From an uncultured delta proteobacterium (lineage in GTDB: Bacteria > Myxococcota_A > Polyangia > Polyangiales > Polyangiaceae), in assembly GCA_963850305.1 (NCBI GenBank), contig CAWKKR010000006.1:160001-224000 (forward strand): a stretch of DNA of 64,000 nucleotides. Reading direction: 5' to 3'. How positions within the stretch are numbered: the stretch's first letter is position 1; every line of letters starts with the position of its first letter. Shown in pieces: positions 1 through 64,000 of this stretch. Below the pieces are notes generated by a model. That model did not search any database. It was not told the origin of the DNA and saw only the letters and a list, made by a program, of their open reading frames with translations. The translations under genes and the position numbers were made by a program.

Positions 1-798
1 CCCTGGCAAACCCTGAGGAGCCGCACGTTCGAGTGGGACGGCAAGCAGTTCGCAGCCGCGGGAAGCGAGACCTGGCAGCCGACGATGCAGGCGCCATCCC
101 CGGCGGCGCCGCGACCGGTGGCAGCCGCGGAGGAAGAAGTCGCGGCGCCTCCGCCGCCACGAGCACCATCTCCGGACGAGCTTCTCGAACGGGTGTATGC
201 GCTATATAGGCGCGATCACAGGGTCGGCATTCAACGCCCGCGGTTCGACTTCGTGGCGGACGTGGCCGGGGATGCGAGGCCGGAGCGGGTGCTCGTGCAC
301 GGCAAGGACATCGTCGTCTTCGGCAAAGGATTCAAGGAGGGCTTGAGTTACGTTTACACGACCATCGGCGTCGAATCGCCGAAGGACGTGCTGTCCGTCA
401 CGGCCCGCGACGTCACGGGAGACGGTAAAGCGGAGATCATCGTCCGCGGCGTATTGCACGCCAAAGCGAGCGCCCCGATGGGGGGCAAAGTGGTCGATCG
501 CGACGCCTTCTACCTCTACGAGGTGAGCGACTCCGGCATCAACCGCATCTTCGCGGCCGAGACGGGCAGGGCGCTCGGAAAGGACCGGATCGTCGACAAC
601 GTCCGTTTCGTTCCTCGCGGCAAGGCGGTCGCGTTGGAGCTGCAGGCCGGGCGTGCCATCGGATGGACGGACACGACATATCCCTTCCCGATCGACAAAT
701 ATCCCTACGCCGGGCTCGAACCGCTGCTGGTCCCCTGGGGTGACGTGACGTCGAAGCGCTATCGCTTCGACGGAAGCGCCTTCGTGGCCGAGCCGTGA
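1..798 (+). CDS. Hypothetical exported protein with FG-GAP/VCBS-like motifs (5' truncated by window edge)
   Basis: Frame open from base 1; motifs ADVAGDARPE and RDVTGDGKAEI; stop overlaps next start (GTGA). Confidence 0.7.
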   Translation, partial: PWQTLRSRTFEWDGKQFAAAGSETWQPTMQAPSPAAPRPVAAAEEEVAAPPPPRAPSPDELLERVYALYRRDHRVGIQRPRFDFVADVAGDARPERVLVHGKDIVVFGKGFKEGLSYVYTTIGVESPKDVLSVTARDVTGDGKAEIIVRGVLHAKASAPMGGKVVDRDAFYLYEVSDSGINRIFAAETGRALGKDRIVDNVRFVPRGKAVALELQAGRAIGWTDTTYPFPIDKYPYAGLEPLLVPWGDVTSKRYRFDGSAFVAEP

Positions 799-2036
799 CG
801 GCCGGACTCGAAGAGTCGCCGCCGCGCGTCGCGCTCGTACTCGCGGGCGGCGGGGCCCGCGGTGCGTACGAAGTCGGCGTCATCCGGTACATTCTCGAGG
901 AGCTGCCGAAGCGGCTCCGGCGGGAGGTGCCGCTCGACATTCTGTGCGGGACCTCGGTCGGCGCGATCAACGTGTGTCTGCTGGCGGCCTACGCCGACGC
1001 CCCTCAGCTCCGGGCCAGGCTGCTCGTCGATCGCTGGCGGGCCTTGAAGGTCGACCAGATCCTCAAGCCCGACCCCATCGAGTTCGTCGCGTTGATGCGC
1101 GAGCTGGTCGGCGCAAAAACGCGCGCGGTCTTGGGGAAGGCGCCCAGGGGCGGCCTGGTGGACCCCGCGGGTCTCACCAAGGTCCTGACAGACTCGATTC
1201 CATTCGAGCGCATCGACGGACACTTCGCAACTGGCCGAATTCGCGCGGCGAGCGTATCGGCGACCCACGTCGGCACGGGTCGGACGGTGGTCTTCGTGCA
1301 GCATCTGGATGACCACATTCCCGCATGGGGCCCGCACGCAACGATGGTCCGCCGGCAGGTGAACATCCGGCTCGACCACGCGCTCGCGTCTGCGGCCATC
1401 CCGTTCGTCTTTCCCGCCGTGAGCATCGATGGCGAGCTCTATTGCGACGGTGGGTTGCGGCAGAACGTGCCACTTGCGCCCGCGCGCCGCCTGGGAGCCG
1501 ATCGCCTGCTCGTGGTGAATCCACACTACGTCGGACCGGTGAACCCCGCCATCGAGCGTCAGAGAGAGGAGGCCTTCGCGGGGCCGGCGTTCCTGCTCGG
1601 CAAGACGCTGAATGCGCTCCTCCTCGATCGCCTGGACGGGGACGTCGAGCGCCTGGTGCGGATCAATGACATTCTCGCCGCCGGGAGCCGTGAATACGGG
1701 GACGGGTTTCCTGACGCCCTGAACCGACAACTGGGGGTGCCGGAGGGTGATCCGGGGCTGCGCTGGATTCGCACGAAGGTCATTCGCGCGTCGGAAGACA
1801 TTGGCCGGCTCTGCGGCGACTTCGTTCGAGGCCCGGCGTTCGAACGGAGCCGCAAGGGACTGACCGGCCGCGCCCTGCGGCGGCTTGCACGGAGCGAGGG
1901 GATGGAAGAGGCCGATTTGCTATCGTATATCCTCTTCGACGGCGAGTTCGCATCCGAGCTCATCGCGCTGGGTGAGTCGGACGCGCGCGCCCAGAGCGAC
2001 GCGCTCTGCGAATTCTTCGAAGACACGCTCCGGTGA
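795..2036 (+). CDS. Patatin-like phospholipase
   Basis: GGGARG, GTSVG nucleophile and DGG motifs. Confidence 0.92.
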   Translation: MTAGLEESPPRVALVLAGGGARGAYEVGVIRYILEELPKRLRREVPLDILCGTSVGAINVCLLAAYADAPQLRARLLVDRWRALKVDQILKPDPIEFVALMRELVGAKTRAVLGKAPRGGLVDPAGLTKVLTDSIPFERIDGHFATGRIRAASVSATHVGTGRTVVFVQHLDDHIPAWGPHATMVRRQVNIRLDHALASAAIPFVFPAVSIDGELYCDGGLRQNVPLAPARRLGADRLLVVNPHYVGPVNPAIERQREEAFAGPAFLLGKTLNALLLDRLDGDVERLVRINDILAAGSREYGDGFPDALNRQLGVPEGDPGLRWIRTKVIRASEDIGRLCGDFVRGPAFERSRKGLTGRALRRLARSEGMEEADLLSYILFDGEFASELIALGESDARAQSDALCEFFEDTLR

Positions 2037-2039
2037 AGC

Positions 2040-2738
2040 TCAGCGGAGCCGGCCCGGCAAACGCACGACCTTGGCGCCTTCGGGCGGCGGGTCCACCGGG
2101 GGGAGCGCAATCACGAGTCTCTCGACGATCGGCATCGCGTGGAGCAGCGCGCCGAGAGCGGTGAGCTCCGACTCCAGCTTTTCGAACACCACCGCGATCA
2201 CGTAAAGGCCCGCGAAGGGACGCGCGAGGCACTCCATCCGGTTCGCGAGCCGTAGACGCGTGGTGTGACTCGGCCGCAGCTCCGCCCGCGCATCACGCAC
2301 CTGGACGATCGTGCTCTCGAGCACCGTGTCGGCATTCGCCCGTTCGCCCATCGATACCCCCCAGATGACGGGGGAGGCGAGATCGAACACCACGGCGCCG
2401 TTCGCGCCGACCCGTTCACGAAGGCGCTCGAGTTCGTCGTTGAGGCGTCGGCCGGCGATCTCCGGGGGCGTCTGAGACGGCGGCGCGCCGAGCGCGTGCT
2501 CCGCGTTGCCGAACAGTGACCCCAGCATCGCTTCGAGGCGTGACTCCACGGCCGGGCGTTCTTTGGGCGGTTCGTCGAACACCACGACGACACGTCCGCC
2601 GCTCGGTGCGATCCGAAAAACGATTCGCGGGTCGATGGGATCTCGCCCGCCGAGCTCGACGCGAGCGTCCGCAGCGCCAAGTTCTCGAACGAGGAGTTCC
2701 AGGAAGCGGATCAGGCTCGGGTCAGTCACGGGCTGCAC
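2040..2738 (-). CDS. Hypothetical protein
   Basis: 232-aa ORF with globular composition, convergent with patatin gene. Confidence 0.7.
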
Positions 2739-2767
2739 TCTACGCCAGTTTCCATCATAATGCGCCC

Positions 2768-4414
2768 ATGACGACGCTCACCGACACGCCTGCGTTCCGT
2801 GCTCTCGTCGAGCACCACCGGGCCATGAAAGCCGATCACCTCCGCGATGCATTTCTGGCGGATCCGCAACGGGTTTCTGGATTCTCGCTGGAGCTCGGCG
2901 ATCTGCTCTTCGATTTCTCGAAGCATCGCATCCGGCGTGAGACGATGAGTCTGCTCGTCCGTCTGGCCGAGGACCGCGGGGTCCCAAACCTTGCGGCAGG
3001 CATGTTTCACGGGGACGCGATCAACGTCACGGAGCATCGTGCCGTGCTGCATGTCGCCCTGCGGAACCGATCCGATCGTCCGATCCACGTCGATGGACGG
3101 GACGTGATGCCGGACGTGCGACGCGTGCTCGCGAAGATGCGAACGTTCTCGGAGAGCGTCCGGAGCGGCGCGCACCTCGGTCATACCGGCAAGAAGATCA
3201 CTGACGTCGTCAACATCGGCATCGGCGGCTCGGATCTCGGCCCGCACCTCGTGTGCGAGGCGCTGAAGCCCTACTGGAGCGCAGGGCTTCGCGCCCACTT
3301 CGTCTCGAACGTCGACGCGACGCACCTCGTGGAGACGCTCGAGGGCCTCTCGCCCGAGACGACACTCTTCACGGTCGCGTCCAAGACGTTCACGACGCAA
3401 GAGACGATGACCAACGCCGACTCCGCGCGACGGTGGCTGGTGAAGGCTCTCGGGTCGGACGCCGCCGTGGCCAAGCACTTCGTTGCCATCTCTACGAACC
3501 TCGAGGCCGTGAAGAAGTTCGGCATCGATCCGGCGAACATGTTCGAGTTCTGGGATTGGGTGGGGGGACGGTATTCGCTCTGGTCTGCGATCGGTTTGCC
3601 GATTGCGCTCGTGGCCGGCTTCGAAGCGTTCGAGCGGCTCCTCGAGGGCGCGTACGAGGCCGACGAGCACTTCCGGACCACGCCGCTCGAGAAGAACATT
3701 CCCGTCGTGATGGGGCTCCTCGGGATCTGGTACGTGAATTTTTTTGGGGCCGAGACGCACGCGGTGCTCCCGTACGACCAGTACCTGGAGCTCTTGCCGG
3801 CGTTCTTGCAACAGCTCGACATGGAGAGTGACGGCAAGAGCGTCGAGCGCGACGGAACGCGAGTTCGTTCGTACACGACGGGCCCCGTCGTGTGGGGCGC
3901 CGCGGGAACGAACGGGCAGCACGCGTTCTACCAGCTCCTGCATCAAGGGACGCGCCTCGTTCCGGCGGACTTCATCGTCAGCGCGCGGAGCCACAACCCT
4001 ATGGGCGATCACCAGGACAAACTCGTTGCCAATTGCCTTGCGCAAACCGAAGCGCTGATGCGCGGTAAGACGGAGGACGAAGTGCTGGCCGAACTCGAGC
4101 GGGGAGGGATGTCGGTCGAAGCCCGGAAGGCGCTCGCTCCTCATCGCGTGTTCGAAGGCAACCGGCCGACGAGCACGTTTTTCATGGACCAGCTGACGCC
4201 GCATTCGATGGGCCGTCTCCTTTCGCTCTACGAGCACAAGGTCTTCGTCCAGGGTGCCATCTGGAACGTGAACAGCTTCGACCAGTGGGGCGTGGAACTC
4301 GGCAAGGTCCTCGCGGGGAAGATCCTCGGCGAATTCGGCAAGCCCGCACTCGAAGGCACCCACGACGCCTCGACCACCACGCTCATTGCCCGATATCAGA
4401 CGCGGCGTCATTGA
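2768..4414 (+). CDS. pgi: Glucose-6-phosphate isomerase
   Basis: [42 protein letters not shown] and [11 protein letters not shown] signatures; ATG 2768. Confidence 0.97.
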
Positions 4415-4454
4415 CCCCCCTGAAGCCTCGATTCGTGGCATCTTCCCGGCCGCG

Positions 4455-5612
4455 ATGCAGCTCAAATACGGAACGAATCCACACCAGAGTTACGCATCCG
4501 TAGAACCCGTGGGTTCGAGGGATTTGCCGGTGCGGATTTTGAACGGCACGCCCTCCCTGATCAACTTTCTCGACGCCCTGAACGCGTGGCAACTCGTTCA
4601 CGAAGCGCGAGCCGCACTCGGCTTGCCCGCGGCGGCAAGCTTCAAGCACGTGTCTCCCGCCGGCGCGGCAGTCGCCGTGCCGCTCGACGACACGCTCGCG
4701 CGTGCGTACGAGGTGCGCGGCAAGGACCTGAGCCCGGCGGCCGTCGCGTACGTCCGTGCGCGCGGAGCGGACCCCAAGAGCTCGTTCGGAGATTTCGTCG
4801 CGCTCTCGGATCGCGTGGACCGGGAGACGGCGGAGTTCCTCAAGGGAGTCGTCTCCGACGGCATCGTCGCTCCCGGCTTCGATGAAGCGGCGCTGGCGAT
4901 CCTCAAGGCAAAAAAGGCGGGAGCCTTCATCGTGATGGAAGCGGACGCGAGCTACGTTCCCCCGTCGCGCGAGTCACGTGAGCTCTTCGGCGTCCGCCTG
5001 ACGCAGGATCGCAACCAGCACGCGATCGGCAAGGCCGATCTCGCCTCGGTGCGGACGGGAGAGCTCACGGAAGACGCGGTTCGAGACCTCGTCCTCGGGC
5101 TCATCACCATCAAGTACACGCAATCGAACTCCGTCGGTTACGCGCTCGGCGGGCAGATGATCGGCATCGGCGCGGGCCAGCAGTCGCGGGTGGATTGCAC
5201 GAAGCTCGCCGGTGCCAAGGCCGACGTGTGGAACCTGGGACTTCATCCGAAGGTCGTCGGATTGCCCTTCAAAGCGGACCTGAAGCGACAGGAACGCATC
5301 AACTGGCGCGTTCGATACATCGAGGGCGACCTCACGCGTGAAGAAAGAACGGCGTTCCAGGACGTGCTCACGGCGAAAGTGGAGTCGCTCACGGAAAGCG
5401 AGAAGCAAGACTTTCTGTCGAAGGTCACCGGAGTGAGTCTCGTCTCGGACGGCTTCATTCCCTTCCGAGACAACATCGATCATGCCTCGAAGCACGGCGT
5501 CCGGTTCATCGCGGAGCCCGGCGGTTCGGCCCGAGACGCGGAGGTCGAGAGTGCCTGCCGCGAGTACGGAATGACGCTCGTCCACACGAACCTGCGGCTC
5601 TTCCACCACTGA
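4455..5612 (+). CDS. purH: AICAR transformylase (PurH C-terminal domain only)
   Basis: Starts MQLKYGTNPHQ; SFKHVSPAG, KYTQSNSV, GAGQQSRVDC, SDGFIPFRD, ends RLFHH; no IMP cyclohydrolase domain. Confidence 0.9.
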   Translation: MQLKYGTNPHQSYASVEPVGSRDLPVRILNGTPSLINFLDALNAWQLVHEARAALGLPAAASFKHVSPAGAAVAVPLDDTLARAYEVRGKDLSPAAVAYVRARGADPKSSFGDFVALSDRVDRETAEFLKGVVSDGIVAPGFDEAALAILKAKKAGAFIVMEADASYVPPSRESRELFGVRLTQDRNQHAIGKADLASVRTGELTEDAVRDLVLGLITIKYTQSNSVGYALGGQMIGIGAGQQSRVDCTKLAGAKADVWNLGLHPKVVGLPFKADLKRQERINWRVRYIEGDLTREERTAFQDVLTAKVESLTESEKQDFLSKVTGVSLVSDGFIPFRDNIDHASKHGVRFIAEPGGSARDAEVESACREYGMTLVHTNLRLFHH

Positions 5613-5636
5613 TCGCCCCCGGGCGAAGCAGCGGGC

Positions 5637-7796
5637 CTATACGAGGTTCCACGACGCGGCTCGAACCATGCCCGAGCAGAGCCCGATGAAGATGGCGCGA
5701 AGCGCGTCCGACATCGGGATCCCGCCTTGCGTTGCGTGCGTGACGACGTCGCGCACGGTGGCTGTACCGTCCGCGAGCGCCAGCACCGCCGTCTCCGCGG
5801 CGGATAGCCCGAGGATGGTCGGCGCCGCCTGTGGCGAAGCGGGGAGCAGAGCCTCCTTCGTCACCGGTCGCAGGAGAGTCGCGATATCGCCGGGCGCGTA
5901 CTGTTCACGGACGAGTCGGGTGAGGACCTCCAGTGTCGGTTCCCGGGTGCGCACGTGGTGGGACTGGTCGAGCCTCGCGCCGCCGAAGAATCGAATCTCT
6001 CCGGCGCGCCAGCCGTAAACGGCTCCGAGACGATCTTCGAGCTGGCGCGCGAGCTCCCGGACCAGCTGGGCTGCGCCGAGCGCGCCGAACGACACGAGCG
6101 CCTCGCCGAGCCGAAATGGCGGCTGACTCCCGAGCGCGAGCTCGACCGCTTTCTCGGTGACGATCCGTGACTGAATCAGCCTTCGTCCGAGGAGCTCATC
6201 GCGGTCCGTCGATGCGACGAACACCGGGTCGCCCTTTTCGAAGAAGATCCGCTTCCGCCGCTTGCCGTCGACCGCCACGAGGAGGCCGCTCGTGCGCCCG
6301 AGGGCGAGCCGATAGAGCGCAGAGGGCAGCGCGGTTGCATCGATGCGCTGCAGCCAATCCGGCGACGCGAGCTCATCGTCGCGGAATTGATAAGCCGGAT
6401 GAGCCGCCAGTGCGGCGAGTGCCGGCACGGTCGACGCGGGAATGAACGTGTCCGCTTGAATCGAAACATTGGAGCGCGCAGACAGTCGCCCCGTGGCGAT
6501 CAGCGCGAGCATCTCGGCACGCGACAGGGGGCCCACGATGGCTCCCGAGCGCGCACGGATTCTATATGTCGCCGACCCGGGTCGACGCTTGGAGACGCCC
6601 TCCGCGATGGACGATGGCGACGGGGTCTCGGGAGGAGGGGACTCGGGCGCTGCCGCTCTGGCTGCCGGGGCGTCGGACGGCAGACACCGAACGACGAGCA
6701 TCTCGCTGACCTCCGAGGGCTGGGGTGGCGTGTCCGATTCGGGGCGCCGCTCTTCCGGCGGCTCGTGCCGGGGTTCCGAAGGCGGCGAACCGCCCGGACC
6801 CGGCAGCGGCGGTGGCCCTCGCCGGGGGCGCGCGTTCGAGTACGCGGACGGTCGCGTCCCGCTCGAGGAGGGCAGCATCCTGTGCAGGAACGGCACGACC
6901 GTCGTGTCGTCGAGGCGAATCGAGCGGTGGGCTGCGACGTCGGCCAGCGCGTTCGCGAATTCGCGCGCCGTCTGAAATCGCTCCGCCGGGCGGTGCGCGA
7001 GCGCGCGCTCGAGCACTCCGGTGACGTCCGCCGGGATCCCGCCGTCCCGCACCAGCCCGAGTTCGCCGCGCGAGATGCGCGTGATCACCTCGAGATCGCT
7101 CTTGCCCCCGAACAGAGTGCGTCCCGCGATCATCTCCGCGAGCACGATGCCCGCGGCGAAGAGATCGCTCCGCGCATCGACGTCCCCGCCGAGGATTTGC
7201 TCGGGCGACATGTATCGAAGCTTGCCCTTGAGCTCGCCGGGATACGTCCGCCGTTCCGCGAGAAGACTCCGCGTGATGCCGAAGTCGATGAGCTTCACGT
7301 TGCCGATGCGGCTCACGAGGATGTTCGACGGTGAGACGTCGCGGTGCACCACACCGAGCGCGCGCCCGTTCTCGTCCGTCGCCTCGTGGGCAAACGCGAG
7401 CGCCGTGAGCATCTCGTGCGCGACGTAAAGCGCCGCGCCGATGGGCAGTGTCTCGCCTCGCTGCGCGGCGGTTCGAAGGAGGAGCGAGCACGAGACTCCG
7501 TCCACGTACTCCATGACGATGAAAAACTGACCGTCGTCCTCGCCGAACTCGATGACCTGTGCGATGTTGGGATGTGTGAGCGTCGCGGCGATGCGCGCCT
7601 CGTCGCAGAACATCTGGACGAACTGCGCGTCCTCGGACAACTCCGGCAGTATCCGCTTCAGTGCGACGCGCTTCGTGAAGCCACGCGGACCGCTCCGTCG
7701 CGCCAGATAGACTTCCGCCATGCCGCCCGCGCCGAGCTTTCGCTCGATTACATAGGCGCCGACCGTCATCCCGGTTTCGGCATGCAGCTCGGCCAT
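5637..7796 (-). CDS. Ser/Thr protein kinase with Pro-rich linker, GYF_2-like and DUF4388-like domains
   Basis: LGAGGMAEVY, VALK, HRDVSPSN, DFG, YMSPE; ATG 7796. Confidence 0.9.
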   Translation of the reverse strand: MAELHAETGMTVGAYVIERKLGAGGMAEVYLARRSGPRGFTKRVALKRILPELSEDAQFVQMFCDEARIAATLTHPNIAQVIEFGEDDGQFFIVMEYVDGVSCSLLLRTAAQRGETLPIGAALYVAHEMLTALAFAHEATDENGRALGVVHRDVSPSNILVSRIGNVKLIDFGITRSLLAERRTYPGELKGKLRYMSPEQILGGDVDARSDLFAAGIVLAEMIAGRTLFGGKSDLEVITRISRGELGLVRDGGIPADVTGVLERALAHRPAERFQTAREFANALADVAAHRSIRLDDTTVVPFLHRMLPSSSGTRPSAYSNARPRRGPPPLPGPGGSPPSEPRHEPPEERRPESDTPPQPSEVSEMLVVRCLPSDAPAARAAAPESPPPETPSPSSIAEGVSKRRPGSATYRIRARSGAIVGPLSRAEMLALIATGRLSARSNVSIQADTFIPASTVPALAALAAHPAYQFRDDELASPDWLQRIDATALPSALYRLALGRTSGLLVAVDGKRRKRIFFEKGDPVFVASTDRDELLGRRLIQSRIVTEKAVELALGSQPPFRLGEALVSFGALGAAQLVRELARQLEDRLGAVYGWRAGEIRFFGGARLDQSHHVRTREPTLEVLTRLVREQYAPGDIATLLRPVTKEALLPASPQAAPTILGLSAAETAVLALADGTATVRDVVTHATQGGIPMSDALRAIFIGLCSGMVRAASWNLV

Positions 7797-7935
7797 CAAT
7801 GGCAGAGTAAACGAAGCGGCGCGCGCGCGCACGCCATGAGCCCGGAATTTTCCGAGTGAGTGCGAGCGTGTGGGACGTTTGTCTACGGGCAGCCGCGACC
7901 CGCCCCGCGTCTCGCCGAAGTGGCAGGGGCAACCG

Positions 7936-9030
7936 TCAGTCGGGGAACTGGTTTCGTACGTCGGCGCACGTCGCTCCATCGGAAAGACGAACGGCGTCGA
8001 ACGTGCCTAGGCCGGTCGGGCTGAACTGGGGCCGTATTCCGTTGATGAAGGCGGCCTCGGTCGTGTCGCACGCAGTGCCGTCCGTCTTTCTGCAGCCGAC
8101 TACCGTCGATTGGATGCCCGACTGCCCGTTCACCGGTACGATCGTCGCGGTCCCCTTCACCTCATCGCAACTGACGACCGTTGCCGACAGTGACGACACT
8201 GTGCGCTCCGCGATGTAGATGAGATTGGCCCCGAGACCAAAGACAGCCGTCGGTGGCAACGAGTATCCGGTGCCGGTCGCCGGAACGACCGTCACCCCAG
8301 GCTCGCCATCGAGATCCTGATCCTGGAGATCGAGCGCGGTTGCGGCGGGCCACGGCGCGGTGGTTGCGTTGTCCAGGATCGCACCGACGACGAACGCGAA
8401 GGGATCCGTTTGAATGACGAAGCCGCTCGCCTGGAAGCTGCCGTGCCATACGAAGGGGACCCAGGGGATGGCCCCGGCGTCGAAGACGCTGTCCGGGAAT
8501 CGAATCCCGAACTTGGCGTAGCCCGCCGTCAGATCACCTTGAAGATCCGGAAGCAGAATGCTGCAAGGCACCGTCGTCGAGTCGATGTCGATTCCGTCCT
8601 GGTGCTGGATCGCCAGATTCCATTGTTCGACGTTGCCATTTCCGGCGTCGAGAATGAGGGGATCCGTCGCGGGCCAGTTCACGGGTACGATCGTGTGCGT
8701 GGCCCAGGTGCCGGAGAAGTCGCACGGCGAACCGAGGCCTGCGCCGCCCGCGCCGGCGTTGCCTCCCGGGTCCGTGCCGCCCGTCGCGAACCCGCCTGTA
8801 CCGCTGGCGCCAGCGGCGTTGGGATAACCGCCACTCGCCGGCATGGCGAACCCCCCGGTGCCTCCTGGTGGGAATCCGAAGGTGCCTCCGGCACCATCTT
8901 CACCACCGCTTCCAGCCGGCAGCGGGGCGCTCGTCGCGAACAGACCTGCGCTGCTGGTCGAGCCGCACGCGACGGCGCTCATGGGCACCGTCAGTAGTGC
9001 CAGCGGCAAAATAAGGGAGCGGGTAGTCAC
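7936..9030 (-). CDS. Putative lipoprotein
   Basis: Lipobox AVAC, Gly-rich linker, Cys-containing mature domain. Confidence 0.8.
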   Translation of the reverse strand: MTTRSLILPLALLTVPMSAVACGSTSSAGLFATSAPLPAGSGGEDGAGGTFGFPPGGTGGFAMPASGGYPNAAGASGTGGFATGGTDPGGNAGAGGAGLGSPCDFSGTWATHTIVPVNWPATDPLILDAGNGNVEQWNLAIQHQDGIDIDSTTVPCSILLPDLQGDLTAGYAKFGIRFPDSVFDAGAIPWVPFVWHGSFQASGFVIQTDPFAFVVGAILDNATTAPWPAATALDLQDQDLDGEPGVTVVPATGTGYSLPPTAVFGLGANLIYIAERTVSSLSATVVSCDEVKGTATIVPVNGQSGIQSTVVGCRKTDGTACDTTEAAFINGIRPQFSPTGLGTFDAVRLSDGATCADVRNQFPD

Positions 9031-9075
9031 CGGGCGGAGTGCTGGAGTTTAGCGCCTTCCCCGCGATCGACGAGG

Positions 9076-10242
9076 TCAGTCCAGGATGATGGTGGGCTTG
9101 CACCCGAGCTGGATGCTCACGGTGCCGGCCGCAAAATTCGCGCAGGTGCCCGGACAGATGAGGATGTTCTTCGGTGTGGTCTGGTCGTCGTAGTACCAGC
9201 CCTGGTTCGCGTTCAGGGCGCAGCCGCCGAGATCGCCGACCTTCGGCACCTCCGCACTCACGGTGGAGGTACTGGGCGTGTATTCCACTCTGACCAGGTC
9301 GGTGTTGACCACGACCGGCGGTTGGCCCGGGGGCTGATCCGGGGCCGGGATGGGGAATGAACACTGGAGCGGCGTGCTTGCGATACCAAGCAACGCGTTG
9401 ACGAACTGCGTCCCGATGTCCCCGTTGTTGATGAGCGTGGCTTGCCCCGTGCCGCCCGCTTTCGCGATCTGGTTGAGGTTGGTGCCGCCCGCGCCGAGGT
9501 TGAACCCGACGACGAACGTGCGGACCACCGGGTCCGTCGTGAATGCGGTCTTCGCGATCGTGGCGATGTCGGGGATCTCCTGCGGGGTGCATTCCGTCGG
9601 GAAGCCGTCCGTCACGAGCACGACTACCGGCGCGCGCCCCGGATGCGCGGGGCCCCACGTCTTCATGTGATTGATGGCGCCCTGGAGAGCGGGGCCCGTC
9701 GGAGTGAAGTCGTTCGGCTGCTCCGCGTTGATGATCGAAGTGAGTGCGCCGGCGTTGCCCGGCAGGAGCCCGATCTCGACGGCGGGAGTCGAATAGTCCG
9801 CCGTGCACGATGCGGGCGCGGTGCCGTCGATGGGGAAGAACTGGAGCCCGACGCCCATGTGCGCGTTCGCTGCCTGCTGGTTGTTCACGAAGGTCGCGAT
9901 GGCCTGTTGCGCCGTTGCCCACCAGGTGACCGGCGGATTCGTTCCGGGAATGGCGTCGGCCATCGACTCGGAGTGATCGAACATGATGTACATGTCGACC
10001 GGCACGGCCTCGGCCCCGTGTGCCTCCCCGACGCATACCTGCGAGGTCTTCAACCCACCGTCATCGCCGTTGTTCGCGCCGGTGCCGGAACTGCCCGTCC
10101 CCAGGAGCGACACGAAGCCACCGGCGCCGGTGTCGCCTCCCGACTCCTGCGCGGGGAACCCGCCGGAACCCGTTCCGGTCTTGCTGCTACATGCGCAGAG
10201 CGCGCCCAACCCGAGAAGAAAGCCCCAATGTCTTAGCGCCAT
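9076..10242 (-). CDS. VWA-domain lipoprotein
   Basis: Lipobox LCAC; MIDAS-like DHSESM, TPT and VLVTDG. Confidence 0.85.
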   Translation of the reverse strand: MALRHWGFLLGLGALCACSSKTGTGSGGFPAQESGGDTGAGGFVSLLGTGSSGTGANNGDDGGLKTSQVCVGEAHGAEAVPVDMYIMFDHSESMADAIPGTNPPVTWWATAQQAIATFVNNQQAANAHMGVGLQFFPIDGTAPASCTADYSTPAVEIGLLPGNAGALTSIINAEQPNDFTPTGPALQGAINHMKTWGPAHPGRAPVVVLVTDGFPTECTPQEIPDIATIAKTAFTTDPVVRTFVVGFNLGAGGTNLNQIAKAGGTGQATLINNGDIGTQFVNALLGIASTPLQCSFPIPAPDQPPGQPPVVVNTDLVRVEYTPSTSTVSAEVPKVGDLGGCALNANQGWYYDDQTTPKNILICPGTCANFAAGTVSIQLGCKPTIILD

Positions 10243-10364
10243 CGATGAACCTCGTTCGTGAACAAAGGACGCGTTTCGGCCGCGTGACCGGCATTGTAGC
10301 TTCCTCACACACCCCGGGCGACCTGATTCGGTGACGGCAAAAGTTTACGGCGCGACTGCGTGCG

Positions 10365-10982
10365 TCATTGCGAGATCCACATCACCGACAACAGGACGAG
10401 CCAGATGGCGCCGAGGTAATGCCAGTACCACACGCAAAATCGCACTCCGTCGCAGCGTGAGCTCGAGTACTCGCGCTGGGTCGCCCGGAAGATCACGATC
10501 GCCAGCGGGATGAACCCGCCGAGCACGTGGAGCGCGTGAAGGCCCGTCAGGAGATAGAACGTGAACGCGAAGAGCGTCGGTCGCGGTAGCGCCTGCTGCG
10601 CGTGGATCATGTGCGACCAGTTGAAGCCCTGACCCACGAGGAACGCACACGCGAACGCAAGTCCGATCCAGAGCGCGTGCCGGAGCGAGTCCTGGTGGTT
10701 CTCCCGGACGCTCAGGTACGCGCGGTGCATCGACGCGCTCACCCCGAAGATCATCGCCGTGCTCGCAATGAGACCCGCCGGCAACCCAGGCGAATTCTCC
10801 GGCCGCCAGATTTTCACGGTCGTGCGAGTTACGACGTAGGCGACCAGGGTCGCCGCGAAGAGCACGCCGATCACGCAGAAACCCAGGATGACCAGGAGTT
10901 GCTCGGAGGACATGCGAAAGGACGGCTGCCGCGGTCCTTGCGAATCCTCGGGATCGGGCTTCAATGAGTAGGTCTCGCGCAT
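10365..10982 (-). CDS. ctaE: Haem-copper oxidase subunit III family protein
   Basis: FYLLTGLHALHVLGG and YWHYLGAIW motifs; several TM helices. Confidence 0.85.
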   Translation of the reverse strand: MRETYSLKPDPEDSQGPRQPSFRMSSEQLLVILGFCVIGVLFAATLVAYVVTRTTVKIWRPENSPGLPAGLIASTAMIFGVSASMHRAYLSVRENHQDSLRHALWIGLAFACAFLVGQGFNWSHMIHAQQALPRPTLFAFTFYLLTGLHALHVLGGFIPLAIVIFRATQREYSSSRCDGVRFCVWYWHYLGAIWLVLLSVMWISQ

Positions 10983-11031
10983 CCGGGCCGGTCAGTGGTA
11001 GGACGGCGCGTCGACCCCCGCAAGGCGCATC

Positions 11032-13256
11032 GTGACGAGCGAGAGAACGCACTGGTGGCTGTCACCCCTCGTCGCTGCGGCCGTGCTCGTCGAGTGGCTC
11101 GAGGTCGGCGTCGATGCCGTTCACCGAAACTGGGACGGGGTGGCGCGCGCGCCCCACTTCGCGGCCGCGCTGCTGCTCTTCACGGCTGCGGGGACGCTCT
11201 TCGCGGGACTCGTCGCGCTCGCGGTGCGCGCCTACCAGGGGATCGCGGCGCGGCTCGCACCTCGCTTTCCGCGAGCGGCTACCTGGCTACCCCCGGCCGC
11301 TGGGGCACTCGTCACCATGGGGGCTTCGGCGAGCACCGCGTTCTGGACGTTCTCCGCCGACCGAATGCGGGGGACTGCGCTTGCCGTCGCGGGTCCATGG
11401 GTGCTCATCGCGCTCGCCGGGGCGTTCGGCGCCGGGGTAGTGGCGCTCTTCGGACTCGTGCGTGCAGCGGCGCAAGCGGGACGGCGACGCGCTCTCGTCA
11501 CGGCGGCGGCGCTGTTCGCCCTCGCCGCGGTGCTCGTCCGGATCGATCTCACCGTGTATGTCTCGCTCTACGCCCGGCTGCACACGCTGCTCGAATCCTG
11601 TGCGGCCGGCTGTGCCTGCGCGGCGACGTTCCTGGTCCTCGTATTCCTGATCCGCGGCCGGCCGCGGGTCGTGCGAGCGACGAACGTATTCGCCGTCGTG
11701 GCCGGCGGAGTCACGGCGCTCTTCGTCGTGATCGAACCGGCGCGCGCGTGGGTGGACGAGTCTCTCCGGCACGCGTGGCGCGAGCCGATCTACGTCGGTC
11801 GAATGCTCTCGCGCATGCAGATCGTGGAAGGGTTCGTCCGGGACCCGCGCGGCTGGCGTGGCGCGACGATGTCGAGCGTGGTGACGCTGCGGGAACGCTA
11901 CGACATCGCGACGACGAGCCGGAGCCCGGCGTGGGACAAGCCGCTCGCGGAACCCCCGTGGCTGAAGCAACGCATCGACGCGCTTCGGGGGAAGGGGACG
12001 CGGAACATCATCATCTTTTACGTCGACACGCTGCGCGCGGACGTCGAGCGCGACCCCCGGGTCATGCCGAACACCATCCGGTTCGCGTCGACCGCGATCG
12101 ATTTCCGGAACGCTTACACGACGGGCTCGGACACATTACACGCGTTGCCGGGGCTCACCGGGGAAGCTACGATCTCTTCACCGAGCAGCCGAACGACCTG
12201 CTGCGCGTCATGCACGGGGCCGGGTACCATTCCGTGCTCATGGTCGCGCAATCCGCGCACGAGTTCCTGTCGAAGCTCCTGCCGCAGTTCAAGTTCGACG
12301 AGACGGTCGACGTGCCCGACTATTCACCCGGCAACGAGAACGTGTGGGGTTACGGCGCGGATCAGCCGACGGCCGCGCGGATCGTCGATCGCTCGCTCGA
12401 TTGGTTGCACGACCACGCGGGCAAGCCGTTCGTCATGTGGATGTTCAACTTCGACGTTCACAACTGGCGCGAGCTCGACGAAGCGTACGCGCGCGACGTG
12501 GGCAAGAAGAACCACCTCTACGACGAGGCGGACCCGGTCTGGCGATATCGCGTCGCGGCGCGCGAGGTCGACGCGCAGTTCGGCCGGTTCCTAGGCGGTC
12601 TGCGCGATCTCGGCATCGCCGACGACACGGTGCTTCTCTTTCTCTCGGATCACGGCGAAGGACTCGGCCGGGAGGGCTTCTGGGTCCATTCGGTGTTCCT
12701 GTGGCAGGCGCTCATCCACGTCCCGCTGATCCTGCGCGTCCCCGGGGTGCCGCCGGCCGTCGTGAACGACGTCGTGTCCCTCGTGGACGTCGCGCCGACC
12801 CTTTCGCGGTTCATGGTCCCGGACGCGGACACCCAGGGCTATCAGGGTGAGGATCTCCTGTCGTATCTCGTCCCGAACCACCCGCCCCGGCGCCTGCCGC
12901 TGGTGCTGATGGGGACGCTCAAGGAGGTGCCCGTGCGTCTCGGGATCATCGACCCCAAGGCACGCTTCAAGCTCGTGCTCCCGCTCGAGGGTGCGGTCCC
13001 CGAGCTCTACGATCTCCGGGCTGCCGACCCGGACGAGCGCGACGTTTCCGGCACGCACGGCCGTGAAACGCTCAAGCTCCTGAACGAGCTCGTGCGGGCC
13101 CCCTTGTTTCCGCGGCTGAACGAAAAGGGCTCCGGCCCCCTGGATCAGGCCGCCGCCGACGGCAAGACGGCCATCGAGATCGAAAGCCAGAAGAAGGCGG
13201 AGGAGAAGGCGAATGCGAGCGCGGGCGTCGCCGGCGCCGAGAAGATCGCGAAATGA
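11032..13256 (+). pseudogene. Membrane-anchored sulfatase-like (alkaline phosphatase superfamily) protein, frameshifted as sequenced
   Basis: TM region and NIIIFYVDTLRAD in one frame; SDHGEG, HVPLILRVPG and ELYDL in another; one extra G in the G4 run at 12160-12163 joins them. Confidence 0.8.
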
Positions 13257-13317
13257 GCCGCTCGAGAGAAAATGTCGCTTCGAAAAAGGCCTTCTTCTCG
13301 AGTACCCTATCGGATCG

Positions 13318-14334
13318 ATGAAGATGAGAACCCTCCTGGGTCCCGCTGCACTCGCCATTGCGCTCCTCGCACGCCCCGCCTTCGCTGACGATGTCCAGGT
13401 CAGCGATGCGGCGCGCACGCACTTCAAGACCGGCGTCGCGTTCCTCACCGATCCCGATGGCGCCCGGTACGACGAGGCGTATCACGAGTTCAAGGCCGCC
13501 TATGCCGACTCTCCGTCGTGGAAGATCCTCGGCAACCTCGGCATCACGGCCATGAAGCTCGAGCGCGACGGCGAGGCCGTCGACGCTTACCAGAAGTATC
13601 TCACCCAGGGCGGCGCACAGATCGACCCCTCCGAGCGGGCGCAGATGGAGCGCGACTTGATGACCACGAAGGCGGGCGTGGTGTATCTCGACATCAAGGT
13701 CACCCCGCCCGGCGCGTTGATCGTCGACGAGCGGCAACCTCTGACGGGGCGGACGGTCACCAATCGTTATGAGGTCGCGGCGGACGGTTCGCTCCGGATC
13801 GGCGTGCGGCGCGGCAGCCATCGCATCACGGCCAAGCTAGACGGCTACGACGATCAGGTCTGGGAGCTGGATGCGGAACCGGGTCCGGACCAGACGCACG
13901 AGTACAAGCTCACCAAACCCGCTCCCGCGGCGGCCCCGCCATCGCCGGGCGCTCCGGCGGCAGCGGCGCCGGCGGCCCCGCCCGTGATGGAACGGCCGAT
14001 CTCGGTCCCCGTCATCATCGGCGCCTCGGCAACGGGCGCGCTGGCCGTGGGTACCGCCGTGGTCGGCGTGCTCGCCCTGTCGAAGAACAGCCAGTTCAAG
14101 GACAAGAACGACGGACATCACGTGTCGGAAGCCCAGAGCCTTCACGACAGCGGCACGACGTTGAACATCGTCGGGGATGCTCTCCTGGGCGGGGCGGTCG
14201 TCGCCGCGGCGATCACGACGTACCTGTTCCTCGATCGTCCGGAAGTTCCGGCGGAACACGACACGGCGCGCATTCACGTGGTGCCCACGGTGGGTCCGTC
14301 CGTCGCGGCGCTCGTCGTGAACGGCCGCTTCTAG
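13318..14334 (+). CDS. TPR + PEGA domain membrane protein
   Basis: Signal peptide, TPR-like helices, PEGA-like HRITAKLDGY, C-terminal TM hairpin. Confidence 0.8.
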   Translation: MKMRTLLGPAALAIALLARPAFADDVQVSDAARTHFKTGVAFLTDPDGARYDEAYHEFKAAYADSPSWKILGNLGITAMKLERDGEAVDAYQKYLTQGGAQIDPSERAQMERDLMTTKAGVVYLDIKVTPPGALIVDERQPLTGRTVTNRYEVAADGSLRIGVRRGSHRITAKLDGYDDQVWELDAEPGPDQTHEYKLTKPAPAAAPPSPGAPAAAAPAAPPVMERPISVPVIIGASATGALAVGTAVVGVLALSKNSQFKDKNDGHHVSEAQSLHDSGTTLNIVGDALLGGAVVAAAITTYLFLDRPEVPAEHDTARIHVVPTVGPSVAALVVNGRF

Positions 14335-14410
14335 TTCTCCCTCTGCCCAAGGCGGCAAGAAGCGTGCAGGTCTGGCACCCCGGAGGCGCATTGCTACGCT
14401 CGACGCTTCC

Positions 14411-16660
14411 GTGAACCCCTGGCGCGCGCAAAGTCTCCTGTTCCTGGGCGCGCTCGCCGTGGCCGCGTTTGCCAGGACGTCGGGGGTCGTGCGGGCGGAC
14501 ACGCCGCCGCCCCTCGTCGATGTCTGGAGCTGGGGACGGAACAGCGCGGGACAGCTCGGTGGCGTTCCGCCGAGTCACGCGATCCCGTGGCCCACTCACG
14601 AAGCCGGAAACTGGATCGCCGTGGCGGCCGGGTTCGATCACGTGCTCGCGCTCACCGCGACCGGCGAAGTGTGGGCGTGGGGGGACGACTCGAATGGCCA
14701 GCTCGGCAACGGCACCACCCAGAACAGCATCCTGCCGGTTCGAGTAGCGGGGCTCATCGGCGTCACGCTCATCGCCGCGGGCGGCGGCCAGAGCTACGCC
14801 TACCGCGCCTCCGACGCGACGCTCTGGGCGTGGGGTTCGAACTCCAATGGTCAGCTGGGCGAGCCGCCAGCGACGCCCCAGGAGACGTCGCCAGTGCTGG
14901 TGTCAGGGCTGCCCGCGCTCACGGCGATCGCGACGAAGGGCCAGCACACGCTCGCGCTGGGGGCGGACGGCACCGTTTACGCCTGGGGTGCCAACGATGC
15001 CGGCCAGCTAGGGCTCGGCGACTTCGTCGACCGCTCCACGCCGACGGCGGTGCCGCTCTTCGCGCCTGCGATCGCGATTGGAACCGGCGGCTCGCATAGC
15101 CTCGCGGTGGTCGGGACCGACGCCGAGGTCTGGGCTTGGGGCTCGAACGCCTTCGGCCAGCTCGGCAGCGGGCGACAGGGCGCGCCCGGCCAGGGCTTCT
15201 CGGATCCGGAGCCCGTACTCGGCGTCTCGGGCGTCGATCAGGTCGTCGGCGGCGATCTGCACTCGCTCGCGCGCGGCACGGACGGCAGCGTGTGGGCCTG
15301 GGGCTACAACACCGAAGGACAGACGGGCAGCGGCGACACGACGCCCGCCGACACGGGTCTCCTCACCGCCGAGAAGATCTCCGGCATCAGCGGCGTGGCG
15401 TCACTCGCCGCCGGTGGACTCGACTCGATCGCCCTGAAGTCGAACGGCGAGGTCTGGACCTGGGGCAGCAACGTGTTCGGCACGTGCGGCGCCAACGGTC
15501 GCGCGGATCATCTCCTGCCGACGAAGGTCGTCGGCGCGACGGGCGCGACCGCCGTCACGATGGGAAGCTCCTTCGCCGTCGCTCTCGCGTCGCCGCGGCC
15601 GAGCTCCGGCGTGGTCGTCATGGGCGACATGACCGCCACGGGCACCGCGCCCGTCGAGCGCCCCGCCGTCGCGACGGTCCCCGGGCTCACGGATGTAGGC
15701 ATGCTCGCCGCCGGCTTTCACCACGCGCTCGCGCTCGACGCCGATCACGCCGTCTGGGCCTGGGGCGACAACTCGAGTGGCCAGCTCGGCATCCCCGGCG
15801 CGTCCGGCCTCGCGCCGGCTCCGGTCGATATTCCGCTGGACGGTGCCCAGGGCTTCGTCGAGGTCGTCGCGCGCGCCAACTTCAGCCTCGCGCTCCGCTC
15901 GGACGGCGCCGTCTTCGCGTGGGGCGACAACACCTACGGCCAGCTCGGCACCGGCTCGACCACCTCGACGAGCTCGCCCGTGCGCGTCGCGTCGCTCTCG
16001 AACATCGTGTCGCTCGCCGCGGGCGAACGCCACGGTCTGGCCCTCGACGCGACCGGCACGGCGTGGGCCTGGGGGCAGAATCTCCACGGCGAACTCGGCA
16101 CGCCCCCGAGCGCCACGCTCGTCACGACGCCGCAGCAAGTCCCGTCACTCTACGCGCTGTCCGAGATCGCCGCCGGCGGCTTCCACAATCTGTTCATCGA
16201 CGTCACGGGCCTCCTCCACGCCTGGGGTTTCGGCCAGGACGCGCAGCTCGGCGACGGCGGGCGCAGCGACGCCACCGTCCCCCTCGCCGTCGCGCTGGGC
16301 CGCGTCGCGTCCGTGTCCGCCGGAGCTCTGCACACGCTCGCCATCCTCGACGGCGGCCAGGTCTGGGCCTTCGGGGGATCGGGGTCCGATCAGCTCGGCG
16401 ACGGTTCCCCGCGCGGCCTCATGTGGACCCCTGTACACAGCAACGTTACGACGCCCGCGCTCCTCGCCATCGCAGGCGACTATCACAGCCTCGCGCTCGG
16501 CTACGACGGCACCGTGACGGCGTGGGGCGACGATTCCCGGGGTCAGCTCGGCCTCGCCGGCACGTCGGAGCCGCACTCCGAGCCGGTCCCCGGTGTCGCC
16601 GCGCCCACGGCGTTGCTCGCCGCCGGGGGGGAGACATTCACTGTGCTCGCGGTGAAATGA
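14411..16660 (+). CDS. RCC1-repeat exported beta-propeller protein
   Basis: Many HxLAL..DG.VWAWG.N..GQLG repeats; signal peptide. Confidence 0.92.
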   Translation: MNPWRAQSLLFLGALAVAAFARTSGVVRADTPPPLVDVWSWGRNSAGQLGGVPPSHAIPWPTHEAGNWIAVAAGFDHVLALTATGEVWAWGDDSNGQLGNGTTQNSILPVRVAGLIGVTLIAAGGGQSYAYRASDATLWAWGSNSNGQLGEPPATPQETSPVLVSGLPALTAIATKGQHTLALGADGTVYAWGANDAGQLGLGDFVDRSTPTAVPLFAPAIAIGTGGSHSLAVVGTDAEVWAWGSNAFGQLGSGRQGAPGQGFSDPEPVLGVSGVDQVVGGDLHSLARGTDGSVWAWGYNTEGQTGSGDTTPADTGLLTAEKISGISGVASLAAGGLDSIALKSNGEVWTWGSNVFGTCGANGRADHLLPTKVVGATGATAVTMGSSFAVALASPRPSSGVVVMGDMTATGTAPVERPAVATVPGLTDVGMLAAGFHHALALDADHAVWAWGDNSSGQLGIPGASGLAPAPVDIPLDGAQGFVEVVARANFSLALRSDGAVFAWGDNTYGQLGTGSTTSTSSPVRVASLSNIVSLAAGERHGLALDATGTAWAWGQNLHGELGTPPSATLVTTPQQVPSLYALSEIAAGGFHNLFIDVTGLLHAWGFGQDAQLGDGGRSDATVPLAVALGRVASVSAGALHTLAILDGGQVWAFGGSGSDQLGDGSPRGLMWTPVHSNVTTPALLAIAGDYHSLALGYDGTVTAWGDDSRGQLGLAGTSEPHSEPVPGVAAPTALLAAGGETFTVLAVK

Positions 16661-16834
16661 GGGGGGACTACGGCCTGCGCACTACGACGAGGTCACGATC
16701 GCGGGGTGGGCCAATCGCTGCGCGTGTTACCTGCCTCGTGCGCCGCGCTTGCTCGCGATCTCGTCGACAGGGTGCCTTCGACCGCCGGGGTCAGCGCCAT
16801 CCCGCGCGAGGTTGACACCGAGCTCGCTCGCGGC

Positions 16835-17446
16835 TCATCGAGATCGCAGGAATGCGAGGCCGAGTTCGATATTCAGCGTGACCAGGGAGTCCACGGGCTG
16901 CTCGTGACGAAAGTCCCGGACTGCTTCGAACCGTAGAACCGGTCCGATCTCGAATCCCGAGCTTCCGGGGTGAGCGAGCCACCCGAAGGCTGCCGAGATG
17001 CCGTAGCCGTTGTACCCGGTGGACTGATTCGGCGGACACCCGCCTCCGAAGTCGAGACAGAAGCCGCGCAGTTCCGTCCGGGTGACCCGGGCATACCCGG
17101 CTCCCAGCGTGCCGAAGAAGTACTCCTGCATCGAGTCACTCCGGAGCCCAATTACGGGCGCGATGACCCAAGCCGAGCTGTCGGTTCCCCCGCCCAGAAT
17201 CCACGCGCTCGTCTGACCGAGCCCGGTCAGGGTGCCACCGACGGAGAAGACGTCCGTGAGCCAGTATTCACTGGCAACGCCGGCGCGACCTCCGATGCCC
17301 AGACTCCCCCCACCGGCGCCCAAGGACGCGCGCAGGGACCAAGCGTAGACGGGCTTCTCTGGCGCCTCGCTCATCTCGGCAGTCGAGGACGACGCAAAGA
17401 GAACCGGGCTGAACACCACGGCCGCCACCACCAGGTACTTCACCAC
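16835..17446 (-). CDS. Hypothetical exported protein, possibly a small outer-membrane beta-barrel
   Basis: Signal peptide, alternating beta-strand pattern, C-terminal NIELGLAF. Confidence 0.65.
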   Translation of the reverse strand: MVKYLVVAAVVFSPVLFASSSTAEMSEAPEKPVYAWSLRASLGAGGGSLGIGGRAGVASEYWLTDVFSVGGTLTGLGQTSAWILGGGTDSSAWVIAPVIGLRSDSMQEYFFGTLGAGYARVTRTELRGFCLDFGGGCPPNQSTGYNGYGISAAFGWLAHPGSSGFEIGPVLRFEAVRDFRHEQPVDSLVTLNIELGLAFLRSR

Positions 17447-17470
17447 GAGGGGAAGGTATCATTCACCACA

Positions 17471-17932
17471 ATGGAAGGTACCCTCCGCTCGCTGCCGATC
17501 CTCGTCGTGCTCTGCGGGGCGCTCGTGGGCTGCCGCGGGAAGCTGCTCGCGACGGCGTACCTGGCCGGGCCGGGCACGGCGGAGGCGCACTTCACGGCCG
17601 GCGCGCCCGTGGAGCTCTGGTCCGACTCCGTGGGCACGTGGCTCGGCCCGGAGTGGGCGAAGCTCCCGCTCCATTACGACATCGACGTCACCCAGAGCGG
17701 CAAGCTCGTGGGCCGTGCGTCGTGCGACACCGACACGGAGGACGGCACGAGCGTCTGCGGCGTGGAGTCGAACGCCGGCGGGCGGCACCACGGAGACTGC
17801 GAGGTGCACATGATCTGCGACCTACCGAAGCTCGCCCCGGGCGACGTGACGCTCAAGGTGACCGGTCGCATCGCCGACCCCTCTCGCGTGAAGAGCTTGA
17901 CGCTCATGTCGCTCAACGTGCGCGAGAAATGA
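17471..17932 (+). CDS. Putative lipoprotein
   Basis: ATG 17471, lipobox LVGC, four further Cys. Confidence 0.75.
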   Translation: MEGTLRSLPILVVLCGALVGCRGKLLATAYLAGPGTAEAHFTAGAPVELWSDSVGTWLGPEWAKLPLHYDIDVTQSGKLVGRASCDTDTEDGTSVCGVESNAGGRHHGDCEVHMICDLPKLAPGDVTLKVTGRIADPSRVKSLTLMSLNVREK

Positions 17933-17946
17933 TGCGCTTCTAGGAC

Positions 17947-18272
17947 GGGGGTCTTGACCCCCGCGGCTCGCTTCGCGACCGCTCCCCCGCCGTTTTCCAA
18001 CGGGGGTCTTGACCCCCGCGGCTCGCTTCGCGACCGCTCCCCCGCCGCCTTCGGCGGGCTCGTGCTCGCAAGGGGGTCTTGACCCCCGCGGCTCGCTTCG
18101 CGACCGCTCCCCCGCCGCCTTCGGCGGGCTCGTGCTCGCAAGGGGGTCTTGACCCCCGCGGCTCGCTTCGCGACCGCTCCCCCGCCGCCTTCGGCGGGCT
18201 CGTGCTCGCAAGGGGGTCTTGACCCCCGCGGCTCGCTTCGCGACCGCTCCCCCGCCGCCTTCGGCGGGCTCG
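17947..18272. repeat. 70-bp tandem array of a three-hairpin REP/BIME-like unit
   Basis: Unit starts at 17947 (partial), 18002, 18072, 18142 and 18212; essentially identical; lies between convergent genes. Confidence 0.95.
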
Positions 18273-18335
18273 CTGCGCTCGCGTAGTTCCGCACCTCGTT
18301 GAATCGGGGGGGACGACGGTGGCGTCGATGCGGAA

Positions 18336-19862
18336 CTACTGGCACTGCGGGTTGTCGGCGCTGACGGGGGAGCCGGTGCGGACGGCGATGGCGCCGGGCG
18401 CCGCGTAGCCGGTCGGAGTGCGGAAGTTCGTGTTGCTCTTGAACACCGGCGGGGCCGAGGCTGAACCTGTCACGGTGTAAGACTCGAGCGAGGAGTCGTT
18501 GGCCACGCGCAGGAGAGACCGCGTGTACGGCTCGTAGAGCAGGGCGCCACCGCCGGAGGTCTTGCAGATCTGCCCGGCCGCGGGAGGCGGGCTCCCGGAG
18601 GTCGGCACACCCCAGATGACCTGGTCGAGGAGCGACGTCGCGTAAGCGATGTTCTGGCAGTAGTCGAAGGCCGCCGCCGAGATGCGTGTGCTGCCCATCA
18701 CGAATGGGAGCTGAGCAGTGGTGGAAGCGTGGCTCTGATTGGGGTTGAATTCCTGGACGGAGCCCATCGTCGTCGCTGCCGGATTAGAGCATGCGGTCGC
18801 GGTCGTCGTTGCCGAGCCGTCGAGCGATGGCAGCACGACGATGTCGGCGTCGTTGCCGTCGTCCGCGGCGAAACCGGGTGAGCCCCCGGTCGGGTTCACC
18901 TGGCCCACCGCGACCGGCGCCGAAGTGTCGACCGTTGCCCCGCTGCCCCCGGCGGTCAAATCCACACTCACGCGCAACAGATCGATGTTGCACAGCGTGA
19001 TGCTCGGGTCGGACCTCGTTCCAGCGACGCAGCTCGTCCCGGTCTCCTCCAGCACCACCGTCACCGATCCGCCCTTCGACGAAGGGTGGGCGATCACCCC
19101 GAGCCGCACGCTGCTGTCGAGAACGGCATTGGTCCCCGCATCCAGAGGCACGTCCGCAAACTTCGTCACCTTCGCCGCGTTCGCGGTGTCGAGGATCGTG
19201 ACCGGACGCGTCCCCTGTATGGAAGTCGCCGAGCCCGAGACGTACGCGATGCCTCCGTTCAGCAACACGACGTTGCTCGACGGCACGGGCACGGTGACGC
19301 CGGCTCCGACGTCCCGCCAGTCCCCGGATTCGACGTCGAGCGCGCGGACCTGAAGCGTGGCCGTTGCCGCGGTCGGGCTCGCGGTCTCGAAGAAGTACCA
19401 GTTGTCCGAATTGGGGTCGTTCAGGATCGCGACGACGTTGCCGACGGTCTTCTTCGACACCTCGGCGCCCGTGGCCGGGTTGAGCACCCAGATGACCGAA
19501 GTCGCGGGCGTCTTCGTCGATTGGTAAGATACGATCGCGCCTCCGGGCCCGCCCGGATGGAACACGTCCGACTCGACGACGGCGCCGCCCGCTCCGCCGC
19601 CGCCGCCCGTACCGCCGGCGCCGCCAGACGCACCTCCGCCTGCACCGCCCGCGCCGCTGTCGTATGCGCCGCCCGAGCCTGCATCGAGAGTCGCTCCGGC
19701 CCCGCCGCCGTTACCCCCCGTGGCAGCGCCGCCGGAGCCCTGCGCGCCGCCCGCGCCGACGCCGCCGCCGTCGTTCTGCGGTTTCACGTCGTCGAACTTG
19801 TTGATGAGTGAGCAACCTCCGAGGAGGAGCAGCAGGGCGCCGGTTGCGCTCGTTTTTTTCAT
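18336..19862 (-). CDS. Lipoprotein, probable beta-propeller
   Basis: Lipobox LGGC, long Gly linker, beta-rich mature region. Confidence 0.8.
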   Translation of the reverse strand: MKKTSATGALLLLLGGCSLINKFDDVKPQNDGGGVGAGGAQGSGGAATGGNGGGAGATLDAGSGGAYDSGAGGAGGGASGGAGGTGGGGGAGGAVVESDVFHPGGPGGAIVSYQSTKTPATSVIWVLNPATGAEVSKKTVGNVVAILNDPNSDNWYFFETASPTAATATLQVRALDVESGDWRDVGAGVTVPVPSSNVVLLNGGIAYVSGSATSIQGTRPVTILDTANAAKVTKFADVPLDAGTNAVLDSSVRLGVIAHPSSKGGSVTVVLEETGTSCVAGTRSDPSITLCNIDLLRVSVDLTAGGSGATVDTSAPVAVGQVNPTGGSPGFAADDGNDADIVVLPSLDGSATTTATACSNPAATTMGSVQEFNPNQSHASTTAQLPFVMGSTRISAAAFDYCQNIAYATSLLDQVIWGVPTSGSPPPAAGQICKTSGGGALLYEPYTRSLLRVANDSSLESYTVTGSASAPPVFKSNTNFRTPTGYAAPGAIAVRTGSPVSADNPQCQ

Positions 19863-19892
19863 GGTCCCTCTTCAAGTAAAGAAACGCGGCCC

Positions 19893-21893
19893 TCAGTTGT
19901 TCTGCGCGCCCTGGACGATCCAGCCCTGGATGGTCGCAAAGTCCTTGGCATCCGTCAGCTGAGGGCCGGTGGTGTACGCCGGGGGCATCTTGCTTCCGAA
20001 GATGGTCCCCTGGGTGCCGCCGTTGATCTTCCGCCATATGTAGCTGTGCGTCGGATCCTGGCTCGTGGCATCGACCCTCTTGATCCCGGCTTGGGTGACA
20101 GGGTCCGACGGGCTGATCTGCGGCGATTCCGTCGCAACGACGTTGACGACGCTCGAGTACGCATACCCGTCCTGAAGAATCTGGCCTTCGGGGGGGTTGC
20201 CCGGAACGTGACAGCCTGCGAGCGCGCAGTGCGCGGTGAAGATGGGCTGCACGTCTCCCTCGAAGCTGATGAGCGTCGTCACGTGGAGCTCGGGGAGCGG
20301 CACGCTCAGGTTCTGTGCCTGGTCGCGCGCCTCGACGAGGAAGTAAAAGTCGGTGTTGCTGACCGACTGGACCGCGCCAGCGTCGCCCCCCGATAGAGCC
20401 TTCAGCAGGTCGGCCTGCATCAGGAGCGCTTCGAGGGCTCCGGTTTCAGTGAAGATCGGGGTGCTCATATCCTCGCCGCCCGGCGTCGTTCCGCCGAAGA
20501 TGACGTACTGGATCGCCGACTCTGCCGTCTCGTTGTCGGTCGCCTGCGGGAAATCGATCGTCACGGTCGTCGCTCCCGCCGTGAACGTCGCGGTCCCGCT
20601 TGCAGGGAATGTCGGCGGCTGGCTGTCGTCGATGGTGTTCAGCGCGACCGTGTGTCGGTTCGTGTCCTCGTTGCCGGACGCGTCCACCGCGCGGCAGACG
20701 ACCTCGTAGTTGCCGGCCGGCAAGAGCGTCGTGAGCTGGCCCTGGGTTACTCCCTTGAACACGCCGTCAGGCTGCGAGAATTGCGTGTCGCGGTCCACCG
20801 GGACGTCGAAGGCGTACACGTTGTACGTGATGCCGCTGGCGGCGGTGGTGTCGTCCACCGCGGGATCCCACACGATGGTGCCGCCGCTGGCGGTCGGGTT
20901 GGCCGCGGCGCGACAGCCGCCGAAGACGGGCGGCGTCGTATCCTTGCCGGTCGTCCCCGTGACGAGCACGGTCGTCGGCGTGACGTTGCCCGCGGCGTCT
21001 ACGGCCGCCACGCGGAAGAAGTATTGCGTCGCGGCTGCCGGCAAGCCCGTGACCAGCGCCTGAGTCGCTCCTGGATCCGTCACGACCGCGAGTTGTTGCG
21101 GGGCGGTGCCGCTCGTGGCCCAGAAGACGTCGTAGACGATTCCGGGTGTCTGCGTCAGATCGTCGCTCGCGGCGGCCCAGGTGACGATGACGGACGAATC
21201 GGTCTTTCCGACCGCCGTCGTTGCCCCGGCGAACGTCGGGGGCTTGCTGTCCACGGCGGGAGTTCCCGAAAGCTCGAGCACGTTCGTGTCCTTCGAGTCA
21301 CCGACGTCCGCGACGGCACGCACGACGAAAAACGTCGGCGCCGTGCTGGAAAGTCCATCGAGCAACGCCGAGGTCGCTCCGGGCGGCGTGACGATCGCCG
21401 GCGTCGAATAGTTCTCCCCGCCGCCTTTGGTGGCCGTGTAGATCTCGTAGGTGAAGCTCGCATCCGGGAATGCGGGCAGCGACGCGGGAGCCCAGGTCAC
21501 GACCAGCGACGTGGGAGGCGTGGCGCCGTCCGCGGGCGTGGATGGCGAAACGGACGTCACTCCTCCGAAGTCGATCTTGTCGGACGATCCTGCGTCCGTG
21601 GTGCCAGCCGCACCTCCTCCATTCGTACCGCCCGCACCGCCCGAGCCCGTCGCGCCGCCCGTGGAGCCATCCATCGTGCCCGCGTCGCCCGTCGGTGGCG
21701 TGACCGCTTGCTTCGCGACGCAGGTGCTTCCCTTCTTCTCCGTCCCGGTACCGCACGAAAGATTGCTGCCACTGCTGCACGCAGGAAAAAGGACCACGGC
21801 CGCCACGAGACCCGGCCAAGCCATCCGGAACAACGTCGCTACCGGGCGGTTCGCCGGAAAGGCTTCCTTCAGCTTCGTCATGCGCTTGCTCAT
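19893..21893 (-). CDS. Lipoprotein with four FN3-like repeats and a C-terminal cytochrome c-like domain (CxxxxCH)
   Basis: FPAC lipobox; DxxPPxF...VTW...VRAVDAAGN repeats; CALAGCH; ends WIVQGAQNN; start uncertain. Confidence 0.8.
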   Translation of the reverse strand: MSKRMTKLKEAFPANRPVATLFRMAWPGLVAAVVLFPACSSGSNLSCGTGTEKKGSTCVAKQAVTPPTGDAGTMDGSTGGATGSGGAGGTNGGGAAGTTDAGSSDKIDFGGVTSVSPSTPADGATPPTSLVVTWAPASLPAFPDASFTYEIYTATKGGGENYSTPAIVTPPGATSALLDGLSSTAPTFFVVRAVADVGDSKDTNVLELSGTPAVDSKPPTFAGATTAVGKTDSSVIVTWAAASDDLTQTPGIVYDVFWATSGTAPQQLAVVTDPGATQALVTGLPAAATQYFFRVAAVDAAGNVTPTTVLVTGTTGKDTTPPVFGGCRAAANPTASGGTIVWDPAVDDTTAASGITYNVYAFDVPVDRDTQFSQPDGVFKGVTQGQLTTLLPAGNYEVVCRAVDASGNEDTNRHTVALNTIDDSQPPTFPASGTATFTAGATTVTIDFPQATDNETAESAIQYVIFGGTTPGGEDMSTPIFTETGALEALLMQADLLKALSGGDAGAVQSVSNTDFYFLVEARDQAQNLSVPLPELHVTTLISFEGDVQPIFTAHCALAGCHVPGNPPEGQILQDGYAYSSVVNVVATESPQISPSDPVTQAGIKRVDATSQDPTHSYIWRKINGGTQGTIFGSKMPPAYTTGPQLTDAKDFATIQGWIVQGAQNN

Positions 21894-21915
21894 GTGATTC
21901 TCCGACCAGAAATTC

Positions 21916-24159
21916 TTAGTTCGCATTCGCGCCCTGCTCGATCCAGCTGCGGACGGCGTCGTCGTCGTCCGCATCGATGACGCCGCTCGAGTCGCGAGGC
22001 ATCTGAAGCCCGTCGTAGTTGTTCGGCACCGTCGACGAGAACGGCGACGTCTGAAGGTTGAGCGGGTTTATCTTGCGGTAGATGTAACTGAACTCGGGGC
22101 GACCGGGGTCGATGAGCAGGACCAGACACGCGCCCGAGTCGGCGACGTTGGACGTCCCCTGGCCAACGCAGGCCTGCGCTTCCACGAAGGCCGAGCCGAT
22201 GCCCACGATGGCCGCTGGCTTGTCGAACGTGTCGTGGCAGGCGATGCACCGATCGAACAGGATGGGTTCGACGTTGATCGACCACGACGTCGCCGTACTC
22301 TGCGTGGCGAAGTGGTCCGCGACTTCCAGGTTCCCCGACCGATCCTCGGCGCGGACGTAAACCGAGTATTCCGTGCGGGGGGTGAGCAGCGTGAGCGCCG
22401 CCGTCGTCGTGCCCCAGTTCGTGGTCACAATGACGTGATCGACGAAGTTTGCACCCTGGCAGTCCGCCGGAGTCGCGGACGCACAGATGTGATAGCGAAT
22501 GTCGGACGCAGAGTCCGTGTCGTCGGTCGCTGCCGGCCAGCTCACGTTGAGCTTCGACGCGGGGTTGATGACCTGGGTCACCGTGGGGTTCGCGCTCAGA
22601 ACTGGGGCGGTCGTGTCCAGCCCGCCGTCGGCGCTGGTGACCGCGGCGAGCGTGTGTCCCGAAGCTTCCTTGTCGTTCGCCGTCTGCAGGTTACCCGCGG
22701 CGTCGATCGCCCGGACGACGACGAACCGCGTCGTGTCCGGCGCGAACCCCGGGATCCGTGCGGTCGTGGTGCCAAGCACCGTCACCGTCGGCGTCGCCGT
22801 CGGCGAGAGCGGGAGCTGGCTCGAGGTTGCAAGGTAGAGCGCATAGCTGATCTGCTTCTGCGTGGAAGTGTCGTCCTGAGCCGGCGGCCAGGTGACGACG
22901 AGGGTGCCCGGGGAATCGCTCGTGACGCTCGTGATGCCGGTGAAGAGGGGCGGGGTGTTGTCGATGAGCGGCGTGTTGACCTGAACCTGGACGATGTTCG
23001 AGTCCCGATTGCCGACGGCGTCGCGTGCTCGCACGACGTAGAAGTACGCGGTCCCCGGCTGCTGCCCGGTGAGCGCGATCGACGAAACGCCGGGGTCGCT
23101 CGAAAACGTGGGCGTCGCGAAGTTCTGCGCGTGGGAGTTGAGCGCCTGATACACGTCGTAGACGATGTTCGGCTGCTCGGTGACGTTGTCCGTCGCGGGC
23201 GTCCAGAAGAGGCGCACGGTGGTGCCCTCCGCGTCGCCGCGCTTCACGCCGCCGAACGCCGGCGGGATGCCCTCGGGCGTGGCGGCCTTCAGGATGCGGT
23301 CGTTCTTGTCCTGGTTCCCGCCGCCGTCGATCGCTCGAACCAGCACGCTGTAGGTCGTCAGCGGAAGGAGGCCCGCGACGGTAGCCGAATGGACACCAGG
23401 CGCGGTCGTGAGCACCGGCGATCCGGACGCGGGATCCGGGGTTCCGTTGGCCGTCACGTAAACGGCAAACTTCAGGAGCGAGTCCGGCGTTCCGAGGTCG
23501 TAACCCGCGCCCCAGGTGACGCCGATGGAGAACGGAGACAGCGCCGTCACGCTGCGCACCCCGCCGAAGTCCGGCGACGTCGTGTCGTCCGCGGTGAAGC
23601 CAATCTCCTTCGTGTTCGAATCCCGATTGCCGGCGTCGTCCACGGCGCGCACGACGTAATAGAATCCTCTGCCGGGAATGACGTCTCCGACCACGCCGCT
23701 GGTCGCCCCGGCCGGAGCGACCACCGAACAAGCCGCATCCGCCTGCTCGATGGCGCCGGCATCGGGGAGCGGAGCGCCACATCGACGCGCCCCGGTGAAG
23801 TCCTCCTTGCCGGGTGCCGACGCGCGGTAGATCACGTACACGAGGCTCGCCGCCGGCGTTGCATTGTCCGTCCCCGCGGCCCAGGTCACGGTGACGCGGC
23901 CATTGCCGGCGTCCGTCACGCCGGTGATGCCGCCGAACTGAGGCGGCGTGGTGTCGGCGGGCGTAGCCGTGCCGCCGTCGGTGCCGCCCGTGCCGCCGGC
24001 GGTGCCGCCCGCGGCGCCGCCGCCGGACCCCGAGCCGCCTGCCGCGGCGCGTCCGCCCGCACCGGCGTCCTCGTCGAGCGGGGGACGAGGCTTGCCGCTG
24101 CTGCACGCGAACGCGACGCCTGCGGTCAGCGCCACAACCCCGAGCCAACGACTCTTCAT
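21916..24159 (-). CDS. Lipoprotein with five FN3-like repeats and a C-terminal monohaem cytochrome c domain
   Basis: AFAC lipobox; same repeats; CIACH, QMP distal Met, ends WIEQGANAN. Confidence 0.85.
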   Translation of the reverse strand: MKSRWLGVVALTAGVAFACSSGKPRPPLDEDAGAGGRAAAGGSGSGGGAAGGTAGGTGGTDGGTATPADTTPPQFGGITGVTDAGNGRVTVTWAAGTDNATPAASLVYVIYRASAPGKEDFTGARRCGAPLPDAGAIEQADAACSVVAPAGATSGVVGDVIPGRGFYYVVRAVDDAGNRDSNTKEIGFTADDTTSPDFGGVRSVTALSPFSIGVTWGAGYDLGTPDSLLKFAVYVTANGTPDPASGSPVLTTAPGVHSATVAGLLPLTTYSVLVRAIDGGGNQDKNDRILKAATPEGIPPAFGGVKRGDAEGTTVRLFWTPATDNVTEQPNIVYDVYQALNSHAQNFATPTFSSDPGVSSIALTGQQPGTAYFYVVRARDAVGNRDSNIVQVQVNTPLIDNTPPLFTGITSVTSDSPGTLVVTWPPAQDDTSTQKQISYALYLATSSQLPLSPTATPTVTVLGTTTARIPGFAPDTTRFVVVRAIDAAGNLQTANDKEASGHTLAAVTSADGGLDTTAPVLSANPTVTQVINPASKLNVSWPAATDDTDSASDIRYHICASATPADCQGANFVDHVIVTTNWGTTTAALTLLTPRTEYSVYVRAEDRSGNLEVADHFATQSTATSWSINVEPILFDRCIACHDTFDKPAAIVGIGSAFVEAQACVGQGTSNVADSGACLVLLIDPGRPEFSYIYRKINPLNLQTSPFSSTVPNNYDGLQMPRDSSGVIDADDDDAVRSWIEQGANAN

Positions 24160-24178
24160 GAGCGGATCTCCGGCGCCC

Positions 24179-25828
24179 TCATTCCGTACTCAAGCGCGGC
24201 CTGTCGAACGGCGTCGTTTCTTGCTGCACTCGCGGATCGGTCAACGCGTTTCTGAGGAAGTCCGTCAGCGCCGCGAGCTCGTCCGCCGTCAGCGTGAACG
24301 CCTGAATCGTCGGATCGCGCAGGAGCAACGCCGCGGAGTCCTGGCGACCACCTTGCTCGTACAGCGACAGCACCGTGGGTAAATCGTGGCCAGGACCCTC
24401 GCCGCTGTGGAGCAAACCGCCGGCTTCGCGGAGACCGACGTTCCGCAGCGTGGGCGTCTTCATCTTGCCCTCCAGTGTATGATCGTCGGGAACGACGATC
24501 GCCTCGCGCCCGGTGTCCCAGAACGGCTCGTGGAACCCGATGTAATGGAACGTGAGGTCCGTGAAGAGCGGCGGCGAGTGGCAGCGGTTGCACTGCGCCT
24601 TCCCCATGAACACCTCGAACCCCTCGACTTGCCGCGGCGTCATCGCCGAGTCGTCTCCGGCGTTCCACAGGTCCCAGGGGGTTTGATTCGAGATTAGACG
24701 CCGCTCGTGTGTCGTGATGGCGAACACGACGCGGCGCGTGTTGATCACGTTGTCCGCATCGGTCGCGGGGTGCACCTTGGTTCCAGACTGATTCCCGTAA
24801 ACGAACTGAAACAGATCCGGGTACGTCGGTCCGTGCTGCGCCAGGAAAGCGAGCATGTCCTGCGGAATGGCCCGCGCTTTCGCGAGGGGCGTGACCGTCG
24901 CAAGCTTGGCGGCGATGTCGGCCCAGCTCCGGTTCGCGCACGCCATCTCGTGCGAATTCACCGGCGGACCGATCGCCTGCGCCTCGAGCGCGCCGCCCGC
25001 GATGCGACCGGACACTGGATCCTGCTCGTCCACGATGAGCGGCGGCGCGTCCGCGGGAAGGTCGGGGTCGTAAAAGCACCCTCCCACGGCGCTGTCGATT
25101 CGCTGGCCCGCGTCGGCCGAAAGCTTCTTGCAATAGCCGGCTCGACCATCCCAGAAGACTTGATCCGCGAACATGGCGTCGAGGTAACTCGGCGGTTTCC
25201 GCGTCGTGGTCTGGACGGGTTGCGAGGTGTCGATGACGCCGGCCTGACTGCACACGGGCATCCCGACCGCCACCCGGAGATCGTCGGAAAGCGGGCCAGG
25301 GTTCGGATCCAGGATTCCATCGTACCCGGGGAGGTGAGCTGCAGGAAGGATGGCAGCCCGCGGATCGGAGCCACCGGCCTCCGCGCGGTGACAGGTGCCG
25401 CAGGCCATCGTGTCGAGCTGACCCATCTGTTCTTCCCAGAACAGGATCTTCCCGAGCATCGCCTTGTTGTCGTCCTTCGGGTTCTCGACCGTGTAGGGAA
25501 CGACGGGATACGCGGCGAGACCTTGAAGCGGGTTCTTGCCCGCGTCCGGCGCTGCGCCGCCCGCGCTCGGCCCAGCTTCAGGGGCCCCATCCGAGCCGCT
25601 ATCCGGCGCTCCGCCTTCCGAACTGCCACCCGCCTCCAGGGTGCCGCCCGCCCCGCCGGTGACTCCACCCTGGCCGCCCGACGTGTTGCTTCCGCCCGTT
25701 CCAGACCCCGCCGCGCCACCCGAGCCCGCGTCCGTGCCCTCCCTGGGCCCTGACGAATGGCTCGAGCATGCGAATACTGCGGATACGGCGGCTACGAAAA
25801 CCAGCCCATGCGAGCGACGAAAGTCCAT
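24179..25828 (-). CDS. Di-haem cytochrome c peroxidase / MauG family lipoprotein
   Basis: LGKILFW, CGTCH, FWDGRA, LEAQA, CNRCH, KTPTLRNV. Confidence 0.9.
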   Translation of the reverse strand: MDFRRSHGLVFVAAVSAVFACSSHSSGPREGTDAGSGGAAGSGTGGSNTSGGQGGVTGGAGGTLEAGGSSEGGAPDSGSDGAPEAGPSAGGAAPDAGKNPLQGLAAYPVVPYTVENPKDDNKAMLGKILFWEEQMGQLDTMACGTCHRAEAGGSDPRAAILPAAHLPGYDGILDPNPGPLSDDLRVAVGMPVCSQAGVIDTSQPVQTTTRKPPSYLDAMFADQVFWDGRAGYCKKLSADAGQRIDSAVGGCFYDPDLPADAPPLIVDEQDPVSGRIAGGALEAQAIGPPVNSHEMACANRSWADIAAKLATVTPLAKARAIPQDMLAFLAQHGPTYPDLFQFVYGNQSGTKVHPATDADNVINTRRVVFAITTHERRLISNQTPWDLWNAGDDSAMTPRQVEGFEVFMGKAQCNRCHSPPLFTDLTFHYIGFHEPFWDTGREAIVVPDDHTLEGKMKTPTLRNVGLREAGGLLHSGEGPGHDLPTVLSLYEQGGRQDSAALLLRDPTIQAFTLTADELAALTDFLRNALTDPRVQQETTPFDRPRLSTE

Positions 25829-25968
25829 TTGTTAAGTGCGTTTCGGTGGGTGAAGCCGCGGATAATACCCCAGCTTCGCGCGCTCACAATTCGCTTTTTC
25901 GCGGCGTCGTCGACTAGGCGTGCCGACAGTGTCCCCCGGGGCAGCTTGCGGTGTCGCCATGCAGCAAA

Positions 25969-26010
25969 GGAGGCGGAGGCGGAGGCGGAGGCGGAGGCGG
26001 AGGCGGAGGC
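25969..26010. repeat. (GGAGGC)7 microsatellite
   Basis: Seven perfect copies in the divergent intergenic region. Confidence 0.95.
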
Positions 26011-26108
26011 GGGGGACGTGGACGTGGAAGAAGTGGGCGTGTTAGCCTGGAGCTGACTAACGTTCTCCGACTGGCAGCCTCGACTGGCAGCGGACTCCAA
26101 CGGCAAGC

Positions 26109-27608
26109 ATGTCCCTTTCGACTGGCGACGTCATCGACGGCAAGTATCGGATCATCCGCCTCATCGGCGAGGGCGGGATGGGCGCCGTGTACGAGGGGGA
26201 GAACATCCGGATCCACCGCACGGTGGCCATCAAAGTTCTCCACGCCGGGGTCGCCGAGAATCAAGACGCGGTGCAGCGCTTCGAACGCGAGGCGCAGGCT
26301 GCCGGACGCATCGGTTCGGAGCACATCGTCGAGGTCCTCGACCTCGGGAACCTGCCCACCGGCGATCGGTTCATGGTCATGGAGTTCATGGATGGCGATA
26401 GCCTCTCGGCGCGCATCCAGAGCCGCGGCCGGTTGACGGCCCAGCAGACGTACCCGGTTGCCCGGCAGATCCTGGAGGGCCTCGCCGCCGCACACGGCGC
26501 CGGGATCATTCACCGCGACCTCAAGCCGGACAACGTGTTCCTGCTGAAGTCTCGCGGCGGACAGGCTGATTTCGTCAAGCTGCTCGACTTCGGGATCTCC
26601 AAGTTCAGCGCACTCTCGGGCGAGAGCGGCTTCAGCATGACGCGCACGGGGGCCGTCATGGGAACGCCCTATTACATGTCGCCGGAGCAGGCGAAGGGCG
26701 CGAAGGGCATGGACCATCGCGCCGACCTGTACGCGGTCGGCGTGATTCTTTACGAGTGCATCACGGGGAGCGTTCCGTTCAACGCGGACACGTTCAACGA
26801 GCTTCTGTTCAAGATCGTCCTCGAGACGCCGCAGCCGATCGAGAAGATCGTGCCCGACAGCGATCTGGCGTTCAACAAGATCGTCGAGAAGGCGATGGCC
26901 CGGGAACCGGCCGCTCGCTATCAGACGGCAAAGGAATTCCAGGCGGCAGTGAACGCATGGGCGAGCGGTGCCGGCGTGCCGGCCACCACCACCGCACTCG
27001 GAATGACTCCGCAGAACCCTGCCGGCGTCGCTGCGGGCCCGAGCGTGTCAGCGACACCGTCGGGCGACCCCGCGGCGGCAGGGTCGAAACGACCGGCGAC
27101 GGGAACGCCGGGCACCTGGGCCAACACACCCGCACCGTACATCGAAGGCGGCGCCGAAAAGAAGGGCAACCTCGGCCTCATCGCGGGCATTGCCGCCGGA
27201 GTCTTCGTGCTCGGCGGCATCGGCGTGGCCGTGGCGCGAATGTCGAGCCACGACGCGCCGCCCGTGGCGTCGGCCCAGCCCGCACCGCCGTCGCTGGACC
27301 AGGTCCGCGCGGCAGCGGCAGCCGCAGCGGCATCTGCCGCCGAACAAGCTGCGGCCGCGACGCAAAAAGAGGCGGACGAAAAGATCAAGAAGGCCGAAGC
27401 CGACGCCAAGGAAGCCGAAGCGCGCGCGGCGAAGGCCGAAGCCGACACCAAGGACAAGGATCAGGAAGCGGCAGCGCAGGCACGCGAACGGTTGCGAGTC
27501 CTTCGAGCGGCTCAGCCCGCGGCTCCGCCGAAGCCGGTGGCAGCACCCGCACCAGCGGCGCCGGCGGCACAAGCGCCGGCCGGCCGTCACATCCGGACAG
27601 AGCTCTGA
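26109..27608 (+). CDS. Membrane Ser/Thr protein kinase
   Basis: IGEGGMGAVY, HRDLKPDN, DFG, GTPYYMSPEQ, TM helix, Ala/Lys tail. Confidence 0.93.
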   Translation: MSLSTGDVIDGKYRIIRLIGEGGMGAVYEGENIRIHRTVAIKVLHAGVAENQDAVQRFEREAQAAGRIGSEHIVEVLDLGNLPTGDRFMVMEFMDGDSLSARIQSRGRLTAQQTYPVARQILEGLAAAHGAGIIHRDLKPDNVFLLKSRGGQADFVKLLDFGISKFSALSGESGFSMTRTGAVMGTPYYMSPEQAKGAKGMDHRADLYAVGVILYECITGSVPFNADTFNELLFKIVLETPQPIEKIVPDSDLAFNKIVEKAMAREPAARYQTAKEFQAAVNAWASGAGVPATTTALGMTPQNPAGVAAGPSVSATPSGDPAAAGSKRPATGTPGTWANTPAPYIEGGAEKKGNLGLIAGIAAGVFVLGGIGVAVARMSSHDAPPVASAQPAPPSLDQVRAAAAAAAASAAEQAAAATQKEADEKIKKAEADAKEAEARAAKAEADTKDKDQEAAAQARERLRVLRAAQPAAPPKPVAAPAPAAPAAQAPAGRHIRTEL

Positions 27609-27715
27609 GCGTCGAATCCGGTGCCCTTCGGTTGCCTCGCTCTTCGATACGAGGCGACCGAAACTCGCTCTAGGATAGAGGGCTCACGAGCCTGCGCGCG
27701 CCACGAGAGAGCAGG

Positions 27716-29128
27716 ATGACGAACTACGAACGCCTTTCGGCCCAGGACGCGTCGTTTCTCTACGCGGAGTCTCCCGTGTCGCACATGCACGTGGGCTCGC
27801 TGGCGATCTTCGAGAATGTCGGCGTCTCGGAAGAAGAATTGAACGCGCACATCGAGAGCCGGCTTCATCTGGTCCCGCGGTTCCGGAAGAAGCTCGCGTG
27901 GGTCCCGGCGTACCAGGGGCGTCCGGTCTGGGTCGACGATCCGCATTTCGATATCCGCTTTCACATGCGGTACACCGGGCTCCCGCGTCCCGGCGGCGAA
28001 CGAGAGGCGCTGCAGCTGATGGGGCGCGTGATGAGCAGGCCCCTCGATCGGCAGCGACCCCTCTGGGAGCTATGGTGGTTCGAGCTTCCCGGGAACCGTC
28101 TCGGCCTCATCCAGAAGACGCATCACTGCCTCATCGACGGTATCAGCGGGGTCGACATCGGCACGGTGCTCCTCGACCTGACGCAATATCCGCCCCCGGG
28201 GGATCCCCCGCCCGAGTGGCATCCTGCGCCGGTGCCGAGCCGCGAACGCCTGCTCGTCGATGCGGTCGTCGAGCGCTACACGAAGCCGGCCGAGATCTAC
28301 CGATCGTGGCGCGCGGCGACCCGGCCGCAACGCGAGCTCGCCAGGCGGGCGCTCGAGGTGGGGCAAGGCGTGTTCTCGTTCGGGCGCGCGGCGCTCGAGC
28401 GCGCGCCGGTCACGTCGCTCACGAAGCCCATCGGCCCACATCGGAGATTCGACGTGGTGCGGATGAACCTGGACGACGTGAAGCGACTGAAGCACCGATA
28501 CGGCTGTACCGTGAACGACGTCGTGCTCACGATCGTCACCGGCGGCATTCGCAAACTGCTTCTGTCGCGCGGCGACAAGATCGAGGGACTCGTGCTCAAG
28601 GCAATGGTCCCGGTGAGCGTCCGGGACCCGTCGAAGCGCATGACCTACGGCAACATGGTCTCCATGATGAACGCCGATCTTCCCGTCGGCGAGACGGACC
28701 CGGGCCGTCGCATCGCGTTCGTGAAATCTCGCATGGCGGGGCTGAAGGACTCGAAGCAGGCGGTCGGCGCGGATTTCTGGGTGAAGCTGTCCGAATACGC
28801 GCCGCCGACGATCCTCGCGCTCGCCGGGCGTGCAACCGTTGCGCTCCAGCGTATGGTGAACGTGATCGTGACGAACGTTCCGGGTCCCCAGTTTCCGCTC
28901 TACCTGAAGGGCGGCCAGATGCTCGAGGCGTTCCCGTGCGTCCCGATCGCGGGAACCGCCTCGCTCGGCATCGCGATCCTTTCGTACAACGGTCACCTGA
29001 ACTTTGGCCTGTGCGGCGATTGGGACATCGTGCCAGACTTGGACGTGTTGGCGACCGGCATCCAGGAATCCCTCCGCGAGTTGCGCGAGGTCGCGACGCC
29101 CGGGGAGATTCACGCCGGAGCGTCCTGA
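27716..29128 (+). CDS. Wax ester synthase/diacylglycerol acyltransferase
   Basis: RLSAQDASFL, LDRQRPLWE, catalytic HHCLIDG, TNVPGP. Confidence 0.93.
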   Translation: MTNYERLSAQDASFLYAESPVSHMHVGSLAIFENVGVSEEELNAHIESRLHLVPRFRKKLAWVPAYQGRPVWVDDPHFDIRFHMRYTGLPRPGGEREALQLMGRVMSRPLDRQRPLWELWWFELPGNRLGLIQKTHHCLIDGISGVDIGTVLLDLTQYPPPGDPPPEWHPAPVPSRERLLVDAVVERYTKPAEIYRSWRAATRPQRELARRALEVGQGVFSFGRAALERAPVTSLTKPIGPHRRFDVVRMNLDDVKRLKHRYGCTVNDVVLTIVTGGIRKLLLSRGDKIEGLVLKAMVPVSVRDPSKRMTYGNMVSMMNADLPVGETDPGRRIAFVKSRMAGLKDSKQAVGADFWVKLSEYAPPTILALAGRATVALQRMVNVIVTNVPGPQFPLYLKGGQMLEAFPCVPIAGTASLGIAILSYNGHLNFGLCGDWDIVPDLDVLATGIQESLRELREVATPGEIHAGAS

Positions 29129-29149
29129 ACTGAGAAAGGGGATACGGCC

Positions 29150-29821
29150 TTGGAAAAGCTCGTTCATTTCACGCGACCCGACGGCAAGGACTGCGCGGGG
29201 TACCTGGTCAATCCGGCGGAGGGCGAGAGCAGGCCAGCCGTCGTCGTGATTCAGGAGTGGTGGGGCCTGAATGCACAGATCCGGAAGATCGCTGACCGGC
29301 TCGCGGAAGCGGGCTTCCGCGCGCTGGTTCCGGATCTCTATCGCGGCAAGCTCGCGAAGGACGCGGACGAGGCGGGGCACATGATGAACGGCCTCAACTT
29401 CATGGACGCGGCCGAGCAAGACATTCGCGGCGCCGTCCAGTTCCTGAAGAAGAAGTCGCCGCAGGTCGCGACCTGCGGCTTCTGCATGGGGGGCGCACTC
29501 ACGATTCTATCCGCGCTCAGGGTGCCGGAGCTCTCTGCGGGCGTCGTCTTCTACGGCATGCCACCGACCTCCGTCGGTGACCCGAGCCAGATCGCGATCC
29601 CCATGAGCTACCACTATGCGAAAGTCGACGACTGGTGTTCGAAGGAGCGCGTCGACGCGCTCGAGACTGCCGTGAAAGCGTCGAAGTACGAGCACGTCGT
29701 TCACCGCTACGACGCCCAGCACGCGTTCATGAACGAGGCCCGGCCCGAGGTCTATGACGCCGCGTGCGCGAAATTAGCCTGGGGCCGCATGGTCGAGTTC
29801 TTGGGCCGGACGATCGCGTAG
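29150..29821 (+). CDS. Dienelactone hydrolase family protein
   Basis: IQEWWGL, PDLY, GFCMGG, HAF. Confidence 0.92.
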   Translation: MEKLVHFTRPDGKDCAGYLVNPAEGESRPAVVVIQEWWGLNAQIRKIADRLAEAGFRALVPDLYRGKLAKDADEAGHMMNGLNFMDAAEQDIRGAVQFLKKKSPQVATCGFCMGGALTILSALRVPELSAGVVFYGMPPTSVGDPSQIAIPMSYHYAKVDDWCSKERVDALETAVKASKYEHVVHRYDAQHAFMNEARPEVYDAACAKLAWGRMVEFLGRTIA

Positions 29822-30985
29822 TCATCTCATCGCGTCGAGGGCCCGCGCGGCCTCGTCGCGGACGGTTCGATCGGGATCGGTTGCCTTCGCTCGCTCGAGC
29901 GCCGCGCGCGCCGCTTCGCCGCCCAGGTTTCCGAGCGCCCACGCGGCGTGCGCGCGGACCAGCGCGCTGCGTTCGCTCTCGAGACTGCGGACGAGCGGCG
30001 GCACGGCGCGCGCGTCGTGCGAGTTGCCGAGCGCGACGGCCGCGTTCCGCTGCAGCTGGTGCTTGCCGACGCGCCGGAGAGCGCTCCGCCTGACGAGCTT
30101 CCGGTAAGCCGCGGCCCCCAGCGACAGGAGGTCGATGAGCTCCGGCGTCTCGAGCTCGGGTCGCGCACGCAGCTCCGGCGCGGCGGGCCGCTCGCTGGAA
30201 GAGGAGTTGAACGGGCACACGTCCTGGCATTCATCGCAGCCGAACACGCGCCGTCCGATGAGCGGCCGCAGATCGATCGGGATCGGTTCCTTCGTCTCGA
30301 TCGTCAGATACGAGATGCAGCGCCGGGCGTCGAGCACGTATGGGCCGACGAAGGCTCCCGTGGGACACGCATCGAGGCACGCCGTACAGCGGCCGCAGCC
30401 CTCGGCGACGGTCTCGCTCGGCTCGAGCTCGAAGTCGACCAGGAGCTCCCCGAGCACGAAATACGTCCCGAGCCCCGGCGCGATCGTCATCGTGGACTTT
30501 CCGGTGAAGCCGATCCCTGCACGACGCGCGACCTCGCGCTCCAGCAGGGGTGCCGTGTCCACGCAGGCCCGCCACTCGACGTCGCGTCCGACGAGAGCGC
30601 GGCACCGGGCACCGAGCTCACCCAGCTTGTCTTTGACGACGCGGTGATAATCCGCGCCCAGGGCGTATCGCGCAACGACGCCCACGAGCGGCTCCGGCGC
30701 GTCCCGGCCGCGGCGGAGGGCGACCGGTGTTCCCCGGTAGGGCAGCGCCGCGACGATGATGGTCTTCGCGGTCGGCAGCAGCTCGAGTGGGTTGGCGCGA
30801 TCTTCGGGCCCTCGCAGGTAACCCAGCGCGCCGTCCAGTCCCTGATCGAGCCAATGGGCGAGCCGGGTCCGGGCGCCGTCGAGGGTCGTGGCCCCGCTGA
30901 ACCCCACGCGGGCGAACCCGAGCGCCAGCGCCTCCGCGGTGATGCGCCTGGCGAGCCCAGGCGGCGTATTCACGGAATTTTCCAC
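29822..30985 (-). CDS. queG: tRNA epoxyqueuosine reductase
   Basis: ARYALGADYH, VDTAPLLER, CGRCTACLDACPT, RCISYLTIE, GCDECQDVCP, HEAT tail. Confidence 0.95.
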   Translation of the reverse strand: MENSVNTPPGLARRITAEALALGFARVGFSGATTLDGARTRLAHWLDQGLDGALGYLRGPEDRANPLELLPTAKTIIVAALPYRGTPVALRRGRDAPEPLVGVVARYALGADYHRVVKDKLGELGARCRALVGRDVEWRACVDTAPLLEREVARRAGIGFTGKSTMTIAPGLGTYFVLGELLVDFELEPSETVAEGCGRCTACLDACPTGAFVGPYVLDARRCISYLTIETKEPIPIDLRPLIGRRVFGCDECQDVCPFNSSSSERPAAPELRARPELETPELIDLLSLGAAAYRKLVRRSALRRVGKHQLQRNAAVALGNSHDARAVPPLVRSLESERSALVRAHAAWALGNLGGEAARAALERAKATDPDRTVRDEAARALDAMR

Positions 30986-31117
30986 TTTTGATGCCTCACC
31001 GGAAACCGAAGCTTGCGATCCGTCGACTCCTTGGGGAATAACCGCGCCGAGTTACGGGTCTATGCCCGCAAGTACGAGTACTGCGCCTTTCGGCTCGACC
31101 CGCAGGGGAAGATCTCA

Positions 31118-32098
31118 GTGATTGAAATCAGAGAACTCTACAAATACTACGGCGAAGCCCGAGCTCTTGGTCCACTTTCGGCGGAAATCGGGCAGGGTGA
31201 AATCGTCGGTCTCCTCGGCGTGAACGGGGCCGGGAAGACAACGGCCCTTCGAATCCTCGCGTGCGATCTCTTGCCGTCGTCGGGGTCGGTCCGCGTGGAC
31301 GGTATCGATGTCGTCGAGCGACCGGAGGCGGTGCGCGAGCGCATCGGGTATCTGCCGGACGTCCCGCCGCTCTACGGCGACATGCGGGTCGGAGAGTACC
31401 TGGCGTTCGCCGCTCGGCTCAGAGGGGTTCCGTCCAAGGACGTCGTGCGGCGCGTCGGCGCGGTGGAAGAGCTGACGGCGCTCGGCGAGCGGGATCGCGA
31501 TCCGATCTCCACCCTGTCGCACGGCTTTCAGCAGCGTGTCGGCATCGCGCAGGCCATCATTCACGAGCCGAAGCTCGTCGTCCTGGACGAGCCGATTTCC
31601 GGGCTGGATCCGGTGCAGATCGTGGAAATGCGCCAGCTCGTGCGGCAGCTCGGCGGCAAGCACACCGTGCTGGTTTCGAGCCACATCCTCTCCGAGATCA
31701 GCGAGACCTGCGATCGCATTCTCGTCATCAAGGACGGCGAGATCGTCGCGTCGGGGACGGAGGCCGAGCTCTCGACGCGGCTGCTCGAGGGGGTGCGGGT
31801 GCGCGTCACGCTCCGGGCGCGGGAAGAGCAAGAGGGCGCGGTCGAACGGGCGCGAACGCTGCTCGCCTCGGTCACCGGCGCTCGCGGCGTCGAAGCCGCG
31901 ACTACAGCGGAACGCGGTGACTACTTTGCTTCGTTCGTGGTCGACGCTGCGACCGACGTGCGACCCGCGCTCGCGCGCGCCGTCATCGAAGGTGGATTCG
32001 AGTTGCTGGAACTCGGACGCCTCGAACACGAACTCGAGAGCGTCTTTTTGCGGCTCGCCGGCGCGAGCAACAAGCCGAAGAACGAGGTCGCGTCGTGA
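31118..32098 (+). CDS. ABC transporter ATP-binding protein (GldA-like)
   Basis: GVNGAGKTT, LSHGFQQRVG, LDEP, SSH. Confidence 0.92.
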   Translation: MIEIRELYKYYGEARALGPLSAEIGQGEIVGLLGVNGAGKTTALRILACDLLPSSGSVRVDGIDVVERPEAVRERIGYLPDVPPLYGDMRVGEYLAFAARLRGVPSKDVVRRVGAVEELTALGERDRDPISTLSHGFQQRVGIAQAIIHEPKLVVLDEPISGLDPVQIVEMRQLVRQLGGKHTVLVSSHILSEISETCDRILVIKDGEIVASGTEAELSTRLLEGVRVRVTLRAREEQEGAVERARTLLASVTGARGVEAATTAERGDYFASFVVDAATDVRPALARAVIEGGFELLELGRLEHELESVFLRLAGASNKPKNEVAS

Positions 32099-32817
32099 GC
32101 AAAGCCCTCCTCATCGCGCGCCGGGAAATGGGTGCCTACGCGCGTTCGCCGCTCGGTGCGGTCATCATCGCCGGAGCGCTGCTCATCGACGGCATCCTCT
32201 TTTACTACTTCGGTCTGTCCCAGCGGATGCTCTCGGCGGAAGTCCTGAGCGAATTCTTTTATTACGCGAGCGGCGTGACGATGGCCGCGGGAATCATCCT
32301 GTCGATGCGACTCATCGCCGAAGAGCGGCAAACCCACACGTTCACGCTGCTCAACACCGCGCCGCTCGGCGATTGGGAAATCGTGCTCGGGAAGTACCTG
32401 TCGGCGCTGGGAATGATCGGCATCCTGACGGCGCTGACGCTCTACATGCCGGCGCTGATCTTCGTGAACGGAAAGGTCAGCGTCGGGCACATCGCCGTCG
32501 GCTACGTGGGCCTGCTCCTGATGGGTTCGGCCACGATTTCCATCGGGCTCTTCGCGTCGAGCTTGACGCGCTCGCAGGTCGTCGCAGCCATCGTCGGCGC
32601 GGCGATTCTCACGTCGTTGATTCTCCTGTGGATGCTCGCGCAGGCCGTCGAACCTCCGCTGAACGAAGTGATCGCGGCCATGGCGTTTCATCACCAGAAT
32701 TTTCTCGGGTTCCAGAAGGGGATCCTGGAAGCGAGAGGCGTCGCGTATTACCTGGCGGTCACTTACGTCTTTCTCCTGTCCGCGACGAAGATCCTGGAGG
32801 CACGCCGATGGCGCTGA
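32095..32817 (+). CDS. ABC-2 permease (GldF-like)
   Basis: Six TM helices; MRLIAEERQ and IVLGKY motifs. Confidence 0.9.
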   Translation: MSKALLIARREMGAYARSPLGAVIIAGALLIDGILFYYFGLSQRMLSAEVLSEFFYYASGVTMAAGIILSMRLIAEERQTHTFTLLNTAPLGDWEIVLGKYLSALGMIGILTALTLYMPALIFVNGKVSVGHIAVGYVGLLLMGSATISIGLFASSLTRSQVVAAIVGAAILTSLILLWMLAQAVEPPLNEVIAAMAFHHQNFLGFQKGILEARGVAYYLAVTYVFLLSATKILEARRWR

Positions 32818-35039
32818 CCGATTCGAGCGGAAGCGAGAAGACGCCCGGCACGCGTGAAGGGGCTCCGGCGTGGGTCGTCCCGGCGTACGTCGGCGGCCTC
32901 GTCGTCCTCTACATCGGGGAACGCGTGGTCGGGACCCTCGACACGGTGCACTGGATCGTGAGCGGGCTCGGTCTCGGCGCGGTGCTCGCGGCGACCGCCG
33001 CACGGTTCGTTCCCACGTGGCAGGCCGGCGGAGAGCGCGGTCGTATCGAGAAACTGCTCGGCATTCTGTCCATCATCGGCGTCGTCGCGCTCGGCCTCTA
33101 CGCCTGCACGACCGACTACGGGCTGGACAAGCTCGGACTCCTGACGGCCCCTGATCAGAAGCGGGAGGCCGCCCAGGGCCTGCTCACCATCGCCTGGGTC
33201 GTCCTCGTCTGCGTCAGCGTGTTCCCGATGCTGTTCGCGGAGGCGGCGCTCTACCCGCAGAGAAACGCGGAACGGCTCGAGAGCCGCCGGGTCGGGGCCG
33301 CCGCCGCCGCCGGCCTGACCATCGCCCTCGCGCTCGTCTATTCTGCGTTCTTCGTCTACTCGGCGACGGGCTCCGACTGGAAGATAGACTTCTCGTATTT
33401 CAAGACGAGCGAGCCCAGCGAGTCCACGCGCAAGCTGGTCGAGGGCTTGAACGAGCCCGTCCGGGTGGTCGCGTTCTTTCCCGAGGTGAACCCGGTCCGC
33501 TCCGAGGTCAAAAATTATCTGACCAAGCTCGCCGACGGCGCGAAGAACATGCACGTCGAGTTCCACGATCGCTACCTGTCGCCGAAGATCGCGAAGGAGA
33601 TGAAGATCGTCCAGGACGGCGTGGTCGTCATCGAAAAGGGCGACGCCAAGCGCATGATCGTCCTCGGTACGGACATCAAGGACGCCGAGAAGGGGCTCAA
33701 GACGCTGGATCGCGATTTCCAGGAGCGACTCCTCAAGCTGCTCCGCGAGCGCCGGAACATCTATCTCACGGTCGGCCACGGCGAGATCAACGACGAGGAG
33801 CGGGCGGGCGGTCCCGATGCTCAGAAAGCCGGCCGCGGCGCGCAGATCTTGAAGATGCTGCTCGGCAAGCAGAACTACACCGTCAAGGATCTCGGGCTGA
33901 CCCAGGGTCTCGCCGTGGATGTTCCGAGCGACGCGGATGTCGTCATGGTGCTCGGTCCGACCGAGCCGTTTGCGCCGGAAGAACTGTCGGCGCTGGACCG
34001 GTACGCCAAGCGCGGCGGCAAGCTCCTCATGGCACTCGATCCGGATGCCATCTCCGCGGATGACGTGGATCCGGACGAGGCGAGCAGCACGGAAGGTGAG
34101 AAGCAGAAGCCGGGCGCGGCAGATTCCGCGGCCAAACCGAGCCCCGGCGGCACGCCGTCCGAGAAGGCGGGGAAGCCCGTCGACGCGAAGACGGCCGAGA
34201 AAAAGAGCGACGAGAAAACGGCCGAGAAAAAGAGCGACGAGAAGCCCGGGGCATCCGCGGCGTCCGCTTCGGCCGAGGTTCCGGCGCAGATCGGAGCCGG
34301 CAAGGGGCTGGTCGGGTCGCTCGAGGCGCTCGCCGGCATCGTGGGCGTCAAGTTCGATCCGACGGTGCTCGTCAACGACAAGGAGTTCGCGCGCCGTCGC
34401 TACAACGACTCCGACAAGACGCTGCTTGTCACGAATCGGTTTTCGTCGCATCCCTCCGTATCGACGCTGAGCCGCAACGCCTCGCGCGCGGCGATCGTCG
34501 TCGCCGGCTCGGGTTCCGTCGAACGCTTGCCGAACTCGCCGGAGAAGGTCGACATCGCGGTGCGAGGCCTGTCGAGCACCTTCAAGGACGTCAACCGGAA
34601 CTACCGGTTCGATCGGGGCCCCGAGCGTCGCGACGCTTACGGCATCGCCGCGGCGGTGACGCTACCCGTGGCCTCCGCCGCGGTACCCAAGCCCGAGGCG
34701 CCTAGCCCGCTCGACAAGAAGGAGGGCATCCACGTCGTCCCCGAGCCGCCCGAGATGCGGGCATTCGTGATCGCGGACGCGGACGTTCTCACCGATCTTG
34801 CCATGTCGAACTTCATGGCGAACCAGGTTCTCGTGATGGATGCGCTCCGCTGGCTCGGCGGTGAAGAGAGCTTCGCGGGCGAGGTGAACAACGAGGAAGA
34901 CGTCCCGATCGAGCACACGCAACAGAAGGATCTGGTCTGGTTTTACGCGACGATCTTCGGCGCGCCCGCGCTCGTGCTGGGGCTCGGTCTCACCTACAGC
35001 CGTCGTAGCCGGCAGCGTCGCGGAGGGAAGAAGTCATGA
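32808..35039 (+). CDS. GldG-like ABC accessory protein
   Basis: ATG 32808 overlaps permease end; N-terminal TMs, IYLTVGHGE, C-terminal TM. Confidence 0.85.
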   Translation: MALTDSSGSEKTPGTREGAPAWVVPAYVGGLVVLYIGERVVGTLDTVHWIVSGLGLGAVLAATAARFVPTWQAGGERGRIEKLLGILSIIGVVALGLYACTTDYGLDKLGLLTAPDQKREAAQGLLTIAWVVLVCVSVFPMLFAEAALYPQRNAERLESRRVGAAAAAGLTIALALVYSAFFVYSATGSDWKIDFSYFKTSEPSESTRKLVEGLNEPVRVVAFFPEVNPVRSEVKNYLTKLADGAKNMHVEFHDRYLSPKIAKEMKIVQDGVVVIEKGDAKRMIVLGTDIKDAEKGLKTLDRDFQERLLKLLRERRNIYLTVGHGEINDEERAGGPDAQKAGRGAQILKMLLGKQNYTVKDLGLTQGLAVDVPSDADVVMVLGPTEPFAPEELSALDRYAKRGGKLLMALDPDAISADDVDPDEASSTEGEKQKPGAADSAAKPSPGGTPSEKAGKPVDAKTAEKKSDEKTAEKKSDEKPGASAASASAEVPAQIGAGKGLVGSLEALAGIVGVKFDPTVLVNDKEFARRRYNDSDKTLLVTNRFSSHPSVSTLSRNASRAAIVVAGSGSVERLPNSPEKVDIAVRGLSSTFKDVNRNYRFDRGPERRDAYGIAAAVTLPVASAAVPKPEAPSPLDKKEGIHVVPEPPEMRAFVIADADVLTDLAMSNFMANQVLVMDALRWLGGEESFAGEVNNEEDVPIEHTQQKDLVWFYATIFGAPALVLGLGLTYSRRSRQRRGGKKS

Positions 35040-36067
35040 TCGCGCGAGGCTTGTGGATGCACGGGGCGATTCTCGCGCTCGCCGCGGGGTTTGCGTACCG
35101 AACCTGGACCTACGACGCGAGCAAGGCTCCCAAGCACGGCGAGACCGAACTCTGGCCCGGAACGCCCGATCAGATCCGCGAAGTGCGGTTCGAGACGAAG
35201 GGCGGCAGCCTCTCGCTCGTGCCTCGACAGGACTCGAACGGCCGTTATTTCGTCGGTACGGTGAAGAAGACCGCTCCGCCGGAGCCTCCGAAGCCGTCGG
35301 CGGCGCAATCGATCGGCGGCAAGGACGTGCCCGCCGCGCCGCCTGCCGAGCCGAAGACGGCGTACTTCGTCGCGACCAAGGACGGCGAGGCGTTCCTCGG
35401 CTCTCTCGCGCCGCTCCATGCGCTACGGGTTCTCGGCAAGATTGCTGACGCCGACAAGGCCGAGTTCGGTTTCGACAAGAAGGAGGGCACGCTCACCCTC
35501 GTGACGGACAAGGAGCGCACGCTCATATTCGGAGGCGAGACGCCCGGCGGTAGCGACTACTACGCGAAGGACGAGGCGACCGGGGACGCCTACGTCATCT
35601 CGGGGGCCATCGTCCGGGATCTCACGAACGCGGATCAGCGCCTCGTCGAGCACAAACTGCATGCCTGGGACGACTCCGACGCCAAGCGGGTGAAGATCAC
35701 CGCGGATGGCGTCACCCGGGAGTTCATCCGCAGCGCTGCCGCCAAGAGTGCCTGGACCAAGCCGAGCGCGCCGAACGACAAGGACGAGACCGCGACCAAC
35801 TGGCTCGCCAAGATCGAGCGGGTGCGGACGACGAGCTACGACGGCCAGACGCTCAACCCGCCGCCGGCTGCCGGTGACGTCTTTCTACACATCGAATATT
35901 TCGACTCCCGCAAACCGATCGGATTCCTCGAGCTCGTTCGCCGGCACGGCGACGGGGACAAGATCGACTACGTCGTGAAGACGGAACAGACCCGCTGGTA
36001 CGCGGGCGTCATCCGGAGCCAGATCGAGCAGATCGAGCAGGACATGAAGTCGGTCGTGAATCCCTAG
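35036..36067 (+). CDS. DUF4340-like protein
   Basis: N-terminal anchor; usual position after GldG-like gene; ATGA overlap. Confidence 0.75.
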   Translation: MIARGLWMHGAILALAAGFAYRTWTYDASKAPKHGETELWPGTPDQIREVRFETKGGSLSLVPRQDSNGRYFVGTVKKTAPPEPPKPSAAQSIGGKDVPAAPPAEPKTAYFVATKDGEAFLGSLAPLHALRVLGKIADADKAEFGFDKKEGTLTLVTDKERTLIFGGETPGGSDYYAKDEATGDAYVISGAIVRDLTNADQRLVEHKLHAWDDSDAKRVKITADGVTREFIRSAAAKSAWTKPSAPNDKDETATNWLAKIERVRTTSYDGQTLNPPPAAGDVFLHIEYFDSRKPIGFLELVRRHGDGDKIDYVVKTEQTRWYAGVIRSQIEQIEQDMKSVVNP

Positions 36068-36112
36068 ACCGCACTCGTCTCGATTCTGCTGAAACGGGAC
36101 TTACCGGAGGGC

Positions 36113-37525
36113 TCACTTCTCATCGCTCGCGTCATCCGTCCTGAGCCCGAGCTCCCGCATCTTCTGCTGCAGGTTCTGCCGCACCATCCCGACCGCCGCG
36201 GCCGTGCGCGACACGTTGCCATCGTGCTCCTTCAGGGCGGCGAGAAGAAACGTGCGCTCGAATTCCTCGACCTGGCGGCGCTTGGCTTCGTTGAAGGACA
36301 GCCCGGACGCCGCCGCGACGCTCTGAGTTCGCGGTGCGGCGGCGGACGCGCCGTCAGCCGCGAGCGCCGGCAGGTCGGCGCGCTCGATGACGGCCTCCGG
36401 GGCAAGCACGGCGGCTTGTTCCACGACGTTCCGGAGCTCGCGCACGTTCCCGGGCCAGGCGTGCCGGGCGAGCGTGGCGAGCGCGTCGCTCCCGATGCTC
36501 TTCTTCGCCCTGCCGAGCCGTTCGCCGAGGCGCGAAAGGAACCGCTCGACGAGCATCGGCAAATCTTCCATGCGGTCGCGGAGGGGGGGCAGGGCGATCT
36601 CCACGACCTTGAGTCGGTAATAGAGATCCTGCCGGAACCCGCCGCGACGGACCTCGGTTTCCAGATCGCGGTGAGTGGCGGCGATGACCCGGACATCGAC
36701 GTCGATGGGGCGACCGCCGCCCACACGCTCGAAGGTGCGCTCCTCGAGCACGCGGAGCACCTTGGCCTGCGTCTCGAGCGGCATGTCGCCGATCTCGTCG
36801 AGGAAGATGGAGCCCGAGTGGGCCGCCTCGAAGCGCCCGACGCGCCGGGCCGTGGCGCCCGTGAACGCGCCCTTTTCGTGCCCGAAGAGCTCGCTCTCGA
36901 CGAGCTCCCGGCTGATGGCGGCGCAGTTGACCGCCACGAACGGACGGCTCTTCCGCGCGCTCTCCTGGTGCAGCGCCTGGGCGACGAGCTCCTTGCCCGT
37001 GCCGCTCTCGCCGCGGACGAGCACCGTGAGATCCGTGTCCGCGACCTTCCGGATGGTCTCGAACACCTTCTTCATCGCGGGGCCGGAACCGACGAGCGTC
37101 GAAAATCCAAACTCACGATCGATGCGCTCGAGGAGCAATCGATGCTCGCGCTCGAGCCGCGTTCGTTCGAGCGCGCGCCGGACGACGAGACGCAGCTCGT
37201 CGTTGTCGAACGGCTTCGGGACGTAGTCCTCGGCCCCACCCTTCATCGCCTCCACGGCGGCCTTCTCCGAGCCGTGGGCAGTGACGAGGATGACCGGCGT
37301 CTCGGGACGCGCGACCTTCGACGCGGCGAGGACGTCCATGCCGCTCGTCGCGCCGCCGAGGGACAGATCCGTGACCACCAGGTCGAAGGAGCCCTCGCTC
37401 GCCTTCGCGAGCGCATCCGTGCCGCCGCTCGAGACGACGACCTCGTAGCCTTCCTTTTTCAGCAGCGACCCGAGTGCAATCTGAATCGCGCGCTCGTCGT
37501 CGATGACGAGGATTCGCTCCTTCAA
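36113..37525 (-). CDS. Sigma54-dependent response regulator (NtrC family)
   Basis: Receiver domain, GESGTGKE, GAFTGA, WPGNVREL, HTH. Confidence 0.95.
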   Translation of the reverse strand: MKERILVIDDERAIQIALGSLLKKEGYEVVVSSGGTDALAKASEGSFDLVVTDLSLGGATSGMDVLAASKVARPETPVILVTAHGSEKAAVEAMKGGAEDYVPKPFDNDELRLVVRRALERTRLEREHRLLLERIDREFGFSTLVGSGPAMKKVFETIRKVADTDLTVLVRGESGTGKELVAQALHQESARKSRPFVAVNCAAISRELVESELFGHEKGAFTGATARRVGRFEAAHSGSIFLDEIGDMPLETQAKVLRVLEERTFERVGGGRPIDVDVRVIAATHRDLETEVRRGGFRQDLYYRLKVVEIALPPLRDRMEDLPMLVERFLSRLGERLGRAKKSIGSDALATLARHAWPGNVRELRNVVEQAAVLAPEAVIERADLPALAADGASAAAPRTQSVAAASGLSFNEAKRRQVEEFERTFLLAALKEHDGNVSRTAAAVGMVRQNLQQKMRELGLRTDDASDEK

Positions 37526-38541
37526 GGGCCCACCCCCGCCGTCGGCCCGCTCCTCGGGAGCACGATCATGAACTCCGTCCCTTGCCCGATCCGGCTCGTC
37601 ACCTCGATGGACCCGCCGTGCTGCTCGAGCGTCTTCCGCGCGAGCGGGAGCCCGAGCCCCGTGCCGTGCGGCTTCGACGTGTGGAAGGGCCGGAAGATCC
37701 TCTCGAGCCGCTCCGCGGGGATCCCGGGACCGTTGTCGCGAACGCGGAGCCAGACTTCCGTCCCGGCGAGGTTCTGGCCCGCGGAGATGACGATGACGGC
37801 GTCCGCCGTTCCGCCCTCCGCGTGCGCGTCGAGTGCGTTGCCGATGAGGTTCGTCAGCATCTTTCGAAGCTGCTCACCGTCCGCAGTGATCGGTGGCAGC
37901 GGATCGACCTCGCGCAGGAGGCGGACCTGCGCTTTCTCCGCACGGTCGACCATCAGCTCCACGGCCGAGTCGATGACGGAGGATAGGTTCAGCTCGGAAG
38001 GCGTGAACGGCTCCTGCCGGGCGAAGCGCAGCAGATGCGAGATCGACCGCTCGACGCGATCGAGCTCCCCGACGGCGAGCCTCGCCTGCTCGACGGACTC
38101 GGGAGCGGTCGGATCTTCCGCAATCTGCTGCACGAGGCTCTTCGCGGCCGTGATGGGATTGCGGATCTCGTGCGCGATGGCCGCCGACAATTCCTCGAGG
38201 GAGCGGGCGTGCGCTCGCTCCGTCATCTGCAGCTCGGGCGGCGGTCTCGGCGCCGCGCGTTCCGCCTGCGCGACCCACCGCGTCCTCAGTCCGGGCGCGA
38301 CCACGCCGAAAAATCCGTGGCTGGCGAGCGCGATCCCCCACGCGAGAGCGACGACCAGAGCCGGCGTGAACCCGGCGAGCACCCAGAGGAGCGCGCAGGC
38401 GATCGCGTAGACCAGGGCGTGACCCAGCCAGCCGATCTTCCGGTTCGCGGCGCGCCGCGCCGCGCGGACCGTCGCACTCTCGTCCTTCCGGGCGAGAGTC
38501 GCGGACGAGCGGGCGGGCGACGTGGCGACGGCGGGGTTCAT
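37522..38541 (-). CDS. Sensor histidine kinase with N-terminal 2TM region
   Basis: AHEIRNP, NLIGNA, DNGPG, GTGLGL; ATG 38541. Confidence 0.88.
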   Translation of the reverse strand: MNPAVATSPARSSATLARKDESATVRAARRAANRKIGWLGHALVYAIACALLWVLAGFTPALVVALAWGIALASHGFFGVVAPGLRTRWVAQAERAAPRPPPELQMTERAHARSLEELSAAIAHEIRNPITAAKSLVQQIAEDPTAPESVEQARLAVGELDRVERSISHLLRFARQEPFTPSELNLSSVIDSAVELMVDRAEKAQVRLLREVDPLPPITADGEQLRKMLTNLIGNALDAHAEGGTADAVIVISAGQNLAGTEVWLRVRDNGPGIPAERLERIFRPFHTSKPHGTGLGLPLARKTLEQHGGSIEVTSRIGQGTEFMIVLPRSGPTAGVGP

Positions 38542-39519
38542 TTCGCGAGAAGGTGAGCCTCTCCCGATACTAGAGCCTTCCGTCCCTCTCGCGCGGGCAA
38601 TATCCCCAGGGCCGACCAGAGTGGCGCCGTCGTCGCCGTCAGAATGCCGAGATCCACGCAGAGTTCGCGAACCTGCGCGAGCCCGTCGCACGTGAGCCTC
38701 CGGTAGTGCGCGCCACCGTACGCTTCCGCGACGACGCTCTTCGGGACCCCGTGCTGGCCGAAAGACGGCGCTCGGCGGTCTGAGCATCAGCGCCGCAGTT
38801 TCGCGCAGCACGAACGGCGTGAAGAGTCTCAGCTGACAGCGCCGCGCGAGGGAGAGCGCAGGCACATGAGCTTCGAGATACCGGCGCGCGAAGCACACGT
38901 GCCGCGCCTCCTCCGTCACGTGGATCTGGACGATTCTTCGGAGCAGGGGATGCAAGGCGTCCCTGCGCTCGAGCTCCGTGCGCTGTACGTGATCGATGGG
39001 CACCTCGCCGGCGAGCACGTGAATGAAGAATAGCTCCGGGAACACGCGACCGAGGCGTGGCACCGTGCGGGCCACGTGTTTCATCAAGGACGTGAGGCCA
39101 GGCGCATCGAAGCCGGACCGGTTCACGAACTCCTGGAACATCAGGGAGTGTTGCCCTTCCTCGATCACCTCGTGGTAGGCGTACCGATAATCCGGGGAGC
39201 CGTTCGGGCGCGTCGCGGCGAACTCCAGCAACCCGCGCGACAGAATGTTCTCGAACTCGATACCCATCTTCATTTGACAGGCGGACAGATGAAGGCCGAT
39301 GCGCGCGCGGGTTCGTGCCGGCTGATTCCGGTACCAATCCGTCGCGCCGAGGGGATCGGTCGACGTCCTTTCCCAGCGAGGATCCTCGGGATCCACGCGG
39401 CACTGTTCGCTCTCCCACGGCACGTCGGCGTAGGCGTCGAAGTGCTTCTTCACCGATGCGCGACTCAGCCGTAAAACGACGCTGTCGTAGCTCTCGCGTG
39501 TCTTCTCGATATCGTTCAT
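38538..39519 (-). pseudogene. AurF-like diiron oxygenase, frameshifted as sequenced
   Basis: EEGQH and HVTEEARH diiron motifs; removing one base near 38762 gives ...LCVDLGIL..LWSALGI..* with the stop overlapping the kinase ATG. Confidence 0.82.
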
Positions 39520-39572
39520 GTTCGAAGTCCTTTGCTGACCACCCCATCGGGGGCGGACGCGAGGACTCCTAC

Positions 39573-39587
39573 GCACGACCCGTGCCG
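39573..39587 (-). promoter_or_regulatory. Putative sigma54 (-24/-12) promoter of the aurF-like operon
   Basis: Minus strand reads CGGCACG-GGTC-GTGC (GG-N10-GC), about 55 bp upstream of ATG 39519. Confidence 0.6.
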
Positions 39588-39699
39588 GACCACGGAAGCC
39601 GAAATGCTGCGGCTTTTTGCATCGACGACGGCTCCGTCACTGCAGCTCGGAAGCTGCAGTGCACCATTCGGAATGCACGTCCGAGCCCGGCGCCTGCAC

Positions 39700-39975
39700 G
39701 GTGCCGAGCTCGTACCCCCGCGCGAAGGCCGAAGCCCGGTACTCGCCGACGCATGGCTGGCCGAAGCCGTGCGGAACGGATTGCTGACTGCCCCGAGGCT
39801 CCGAACGAAGGGCCCCCCGCCGCGCAGGCCCGTCGGCAGCAGCCAGAGTGTGCTCGAAGAGCTCCAGCGCGACCGAGAGGACCGCGGATGATCTACCTCG
39901 ACACGTCGGTCGCGCTCGCGCAATTGCTCGGAGAAGACCGCCATCCGCCCGACGCGTTCTGGGATCGGACCGATA
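39700..39975 (+). pseudogene. Type II toxin-antitoxin remnant: antitoxin C-terminal part and first ~27 codons of a PIN/VapC toxin
   Basis: AELVPP...VLEELQRDREDRG* overlaps (ATGA) MIYLDTSVALAQLLGEDR at 39888; similarity then breaks off. Confidence 0.65.
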
Positions 39976-40017
39976 GGCCGCCAAGATCGCCCCTCGCAGT
40001 CCACGGCCCTTTCGTCG

Positions 40018-41400
40018 CTATCTCGGCGGCCCCATCGGGCCGTTCGCCATGTGCCCGTCGTGCATCTTCTCGCCGTCGTAGGGCGCCACGTACGGGATCT
40101 TGGCCCACACGGCATCGAAGTCGGCCTTCATCTTCTTCAGCTCGTCAGGGTTCGACTTCGAGAGATCGTGGAGCTCCCCGGGGTCGGCCGAGAGATCGTA
40201 GAGCTCCGTTCGCGCGGCTCCGTAGACGAGGAGCTTCCAGTTTCCGCGGATGATGGCCCGGATCTGCGGGTTGTGACTGTCTTCCGGCAGATCGAGGACG
40301 ATGGGATCGCGGTCCGCCGGCTTTTCGACGCCGTAGATCTCGGGGACGAGCGAGTGTCCGACGAAGGACGGCGGCACCTCGTGGATGCCCTCGAGAGCCA
40401 GGATGGTCGGCGCGAGATCCACCTGCGAGCGCTTTTCGTCGATGCGCTTCGGTGCGGCACCCGGCGTGTGGAAGAAGAGCGGCACGCGCGTGAGCACGTC
40501 CCAGAGCCAGAACGCGTGACGATACACCCCGTGCTCGCCGAACGCCTCGCCGTGGTCCGCCGTGACGATGACGACCGTCTTCTGCCACCAGGGCTGCTTC
40601 CTCGCGAAGTCGAGCAGCCTTCCCACGTGCAGATCAGTGAAGAATACCTCACCGTCGTAGCGCGCGCGGTTACCCTTCCCGAAGTTCGGCGACTCGGGGT
40701 GCAGCATGTACTGATCGTGCGGGTCCATGTAATGGAGCCAGGCGAAGAACGGCTTCCCGGTATGAGCCGGATCGCCGAGCTCCTTGATGCCGAGGTCGGT
40801 GAGCTTGTCGCTCGTGATGTTCGGGTCCGTCGTGGGGTCGAACTCGATGCCCGGCACGAGCTTCCACACGTCGAAGCCCTGGTCGAAGCCTTTGCCGCGC
40901 CCGAAGTAGAGATGCGCATGCATCCCCAGCGTCTCGATCCCGTGGTCGTGGAGCACCTCGGCGAGGAACACGTCGGACTTCGGGTAGTCCGTGAAGAAGT
41001 AGCTCGAACGGTAGAGCGTCGAAGGATACCGGCTCGTCAGGAACGCGGCGACGCTCTTCGCCGTGTAGCTCGAGACGGAGTACGCGTGCGTATAGACGAC
41101 GGACTCGGCCGCCAGCTTCGTCAGATTCGGCGCGATCGGCTTGTCGTACCCCTCCCACGGCATGTCTTGCCGCATGGAATCGATCGACAGCAGGATGACG
41201 TTCAGAGGTTCGCTCGGTAGTTCGGGCGCGTTCATCTTCGGCGAAGGGGGGGCACCCGACGCACTCGCGACGGCGCTCGCGGTCCCGGGCGGCGCGGCGG
41301 AAGGGCTCGGCGCAGGCGACGACGGTCCGCCGCTCTTGTTGCAGGCGGCGAGCAACATTGCCGCCGCGGCGACGAGACCGAGGGAGCGCGCTCGAATCAT
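40018..41400 (-). CDS. Sulfatase-like lipoprotein
   Basis: LAAC lipobox, NVILLSIDSMR, HYMDPH, TADHGEAFGEHG, ELYDL..DPGE. Confidence 0.9.
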   Translation of the reverse strand: MIRARSLGLVAAAAMLLAACNKSGGPSSPAPSPSAAPPGTASAVASASGAPPSPKMNAPELPSEPLNVILLSIDSMRQDMPWEGYDKPIAPNLTKLAAESVVYTHAYSVSSYTAKSVAAFLTSRYPSTLYRSSYFFTDYPKSDVFLAEVLHDHGIETLGMHAHLYFGRGKGFDQGFDVWKLVPGIEFDPTTDPNITSDKLTDLGIKELGDPAHTGKPFFAWLHYMDPHDQYMLHPESPNFGKGNRARYDGEVFFTDLHVGRLLDFARKQPWWQKTVVIVTADHGEAFGEHGVYRHAFWLWDVLTRVPLFFHTPGAAPKRIDEKRSQVDLAPTILALEGIHEVPPSFVGHSLVPEIYGVEKPADRDPIVLDLPEDSHNPQIRAIIRGNWKLLVYGAARTELYDLSADPGELHDLSKSNPDELKKMKADFDAVWAKIPYVAPYDGEKMHDGHMANGPMGPPR

Positions 41401-42458
41401 CCCTGAGCGAGCCAGCGCAGCGCGGCCTGATACATCGCCGGCTTCGTATCGAGCGCCACTTCGTGGCCCATGTCCTTCGGGGTCGACACGCGCACGGGCA
41501 CACCGGCTGCGGCGAGCCAGCGCCGGACCTGTGCGGCGTCGTCCACGACGTCGTCGTGCTCGCCCGTGATGAGATACACCCGGCGCACCCGACCGCGCGC
41601 TTCCGGCAGAGACGCGAGCCCGGCCGCGCCCCAGTAATCCGAATCCGCGCCGAGGATGAGCCATCGGTTGAACGTGTGAGGCTCGCGCAAACCGACGTTC
41701 ATCGCCACGAACGCCCCTTCGCTGAACCCTATGAGCGTGTTGCCGTAGAGCTGAACCCGGCGCCCGTAGCGACGGCGGAGTCCGTCGATCGCCTCCATGA
41801 CGATGTTCTGCCCGCCGACCCAGTTGTTGTTCCAGCCGCGCTTACCACCGCCGCGATCTTCGGGCCCCGAGGGACACACGAGCCACCCGAGATTCCGCGC
41901 GACGCGACTCCAGCGCTCGCAATAGTATTTCGGTTCCGCGCCGCGACCGTGGAGGTACACGATGACGGGCCGCATGCGCAGCCGACCGGGTCCGGTGGGT
42001 TCGTAATAATACGCGGGAGCCGAGCCCCGGATCGGAAGCTCCTGTATGCCGCTCTCCGTCTCCGCGAGCGGCTTCAGATGCACCCGCGCTTCTTCCGCGG
42101 ATTCGTCCTTCGCCGGGATGGTGAGCTTCTGCCCGACGCGAATCCTCGCCGACCTCTTGATGCCATTTGCTGCGGCGAGCAGCGACGTCTTCAGCCCGTA
42201 GTGATGCGCAATCCCGCCGAGCGTCTCGTGGGCGCGCACGACGTGCTCCGTCGGCCCTGGCGCGTCCCGTTCCTCTTCGGCGCTTGCGTGCGAGACGCGT
42301 TCAGGCGCTGCGGGTTCCGGGGGCGGCGGTTCCAGCGGCGGCGCAGCTCTGCCCTCGGCACCGGCGTCCGCGCCGGTGGGGATCTGCGCGCCGACGCTCG
42401 CGGGCGCCAGGGCCGCGCCGAGCGCAAAGAGCGTCGCGAAGAAAGAGAGCCGTCGCAT
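41397..42458 (-). CDS. LysM + alpha/beta-hydrolase exported protein
   Basis: Signal peptide; LysM HVVRAHETLGGIA..IRVGQKLTIP; LHG, GFSEG, GH. Confidence 0.85.
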   Translation of the reverse strand: MRRLSFFATLFALGAALAPASVGAQIPTGADAGAEGRAAPPLEPPPPEPAAPERVSHASAEEERDAPGPTEHVVRAHETLGGIAHHYGLKTSLLAAANGIKRSARIRVGQKLTIPAKDESAEEARVHLKPLAETESGIQELPIRGSAPAYYYEPTGPGRLRMRPVIVYLHGRGAEPKYYCERWSRVARNLGWLVCPSGPEDRGGGKRGWNNNWVGGQNIVMEAIDGLRRRYGRRVQLYGNTLIGFSEGAFVAMNVGLREPHTFNRWLILGADSDYWGAAGLASLPEARGRVRRVYLITGEHDDVVDDAAQVRRWLAAAGVPVRVSTPKDMGHEVALDTKPAMYQAALRWLAQG

Positions 42459-42641
42459 GGGCTTTGGACCCCATCCGCTAGCACAGTCCTCCGGGATGCG
42501 GGAGAAAGTGGCGATTTGGTTTGATTGAGGGGCGCCACGAGGGGACGGGCGCGACCTCGCGACGGGAGGGCGGCTGGGAGGTTGCGTGGGGCGGCGCGAG
42601 GAGGCGGGGCAGCCGCGCAGGCGCGGCGCGGGGACGGGAGG

Positions 42642-43496
42642 TCAGTTCGGGTACGGATGCGCGGCCCATCCGGACTGCTGGGAGTAGAGCGTGTAGGTCG
42701 TGAGAACCGCGTCGTCGTACGTGGTGTTGTACACGGTGCAGCTCTTCGTGCTGCCGTAGGAGTTGTAGTCGCCGATTGCCATCAGCGTGTACTCGTCCTC
42801 CGTGCACCCGGAGAACTTCTGCTTCTCCTGCTTCCGGTTGTCGGATATCCCGTACACGCCGACGTCGATGTTGATCGCGGGGTTGTAGGTGGACGTCGCC
42901 CACTCCGGGGAGGTCGAAGCCGTCGTGAGGTTCGGGTGCCCGTTCGAGAGCAGCCCTTCCTTGTTTGCGCCGAGGCATGCGGGAACGATCTGCATGAGGC
43001 CGTAACAATAGGACTCGGCCTGTGTCCAGCCGGCGGGCGTTCCACAAGGAAGATTCGGGCACGCGACCGCATCCACGGCGAACCGCGACTCGGTGTGGAT
43101 GATCGCCTTGAAGATCATCGCGTCAGGCTCCCCGTACTTCTTGGTCGAGGCGAGGATGTCGCAGTCGAACGCGTCGCTGCCGTCGGGCGGTGTGTCGCCC
43201 GTGCGCAGCGGGTCGGTCCCGCACGAGCCCGCGTCCTCCGCGCCCGCACCGCCCGAGCCCGTCGCTGCGCCGCCGCTGCCCTTGCCGCCCGAGCCGCTGG
43301 ACGCGCTCCCGCCGGCGGCCTTGCCGCCCGAGCCCATCGATGCGCTCCCGCCGGTCCCGGCTCCGGCACCGCCAGTGGCGGCGTCCGCGTTCGCGTCGTG
43401 GGTCGCGTGTCCGCCGCCACCGCACGCGATGGAGAGAGACGCGCAGGCGGCAGCGAGCCGCGCGCCGCGCACCAGGAACGACTTTCCCGAGCCCAT
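42642..43496 (-). CDS. Lipoprotein with lysozyme-like/SLT transglycosylase domain
   Basis: SIAC lipobox; AIIHTESRF, GLMQI, NIDVG, YNS. Confidence 0.8.
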   Translation of the reverse strand: MGSGKSFLVRGARLAAACASLSIACGGGGHATHDANADAATGGAGAGTGGSASMGSGGKAAGGSASSGSGGKGSGGAATGSGGAGAEDAGSCGTDPLRTGDTPPDGSDAFDCDILASTKKYGEPDAMIFKAIIHTESRFAVDAVACPNLPCGTPAGWTQAESYCYGLMQIVPACLGANKEGLLSNGHPNLTTASTSPEWATSTYNPAINIDVGVYGISDNRKQEKQKFSGCTEDEYTLMAIGDYNSYGSTKSCTVYNTTYDDAVLTTYTLYSQQSGWAAHPYPN

Positions 43497-43605
43497 GCCG
43501 TAGAGCGTCGTTCGATCCGGCCCGGCGATGCAACTCCGAGTTGTTTTCCCTCGTGGAATCGACGGCGTCGAAGCGCATCAGGTCCAGATCCGCCGAAATT
43601 GCCCC

Positions 43606-44214
43606 GTGAGCGGCTCGAGGCTCCCTGTGAGGGGCGCTTCTCCGGCCGTGAGCGGTCGATCACCCCGCAAACGAAGCCGTTCCTTCGTCGTGAGCGGCGG
43701 ATCACCCCACGCGTGAAGCGGTTCCTTCGTCGTAAGCGACGCTTCACCCCGCGTGAGCGGCGCATTGCTCGTCGTGAGCGGTCGATCACCCCGCGTGAGC
43801 GGCGCATTGCTCGTCGTGAGCGGTCGATCACCCCGCGTGAGCGGCGCATTGCTCGTCGTGAGCGGTCGATCACCCCGCGTGAGCGGCGCATTGCTCGTCG
43901 TGAGCGGTCGATCACCCCACGCGCGAAGCCGTTCCTTCATCGTGAGCGACGCTTCACCCCGCGTGAGCGGCGCGTCGCTCGTCGTGAGCGGCGGATCACC
44001 CCGCGAAGGAAGCGGTTCGTGCGACGTGAGCGACGGTTCACCCCGCGAGCGAAGCGGCTCGTACGACGTGAGCGGCGCTTCACCCCGCGTGAGCGGCGCA
44101 TTGCTCGTCGTGAGCGGCGCTTCACCCCGCGAGCGAAGCGGCTCGTGCGACGTGAGCGGCGCTTCACTCCACGCGCGAAGCGGTTCGTGCGACGTGAGCG
44201 GCGGTTCGCTATCC
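43606..44214. repeat. Array of ~29 21-bp units with a 42-bp higher-order period
   Basis: Alternating GTGAGCGGTCGATCACCCCGC and GTGAGCGGCGCATTGCTCGTC variants, no indels. Confidence 0.95.
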
Positions 44215-44299
44215 GAGATGTCCGTCGTCCACCGCGATCATTCTCGATGGCGCCGCCGATCCGAACCTCCCTTACGGTCCGGACGCCCCTCGTCAGCCC

Positions 44300-44649
44300 C
44301 ACTCTCGATCGGTGACCGGTCGAGCGCGTCTCCGGCGGGCGATGTCGGGGCCGGTTGCGGGCGCGGGAATCGGTTCCGGGGGCGGAGCCGGGCGGAGCGG
44401 GAGCGGGACCGCCGGAGGCGGTTCTCCCGTCCCCCCCGCTGCGCCTGCGCGCCTGCATCTCGCCACGAGGCCCGCAGCCTGGCCCGGCGGCGGCAACCGA
44501 CTCTCGCCGCGCCCGTCACTCCGGTGCGTCCCCCCAAATCTGTCAGCGCTGCGAATTTGTGCGCGTTTCCGCTCCCCATCCCGAACCCGTCTCTTCTTCC
44601 GGCTCCGCTCCCGCGCCCGTCCCCGCAACCGGCCCGACTTCCAATCGAG
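44300..44649. repeat. Dispersed hairpin element, copy A (empty, MITE-like)
   Basis: Matches 55295-55415 and 56311-56536; nested inverted blocks pair its two arms. Confidence 0.85.
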
Positions 44650-44669
44650 GCTGTCGCCAGCCCCGGCGG

Positions 44670-46098
44670 CTACCCGAGCTTTCGCAGCGTGAGCGCGGCG
44701 CGTCGCGCCGTTGCTCTTCGGTCGAGCTTGCCGGCCGGCGTCGTCTCGAATGCGTTGATCAGCGCGACGAGCCGCGGTCGCCGGTGCTGCGCGAGATGCT
44801 CGCGCACGAAGCGAAGGAGGTCTCCGTCCGCAGGAGCTCCGCTTTCACCGGGGACGAGCGCGACGGCCACGAGCTCGCCCCACGTGTCGTCGGGGACGCC
44901 GAAGATGCACGCGGCGTCGACTCCGGGGCAGCGCTCGAGAATGGCTTCGACCTCCGCGGGATACACGTTCTCGCCGCCCGTGACGATCAGGTCCGAGCGG
45001 CGGCCGAGGACATGCAAGTGCCCGACTTCGTCGAGGCGTCCGAGATCGTCGGTGTGAAACCAACCGTCGTCATCGAGCACCGAGCCGACGCCCGCCGGCA
45101 CGAGGGCGCTGAGCAAGGTCGGACCACGGACCTGAATGGCGCCTTCGACGATTCGCACCTCCGTGCCGAACATCGGAGCGCCTGCGCCGCGCTCGCCGCG
45201 GTTCACGGTTCCCGCCGGCTGCGTCGTGACCTGCGAGCACGCTTCGGTGAGGCCGTATGTCGTGAGCACGGGGAGCCCACGCTCCGCGGCGCGCTCGAGG
45301 AGGGACGGGCGCGCCGCTGCCCCGCCAAGCAGGACGGCACGGAGAAAGGGAGGCGGCGACCATCCCGGCTCGGCGAGCAGCCACTCGAGCTGCGTCGGAA
45401 CGAGCGAGACGAGCGTGGTGCGCGTCGCTTCGATGGACGCGATCAGGCTCGTCGCGTCGAGCCGGCGCCCCTCGGCGACCGCGTCCGGCACCACGACGGT
45501 TTTCCGCGCGAGCAGACAGCGCGTGAGAATGGACAGCCCGCCCACGTGCGCGATGGGCAAGCCGAGGAGCCAGCGATCGTCGTCGCGGAAGCCGAGATTC
45601 GCTTCGCTCGCGCGCGCCGAAGCGACAAACGCGCGCCGGCTGAGGGCGATACCCTTGGGGCTTCCGGTCGTGCCGGACGTGAAGAGCACGGCGAGCCAGC
45701 GCTCGGGATCCATCGCGCTGCTCGGGACCGGTGCTGTGGCGTTCGGTGACCACCGCGTCCGCCGCGGCTTCCGTTGCGGTCGCTTCATCGACGTAGAGCG
45801 ACGGCTGAACGACCTCGGCCGTCGCGCGGCGTTCGGTCTCGGTGAGCCGCGGATGGACGAGTGCCTGGGGTTGCCCGAGCTCCATCAGCGCATAGACGAG
45901 CTCGAGCGCCGGCAAGCGACTCGTCCCCGCGAGGGCAACCGGGCGCGCGTCATGCCCATCCACGCCTCGCTCTCGAAGCCACGCGATCCGGCGAGCCACG
46001 CTGGCCCCGAGCTCTGCGAACGTGATCTGCCGCTCACCGACGATCAGCGCGATCTGGTCTGGCGCGTCGCGCGCGGCGTCGAGGACGGAGAGCGTCAT
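44670..46098 (-). pseudogene. menE: O-succinylbenzoate-CoA ligase, frameshifted as sequenced
   Basis: FTSGTTGSPKG, YGLTE, TDDLG, GGENVYP; the N-terminal ~115 aa lie in another frame (shift ~45710-45790). Confidence 0.85.
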
Positions 46099-47168
46099 GG
46101 GTGGGGCAACGGGGCGAGTCCCAGTCCGGGACGTGAGGGCGCGATGATTCTGGCCCCGTTCATCATCGGGAGTTCGACCTCGGGCCAGGCCGCAAGTCCC
46201 GCGTGTCGCGCGAGACCGCTCGCGCGGGTCCGTGACGCCACGGCGAACGCGAGATGCGCGGACGCCGCCAGCGCGACGGGGCCGTCGAAGAGATGCGAGA
46301 CGGTGACGTCGATGCCGCGCTCTCGCGCGTCCAGGGCCAGGCGCAGGCACGTGGAGAGTCCGAGGAACATGGGCTTGAGCACGAGCGCGACGCAGTGAAG
46401 TTCGCTGGCGCGGGCCATGAACTCGGCGGCATGGTCGCGCAGCGACTCGTCGAGGGCAATCGTGATGGGCGGGCTCGCGAACGTCCCGAGCGCCTCCGGC
46501 GGCACCGGCTCCTCGATGAACTCGGGCGCGAGCGGCACGAGTCTCGAGAGCTCCGCCTCCGCGGTTCGCGGCTCGAGGCTGCCGTTCGCGTCGAGGCGCA
46601 GCGCAGCGTCGCCGATGACATTGCGAACGCGGCCGAGCACGTCGAGCTGCGCGCCGAGCAACGGACCCTCGACCTTGACCTTGAGGGTGCGAAACCCCTG
46701 GTCAAGCCCTTCGCGCGCGCGCTGGACGACGCTCTCGTCCTTCGCACTGCCGACGTACGCCGACAGCGACACGGGCGCGCCCGCGAGCGACGCGCCGGGA
46801 TCGAGCAGCGAGCAGACCGGCGCACTCAGCCGCTGACCGAGCAGATCGAACCAGGCCGTCTCCGCGGCGAACCGCGCCGCGCAAGGCACCCCAAACAAAC
46901 GATCCGCGAGGTCCCGCAGCGTTTCTTCGTTCGATGAGCCGGGCTCGGGGAGGGAGGACCAGTCCAGAGTCGAGAGCGCGCGGGCGCATTGCTCGAACGT
47001 CTCCCGAGAATAACCGGGGAGGGGAGAAGCTTCGCCCTGTCCGATGTGTCCATCCGGGGTGACGATTTGCAAGAGCAGTCCGCGCCGCTCGGTGGTGTCG
47101 CGAGCGCCCGCACGGGCGCCCGGCGTCGGTCCGGAGTATTCGAAGACGTGGATGCGGCTGAGACGCAC
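46095..47168 (-). CDS. menC: O-succinylbenzoate synthase (enolase superfamily)
   Basis: GEASPLPGYSRE, KVKV, RLDANG, IEEP, ALDES, VLKP; start GTG 47168 or TTG 47213. Confidence 0.88.
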   Translation of the reverse strand: MRLSRIHVFEYSGPTPGARAGARDTTERRGLLLQIVTPDGHIGQGEASPLPGYSRETFEQCARALSTLDWSSLPEPGSSNEETLRDLADRLFGVPCAARFAAETAWFDLLGQRLSAPVCSLLDPGASLAGAPVSLSAYVGSAKDESVVQRAREGLDQGFRTLKVKVEGPLLGAQLDVLGRVRNVIGDAALRLDANGSLEPRTAEAELSRLVPLAPEFIEEPVPPEALGTFASPPITIALDESLRDHAAEFMARASELHCVALVLKPMFLGLSTCLRLALDARERGIDVTVSHLFDGPVALAASAHLAFAVASRTRASGLARHAGLAAWPEVELPMMNGARIIAPSRPGLGLAPLPHP

Positions 47169-47352
47169 TGAGACACCGATGTCGGCGGACCAGGTGGGCA
47201 GGCCATCAGGCAATCATGTCGCGAGGTTGGCCCTCGATATCAGATTGCCAGAGACCACATGGTTAGTCGATAGTACGTGTGGAGCAGAAGGGGCATGATG
47301 CGAACGGCGGCTGACCTTTCCCCACCCGGCGAGGAGAACTGCGATGAGAATT

Positions 47353-48991
47353 GGGTGCAGTTCCCGATCTGCTGACGAAAAACAAAGCGAGATCGATCGG
47401 TTACGACGTGTAGGTTGAAAGAAGGGGCTCATTCGCGGCAGATATCCGGTTGCGAAACAAGAACACCAACCGGAAGGAGCCCCATGGCGACGACTATCGA
47501 GCGCGCCGGACGAGATGTCCAGAGCGCGATCGAGCGCGTTCGTAGATGCGCGGAATCGAAGGACACGACGACACTTGCTGCGGTCGAGCGAGAGCTTTGG
47601 ACGGCGCTGCTTCACCTCGGGCGTGCGGTTATGGCCCTGTTTCTCGTGCGATACGCTGCCCGTCCGCGACCCTTGACCTACGAGCACGACGGCGGGCGAT
47701 TCGCGCTCGACACGGACACGCGGCGTCGGAGCGAGATTGGCACGCGGTTCGGCAAGGTCGCGTTCGTACGAGCCGTCGGGCGCCCGATCGGCGGTCGTCG
47801 TCGTACTGACCTTCCCATCGATCGCGAGCTCGGCGTGTGCTCTGGCTTCAGCCTCGGGACGGTGACGGCGGTCGTACAGCTCTGCGCGCTGATGGCGTTC
47901 GGGACGGCGCGTCGCCTGTTCGCTGAGTTTCACGAGTGGGCACCGAGCTCGCGTTCGACGCTGCGCATGGTCGACGCTGTCGGCGCCGAAGCTCGCGGCT
48001 TTCTCGACGCGGACGCTGCGCCCGATGACGACGGAGAAGTCCTCGTGATCCAGGTCGACGGTCGCGGCGCACCGATGATCTCCGCGACGGAGCACGCGCG
48101 ACGCTGTCAGCGGCGACGGAAGACGAAGGGAACGAAACGACACGGTCGCCGTCTGCGTCGACGCGAACATCCGAGGCCGCGCCGCAAGAAGGGTGACAAG
48201 AGCAAGAACGCCAAAGTTGCTTTCGTCGGCGTGATCTACACTCTCCGGGCGACGCGCCACGGATGGGAGGGACCCATCAACAAGCGCCTCATCGCGACCT
48301 TCGAAAGCCACGAGGCGCTCTTTCGCTGGCTCGCCGTACACGCCGAGCGTCGCGGTTACGGTCGCAAGCGCTGCTTCTTTCTCGCCGACGGCTCCGATCA
48401 CATCTGGAGAAACCAGCAGATCTATTTCCCGAAGGCTGTGGCGTGCATCGACTGGTACCACGTCGCCGAAAAGCTCTGGGAGGCTGGAGGTTGTCTCCAT
48501 CCGGAGGGCAGCGCGCCACTTCGGCAGTGGGTCACCGAGCAACTGGGCAAGCTGCGACGTGGCAAGGTCGCCGACGTGCTCGAAGACATGGCCACGGCGC
48601 ACAACGCGATCTCGAAGACCGGCCCCGGGAACAAGGGCCGTCGCAAGCGACTGCTCGCCATCCTCGAGTACCTCACGGCGCACGAGCAACGGATGCCGTA
48701 CGCGGCGCTGCGTCGCGACGACCTCGACATCGGCACCGGTGCGGTCGAGGGCGCCGTGCGCAACCTCGTCGGCCTCCGCCTCGATGGACCCGGCATGCGA
48801 TGGGGACGCGACCGCGCCGAGATGATCCTCCACCTCCGCTGCATCGTCCTCAACGAGCAGTGGGGTGACTTCTGTCGCCTCCTGGAACGCCGCACGCTCA
48901 AGCTTGCAGCGACGCCAATCCCTGCACGAACGCACGACGCGAAACCTCAGCAATCACGCGAGGCCGCGTGACGCAAAATGGGATCGCACCC
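47353..48991 (+). mobile_element. ISKra4/ISLre2-type insertion sequence with 9-bp target site duplication
   Basis: Imperfect IRs GGGTGCAGTTCCC and GGGATCGCACCC; ATGAGAATT at 47344-47352 and 48992-49000. Confidence 0.9.
47484..48971 (+). CDS. ISKra4-family DDE transposase
   Basis: QVDG, LADGSDHIW, IDWYHVAEKLW, IGTGAVEGA..RL..GMRW. Confidence 0.9.
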   Translation: MATTIERAGRDVQSAIERVRRCAESKDTTTLAAVERELWTALLHLGRAVMALFLVRYAARPRPLTYEHDGGRFALDTDTRRRSEIGTRFGKVAFVRAVGRPIGGRRRTDLPIDRELGVCSGFSLGTVTAVVQLCALMAFGTARRLFAEFHEWAPSSRSTLRMVDAVGAEARGFLDADAAPDDDGEVLVIQVDGRGAPMISATEHARRCQRRRKTKGTKRHGRRLRRREHPRPRRKKGDKSKNAKVAFVGVIYTLRATRHGWEGPINKRLIATFESHEALFRWLAVHAERRGYGRKRCFFLADGSDHIWRNQQIYFPKAVACIDWYHVAEKLWEAGGCLHPEGSAPLRQWVTEQLGKLRRGKVADVLEDMATAHNAISKTGPGNKGRRKRLLAILEYLTAHEQRMPYAALRRDDLDIGTGAVEGAVRNLVGLRLDGPGMRWGRDRAEMILHLRCIVLNEQWGDFCRLLERRTLKLAATPIPARTHDAKPQQSREAA

Positions 48992-49554
48992 ATGAGAATT
49001 CGAATCATATGGGGGGGCGCTCTCGTGTTCGGCGCGGCGATCGCGTGCACCACGAAGAACGCCACGGACGCTACCCGCTCCCCGACGGTCGAGTCGGAAG
49101 CGAGCGTCGCGGACGGCTCTGCCGGGCAGTGCACGCAGGTCGCGGGGGGCGCTTCTGTCTGCAAGGGACTCTGGTTCCCAGTACGGGCGCGCCAGGCGAC
49201 GACGCAGAAGACTTTAGCTTCCAGGTTGGGGACCCTGTCGTCGTGGACGTGGTGCCAGCGGGATGCCACGACGGTGCCTGCACGGAGACGCCGCGGAAGT
49301 CTTGCAGCGTCTCGGGTTCAGCGGGGAGCTACGTCGTCACACCGGACTTCTGCCTGCGGGATATCACCGCAGAGCGCCAGGCCACGCTGGGCTGTGATGA
49401 GACATGCGACGGCATCACGGCCGAGTGTCGGGCGGACGCGACGCTCGTCGCCGGGCAAAATACCGTCACCATGGGCGGCGCGACGTTCACCTTCACCGTG
49501 CCCGGGACGATGCCGCAGGATTCGGCATGCGCCGGGGCAGGCGACGCTTACTGA
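48992..49554 (+). pseudogene. Cys-rich lipoprotein cut from its RBS by the IS and frameshifted at a G6 run
   Basis: MRIRIIWGG..AAIAC lipobox; continues as RFCLQG... after adding one G at 49144-49149. Confidence 0.65.
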
Positions 49555-49558
49555 ATCG

Positions 49559-50470
49559 TCACCGACGTCCGATGGCGATTCCGATCGCGAAGAGTACGGC
49601 GTGGACGAACAGCAGTCGTGCCGTGCCGACGAGCGAGGCGTTGAGAGCGCGGCCGGAGTCCGTCATCACGCGGCGGGTGAGACGGACACCGATGGGCGCC
49701 GACGCGAGCGGCAAGAGCACCCAGGGCGACGCGGCGCGCGTGGCTGCGAGGAACACGGGAACGAGATACGCGGCCGCGACGAGCCCGGCGTATTCGATGA
49801 GCCCGGCGGTTCTGCCGAACCTCACGGGGAGCGTTCGCTTGCCGGCCTTCACGTCCGTCTCGCGATCGCGGACGTTGTTGACGACGAGGATCGCAGTGGC
49901 GAGCGCGCCCACCGGGATCGCGGCGAACCACGCGAGCGCGGGCACCGAGCCGAGTTGCACGAACGCCGTGCCGGCGACCGCGACGAAGCCGAAGAACAGC
50001 AGGACGAACACGTCGCCGAGACCGTGGTACCCGAGCGGATACGGTCCGCCGGTGTATGCGATTGCCGCCGCGATGGACGAAAGGCCAATCGCGATGACGA
50101 CGGGTCCCGCGACGATCGTCAGATAGATGCCGACTGCGAACGCCGCGCCGAACGCGACGGCCATTCCACAACGAAGCGCGCGTGGCGACAGGAGCCCTGC
50201 CTGGGCCGCGCGCACGGGCCCGAGGCGTTCTTCCGTGTCGGCGCCCTTCTCGAAGTCGAAGACGTCGTTCGCGAGGTTCGAGCCAATCTGCAGGAACATC
50301 GCGCCGGCAAGCGCCGCAAGGGCAGGACCCGCGCGGAACCCGTTCACGGCGTACGCGCACGCCGAGCCGACGGCGACCGGCGACACCGCTGCCGTCAACG
50401 TCGGTGGCCGGCACGCGAGCACCCAGGCACGTGCAGAGCCGGGCTTCGGCGAAGACACGGCCTCGCTCAC
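49559..50470 (-). CDS. menA: 1,4-dihydroxy-2-naphthoate polyprenyltransferase
   Basis: [40 protein letters not shown]...GKRTL. Confidence 0.95.
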
Positions 50471-51219
50471 CGGCCGTCTCCCGGGTGCTGCGCGATGCAC
50501 CGAGACACGATGTCGGGCCGTTCGAGCACGACGTTGTGTCCGGCACCGGCGACGGATTCGACGCACGCATGGGCAAGATGTCGACTCATCTCCGCCGCGA
50601 GTGCGGAGAACTTCGCATCGCGCTCGCCGACGACCAGGGTGACCGGAATCGCGATCCGCGAGAGCACGTCCCAGTACGACGGCATGACGCCGAGCCCGGT
50701 GACGCGCAGAGACCGCGCGAGCTCGAGCGGATCGTGTGCAAGACGCTCCGCTCGCTGACGTTCGAGGACGTCGGGGGCGAGCGCGGACTGCGTTGCGAAG
50801 AGCGGCAGCGCTTGCCATTCGTCGACGAACGCCGCGACGCCGCGCTCTTCGAGCACACGACAGAGCCGTTCGTCGGCCTCGCGCCGTTCTGCGCGTTCGG
50901 TCTCCGTCCGAAGACCGGGTTGCGCGCCGACGAGGGTCGCGCTCGCGAAGAGCGTGGGATGACGGACGAGAAGCCCGAGCGCGACGCGGCCGCCGAGCGA
51001 GTACCCGGCGAGATGCCATCGCGGCGCTTCTGCGCGGAAGAGTGCCGCCAGACGATCCACCTCTTGCTCGAAGCTCGTGCTCTCGGGCGATTTATTGGGG
51101 GCGCCATGTCCGACGAGCGGCGGCGCGGAGACGACTCTGGCGCCGAGACGGCTCACCACGCCGTCGAAGCTGTGCGGGCTCCCGGTGAACCCATGCAAGA
51201 CAGCGACGGGCAGCGTCAC
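50467..51219 (-). CDS. menH: SHCHC synthase
   Basis: [28 protein letters not shown]; follows menD. Confidence 0.9.
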
Positions 51220-53021
51220 GGAAAAGCCTCGGATTCGAGCACGGGTCTCACCGCGGCATCGACGGCGCTCGCGACTCGCGCCGCTTGAGCCCGGGCTCCC
51301 TGCGGCGGCACGACGAGCTCCACAATCGTGCACGCGGGACGCGCCAGGGCTTTCGCGAGTGCATCCTCCAGCGACGCGACCGTCGTGGCGCGTGCGTACG
51401 CGAGGCCGAAGAGCGCGGCCACGCCGTCGAAATGACGTCCATGCGGCGTGGTCCAGAACCGAAATTCGGGCTCACCCGCATCGGCAAGGGGGAGCTGCTC
51501 GAAGATCCGACCCCCGTCATTGTTCAAGATCACGACGACGAACGGAACGTCGATCGGAGTGGCTGCCGCGAACCCGCCGAGGTCGTGCAGCGCGGAGACG
51601 TCGCCGAGCAACAGCACCGTGGGGCGTCCCGCCGCGCGCGCGCTGCCCGCCGCGCCGGCGACGAGGCCGTCGATGCCGCTGGCCCCGCGCTGAGAACAAA
51701 CTCCGAGGCGCGCCGAGGGATGCGCGCGACAGAAGCAGTCCACGTGGCGCACCGGCAAGCTGTTGCCCACGACGAACACGGACGCTTCGGGCAACGCCTC
51801 GACGACGGTGCGCGCCGCGGCTCCTTCGGAAAGCGCCGGCTCGGACTCCACCACGCGCGTCACGGCTTCCCATGCGGCTTCGTTCACCTGGGACAACACT
51901 CTGCTCCAGGTTCCAGCAGCCCGTGTCGAGCGCGACGGCGTCAGCGACGCCACGAGCCGTTCGAGCGTCGTACCGACGTCACCGTGGACGATCGAGCGCG
52001 CGCTACCGAGCGGATCGGGCCAGCCGTGCGTGGAGATCACGTGGCGGGCCACGTCGCGGTGTCCGCCGAGCCAGCGTTCCCACGCTCCGGACGTGGGAGG
52101 TTCTCCGAGCTGGAGCACGACGCGCGGGTGAAACCGCTCGCGAAACGTCGGCGAGCGGAGCAAGACGTCCAGGCCGTCCAGCACCAGTTCGCGCGACAAG
52201 GAAGCGCCGTCGAACCGAAGCTGGCTCGTCGCTTCCGCGTACACGGGATACCCGGTCGCGCGCGCAAGCGCTGCGACACGCTCGCTCCGCGCGGCTCCTC
52301 CGAACGGCGCGGGCCCACACACGATGATGCCGCGTTCCTCGCGAGCGCAATCCTGCAGCGCTGGCGCAAGAGCGGGGTCCGTCGGAACGCACAGCGGCGG
52401 CACCGCGCGAGTCGCGGGCTCGCGAAGCAACGCGTCCACTCGTCGCGCCAGATCGAGCTCGTCGGAGCTCATCGCCCTCGTCGGCTCGAGCGGCTTCCGG
52501 GCGCGGATGTTCAGATGAACGGGGCCCGGCGCGGCGCCCAGGGTCTCGAAGAGGCTCTGGATCGCGCGGCGCCGGAGCCCGACGAGCGCGATGTCCGCGC
52601 CGTCGGGCATGCCGAGGTCCGCAAAACGACGGACGTACTCACCGTACAGCCGCGTCTGATCGATCGTCTGCGGCGCGCCGCAGTCCTGGAGCTCGAAGGG
52701 GCGGTCCGCGGTGAGCACGAGGAGCGGCGAGCGAGAAAGCGAGGCTTCCACGACCGCGGGGAAGTAGTTCGCCGCCGCCGATCCCGACGTGCACAGGACC
52801 GCGGCGGGACGGCCCGTGATGCGCGCGATGCCGAGCGCGTAGAAGGCCGCGGCGCGTTCGTCGACGATGGATTCGCACCGGATCCGCCGGCACGAGAGGA
52901 ACGCGGACGTGAACGGGGTGGAGCGCGATCCGGGGCTCACGACCACTTCGGTCAATCCCGCGTCGGCGAGGCTCTCCACGAGCAGGCGCGCCCACTCGGT
53001 CAGCAGGTTCGCGGCGCTCAT
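51216..53021 (-). CDS. menD: SEPHCHC synthase
   Basis: SPGSRSTP, DERAAAF, CTSGSA, TADRP, RGASGIDG, GD...HD, NNDGGRIF. Confidence 0.96.
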   Translation of the reverse strand: MSAANLLTEWARLLVESLADAGLTEVVVSPGSRSTPFTSAFLSCRRIRCESIVDERAAAFYALGIARITGRPAAVLCTSGSAAANYFPAVVEASLSRSPLLVLTADRPFELQDCGAPQTIDQTRLYGEYVRRFADLGMPDGADIALVGLRRRAIQSLFETLGAAPGPVHLNIRARKPLEPTRAMSSDELDLARRVDALLREPATRAVPPLCVPTDPALAPALQDCAREERGIIVCGPAPFGGAARSERVAALARATGYPVYAEATSQLRFDGASLSRELVLDGLDVLLRSPTFRERFHPRVVLQLGEPPTSGAWERWLGGHRDVARHVISTHGWPDPLGSARSIVHGDVGTTLERLVASLTPSRSTRAAGTWSRVLSQVNEAAWEAVTRVVESEPALSEGAAARTVVEALPEASVFVVGNSLPVRHVDCFCRAHPSARLGVCSQRGASGIDGLVAGAAGSARAAGRPTVLLLGDVSALHDLGGFAAATPIDVPFVVVILNNDGGRIFEQLPLADAGEPEFRFWTTPHGRHFDGVAALFGLAYARATTVASLEDALAKALARPACTIVELVVPPQGARAQAARVASAVDAAVRPVLESEAFP

Positions 53022-54434
53022 TGCACGACGTGGAGGGCCGCGCAGAGCGTCTCGAGCTTCAGTCGCGTCTCGGCGTACTCGCTCGCGGGATCGGAGTCGC
53101 GCACGATGCCGCTGCCGGCGTAGAGGTACGCACGATTGTCGACGATGGCCCCCGAGCGCAGTCCGACGGCAAACTCACCGTCCCCCTTTGCGTCGAACCA
53201 GCCGATCGGCGACGCGTACCAGCCGCGTTCGGCAGGCTCTTCCGCGCGGATGAACTGGACCGCGCCGGACGTCGGTACGCCGCCCACGGCGGGGGTCGGG
53301 TGCAGTCGCTCGACCAGCTCGAGCACGTGCACGGGGCGATGGAGCCTGCCGCGGATCGGCGTCGTCAGGTGGACGAGGTGCGGCAGCACGCGAACCTCGG
53401 GCGAACGCGGATGTTCCAGCGATTCGCACACGGGCGAGAGCGTCTCGACGATCTGTCGAACGACGAGCTCGTGCTCTTCCCGCTCCTTCGGGCTGTTCAT
53501 CATTTCCGCGGCGCTGCTCGCGTCGCCGACGCGGCTGGTTCCGGCGAGCGCCTCGGTGGCAAGTTCGGGACCCTTCCGGCGAATGAGTCGCTCCGGAGTC
53601 GCGCCGAGGAATGTGCTTCGACCGAACCTGAACGCGAAGCGTGTGCAGTGCGTCGCGGAGCGCCCGAGCTCCGTGACGACGTCGAGCAGAATCGATCGGG
53701 CCGTCGAACGAGAGCGTGGTCCGCCGGGCAATGACGACTTTCTCGAACTCGCGCCGGGAAATCCGCGTCACGATCTTTTCCACGAGGTTCGTCCACTCGG
53801 GGAGGGTCACCTCGACGCGGCTCGCGACCGTCCAGGGCGCAGGCCGACGGCGCACCACCGGGCCGTCGTGCGACGCCGCGCGCAGGGTCGCGAACGTCCT
53901 CTCCGTCGCTGCCACGAGCTCGCGGACCGCGGAGTCCGTCACGACGTCTTCACGACGCGCTGCGACGCTCAGCCAAGCGTGGTCGCCCTGACGCGCATAC
54001 CGGAACCTGGGTAAGACGAAGCGCGCATCGCCGAAATCCGTCCAGGGCTCGGACGACGACGCACCGGGCTGAAAAGAGAACCCCCCGAGAAATCGGACCG
54101 ATGGGGCAGGGGTATCGCCGAGGTCGACCGTCTGCAGGGAGCGAAAAACGGCGTCGGCATCCGCGCGGATCTGCGCGACCCTCGCGGACCCGTGCCCCCG
54201 CAGGTTCGCGACGGCTCCGACGGCGGAAAACGCCGTCCCCTCGATGGGCTCGAAGAGCAGGGCATCCTCCGCGGGCGCCGCGGCAAGCAATGCTTCCAGC
54301 GGGGCGAGGGGCGCGGGCACCGAGACCACCGCGACTGCGGCCGGGTCTCGCACGGAGGCGAGCGCGTCGCGGAGCGCATCCCCGAGTTGCAGGGGCCTCC
54401 GCGAGGGTTCGAGCGAAACAGCCGAGGTCGTCAC
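53018..54434 (-). pseudogene. menF: Isochorismate synthase, frameshifted as sequenced
   Basis: EKVVIAR in the N-terminal frame; GATPERL, ALAGT, HPTPAVGG, AGSGIV in the C-terminal frame; one extra base near 53690. Confidence 0.88.
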
Positions 54435-55168
54435 GAGGGGTGCCGCGGTTGTGCGACGTAAAGGTTGGCGACGCCGAACGTGAGCGCCACGTTTTCCAGT
54501 ACGGTGAGCCCCGCCTCGTCCATCGTCCGGGCAAAATCTTTCGACGGGGGAAACGCGGCGATGGAGCGCTGCAGGTACCGGTACTCGCGCGAGCCGGACA
54601 CGAGCCCGCCCAGGAACGGGACGACCGAGTGCACGTGAAAGCGCGCAAGCGGCCCCAGGAAGCCGCCGCGCGGTTCCGACAGTTCCAGGATGACGACGCG
54701 CCCCGACGGACGCGTCACCCGGGCCATCTCGCGCAGGGCCTTCGGTCGATCGGGCACGTTCCTGATGCCGAACGCGATCGACGTCGCGTCGAACGAGCGG
54801 TCGTCGAACGGAAGCGCCTCGGCAAGGCCGGTCCGGAGCGTCACCCGTTCGGCGAGACCGCTCCGCGCGATCTTGCCGCGACCCACGTCGAGCATCTTGA
54901 CCGACGGGTCCACGCCTTCGACGAGGACGGTCGGGTGCGTTTCGGCGATGAGGATCGCGAGGTCGGCAGTCCCCGTGGCGAGATCGAGCGCCCGCCCCGA
55001 CGCGGGAAGCCCCATGGCCGCGACGGTCTTCCGCCGCCACGCCTGGTCTATGCCGAGTGACAGGAGCCGATTCAGGAGGTCGTAGCGATCGGCGATCCGA
55101 TCGAACATTTGCCCCGACCCGTCTCGGGTCACCGGGCTCTGGCTCGATAGGACGGGCTCGTGGGGCAT
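54431..55168 (-). CDS. menG: Demethylmenaquinone methyltransferase (UbiE/MenG)
   Basis: MFDRIA.RYDLLN..LS.G....WR, LDLATGTADLA, FGIRNV. Confidence 0.93.
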   Translation of the reverse strand: MPHEPVLSSQSPVTRDGSGQMFDRIADRYDLLNRLLSLGIDQAWRRKTVAAMGLPASGRALDLATGTADLAILIAETHPTVLVEGVDPSVKMLDVGRGKIARSGLAERVTLRTGLAEALPFDDRSFDATSIAFGIRNVPDRPKALREMARVTRPSGRVVILELSEPRGGFLGPLARFHVHSVVPFLGGLVSGSREYRYLQRSIAAFPPSKDFARTMDEAGLTVLENVALTFGVANLYVAQPRHPS

Positions 55169-55498
55169 CGCGCGGTCTCTTCGGCCGGTCCCGGACATCT
55201 GCCGCCGAAAGTGCCGCTCACCGGGAACCGCGGTGAAGGCGCCTCCGCTTTTAGGAAGCAGCGACGCGGGCGTCAAGATCGGCCGATTGTCCGGCACTCT
55301 CGATCGGTGACCGCAGGAGCGAGCCTCCGGCTGGCAGAGCCGGCAACGGTTTCGGCGCCGGGATCGGGTCCGGGGAGGGGTTCGGGCAAGCGGGAGCGGG
55401 ACCGCCGGAGGCGGTGCCGGTCGAGCGAGCCTTCGCGGGCCCGTATTAGTAGCTTTGGGGCGTCGGGCGTCGGCCCCGGGAGTCGGCAGATGCGGGCT

Positions 55499-55780
55499 TC
55501 AGTCCGGGCCTTCGGCGAGCGCGGCGCGTGGGCCGAGCTCGGCATCGGTCGCGGACACGAGCGCGAAGAAGACGTCGTCGTGGAGCGCCTTCCACGGCAC
55601 GTGCCGTCGCTCTTCCGAGCGCTGGGTGATGCTGCGGAAGAGGGCGAGGATCGTGTAGGCGATGCGGCGCAAGATCGCGACGACGAGCGCGGCACGCGGA
55701 TTCGACTCGATCCACGGGTGGTCGTCCTCGGCGAAGGCGGTGTCGAGGATCTGATGCGCCGTCTCGACGCCCCAGTGCCT
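55499..55780 (-). pseudogene. C-terminal fragment of an ISAs1-like transposase
   Basis: Manual translation RHWGVETAHQILDTAFAEDD...LRRIAYTILA; no start codon. Confidence 0.7.
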
Positions 55781-55793
55781 GGCCTGCTCGGCG

Positions 55794-56144
55794 TCAGCGC
55801 ACGAGCCGGCTCAGCACGTTCTTCAGCCGCACCCCGAGCGCGAGCACCTCCGCGACCTCTGCCGGGGCGCACGCTCCGAGCGCGCCGGCAATCTCGACCG
55901 CCGCGCACGCCTCGCAGCACTCGGCGAGCGCGATCGCGTAGGCGCGGCTCTTGTCCGCGAGGCTCTGCCGCGCGGCACCTTCGGCGGCATTGAGCGCCGC
56001 GCTCGCGGCGCTCTTGCGCGCCTGCGCTCGGAGCTGCGAGTCCCGGATGCGCGTGCCCGCGACGCGCTTCACGAGCTCGAGCGCGAGCTGGTACGCGATG
56101 AGACGATGGTGGGGAAGCGATGCGGAGGGATCGGGGTGGCTCAT
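55794..56144 (-). CDS. Four helix bundle protein (23S rRNA IVS protein / Avd-like)
   Basis: 116 aa: RLIAYQLA...QARKSAASAALNAAEGAAR...AYAIALAECCE. Confidence 0.88.
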   Translation of the reverse strand: MSHPDPSASLPHHRLIAYQLALELVKRVAGTRIRDSQLRAQARKSAASAALNAAEGAARQSLADKSRAYAIALAECCEACAAVEIAGALGACAPAEVAEVLALGVRLKNVLSRLVR

Positions 56145-56592
56145 GCCCTCCCAGGCGCAGGACCCGTGACAGCGAAGCGTCGTGCACGGCCGCTCCTTGC
56201 CGCCGCTGGCGCGGGGCGTGCGCCACCAGGCAGGAGCCACCCCGAGCCCGACACCGCTCCCAGAACCGAGGCCCCACACCGAGACCGACACCGGCACCGA
56301 TCCCCGATCCCCCGTCCCCCCGCTGCGCAGGCGCGGCTGCATCTCGCCACGAGGCCCGTCAGGCTGGCCCAGCGGCGAGAACCTTCTCAGGCCGCGCCCG
56401 TCCCTCCGGTGCGTCCCACCAAATCTTGTCGGGCGCTGCGAATTTGTGCGCGTTCCCGCTCCACATCCCAAAACCCTATCTTCTTCCGGCTCCGCTCCCG
56501 CGCCCCTCACCTCAACCGGCCCGACTTCCAATCAAGCCTGGTTTGTCGTGCGGCAGAGGGCGCCGCACGGGTGGGTATGGCATAGTCGGCCC

Positions 56593-57120
56593 GTGTTCGC
56601 GTCCCTTCGCCGATTCCGTCGGCTGGTGCCGCTCGCCGCGCTGCTCGTGGCCTGCGTGGCGGTCGCGCTGCCGACCCGAGCAGCGCCGCGCGAGGTCGCC
56701 GCGACCCCGGACGAATCGTTCAATGAATACGTGCCGGGCGCCGCGCTGCTCGAAGGACGATTGCTCGCGCCCTGCTGCTGGACCCAGACGCTCGACATCC
56801 ACGGCTCGCCGATCGCAAACGAACTACGCCGCGAGATCCGCCATCGCCTGAAGGCCGGGGAAACCCCCGAGGCCATCCAGGCCGACCTCGTGCGACGTTA
56901 CACGACGAGGATCCTCGCCGTACCGCCCGACCATCCTCTGTCACGGATTGGAACAATCCTGTCGGTAGCGTTGCTCGGAGCCGGCGTGTTTGCCGGAAGC
57001 CGCGTTGCTCGATGGAAGAAGCGAGCCTCGAAACCGCCTTCCGTTCCACCGAATGCCGGCGCATCGTCCAACGACGAGTGGGACGCGCGTCTGGACGCCG
57101 AGCTCGAAGACGAGGACTGA
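56593..57120 (+). CDS. ccmH: Cytochrome c biogenesis protein CcmH/NrfF family
   Basis: LLAPCCWTQTL, ELRREI...G.TPE.I...V.RY...IL..P, then TM helix. Confidence 0.8.
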   Translation: MFASLRRFRRLVPLAALLVACVAVALPTRAAPREVAATPDESFNEYVPGAALLEGRLLAPCCWTQTLDIHGSPIANELRREIRHRLKAGETPEAIQADLVRRYTTRILAVPPDHPLSRIGTILSVALLGAGVFAGSRVARWKKRASKPPSVPPNAGASSNDEWDARLDAELEDED

Positions 57121-57123
57121 GAT

Positions 57124-59259
57124 TCAGCGCGCCGCGGGCTTTCGCCGCGAACCGGTCGACGACACCTGGCGGCTCGTCTTCGGGCGGCCTTCGGGGTTTT
57201 TATTGGGTACCCTGGAAACCTTCGGCCTCGCGGGCTCGGCTTTCCCGCGCGCGCGAGGCTCAGGGGGCTCTTTCGCGAAGAGCTTTCGCGCGGCGTCGGC
57301 GGCGCGTGCGGCCATCTCGGTCTGTCCGCGCATCTCCATCAAGAATCGGCTCGGGATCTGCGGACGCTCGGTGCCCCATTTCATCCGCGCCTTGCAGTAA
57401 GAGAGCGTCAGCCGATCCTTCGCTCGAGTGACGCCGACGTAACAGAGTCGCCGTTCCTCGTCGATGCCGGTGCCGCCAGCGTCCTCGATCGCACGCCGGT
57501 GCGGCATGAGCCCCTCCTCGACGCCGACCATGTACACGTGAGCGAACTCGAGTCCCTTGGCGCCGTGGAGCGTCATCAGCGTGATGGCTGCCGGGCGCTC
57601 GTCGTCTTTCTTCAGGTCGTCACGGCCGACGAGACTGGTCTCGTCCAGGAACTCGCGAAGCGACGGCTTTTCCGTTCGCGACTGGTATGTAGCGATCGTG
57701 TTGACGAGTTCTCCGAGTGATTCCCACCGTGCTTCGGCGTCGCCGGGGTTCTTGTACGCGCGCGCGAGTTCCCCGCGGTAATCGATGTCACGCAAGAGCT
57801 CCATCACGACGTCCACCCAGTTGGATTCCGACGCGATGCGCGCCCGGTATCGATCGATGAGCCCGCGGAACGCTTCGACGCGCTCGCCCGCCTGGTGAGG
57901 GACGTCACCGTCCGTGATCGCGCCGGGCAGTTCGGCCCAGAGTGACGTTCCCGCGGCCACGGCGCGCTTGAGGAGGGCCTCCACGACGCCGTCGCTGATC
58001 CCGCGCCGCGGCGTGTTGATGATCCGGAGCAGCGACACCTCGTCCGAAGGGTTTGCGAGCACCTTGAGGTACGCGAGAACGTCGCGAATCTCCTTCCGGT
58101 CGTAGAATGACTGGCCGCCGACGAGCACGTACGGCACTCGCTCGCGACGGAGTTCAACTTCGAATGCCCGAGGCTGCTCGTTCGTCCGAAACAGGATCGC
58201 GATCTCGCGTAGCATCCACCGATCGGGTTTCTCCGGCACCACGTTCGACGCGATCTCCCTGACGATCTCCGTCGCCTCCGTGCTCTCGCCGTCGAATTTG
58301 AGGAACCGCGGAGGATCGCCGCCGCGCCGCGCCGCGCGAAGTACCTTCCCATGTCGCTGCTTGTTGTGACCGATGAGCGTGTTGGCGAGCGCGAGAATGC
58401 TCTCACGACACCGGTAGTTGTCCTCCAAGCGCACCACCGTCGCGCCTTTCCAGTCTCTCGCGAAGTTGAGGATATGGGTGACCTCCGCGCCGCGCCACCC
58501 GTAGATCGACTGATCGTCGTCGCCCACCACGCAGAGATTCTGATGGTCTTCCGCGAGCGCTCGAACGATCCGATATTGGAGCGCGTTGGTGTCCTGGTAC
58601 TCGTCGATCAGAACGTGGTCGAAGCGGCGTGATTCGGCGCGTCGCACATCCTCGAATCTGCTGAAGAGCTCCTCCGTGCACAGGAGGAGATCGTCGAAGT
58701 CGACGGCGCCGGCCGCGCGGAGGGAAGCCTGGTATCGCACGAACGCCATCGCCGCGAGTTGCTCGCGATCGCTCTCCGCAATCTGGTCCGCCTGGTCCGG
58801 ACGCACGCCCCGCGTCTTCCAAGAGCCGATGATCGACAGAAGCTCTCCGGGTCGCAGCTTCTCGTTGCCGACGCGCAGATCCCTGAGGGTCGACCGGGCG
58901 ATGCTCTCCTGTTCGTTCTGATCGTAAATGGCGAATTCGGCTGGGTAACCGAGACGCTGGATGTTTCTGCGAAGGATGCGAACGCAGAGCGAGTGGAATG
59001 TCGATATCTCGGGCTGGCTTTCCTTGGTCCGGCGCTTACCGAGAAGAGAAACTGCGCGCTCCCGCATTTCTCGCGCGGCCTTGTTCGTGAACGTGACCGC
59101 CAAGATCCGGTTTCCGCGCGTGCCGGCGCGAATCAATTCCGCGATGCGATAAGTGATGACGCGCGTTTTTCCGGAACCCGCCCCCGCAAGGACGAGGAGC
59201 GGGCCTCGACGAGTCATGACTGCACGCCGCTGCTCGGGGTTCAGATCCGGGATCGACAT
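57124..59259 (-). CDS. UvrD/Rep/PcrA superfamily 1 DNA helicase
   Basis: AGAGSGKT, TFTNKAA, DEYQDTN, GDDDQSIYGWRGA, HGAKGLEF, EERRLCYVGVTRA. Confidence 0.95.
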   Translation of the reverse strand: MSIPDLNPEQRRAVMTRRGPLLVLAGAGSGKTRVITYRIAELIRAGTRGNRILAVTFTNKAAREMRERAVSLLGKRRTKESQPEISTFHSLCVRILRRNIQRLGYPAEFAIYDQNEQESIARSTLRDLRVGNEKLRPGELLSIIGSWKTRGVRPDQADQIAESDREQLAAMAFVRYQASLRAAGAVDFDDLLLCTEELFSRFEDVRRAESRRFDHVLIDEYQDTNALQYRIVRALAEDHQNLCVVGDDDQSIYGWRGAEVTHILNFARDWKGATVVRLEDNYRCRESILALANTLIGHNKQRHGKVLRAARRGGDPPRFLKFDGESTEATEIVREIASNVVPEKPDRWMLREIAILFRTNEQPRAFEVELRRERVPYVLVGGQSFYDRKEIRDVLAYLKVLANPSDEVSLLRIINTPRRGISDGVVEALLKRAVAAGTSLWAELPGAITDGDVPHQAGERVEAFRGLIDRYRARIASESNWVDVVMELLRDIDYRGELARAYKNPGDAEARWESLGELVNTIATYQSRTEKPSLREFLDETSLVGRDDLKKDDERPAAITLMTLHGAKGLEFAHVYMVGVEEGLMPHRRAIEDAGGTGIDEERRLCYVGVTRAKDRLTLSYCKARMKWGTERPQIPSRFLMEMRGQTEMAARAADAARKLFAKEPPEPRARGKAEPARPKVSRVPNKNPEGRPKTSRQVSSTGSRRKPAAR

Positions 59260-59405
59260 TCTCGCACCGGCTCGTTGCTCGACTCCCCGTGTTCGGTCAA
59301 GGAGATCGTGCATGGCGAGCGAACGCGGACGCGCGACTGCTCGATAGGACGTGGCATGCTCGACGGAATCGGCTATGTTGGATTGTCGATGCACGTCGCT
59401 CAACG

Positions 59406-60197
59406 ATGAAACAGGGCATGGGTGTCGCGAGCGGTTCGCTGTACGTCGAGTCGTACGGGTTCGGGGAACCCACCCTCCTCTTGATGCATGGGTTTGCAGG
59501 GAGTGCCCGCAATTTCAGACCGCAGTCGAGGGCACTCGGGAGCAGGCGGCGTGTCGTCTCATTCGATGCGAGAGGTCACGCTCGCAGCAAGGTGCCAGCG
59601 GACGCCAGTGCCTACACGGTCGCGTCCTTCGTGTCCGATGCGGCGACGGTGATCGACGACCTGGGGGTGGAGGGTGTCGTACTCGGCGGCACGAGCATGG
59701 GCGCTGCTATCGCTCTTCAATATGCGTTCGAACGACCGGAGCGACTGCGTGGTCTCGTGATCGTCTCGTTCCCATCCGCATCATCGAAGGAGTGGGCGCT
59801 GGCGTTCGCTGAAGCGATCGAGCGGGATGGGCTCGATCGTGCCGGCGAGGTCTTCGTTTGGGGTGGTTCACATTTCGACGTCGCATCCAGGAATTGGATC
59901 CGGCAGGGCTTCCTCGAGCATCGCGCCGAAGCGTTGGCGTGGACTCTGCGCGGGGTACTCGCTCGACTCCCGACTCTCGAGGCATCGAGAGATGCGCTCG
60001 TGCGATTGCGCATCCCCACCTTGGTCGTGGCGGGCGACCGGGACGACCGATCCATCGGGGTCTCGCATGAGCTGGTGAGACAAATCTCGGGCTCGCGTCT
60101 GGCGGTCATCCATGACGCTGGTCACGTCGTCAATCTCGAGAAACCGCAATTATTCAACAGTGTTCTGAGTAATTTCTTATGCTCAATCGAGAAATAA
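59406..60197 (+). CDS. Alpha/beta hydrolase
   Basis: MHGFAGS, DARGH, GTSMG, AGHVVNLE. Confidence 0.88.
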   Translation: MKQGMGVASGSLYVESYGFGEPTLLLMHGFAGSARNFRPQSRALGSRRRVVSFDARGHARSKVPADASAYTVASFVSDAATVIDDLGVEGVVLGGTSMGAAIALQYAFERPERLRGLVIVSFPSASSKEWALAFAEAIERDGLDRAGEVFVWGGSHFDVASRNWIRQGFLEHRAEALAWTLRGVLARLPTLEASRDALVRLRIPTLVVAGDRDDRSIGVSHELVRQISGSRLAVIHDAGHVVNLEKPQLFNSVLSNFLCSIEK

Positions 60198-60307
60198 GAA
60201 TGGCCCGGAGTACCCGTGTCTGTCCGCAGGGACGATGCTGCATGGGTTCATCGGACGCTTCGGAGGAGAGCACACCACCCTACATGCCGTGGACACGGCT
60301 GGAGCAC

Positions 60308-60365
60308 ATCTAGTGCGTGACTACAACATCAAGTGTTGACACATGACACTAGATGGCAATATATG
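60308..60365 (+). promoter_or_regulatory. Putative sigma70-type promoter inside an imperfect palindrome
   Basis: TTGACA at 60336-60341, AT-rich -10 near 60357-60365; CATCTAGTG...CACTAGATG inverted repeat. Confidence 0.5.
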
Positions 60366-60422
60366 TGCTGCAACCGGCCCGAACGAGGGCAATCGATCGG
60401 TTCCGGCATCCAGGAGGACCGC

Positions 60423-60566
60423 ATGGCTGCAAAGAAAAAGAAGAAGGGCGCAAAGCGCGCTGCGAAGAAGGGCAAGAAGAAGGCGACCCGCAAGAAGGCC
60501 GCCAAGAAGAGCAAGAAGAAGGGTCGGAAGAAGAAGAAGGCACCCGCGGCTCCACCCGCGATGTGA
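60423..60566 (+). CDS. Small Lys-rich histone H1-like protein (47 aa)
   Basis: RBS AGGAGG; MAAKKKKKGAKRAAKKGKKKATRKKAAKK... Confidence 0.8.
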   Translation: MAAKKKKKGAKRAAKKGKKKATRKKAAKKSKKKGRKKKKAPAAPPAM

Positions 60567-60698
60567 CCATTGGAGCGGTCGCGCGTGGATCGGGCTGGCC
60601 GACCCCGCGTGATCGCCGCCGCGCGGCCGGTGATTCGTTCCAGGAGAGATCCTCGAGCGGGCTCGATGCGCGGGCTAGTGAAGGTCGCAAGGCGACCT

Positions 60699-60740
60699 CG
60701 AAAGTGCCCCGAAGCTCCATGCTGCGGGGTGCTTTCGTTT
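60699..60740 (+). terminator. Putative intrinsic terminator
   Basis: 13-bp stem CGAAAGTGCCCCG/CGGGGTGCTTTCG followed by TTT. Confidence 0.6.
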
Positions 60741-60789
60741 GTGCTTCCTTATCGAAGAATTCCGCCCGTTGGCGCTAAGCTGCGCGAGC

Positions 60790-61675
60790 TTGACCGGGTT
60801 ACCGAGGGAATTTTTTTTTCGGAATTGCCCTCTCCTGCGTGGCGGGGCTCCCATTCGGGTGCCATCGCGACCAGCCTGCGGCGAAACGCGCGGCGGCCCC
60901 GCCGATCAGCCGAGGGGACATCGTGGTCGTTGAACGGGCGGCCGCGGAGTTTTTCGAAGGGCGCGTGCTTTCCGTCGCGGAATCGTCGCTCAAAGTGCAG
61001 ACGTCGGACGAGGGAGATCCCGCCACGGTCGCGCGCAGCGACGCCTATAGAGTTCCATCACTCGGCCACACCTACTCGCGCGGACAGCCGGCAATCTGCG
61101 AGGATGGCCCGTCGCGGTGGGTCGCGTGTCGTGTCGTCGGGACCGAAAGCAAGGACGTTCTCGCCGAGCTCGGGACCGGCGAAAAGCGGACATTCGATGA
61201 CACGGAAATCCTCACGGCAACCCCCGTCACATCTCTGAATATCCAACGATACTTCGAAATAGTGGTCTCGCGGCGGCGCTTTGCGGAAGCGGCCCGCTCC
61301 GCGGGCGACCCGACGCGCCCGGGCGGATGGTTCCCTTCTCCCCATGAACCGGTCATCGCAAAGCAAGGCCCCTACTGGTTCTCGGCGCACGCGGCGCATT
61401 CCGCGGGCGATGGCGGGCTGACCATCGTTTGGGAAGGCAGTGCCCGCGCGGAGACGGTGCCCGGCGCGAAGGTCGTGCCGGTCCCTCCATTCGACCACTT
61501 GTTCGCGAGCGGTGACTTCGCGCTCGTCCGTCCCGCCACGGAGGGCGGGCCGTGGATGAAGGTCGTCATCGACGCCGTCGGCCCGGAGGAGGCCGTGATC
61601 ACCGCAGAAGACGGCGAGCAATCGCGCGTCAGCGTGCGCCATCTGGTGCCGCTCGGGCGCCGCCACCCGAAGTAG
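60790..61675 (+). CDS. Putative lipoprotein with repeated Tudor/SH3-like beta domains; signal peptide out of frame at a T9 tract
   Basis: With T8, TTG 60790 reads MTGLPREFFFGIALSCVAGLPFGC; the ORF as sequenced begins at 60839. Confidence 0.65.
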
Positions 61676-61689
61676 ACGAGTCGCGACTA

Positions 61690-63360
61690 CTAGGGGGGCG
61701 TTTCGATACGCTGACGTGACACGAGCAACGCTTGCGACGACCCTGCGCTGGCTCGCGCTTCAATTCGAATTGCCAGGGGAGTCGTGGTGCCGAGAGAACA
61801 CGCGGTGGCGAGTGCAGAATAGGTGCCCCGAGAGAACGCTACCTCGCTCTTGTCGTCCGAGTTCACGAGGCGCAAATCGGCGCCCTCCGCGCCTGAACTC
61901 AAGCCGAGAGCGACGTCCACGCATCGCCCCGCCGGGATACGCAACTCGTCCGCAGAAGTCGTCTCCGGCGAGAGAGTGAGCACGCGAACCGGAAGAGCTT
62001 TGCTCGAGACATCCAGTCGTCCAGCCGCATCAAGTCGCATCAGCGCACGGGCCGCCGCAACAGGGTGGTCACGGAAAATCGCGGGGGCGTCGAGAGTCGG
62101 ACGGACCTCAACGGCGAAGGGCCCGGCGCGCACAGCCGACTCGATGTCCACGCGAGCCCGCCCGGACTCGCACCCGAACAACGTGGCCCGTGCCCCGCCA
62201 TCATCGTGGGCGACGAGCGAGCCTCGCGCGGACCATAGCCACGCCTCGACGCCGGTGGAGGGCGCGCCCGGGACCACGTCGACGCGCGAGCAGCCTGCCG
62301 GCAAATCGACATCCAGACTCGATCGCTTTCCAACGACCGTCGTACCCGTCCGGATCGAAACCGGAGGAGCATACCCCTGCCGTGAAAGCGCGCCGGCGAG
62401 TGTGCGCTCAGCCTGGTCGAGTGAAGTCGGAGGGTTCGGGTTTCGGAGAATGACGGTTCCAGGTGCGTCCAGGGATTGAGGATCATCGACGAGGGACGTG
62501 ACGACCGCCGCGAGGCCGCGGCCTGCGCGTGCCTGGAGCTCCAGCGTGATCTCGGCGGGCACCTCCGAGCAGACGACTGCTGCCTGCACGCCGACGTCCG
62601 ACGGCGCGCGGCCGAGGATGCGGCCTTCGGAGTCGAGCACGGTGAGCTCTAGGAACGCTACCTCGTCCGAGGGAACCACGAGAATGTCGACGCACTGGTG
62701 TGATCCGACCGACGCGGAAATTCGGGTCGGCATTCTGGGGTCGACGGGCACCGCACTGCGCTGAACGTCGCGAAACTGGCCTCTGAGCTGTTGTCTGTGC
62801 AAGCCGATTGCAGCGTCGAGGCCGGGCCAGCCGTCGTCATTCAGCCGCTCCTGGCCAGGTGTTCCCTCCACGCCCATCGCGCTAGCCACGATGTTAGCCA
62901 ACCGGGGTGCGACCATTTGCATCGATACGGCAAACAGGCCATGCCCCGACGCAACCCGTCCGAAAGCGTACAGGCGTTCTGGGTGTGGAGGACAGATCAC
63001 GACGTTAGCGGTCCGGTTCGAAGTCTCGTCTTCGCCGAGGACGGTGCCGTCGTCCGAGTAGACGAACAGATCGAGATCCTCGACGGCCTTCCCTCCTCTT
63101 GCCATGAAGAGAGCGCAATCGACGTTCGTGACGGTCGCTCGTCCGCCGAGATTGTCGCCCGGCGCGCCGGCGCCTGTGGCCAAGATCGCAAATGGTCCCG
63201 CGCCGGCAGCGCGCGCCCTCGCGGCGTCCGCGGCGATGAGTCGAGCACCTTCGGATTCCAGTGGCTCCTGTCCGGGAACCCGCGGATAAAGTGTGGCGCC
63301 GCGGGGTCGCGCGCACCCGACGACGAAGGCGACCAGCGCAATCGCGCCGACGAGTCTCAC
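61690..63360 (-). CDS. Lipoprotein with about four Cys-bracketed beta-sandwich repeats
   Basis: GTG 63360, VVGC lipobox; C...DLDLFVYSDDG...C type repeats. Confidence 0.75.
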   Translation of the reverse strand: MRLVGAIALVAFVVGCARPRGATLYPRVPGQEPLESEGARLIAADAARARAAGAGPFAILATGAGAPGDNLGGRATVTNVDCALFMARGGKAVEDLDLFVYSDDGTVLGEDETSNRTANVVICPPHPERLYAFGRVASGHGLFAVSMQMVAPRLANIVASAMGVEGTPGQERLNDDGWPGLDAAIGLHRQQLRGQFRDVQRSAVPVDPRMPTRISASVGSHQCVDILVVPSDEVAFLELTVLDSEGRILGRAPSDVGVQAAVVCSEVPAEITLELQARAGRGLAAVVTSLVDDPQSLDAPGTVILRNPNPPTSLDQAERTLAGALSRQGYAPPVSIRTGTTVVGKRSSLDVDLPAGCSRVDVVPGAPSTGVEAWLWSARGSLVAHDDGGARATLFGCESGRARVDIESAVRAGPFAVEVRPTLDAPAIFRDHPVAAARALMRLDAAGRLDVSSKALPVRVLTLSPETTSADELRIPAGRCVDVALGLSSGAEGADLRLVNSDDKSEVAFSRGTYSALATACSLGTTTPLAIRIEARASAGSSQALLVSRQRIETPP

Positions 63361-64000
63361 GGAACGACCTCGCCCAGCCTGGTTCGCCCGGCGGCCCACA
63401 TGCCGAGCACCCACGACGGCACTCCGTCTCCACGGACATCGACATCCAGGCTCGCGTGCTCCTCGGCACCGACGCAGAACGCCACGACCGCCGCGAGAGA
63501 CGTGTCGTCCGTGTGGGAGATGGCGCTTGCCGCTCCGGCGGTCGCCTGAAGCGACGCGAACCGCACACCATCTTCGAGTGGCGCGAGTCCTGCGAGGTAG
63601 CATTCCCCGGGCACCGTTTCGATCCGGATCCGGTCGATGAACCCCGCGCCAAGGGATTCAAACACGGGCGAGCCGCTCAACGAGTGCACGTTGAGCTGGT
63701 CGAGGGCCTTGGCCATGCGAGCTCGTGGTGCCGGGCCCCAGCGCTCAGGCAACCCGACGGGCAGCTCTTGTCTAGCCCGAATGACGAGCACGGGAGCCTT
63801 TGGGGCGCTGCCCGCAAACGAGAGCATCGCAAAGGTGTGACGCGCCGTGCAGGCGAAGAGCGTCGCGTCAGGACTATCCGTGCGGTCGGCTGCTGCCGTG
63901 TCCCCGGAAGTCCAGTCGAGTTCGGCGTCTATATCCCGAGAAGAATCGTCCTTGGTGGCGACGGCGAGCGCCGCGATGTGGTGGCAGCCGGGGGCAAGAT
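63357..64000 (-). CDS. Related repeat protein (5' end beyond window)
   Basis: Frame open to window edge; LAPGCHH and VPGECY repeats like the downstream gene; GTGA overlap. Confidence 0.7.
   Translation of the reverse strand, partial: LAPGCHHIAALAVATKDDSSRDIDAELDWTSGDTAAADRTDSPDATLFACTARHTFAMLSFAGSAPKAPVLVIRARQELPVGLPERWGPAPRARMAKALDQLNVHSLSGSPVFESLGAGFIDRIRIETVPGECYLAGLAPLEDGVRFASLQATAGAASAISHTDDTSLAAVVAFCVGAEEHASLDVDVRGDGVPSWVLGMWAAGRTRLGEVVP

Follow-up and report, generated by a model that had tools for sequence, protein, structure and literature searches.

Two related elements lie in the window, that is, the whole stretch of 64,000 nucleotides analysed here: copy A (44300..44653, minus strand) and copy B (55295..56540, minus strand). 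Each occupies an intergenic position, with menE-like and ubiE/menG-like genes as neighbours. A preliminary description had noticed that the copies share a 19-bp start (44300/55295), an identical 27-mer (44396/55389) and a closely alignable block. All of these are present, and the block, which measures about 230 bp with 87% identity, is the left end of the elements. The ends had been placed at 44649 and 56536; however, the actual ends are 44653 and 56540, and they carry 13-bp imperfect terminal inverted repeats. In copy A, the right terminal inverted repeat (IRR; 44300..44312, plus strand) matches the left one (IRL; 44641..44653, minus strand) at 10/13 positions, and its motif also closes intact elements in other genomes. 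In copy B, the IRR (55295..55307, plus strand) matches the IRL (56528-56540) at 9/13 positions. Furthermore, although no clear target duplication had been reported, both copies are flanked by 10-bp duplications. Those of copy A (44290..44299 and 44654..44663, both plus strand) agree at 9/10 positions, and the decayed ones of copy B (55285..55294 and 56541..56550, both plus strand) at 7/10; against random 10-mers of the host genome, the chance values are 1e-4 and 8e-3, respectively. Among 14 left-end flanks compared with 55285-55294, that of copy B (56541-56550) was the top scorer.

Copy A is a MITE-like derivative, in which a left end (231 bp) is joined to a right end (123 bp); it corresponds to 1-233 plus 1126-1246 in copy B numbering, and the four-helix-bundle (4HB) gene, its leader and the transposase are deleted. 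Copy B begins with its left end (56311..56540, minus strand), which contains the motif GCACAAATTCGCA at 56437-56449; the same motif is found in copy A (44550..44562, minus strand) and, in A-, B- and HNH-type relatives, likewise at the left end. A G-rich hexamer run, visible in the sequence (56240..56310, minus strand), follows, and similar runs precede most 4HB genes of subfamily A. Next comes an imperfect palindrome of about 110 nt (56137..56245, minus strand), which we call the leader; it lies upstream of, and overlaps, the start codon of an intact 4HB gene of subfamily A (55794..56144, minus strand). The 116-aa product of this gene had been recognised previously, and its scores for PF05635 (46.5 bits against a cut-off of 33.8 bits) and TIGR02436 (48.6 bits) are both above cut-off. 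This gene is followed by a 3′ remnant of a transposase gene (55499..55777, minus strand), which begins at an HWGVE motif, lacks the first ~335 codons and is at most 79% identical to its relatives. Copy B is a non-autonomous derivative, which retains the passenger cassette together with ~92 codons from the end of the transposase gene. The 99-aa remnant scores 22 bits with NF033564 (E 6e-5, below cut-off). The preliminary description was right that an ISAs1 fragment is present, but it is not an insert; it is what remains of the element's own transposase.

The parentage of the two copies is seen in relatives from other assemblies. Four loci (L079, L080, L082 and L083) possess the same ends in colinear arrangement, a full transposase and a 4HB gene whose product is 56-83% identical to that of copy B; copy B is colinear with the intact L079, L080, L083, L188 and L190. 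The order in intact relatives is left end, hexamer runs, 4HB gene, full ISAs1 transposase and right end, and their length is 2.1-2.7 kb with a 4HB gene and up to 3.7 kb with an HNH gene. All six A-type relatives (the loci named above) exceed the NF033564 cut-off (74-102 bits against 70), and the transposases of L068 and L061 do likewise, making 8/8 full-length relatives tested. DGK, YDAG and WGVE motifs were located by pattern in the intact relatives, and WGVE alone remains in the window; by analogy, these motifs, including the E of HWGVE, would supply the DDE catalytic residues. Among 65 loci with enough flank, 35 have the transposase enclosed by a terminal-repeat pair with a duplication of 9-10/10. 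The 35 loci represent 26 distinct sites, 24 of which have perfect 10-bp duplications; a shuffled-locus control of 357 kb gave no perfect duplication and one at 9/10. A bounded pair was absent from the other 30 of the 65, some of which had the left end outside the stretch examined.

Target duplications in the ISAs1 family are 8-10 bp long, and a typical member has a single ORF filling 1.2-1.5 kb. The relatives share with this family (NF033564; PF13808 and PF01609) the transposase, the catalytic motifs, short CA-starting terminal repeats and the 10-bp duplication. However, their scores mark them as a divergent subgroup, and they are longer, having a cargo gene ahead of the transposase instead of a single ORF. 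Because of this size (2.1-3.7 kb) and cargo, we regard the element as a passenger-carrying ISAs1 variant and not as a typical member; the subgroup may already be catalogued. A canonical ISAs1 element elsewhere in the host genome has a terminal consensus unlike that of this element. Activation of the copies by this canonical ISAs1, at C1:734-735 kb, was considered and rejected, its ends being different and its 5′ part truncated. Taken together, it is nearly certain that copies A and B derive from an ISAs1-family insertion sequence by internal deletion. We further consider it probable that they are remnants of a ~2.3-kb parent in whose intact relatives the 4HB gene, directly ahead of the transposase, is most probably a passenger acquired several times and not a partner of the ends. 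In such an element, the DDE transposase would act on the ends, insertion would proceed via a 10-bp staggered cut, and deleted copies could be mobilised in trans while an intact copy was present.

Transporter IS (tIS), MITEs and mobile insertion cassettes (PMC9330008 and PMC3129680) are comparable systems. The intact form here is likewise an IS with a passenger gene, copy A is an ORF-less end-to-end derivative, and a working transposase is missing from copy B, L189 and L191, all three of which have the passenger. A difference is that the slot has been filled anew, either with an HNH gene or with members of three subfamilies of a single gene family.

The preliminary description envisaged an empty and a full form of a dispersed element. 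When the arms were searched across the host genome, 14 right-end and 24 left-end profile matches (E<=0.01, some of them weak) were obtained. Eight copies are two-ended (70-1919 bp). The element is dispersed and both empty and full forms exist, but no two of the eight interiors are alike, so that the forms are many and not two. Duplications of 7-9/10 flank five of the eight; the other three have none (2, 4 and 4 of 10). An intact cognate transposase was not found in the host assembly, which is 94.8% complete; therefore, the parent element was reconstructed from the relatives. Because no intact transposase was found here and the duplications have decayed, we regard copies A and B as fossils, and they are likely immobile. 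The sequencing runs listed comprised no RNA run and six DNA runs, which matched 5-9% of words; four runs yielded only short fragments of related elements and no empty insertion site. We rejected a composite transposon extending from copy A to copy B around the menaquinone cluster, as the flanks match best at each copy's own ends (9 and 7 of 10); comparison of 12 right ends with 14 left ends revealed no reciprocal duplications. Copy A resembles a MITE in having IS ends and a duplication without a transposase. However, it does not belong to a uniform amplified family, since the eight two-ended copies differ and its structure is single-copy in the host genome. Uniform deleted families do exist in the relatives G126 and G093: one deletion (profile 47 to 225) occurs at five G126 sites, each with a different perfect duplication, and another (profile 98 to 269) recurs at several G093 sites.

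The previous proposal was a new structured RNA/DNA element. Specifically, it would be independent of a transposase, with arms recognised by the 4HB protein, as in a 23S rRNA intervening sequence. The self-pairing of copy A through three blocks (44344-61/44622-38, 44359-68/44609-18 and 44382-91/44599-608) was reproduced, and copy A folds modestly better than shuffled sequences (z -2.2 to -3.0). Arm complementarity was also found in two relatives (z -3.0 and -4.7), and intervening sequences are known to contain 4HB genes (PMC10053308, which also states their homology to Avd). However, only 2/12 elements reach z<=-3, copy B, with z -0.4, is no better than shuffles, and the Rfam search of 43000-58000 gave only a chance microRNA match. 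The longest stem of copy A is private: it depends on three substitutions (44345, 44351 and 44357) in the sub-terminal block (44344..44361, plus strand), which copy the opposite arm and are seen in 1/11 right ends. These substitutions likely arose by template-switch homogenisation; the hairpin would have formed by the joining of two repeat-rich ends and then likely been improved by template switching. Arm-arm pairing as a conserved structure across the family is not supported. Moreover, the ends, the 10-bp duplications and the internal ISAs1 transposase are those of an insertion sequence, with relatives having the full transposase between the same ends, and the interiors differ among all two-ended copies. 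A match to IS ends was among the grounds for rejection that the preliminary description itself had set. Thus, a structured element of this kind is very improbable, and the reading as deleted ISAs1 derivatives is retained.

The protein encoded by copy B is nevertheless a member of the family of 23S rRNA intervening-sequence ORFs (Xcc0516/BT_0352) and has the same fold. Its predicted model (pLDDT 93) has TM scores of 0.86 to Xcc0516 (2gsc), 0.79 to 2rld and 0.63 to Avd (4dwl). In contrast to intervening sequences, copies A and B are not inside an rRNA gene, and no rRNA match was found in 43000-58000. Complementary arms (z<=-3) flank only 1/20 of the 4HB loci studied here, the exception being an IS derivative; instead of arms, the gene has a palindromic 5′ leader. 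The fold is also related to that of Avd from diversity-generating retroelements (TM 0.63-0.71, ~12% identity). However, the elements inspected contain no reverse transcriptase and no template/variable repeat, and the partner of the gene is a DDE transposase. The dN/dS values of the copy B gene against eight relatives are 0.13-0.22, and those of A-type 4HB pairs are 0.06-0.36, indicating purifying selection; one transposase pair gave 0.12.

The arms are associated with 4HB genes elsewhere, as had been anticipated: a 4HB gene lies upstream of the transposase on the same strand in 16/22 loci with an intact 5′ side, from 9/14 source assemblies. The slot is filled by 4HB genes of three unrelated subfamilies or by an HNH gene. 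The passenger is under purifying selection and always occupies one slot and strand of this ISAs1 element, neither of which is required of a purely neutral hitchhiker. The IS-borne 4HB subfamilies are mostly 21-40% identical to one another, and a single clade is rejected (p-AU 5e-67); on the transposase tree, the deep nodes of which are weakly supported, the different kinds of cargo are intermingled. Among close 4HB-A relatives at 38 metagenome loci, a transposase is downstream in 6 and IS ends only are present in 4 more. The idea that solo 4HB genes are generally bounded by the ends of this ISAs1 element was rejected, since this is not so in most of L126-L154. In G093, at least 19/41 4HB matches are located within IS elements, which belong to three families; thus, hitchhiking on transposons accounts for much of their multiplication in that genome. 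The IS4 and IS5 elements among them carry the gene tail-to-tail with the transposase.

Is the 4HB protein an accessory factor recruited by the IS? It might bind the hexamer-rich ends or the leader and regulate or aid transposition, as Avd aids reverse transcriptase, or the cassette might provide the transposase gene with its promoter. The repeated filling of the same slot and strand by three subfamilies, the purifying selection, the fold common to Avd and the residence of so many G093 genes in three IS families are consistent with this idea. So are the spacing of 130-180 bp to the transposase, which is compatible with an operon, and a weak cognate preference in left-right arm pairing (permutation p 0.004, ignoring kinship). 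However, some lineages carry an HNH gene and others have no cargo, and the HNH-carrying one has spread well: in G126, where the element has an HNH gene and no 4HB gene, there are 14 matches and many perfect duplications. Thus, the 4HB gene would not be needed for transposition. Furthermore, because the 4HB gene of the IS4 and IS5 elements is convergent with the transposase, it cannot share the transposase transcript, and the majority of close 4HB-A relatives are found elsewhere than in this ISAs1 element. We therefore consider an accessory role unlikely, and that the 4HB gene is probably a passenger. On the passenger reading, hexamer run, palindromic leader and 4HB gene would form a unit that is widespread by itself in Polyangiaceae, enters insertion sequences and multiplies with them by hitchhiking.

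A hairpin paired with the 4HB gene does exist, though it is not formed by the arms: it is the leader, which is absent from copy A and had not been described. In an alignment of 22 leader sequences, double-sided changes occur in 12/30 pairs (69 cells; 0/500 shuffles); the count ignores kinship, and slid controls gave 4-14 cells. The inner columns were partly chosen by the search pattern, whereas the spacers and the outer stem were not. Against the 69 double changes there are only about 5 G·U cells, and this scarcity points to DNA or arm homogenisation. A 4HB or DUF559 gene follows the leader in 27/30 matches inspected; DUF559 is a predicted nuclease family that has no relationship to 4HB. The exact pattern gave 15 matches in 2/5 genomes and none in the other three, and Rfam searches of six leader-bearing loci gave chance matches only, save a real group II intron in L205.

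The leader might consist of two promoter sites of the sigma-54 type (consensus GG-N10-GC) in head-to-head arrangement, with arms kept complementary by template switching and no structural role. The antisense GG-N10-GC spacing is invariant (22/22), and this arrangement places the sense start near the ATG. The covariation is nearly all Watson-Crick, as arm homogenisation predicts (compare PMC8604942 and PMC7202029). In contrast, the sense site has GT in place of the near-invariant GG in 17/22 sequences, and in B-type leaders the spacing is 9 or 11 nt. A C·C mismatch is fixed within the stem (22/22), the loop varies in length between ~10 and 80 nt, and before DUF559 genes the outer stem reaches ~30 bp. 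Promoter sites are therefore a possible but doubtful explanation. The leader can also be compared with integron attC sites and REP palindromes: like them, it is imperfectly palindromic and covaries in the Watson-Crick manner, some mismatches in it are fixed, a spacer is unpaired and the loop is variable, and it stands beside small interchangeable ORFs. It differs in showing no GTTRRRY-type core and in lying 5′ of the ORF, and no cassette arrays were identified. By analogy, we tentatively suggest that Polyangiaceae-type myxobacteria may possess an undescribed micro-cassette system, which would recognise the leader. An attC-/REP-like single-stranded DNA hairpin would let small genes of two unrelated families, 4HB and DUF559 endonuclease-like, be inserted and exchanged, repeatedly into elements of no fewer than three IS families (ISAs1, IS4 and IS5; also next to IS91-like ones), which would amplify them.

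Copies A and B are ordinary in kind, being decayed IS copies. PF05635 4HB genes are very common and multi-copy, and what is added here is their link to transposons; our literature search, outside the scope of which were ISfinder and the main IS reviews, gave no description of this link or of a leader shared by 4HB and DUF559 genes. The covarying leader common to both is a concrete cis-element for two large gene families. If true, the micro-cassette reading would offer, for the first time, a concrete way in which "23S rRNA IVP" genes could have spread in multiple copies.

All the sequence blocks that the preliminary description listed for copy A (ends 44300/44653) and copy B (ends 55295/56540) were present on re-inspection, and the right-hand block common to both has 87% identity. 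The fragment beside the four-helix-bundle (4HB) gene of copy B proved to be the 3' end (~92 codons) of a transposase gene of the ISAs1 type. Matches to this remnant were found in 25 of 201 family genomes and at 55 loci in public genome contigs, mostly Polyangiaceae or Polyangiales records. In intact relatives the parts follow the same order as in copy B: left end, hexamer run, 4HB gene, spacer of 130-180 bp, transposase of 421-429 aa and right end. All eight full-length relative transposases tested passed the NCBIfam ISAs1 cut-off. Target duplications of the ISAs1 family are 8-10 bp. A bounded end pair with a 9-10/10 duplication was present in 35 of the 65 loci with enough flank; these represent 26 distinct sites, the duplication being perfect in 24, and shuffled loci gave no perfect duplication. 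No bounded pair was found in the other 30 loci, partly since the far end fell outside the fetched stretch.

A search of the window's genome gave 14 matches to one end and 24 to the other (E<=0.01, some weak). Both ends, which have a 13-bp imperfect inverted repeat in common, occur in eight copies, spaced 70 to 1919 bp. Every interior is different, which makes many forms of the proposed two. The duplication scores of the eight copies (of 10) are 9, 7, 8, 4, 9, 9, 2 and 4, where the chance of a score >=7 is 0.008; copies A (9/10) and B (7/10) thus have the duplications that had not been clear before. One two-ended copy (G000:C8:378618-380536, 9/10 duplication) contains ~1.6 kb of unrelated DNA, which suggests cargo capture or a later insertion. 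In a sister of copy B (G000:C8:1122061-1123113), itself nested in another repeated palindrome, a short palindromic REP-like insert interrupts the 4HB gene. The motif GCACAAATTCGCA (44550-44562 and 56437-56449) lies ~90-100 bp inside the left end and is kept across divergent lineages; it is a candidate transposase site, host-factor site or promoter part.

An intact cognate transposase was not found in the window's genome (94.8% complete), and the one canonical ISAs1 elsewhere in it has other ends and is truncated. Because their duplications have decayed and their deletions are unique, we infer that copies A and B are fossils. In the relative G126, one internal deletion recurs at five sites, each with a different perfect duplication; therefore, deleted forms moved in trans in relatives. 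Copies A and B flank a menaquinone biosynthesis cluster (44670-55297, minus strand) on either side; they were inserted independently, and a composite transposon made by them was rejected. The cluster comprises ubiE/menG-like and menE-like genes (Pfam) and menF, D, H, A and C-like genes (by reading), and an ISKra4-family transposase (47415-48971; 205.7 bits, at the cut-off) lies within it, upstream of menC/menE-like genes. A 42-bp tandem array of ~16 units (43563-44243), downstream of the start of an SLT-domain gene, stops just before copy A; its open frames, with a weak PF21300 match, look like repeat artefacts. Elsewhere in the window are a 70-bp tandem array (17921-18340; 5-6 units, up to 96% identity) and a series of ~153-bp coding repeats, RCC1-type-like (14513-16553).

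The suggestion that the arms form a structured element was not supported. The fold of copy A is somewhat more stable than those of shuffled sequences (z -2.2 to -3.0). However, its longest stem needs three right-end substitutions that copy the left end and are present in one of 11 right ends, pairing of left and right arms is clearly above shuffles in only two of 12 elements (copy B, z -0.4), and Rfam has nothing for the region of copies A and B. A weak preference of arms for their cognate partner was seen (p 0.004, kinship not corrected). The three substitutions fit template switching between imperfect inverted repeats (PMC7202029, PMC8604942).

A different structure precedes the 4HB gene of copy B directly, and is deleted in copy A: an imperfect palindrome (leader, 56137-56245), for which Rfam has no family and literature searches outside ISfinder gave no description. 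A leader pattern gave 23 matches from loci of the same 4HB subfamily, both IS-borne and free-standing. Double-sided changes occur at 12 of 30 pairs (69 cells) in 22 aligned sequences; no shuffle of 500 reached this, and slid controls gave 4-14 cells. The two 5-nt spacers and the outer stem covary, though the pattern set no pairing requirement on them, and the covarying pairs include the second codon of the 4HB gene and its upstream partner. G·U accounts for ~5 cells, and one C·C mismatch is the same in every sequence. The scarcity of G·U wobble points to a putative DNA hairpin or a product of arm homogenisation. A fair rival is that the leader may be a sigma-54-type promoter pair, since the spacing of the sigma-54 consensus is present on one strand. 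A covariance model matched in 41 of 121 family genomes; among the 30 best matches inspected, a 4HB gene lies downstream in 18, a DUF559 gene in nine and neither in three. Because the leader is common to two unrelated protein families, this distribution argues against its being a 4HB-protein-specific site. At G000:C1:796653-796759 the palindrome stands without its gene or IS ends.

The 4HB ORF of copy B (55794-56144, minus strand) scores above both family cut-offs, as the preliminary description would predict, and its structure model (pLDDT 93) has TM 0.86 to Xcc0516 and 0.63 to Avd. PF05635 genes have been described in rRNA intervening sequences, in the neighbourhood of DGRs and in cas loci (PMC10053308, PMC3936711). 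IS that carry a passenger gene, MITEs and mobile insertion cassettes have likewise been described (PMC9330008, PMC3129680). Our literature searches, ISfinder not covered, gave no paper linking PF05635 genes to ISAs1 or other IS cargo. Among the 55 loci, 22 contain the transposase start and >=290 bases upstream, and in 16 of these, which come from 9 of 14 source assemblies, a complete or partial 4HB gene lies upstream on the same strand; of the other assemblies, one has an HNH gene and four have neither. Starting from the 4HB protein, the ISAs1-type transposase was found downstream in six of 38 metagenome loci and IS ends only in four more; most of these close relatives are free-standing. A 4HB gene bracketed by inverted repeat arms was seen in one of 20 loci.

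4HB genes are also carried by other IS families. In the relative G093, at least 19 of 41 4HB matches lie inside IS elements (4 ISAs1-type, 9 IS4, 6 IS5), a lower bound given by the 19 matches inspected. The 1.9-kb IS4-family element (fetched loci L051 588-2494, L256-L262) has a 4HB gene preceded by the same leader, and two of the nine such elements are inserted in an ISAs1-type element. The 1.3-kb IS5-family element (L127 1377-2692, L131, L136, L141, L146, L151) carries, behind a short hexamer run, a 4HB gene of a fourth kind that is tail-to-tail with the transposase. In G126, IS91-like transposases are neighbours of a leader-DUF559 unit and of a 4HB gene; in L267, L268 and L144, IS91/ISCR-like transposases lie directly 3' of a unit or gene of these two kinds. 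Different 4HB genes form tail-to-tail pairs in L129, L134 and L139, where they stand between long inverted hexamer arrays, and in L192, L198, L201, L205 and L214. A group II intron end adjoins the 4HB cassette at L205 820-893 (RF00029, above gathering score), and another, by eye, lies within an HNH-type element, in its left end (L059, near 480-540).

The main rival to carriage as a passenger is an accessory role of the 4HB protein for the IS. Purifying selection acts on the gene (dN/dS 0.13-0.22, copy B vs eight relatives). In G126, 14 transposase matches have an HNH gene in the cargo slot, many with perfect duplications; thus, the 4HB gene is not required by the IS. Elements of the same IS lineage in L156 (4382-8063), L168 (1936-4704) and L072 encode in this slot a ~430-aa HNH protein with a RuvA-C/UBA-like tail. 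The IS-borne 4HB proteins comprise three subfamilies (mutual identity mostly 21-40%), and each subfamily resembles free-standing 4HB genes more than it does the other two. A single clade was rejected (p-AU 5e-67) in a tree of 14 IS-borne and 23 other rows picked from the loci of this analysis. In the transposase tree, cargo types are interleaved, with weak deep nodes. We consider that the 4HB gene is probably a hitchhiking passenger of the IS.
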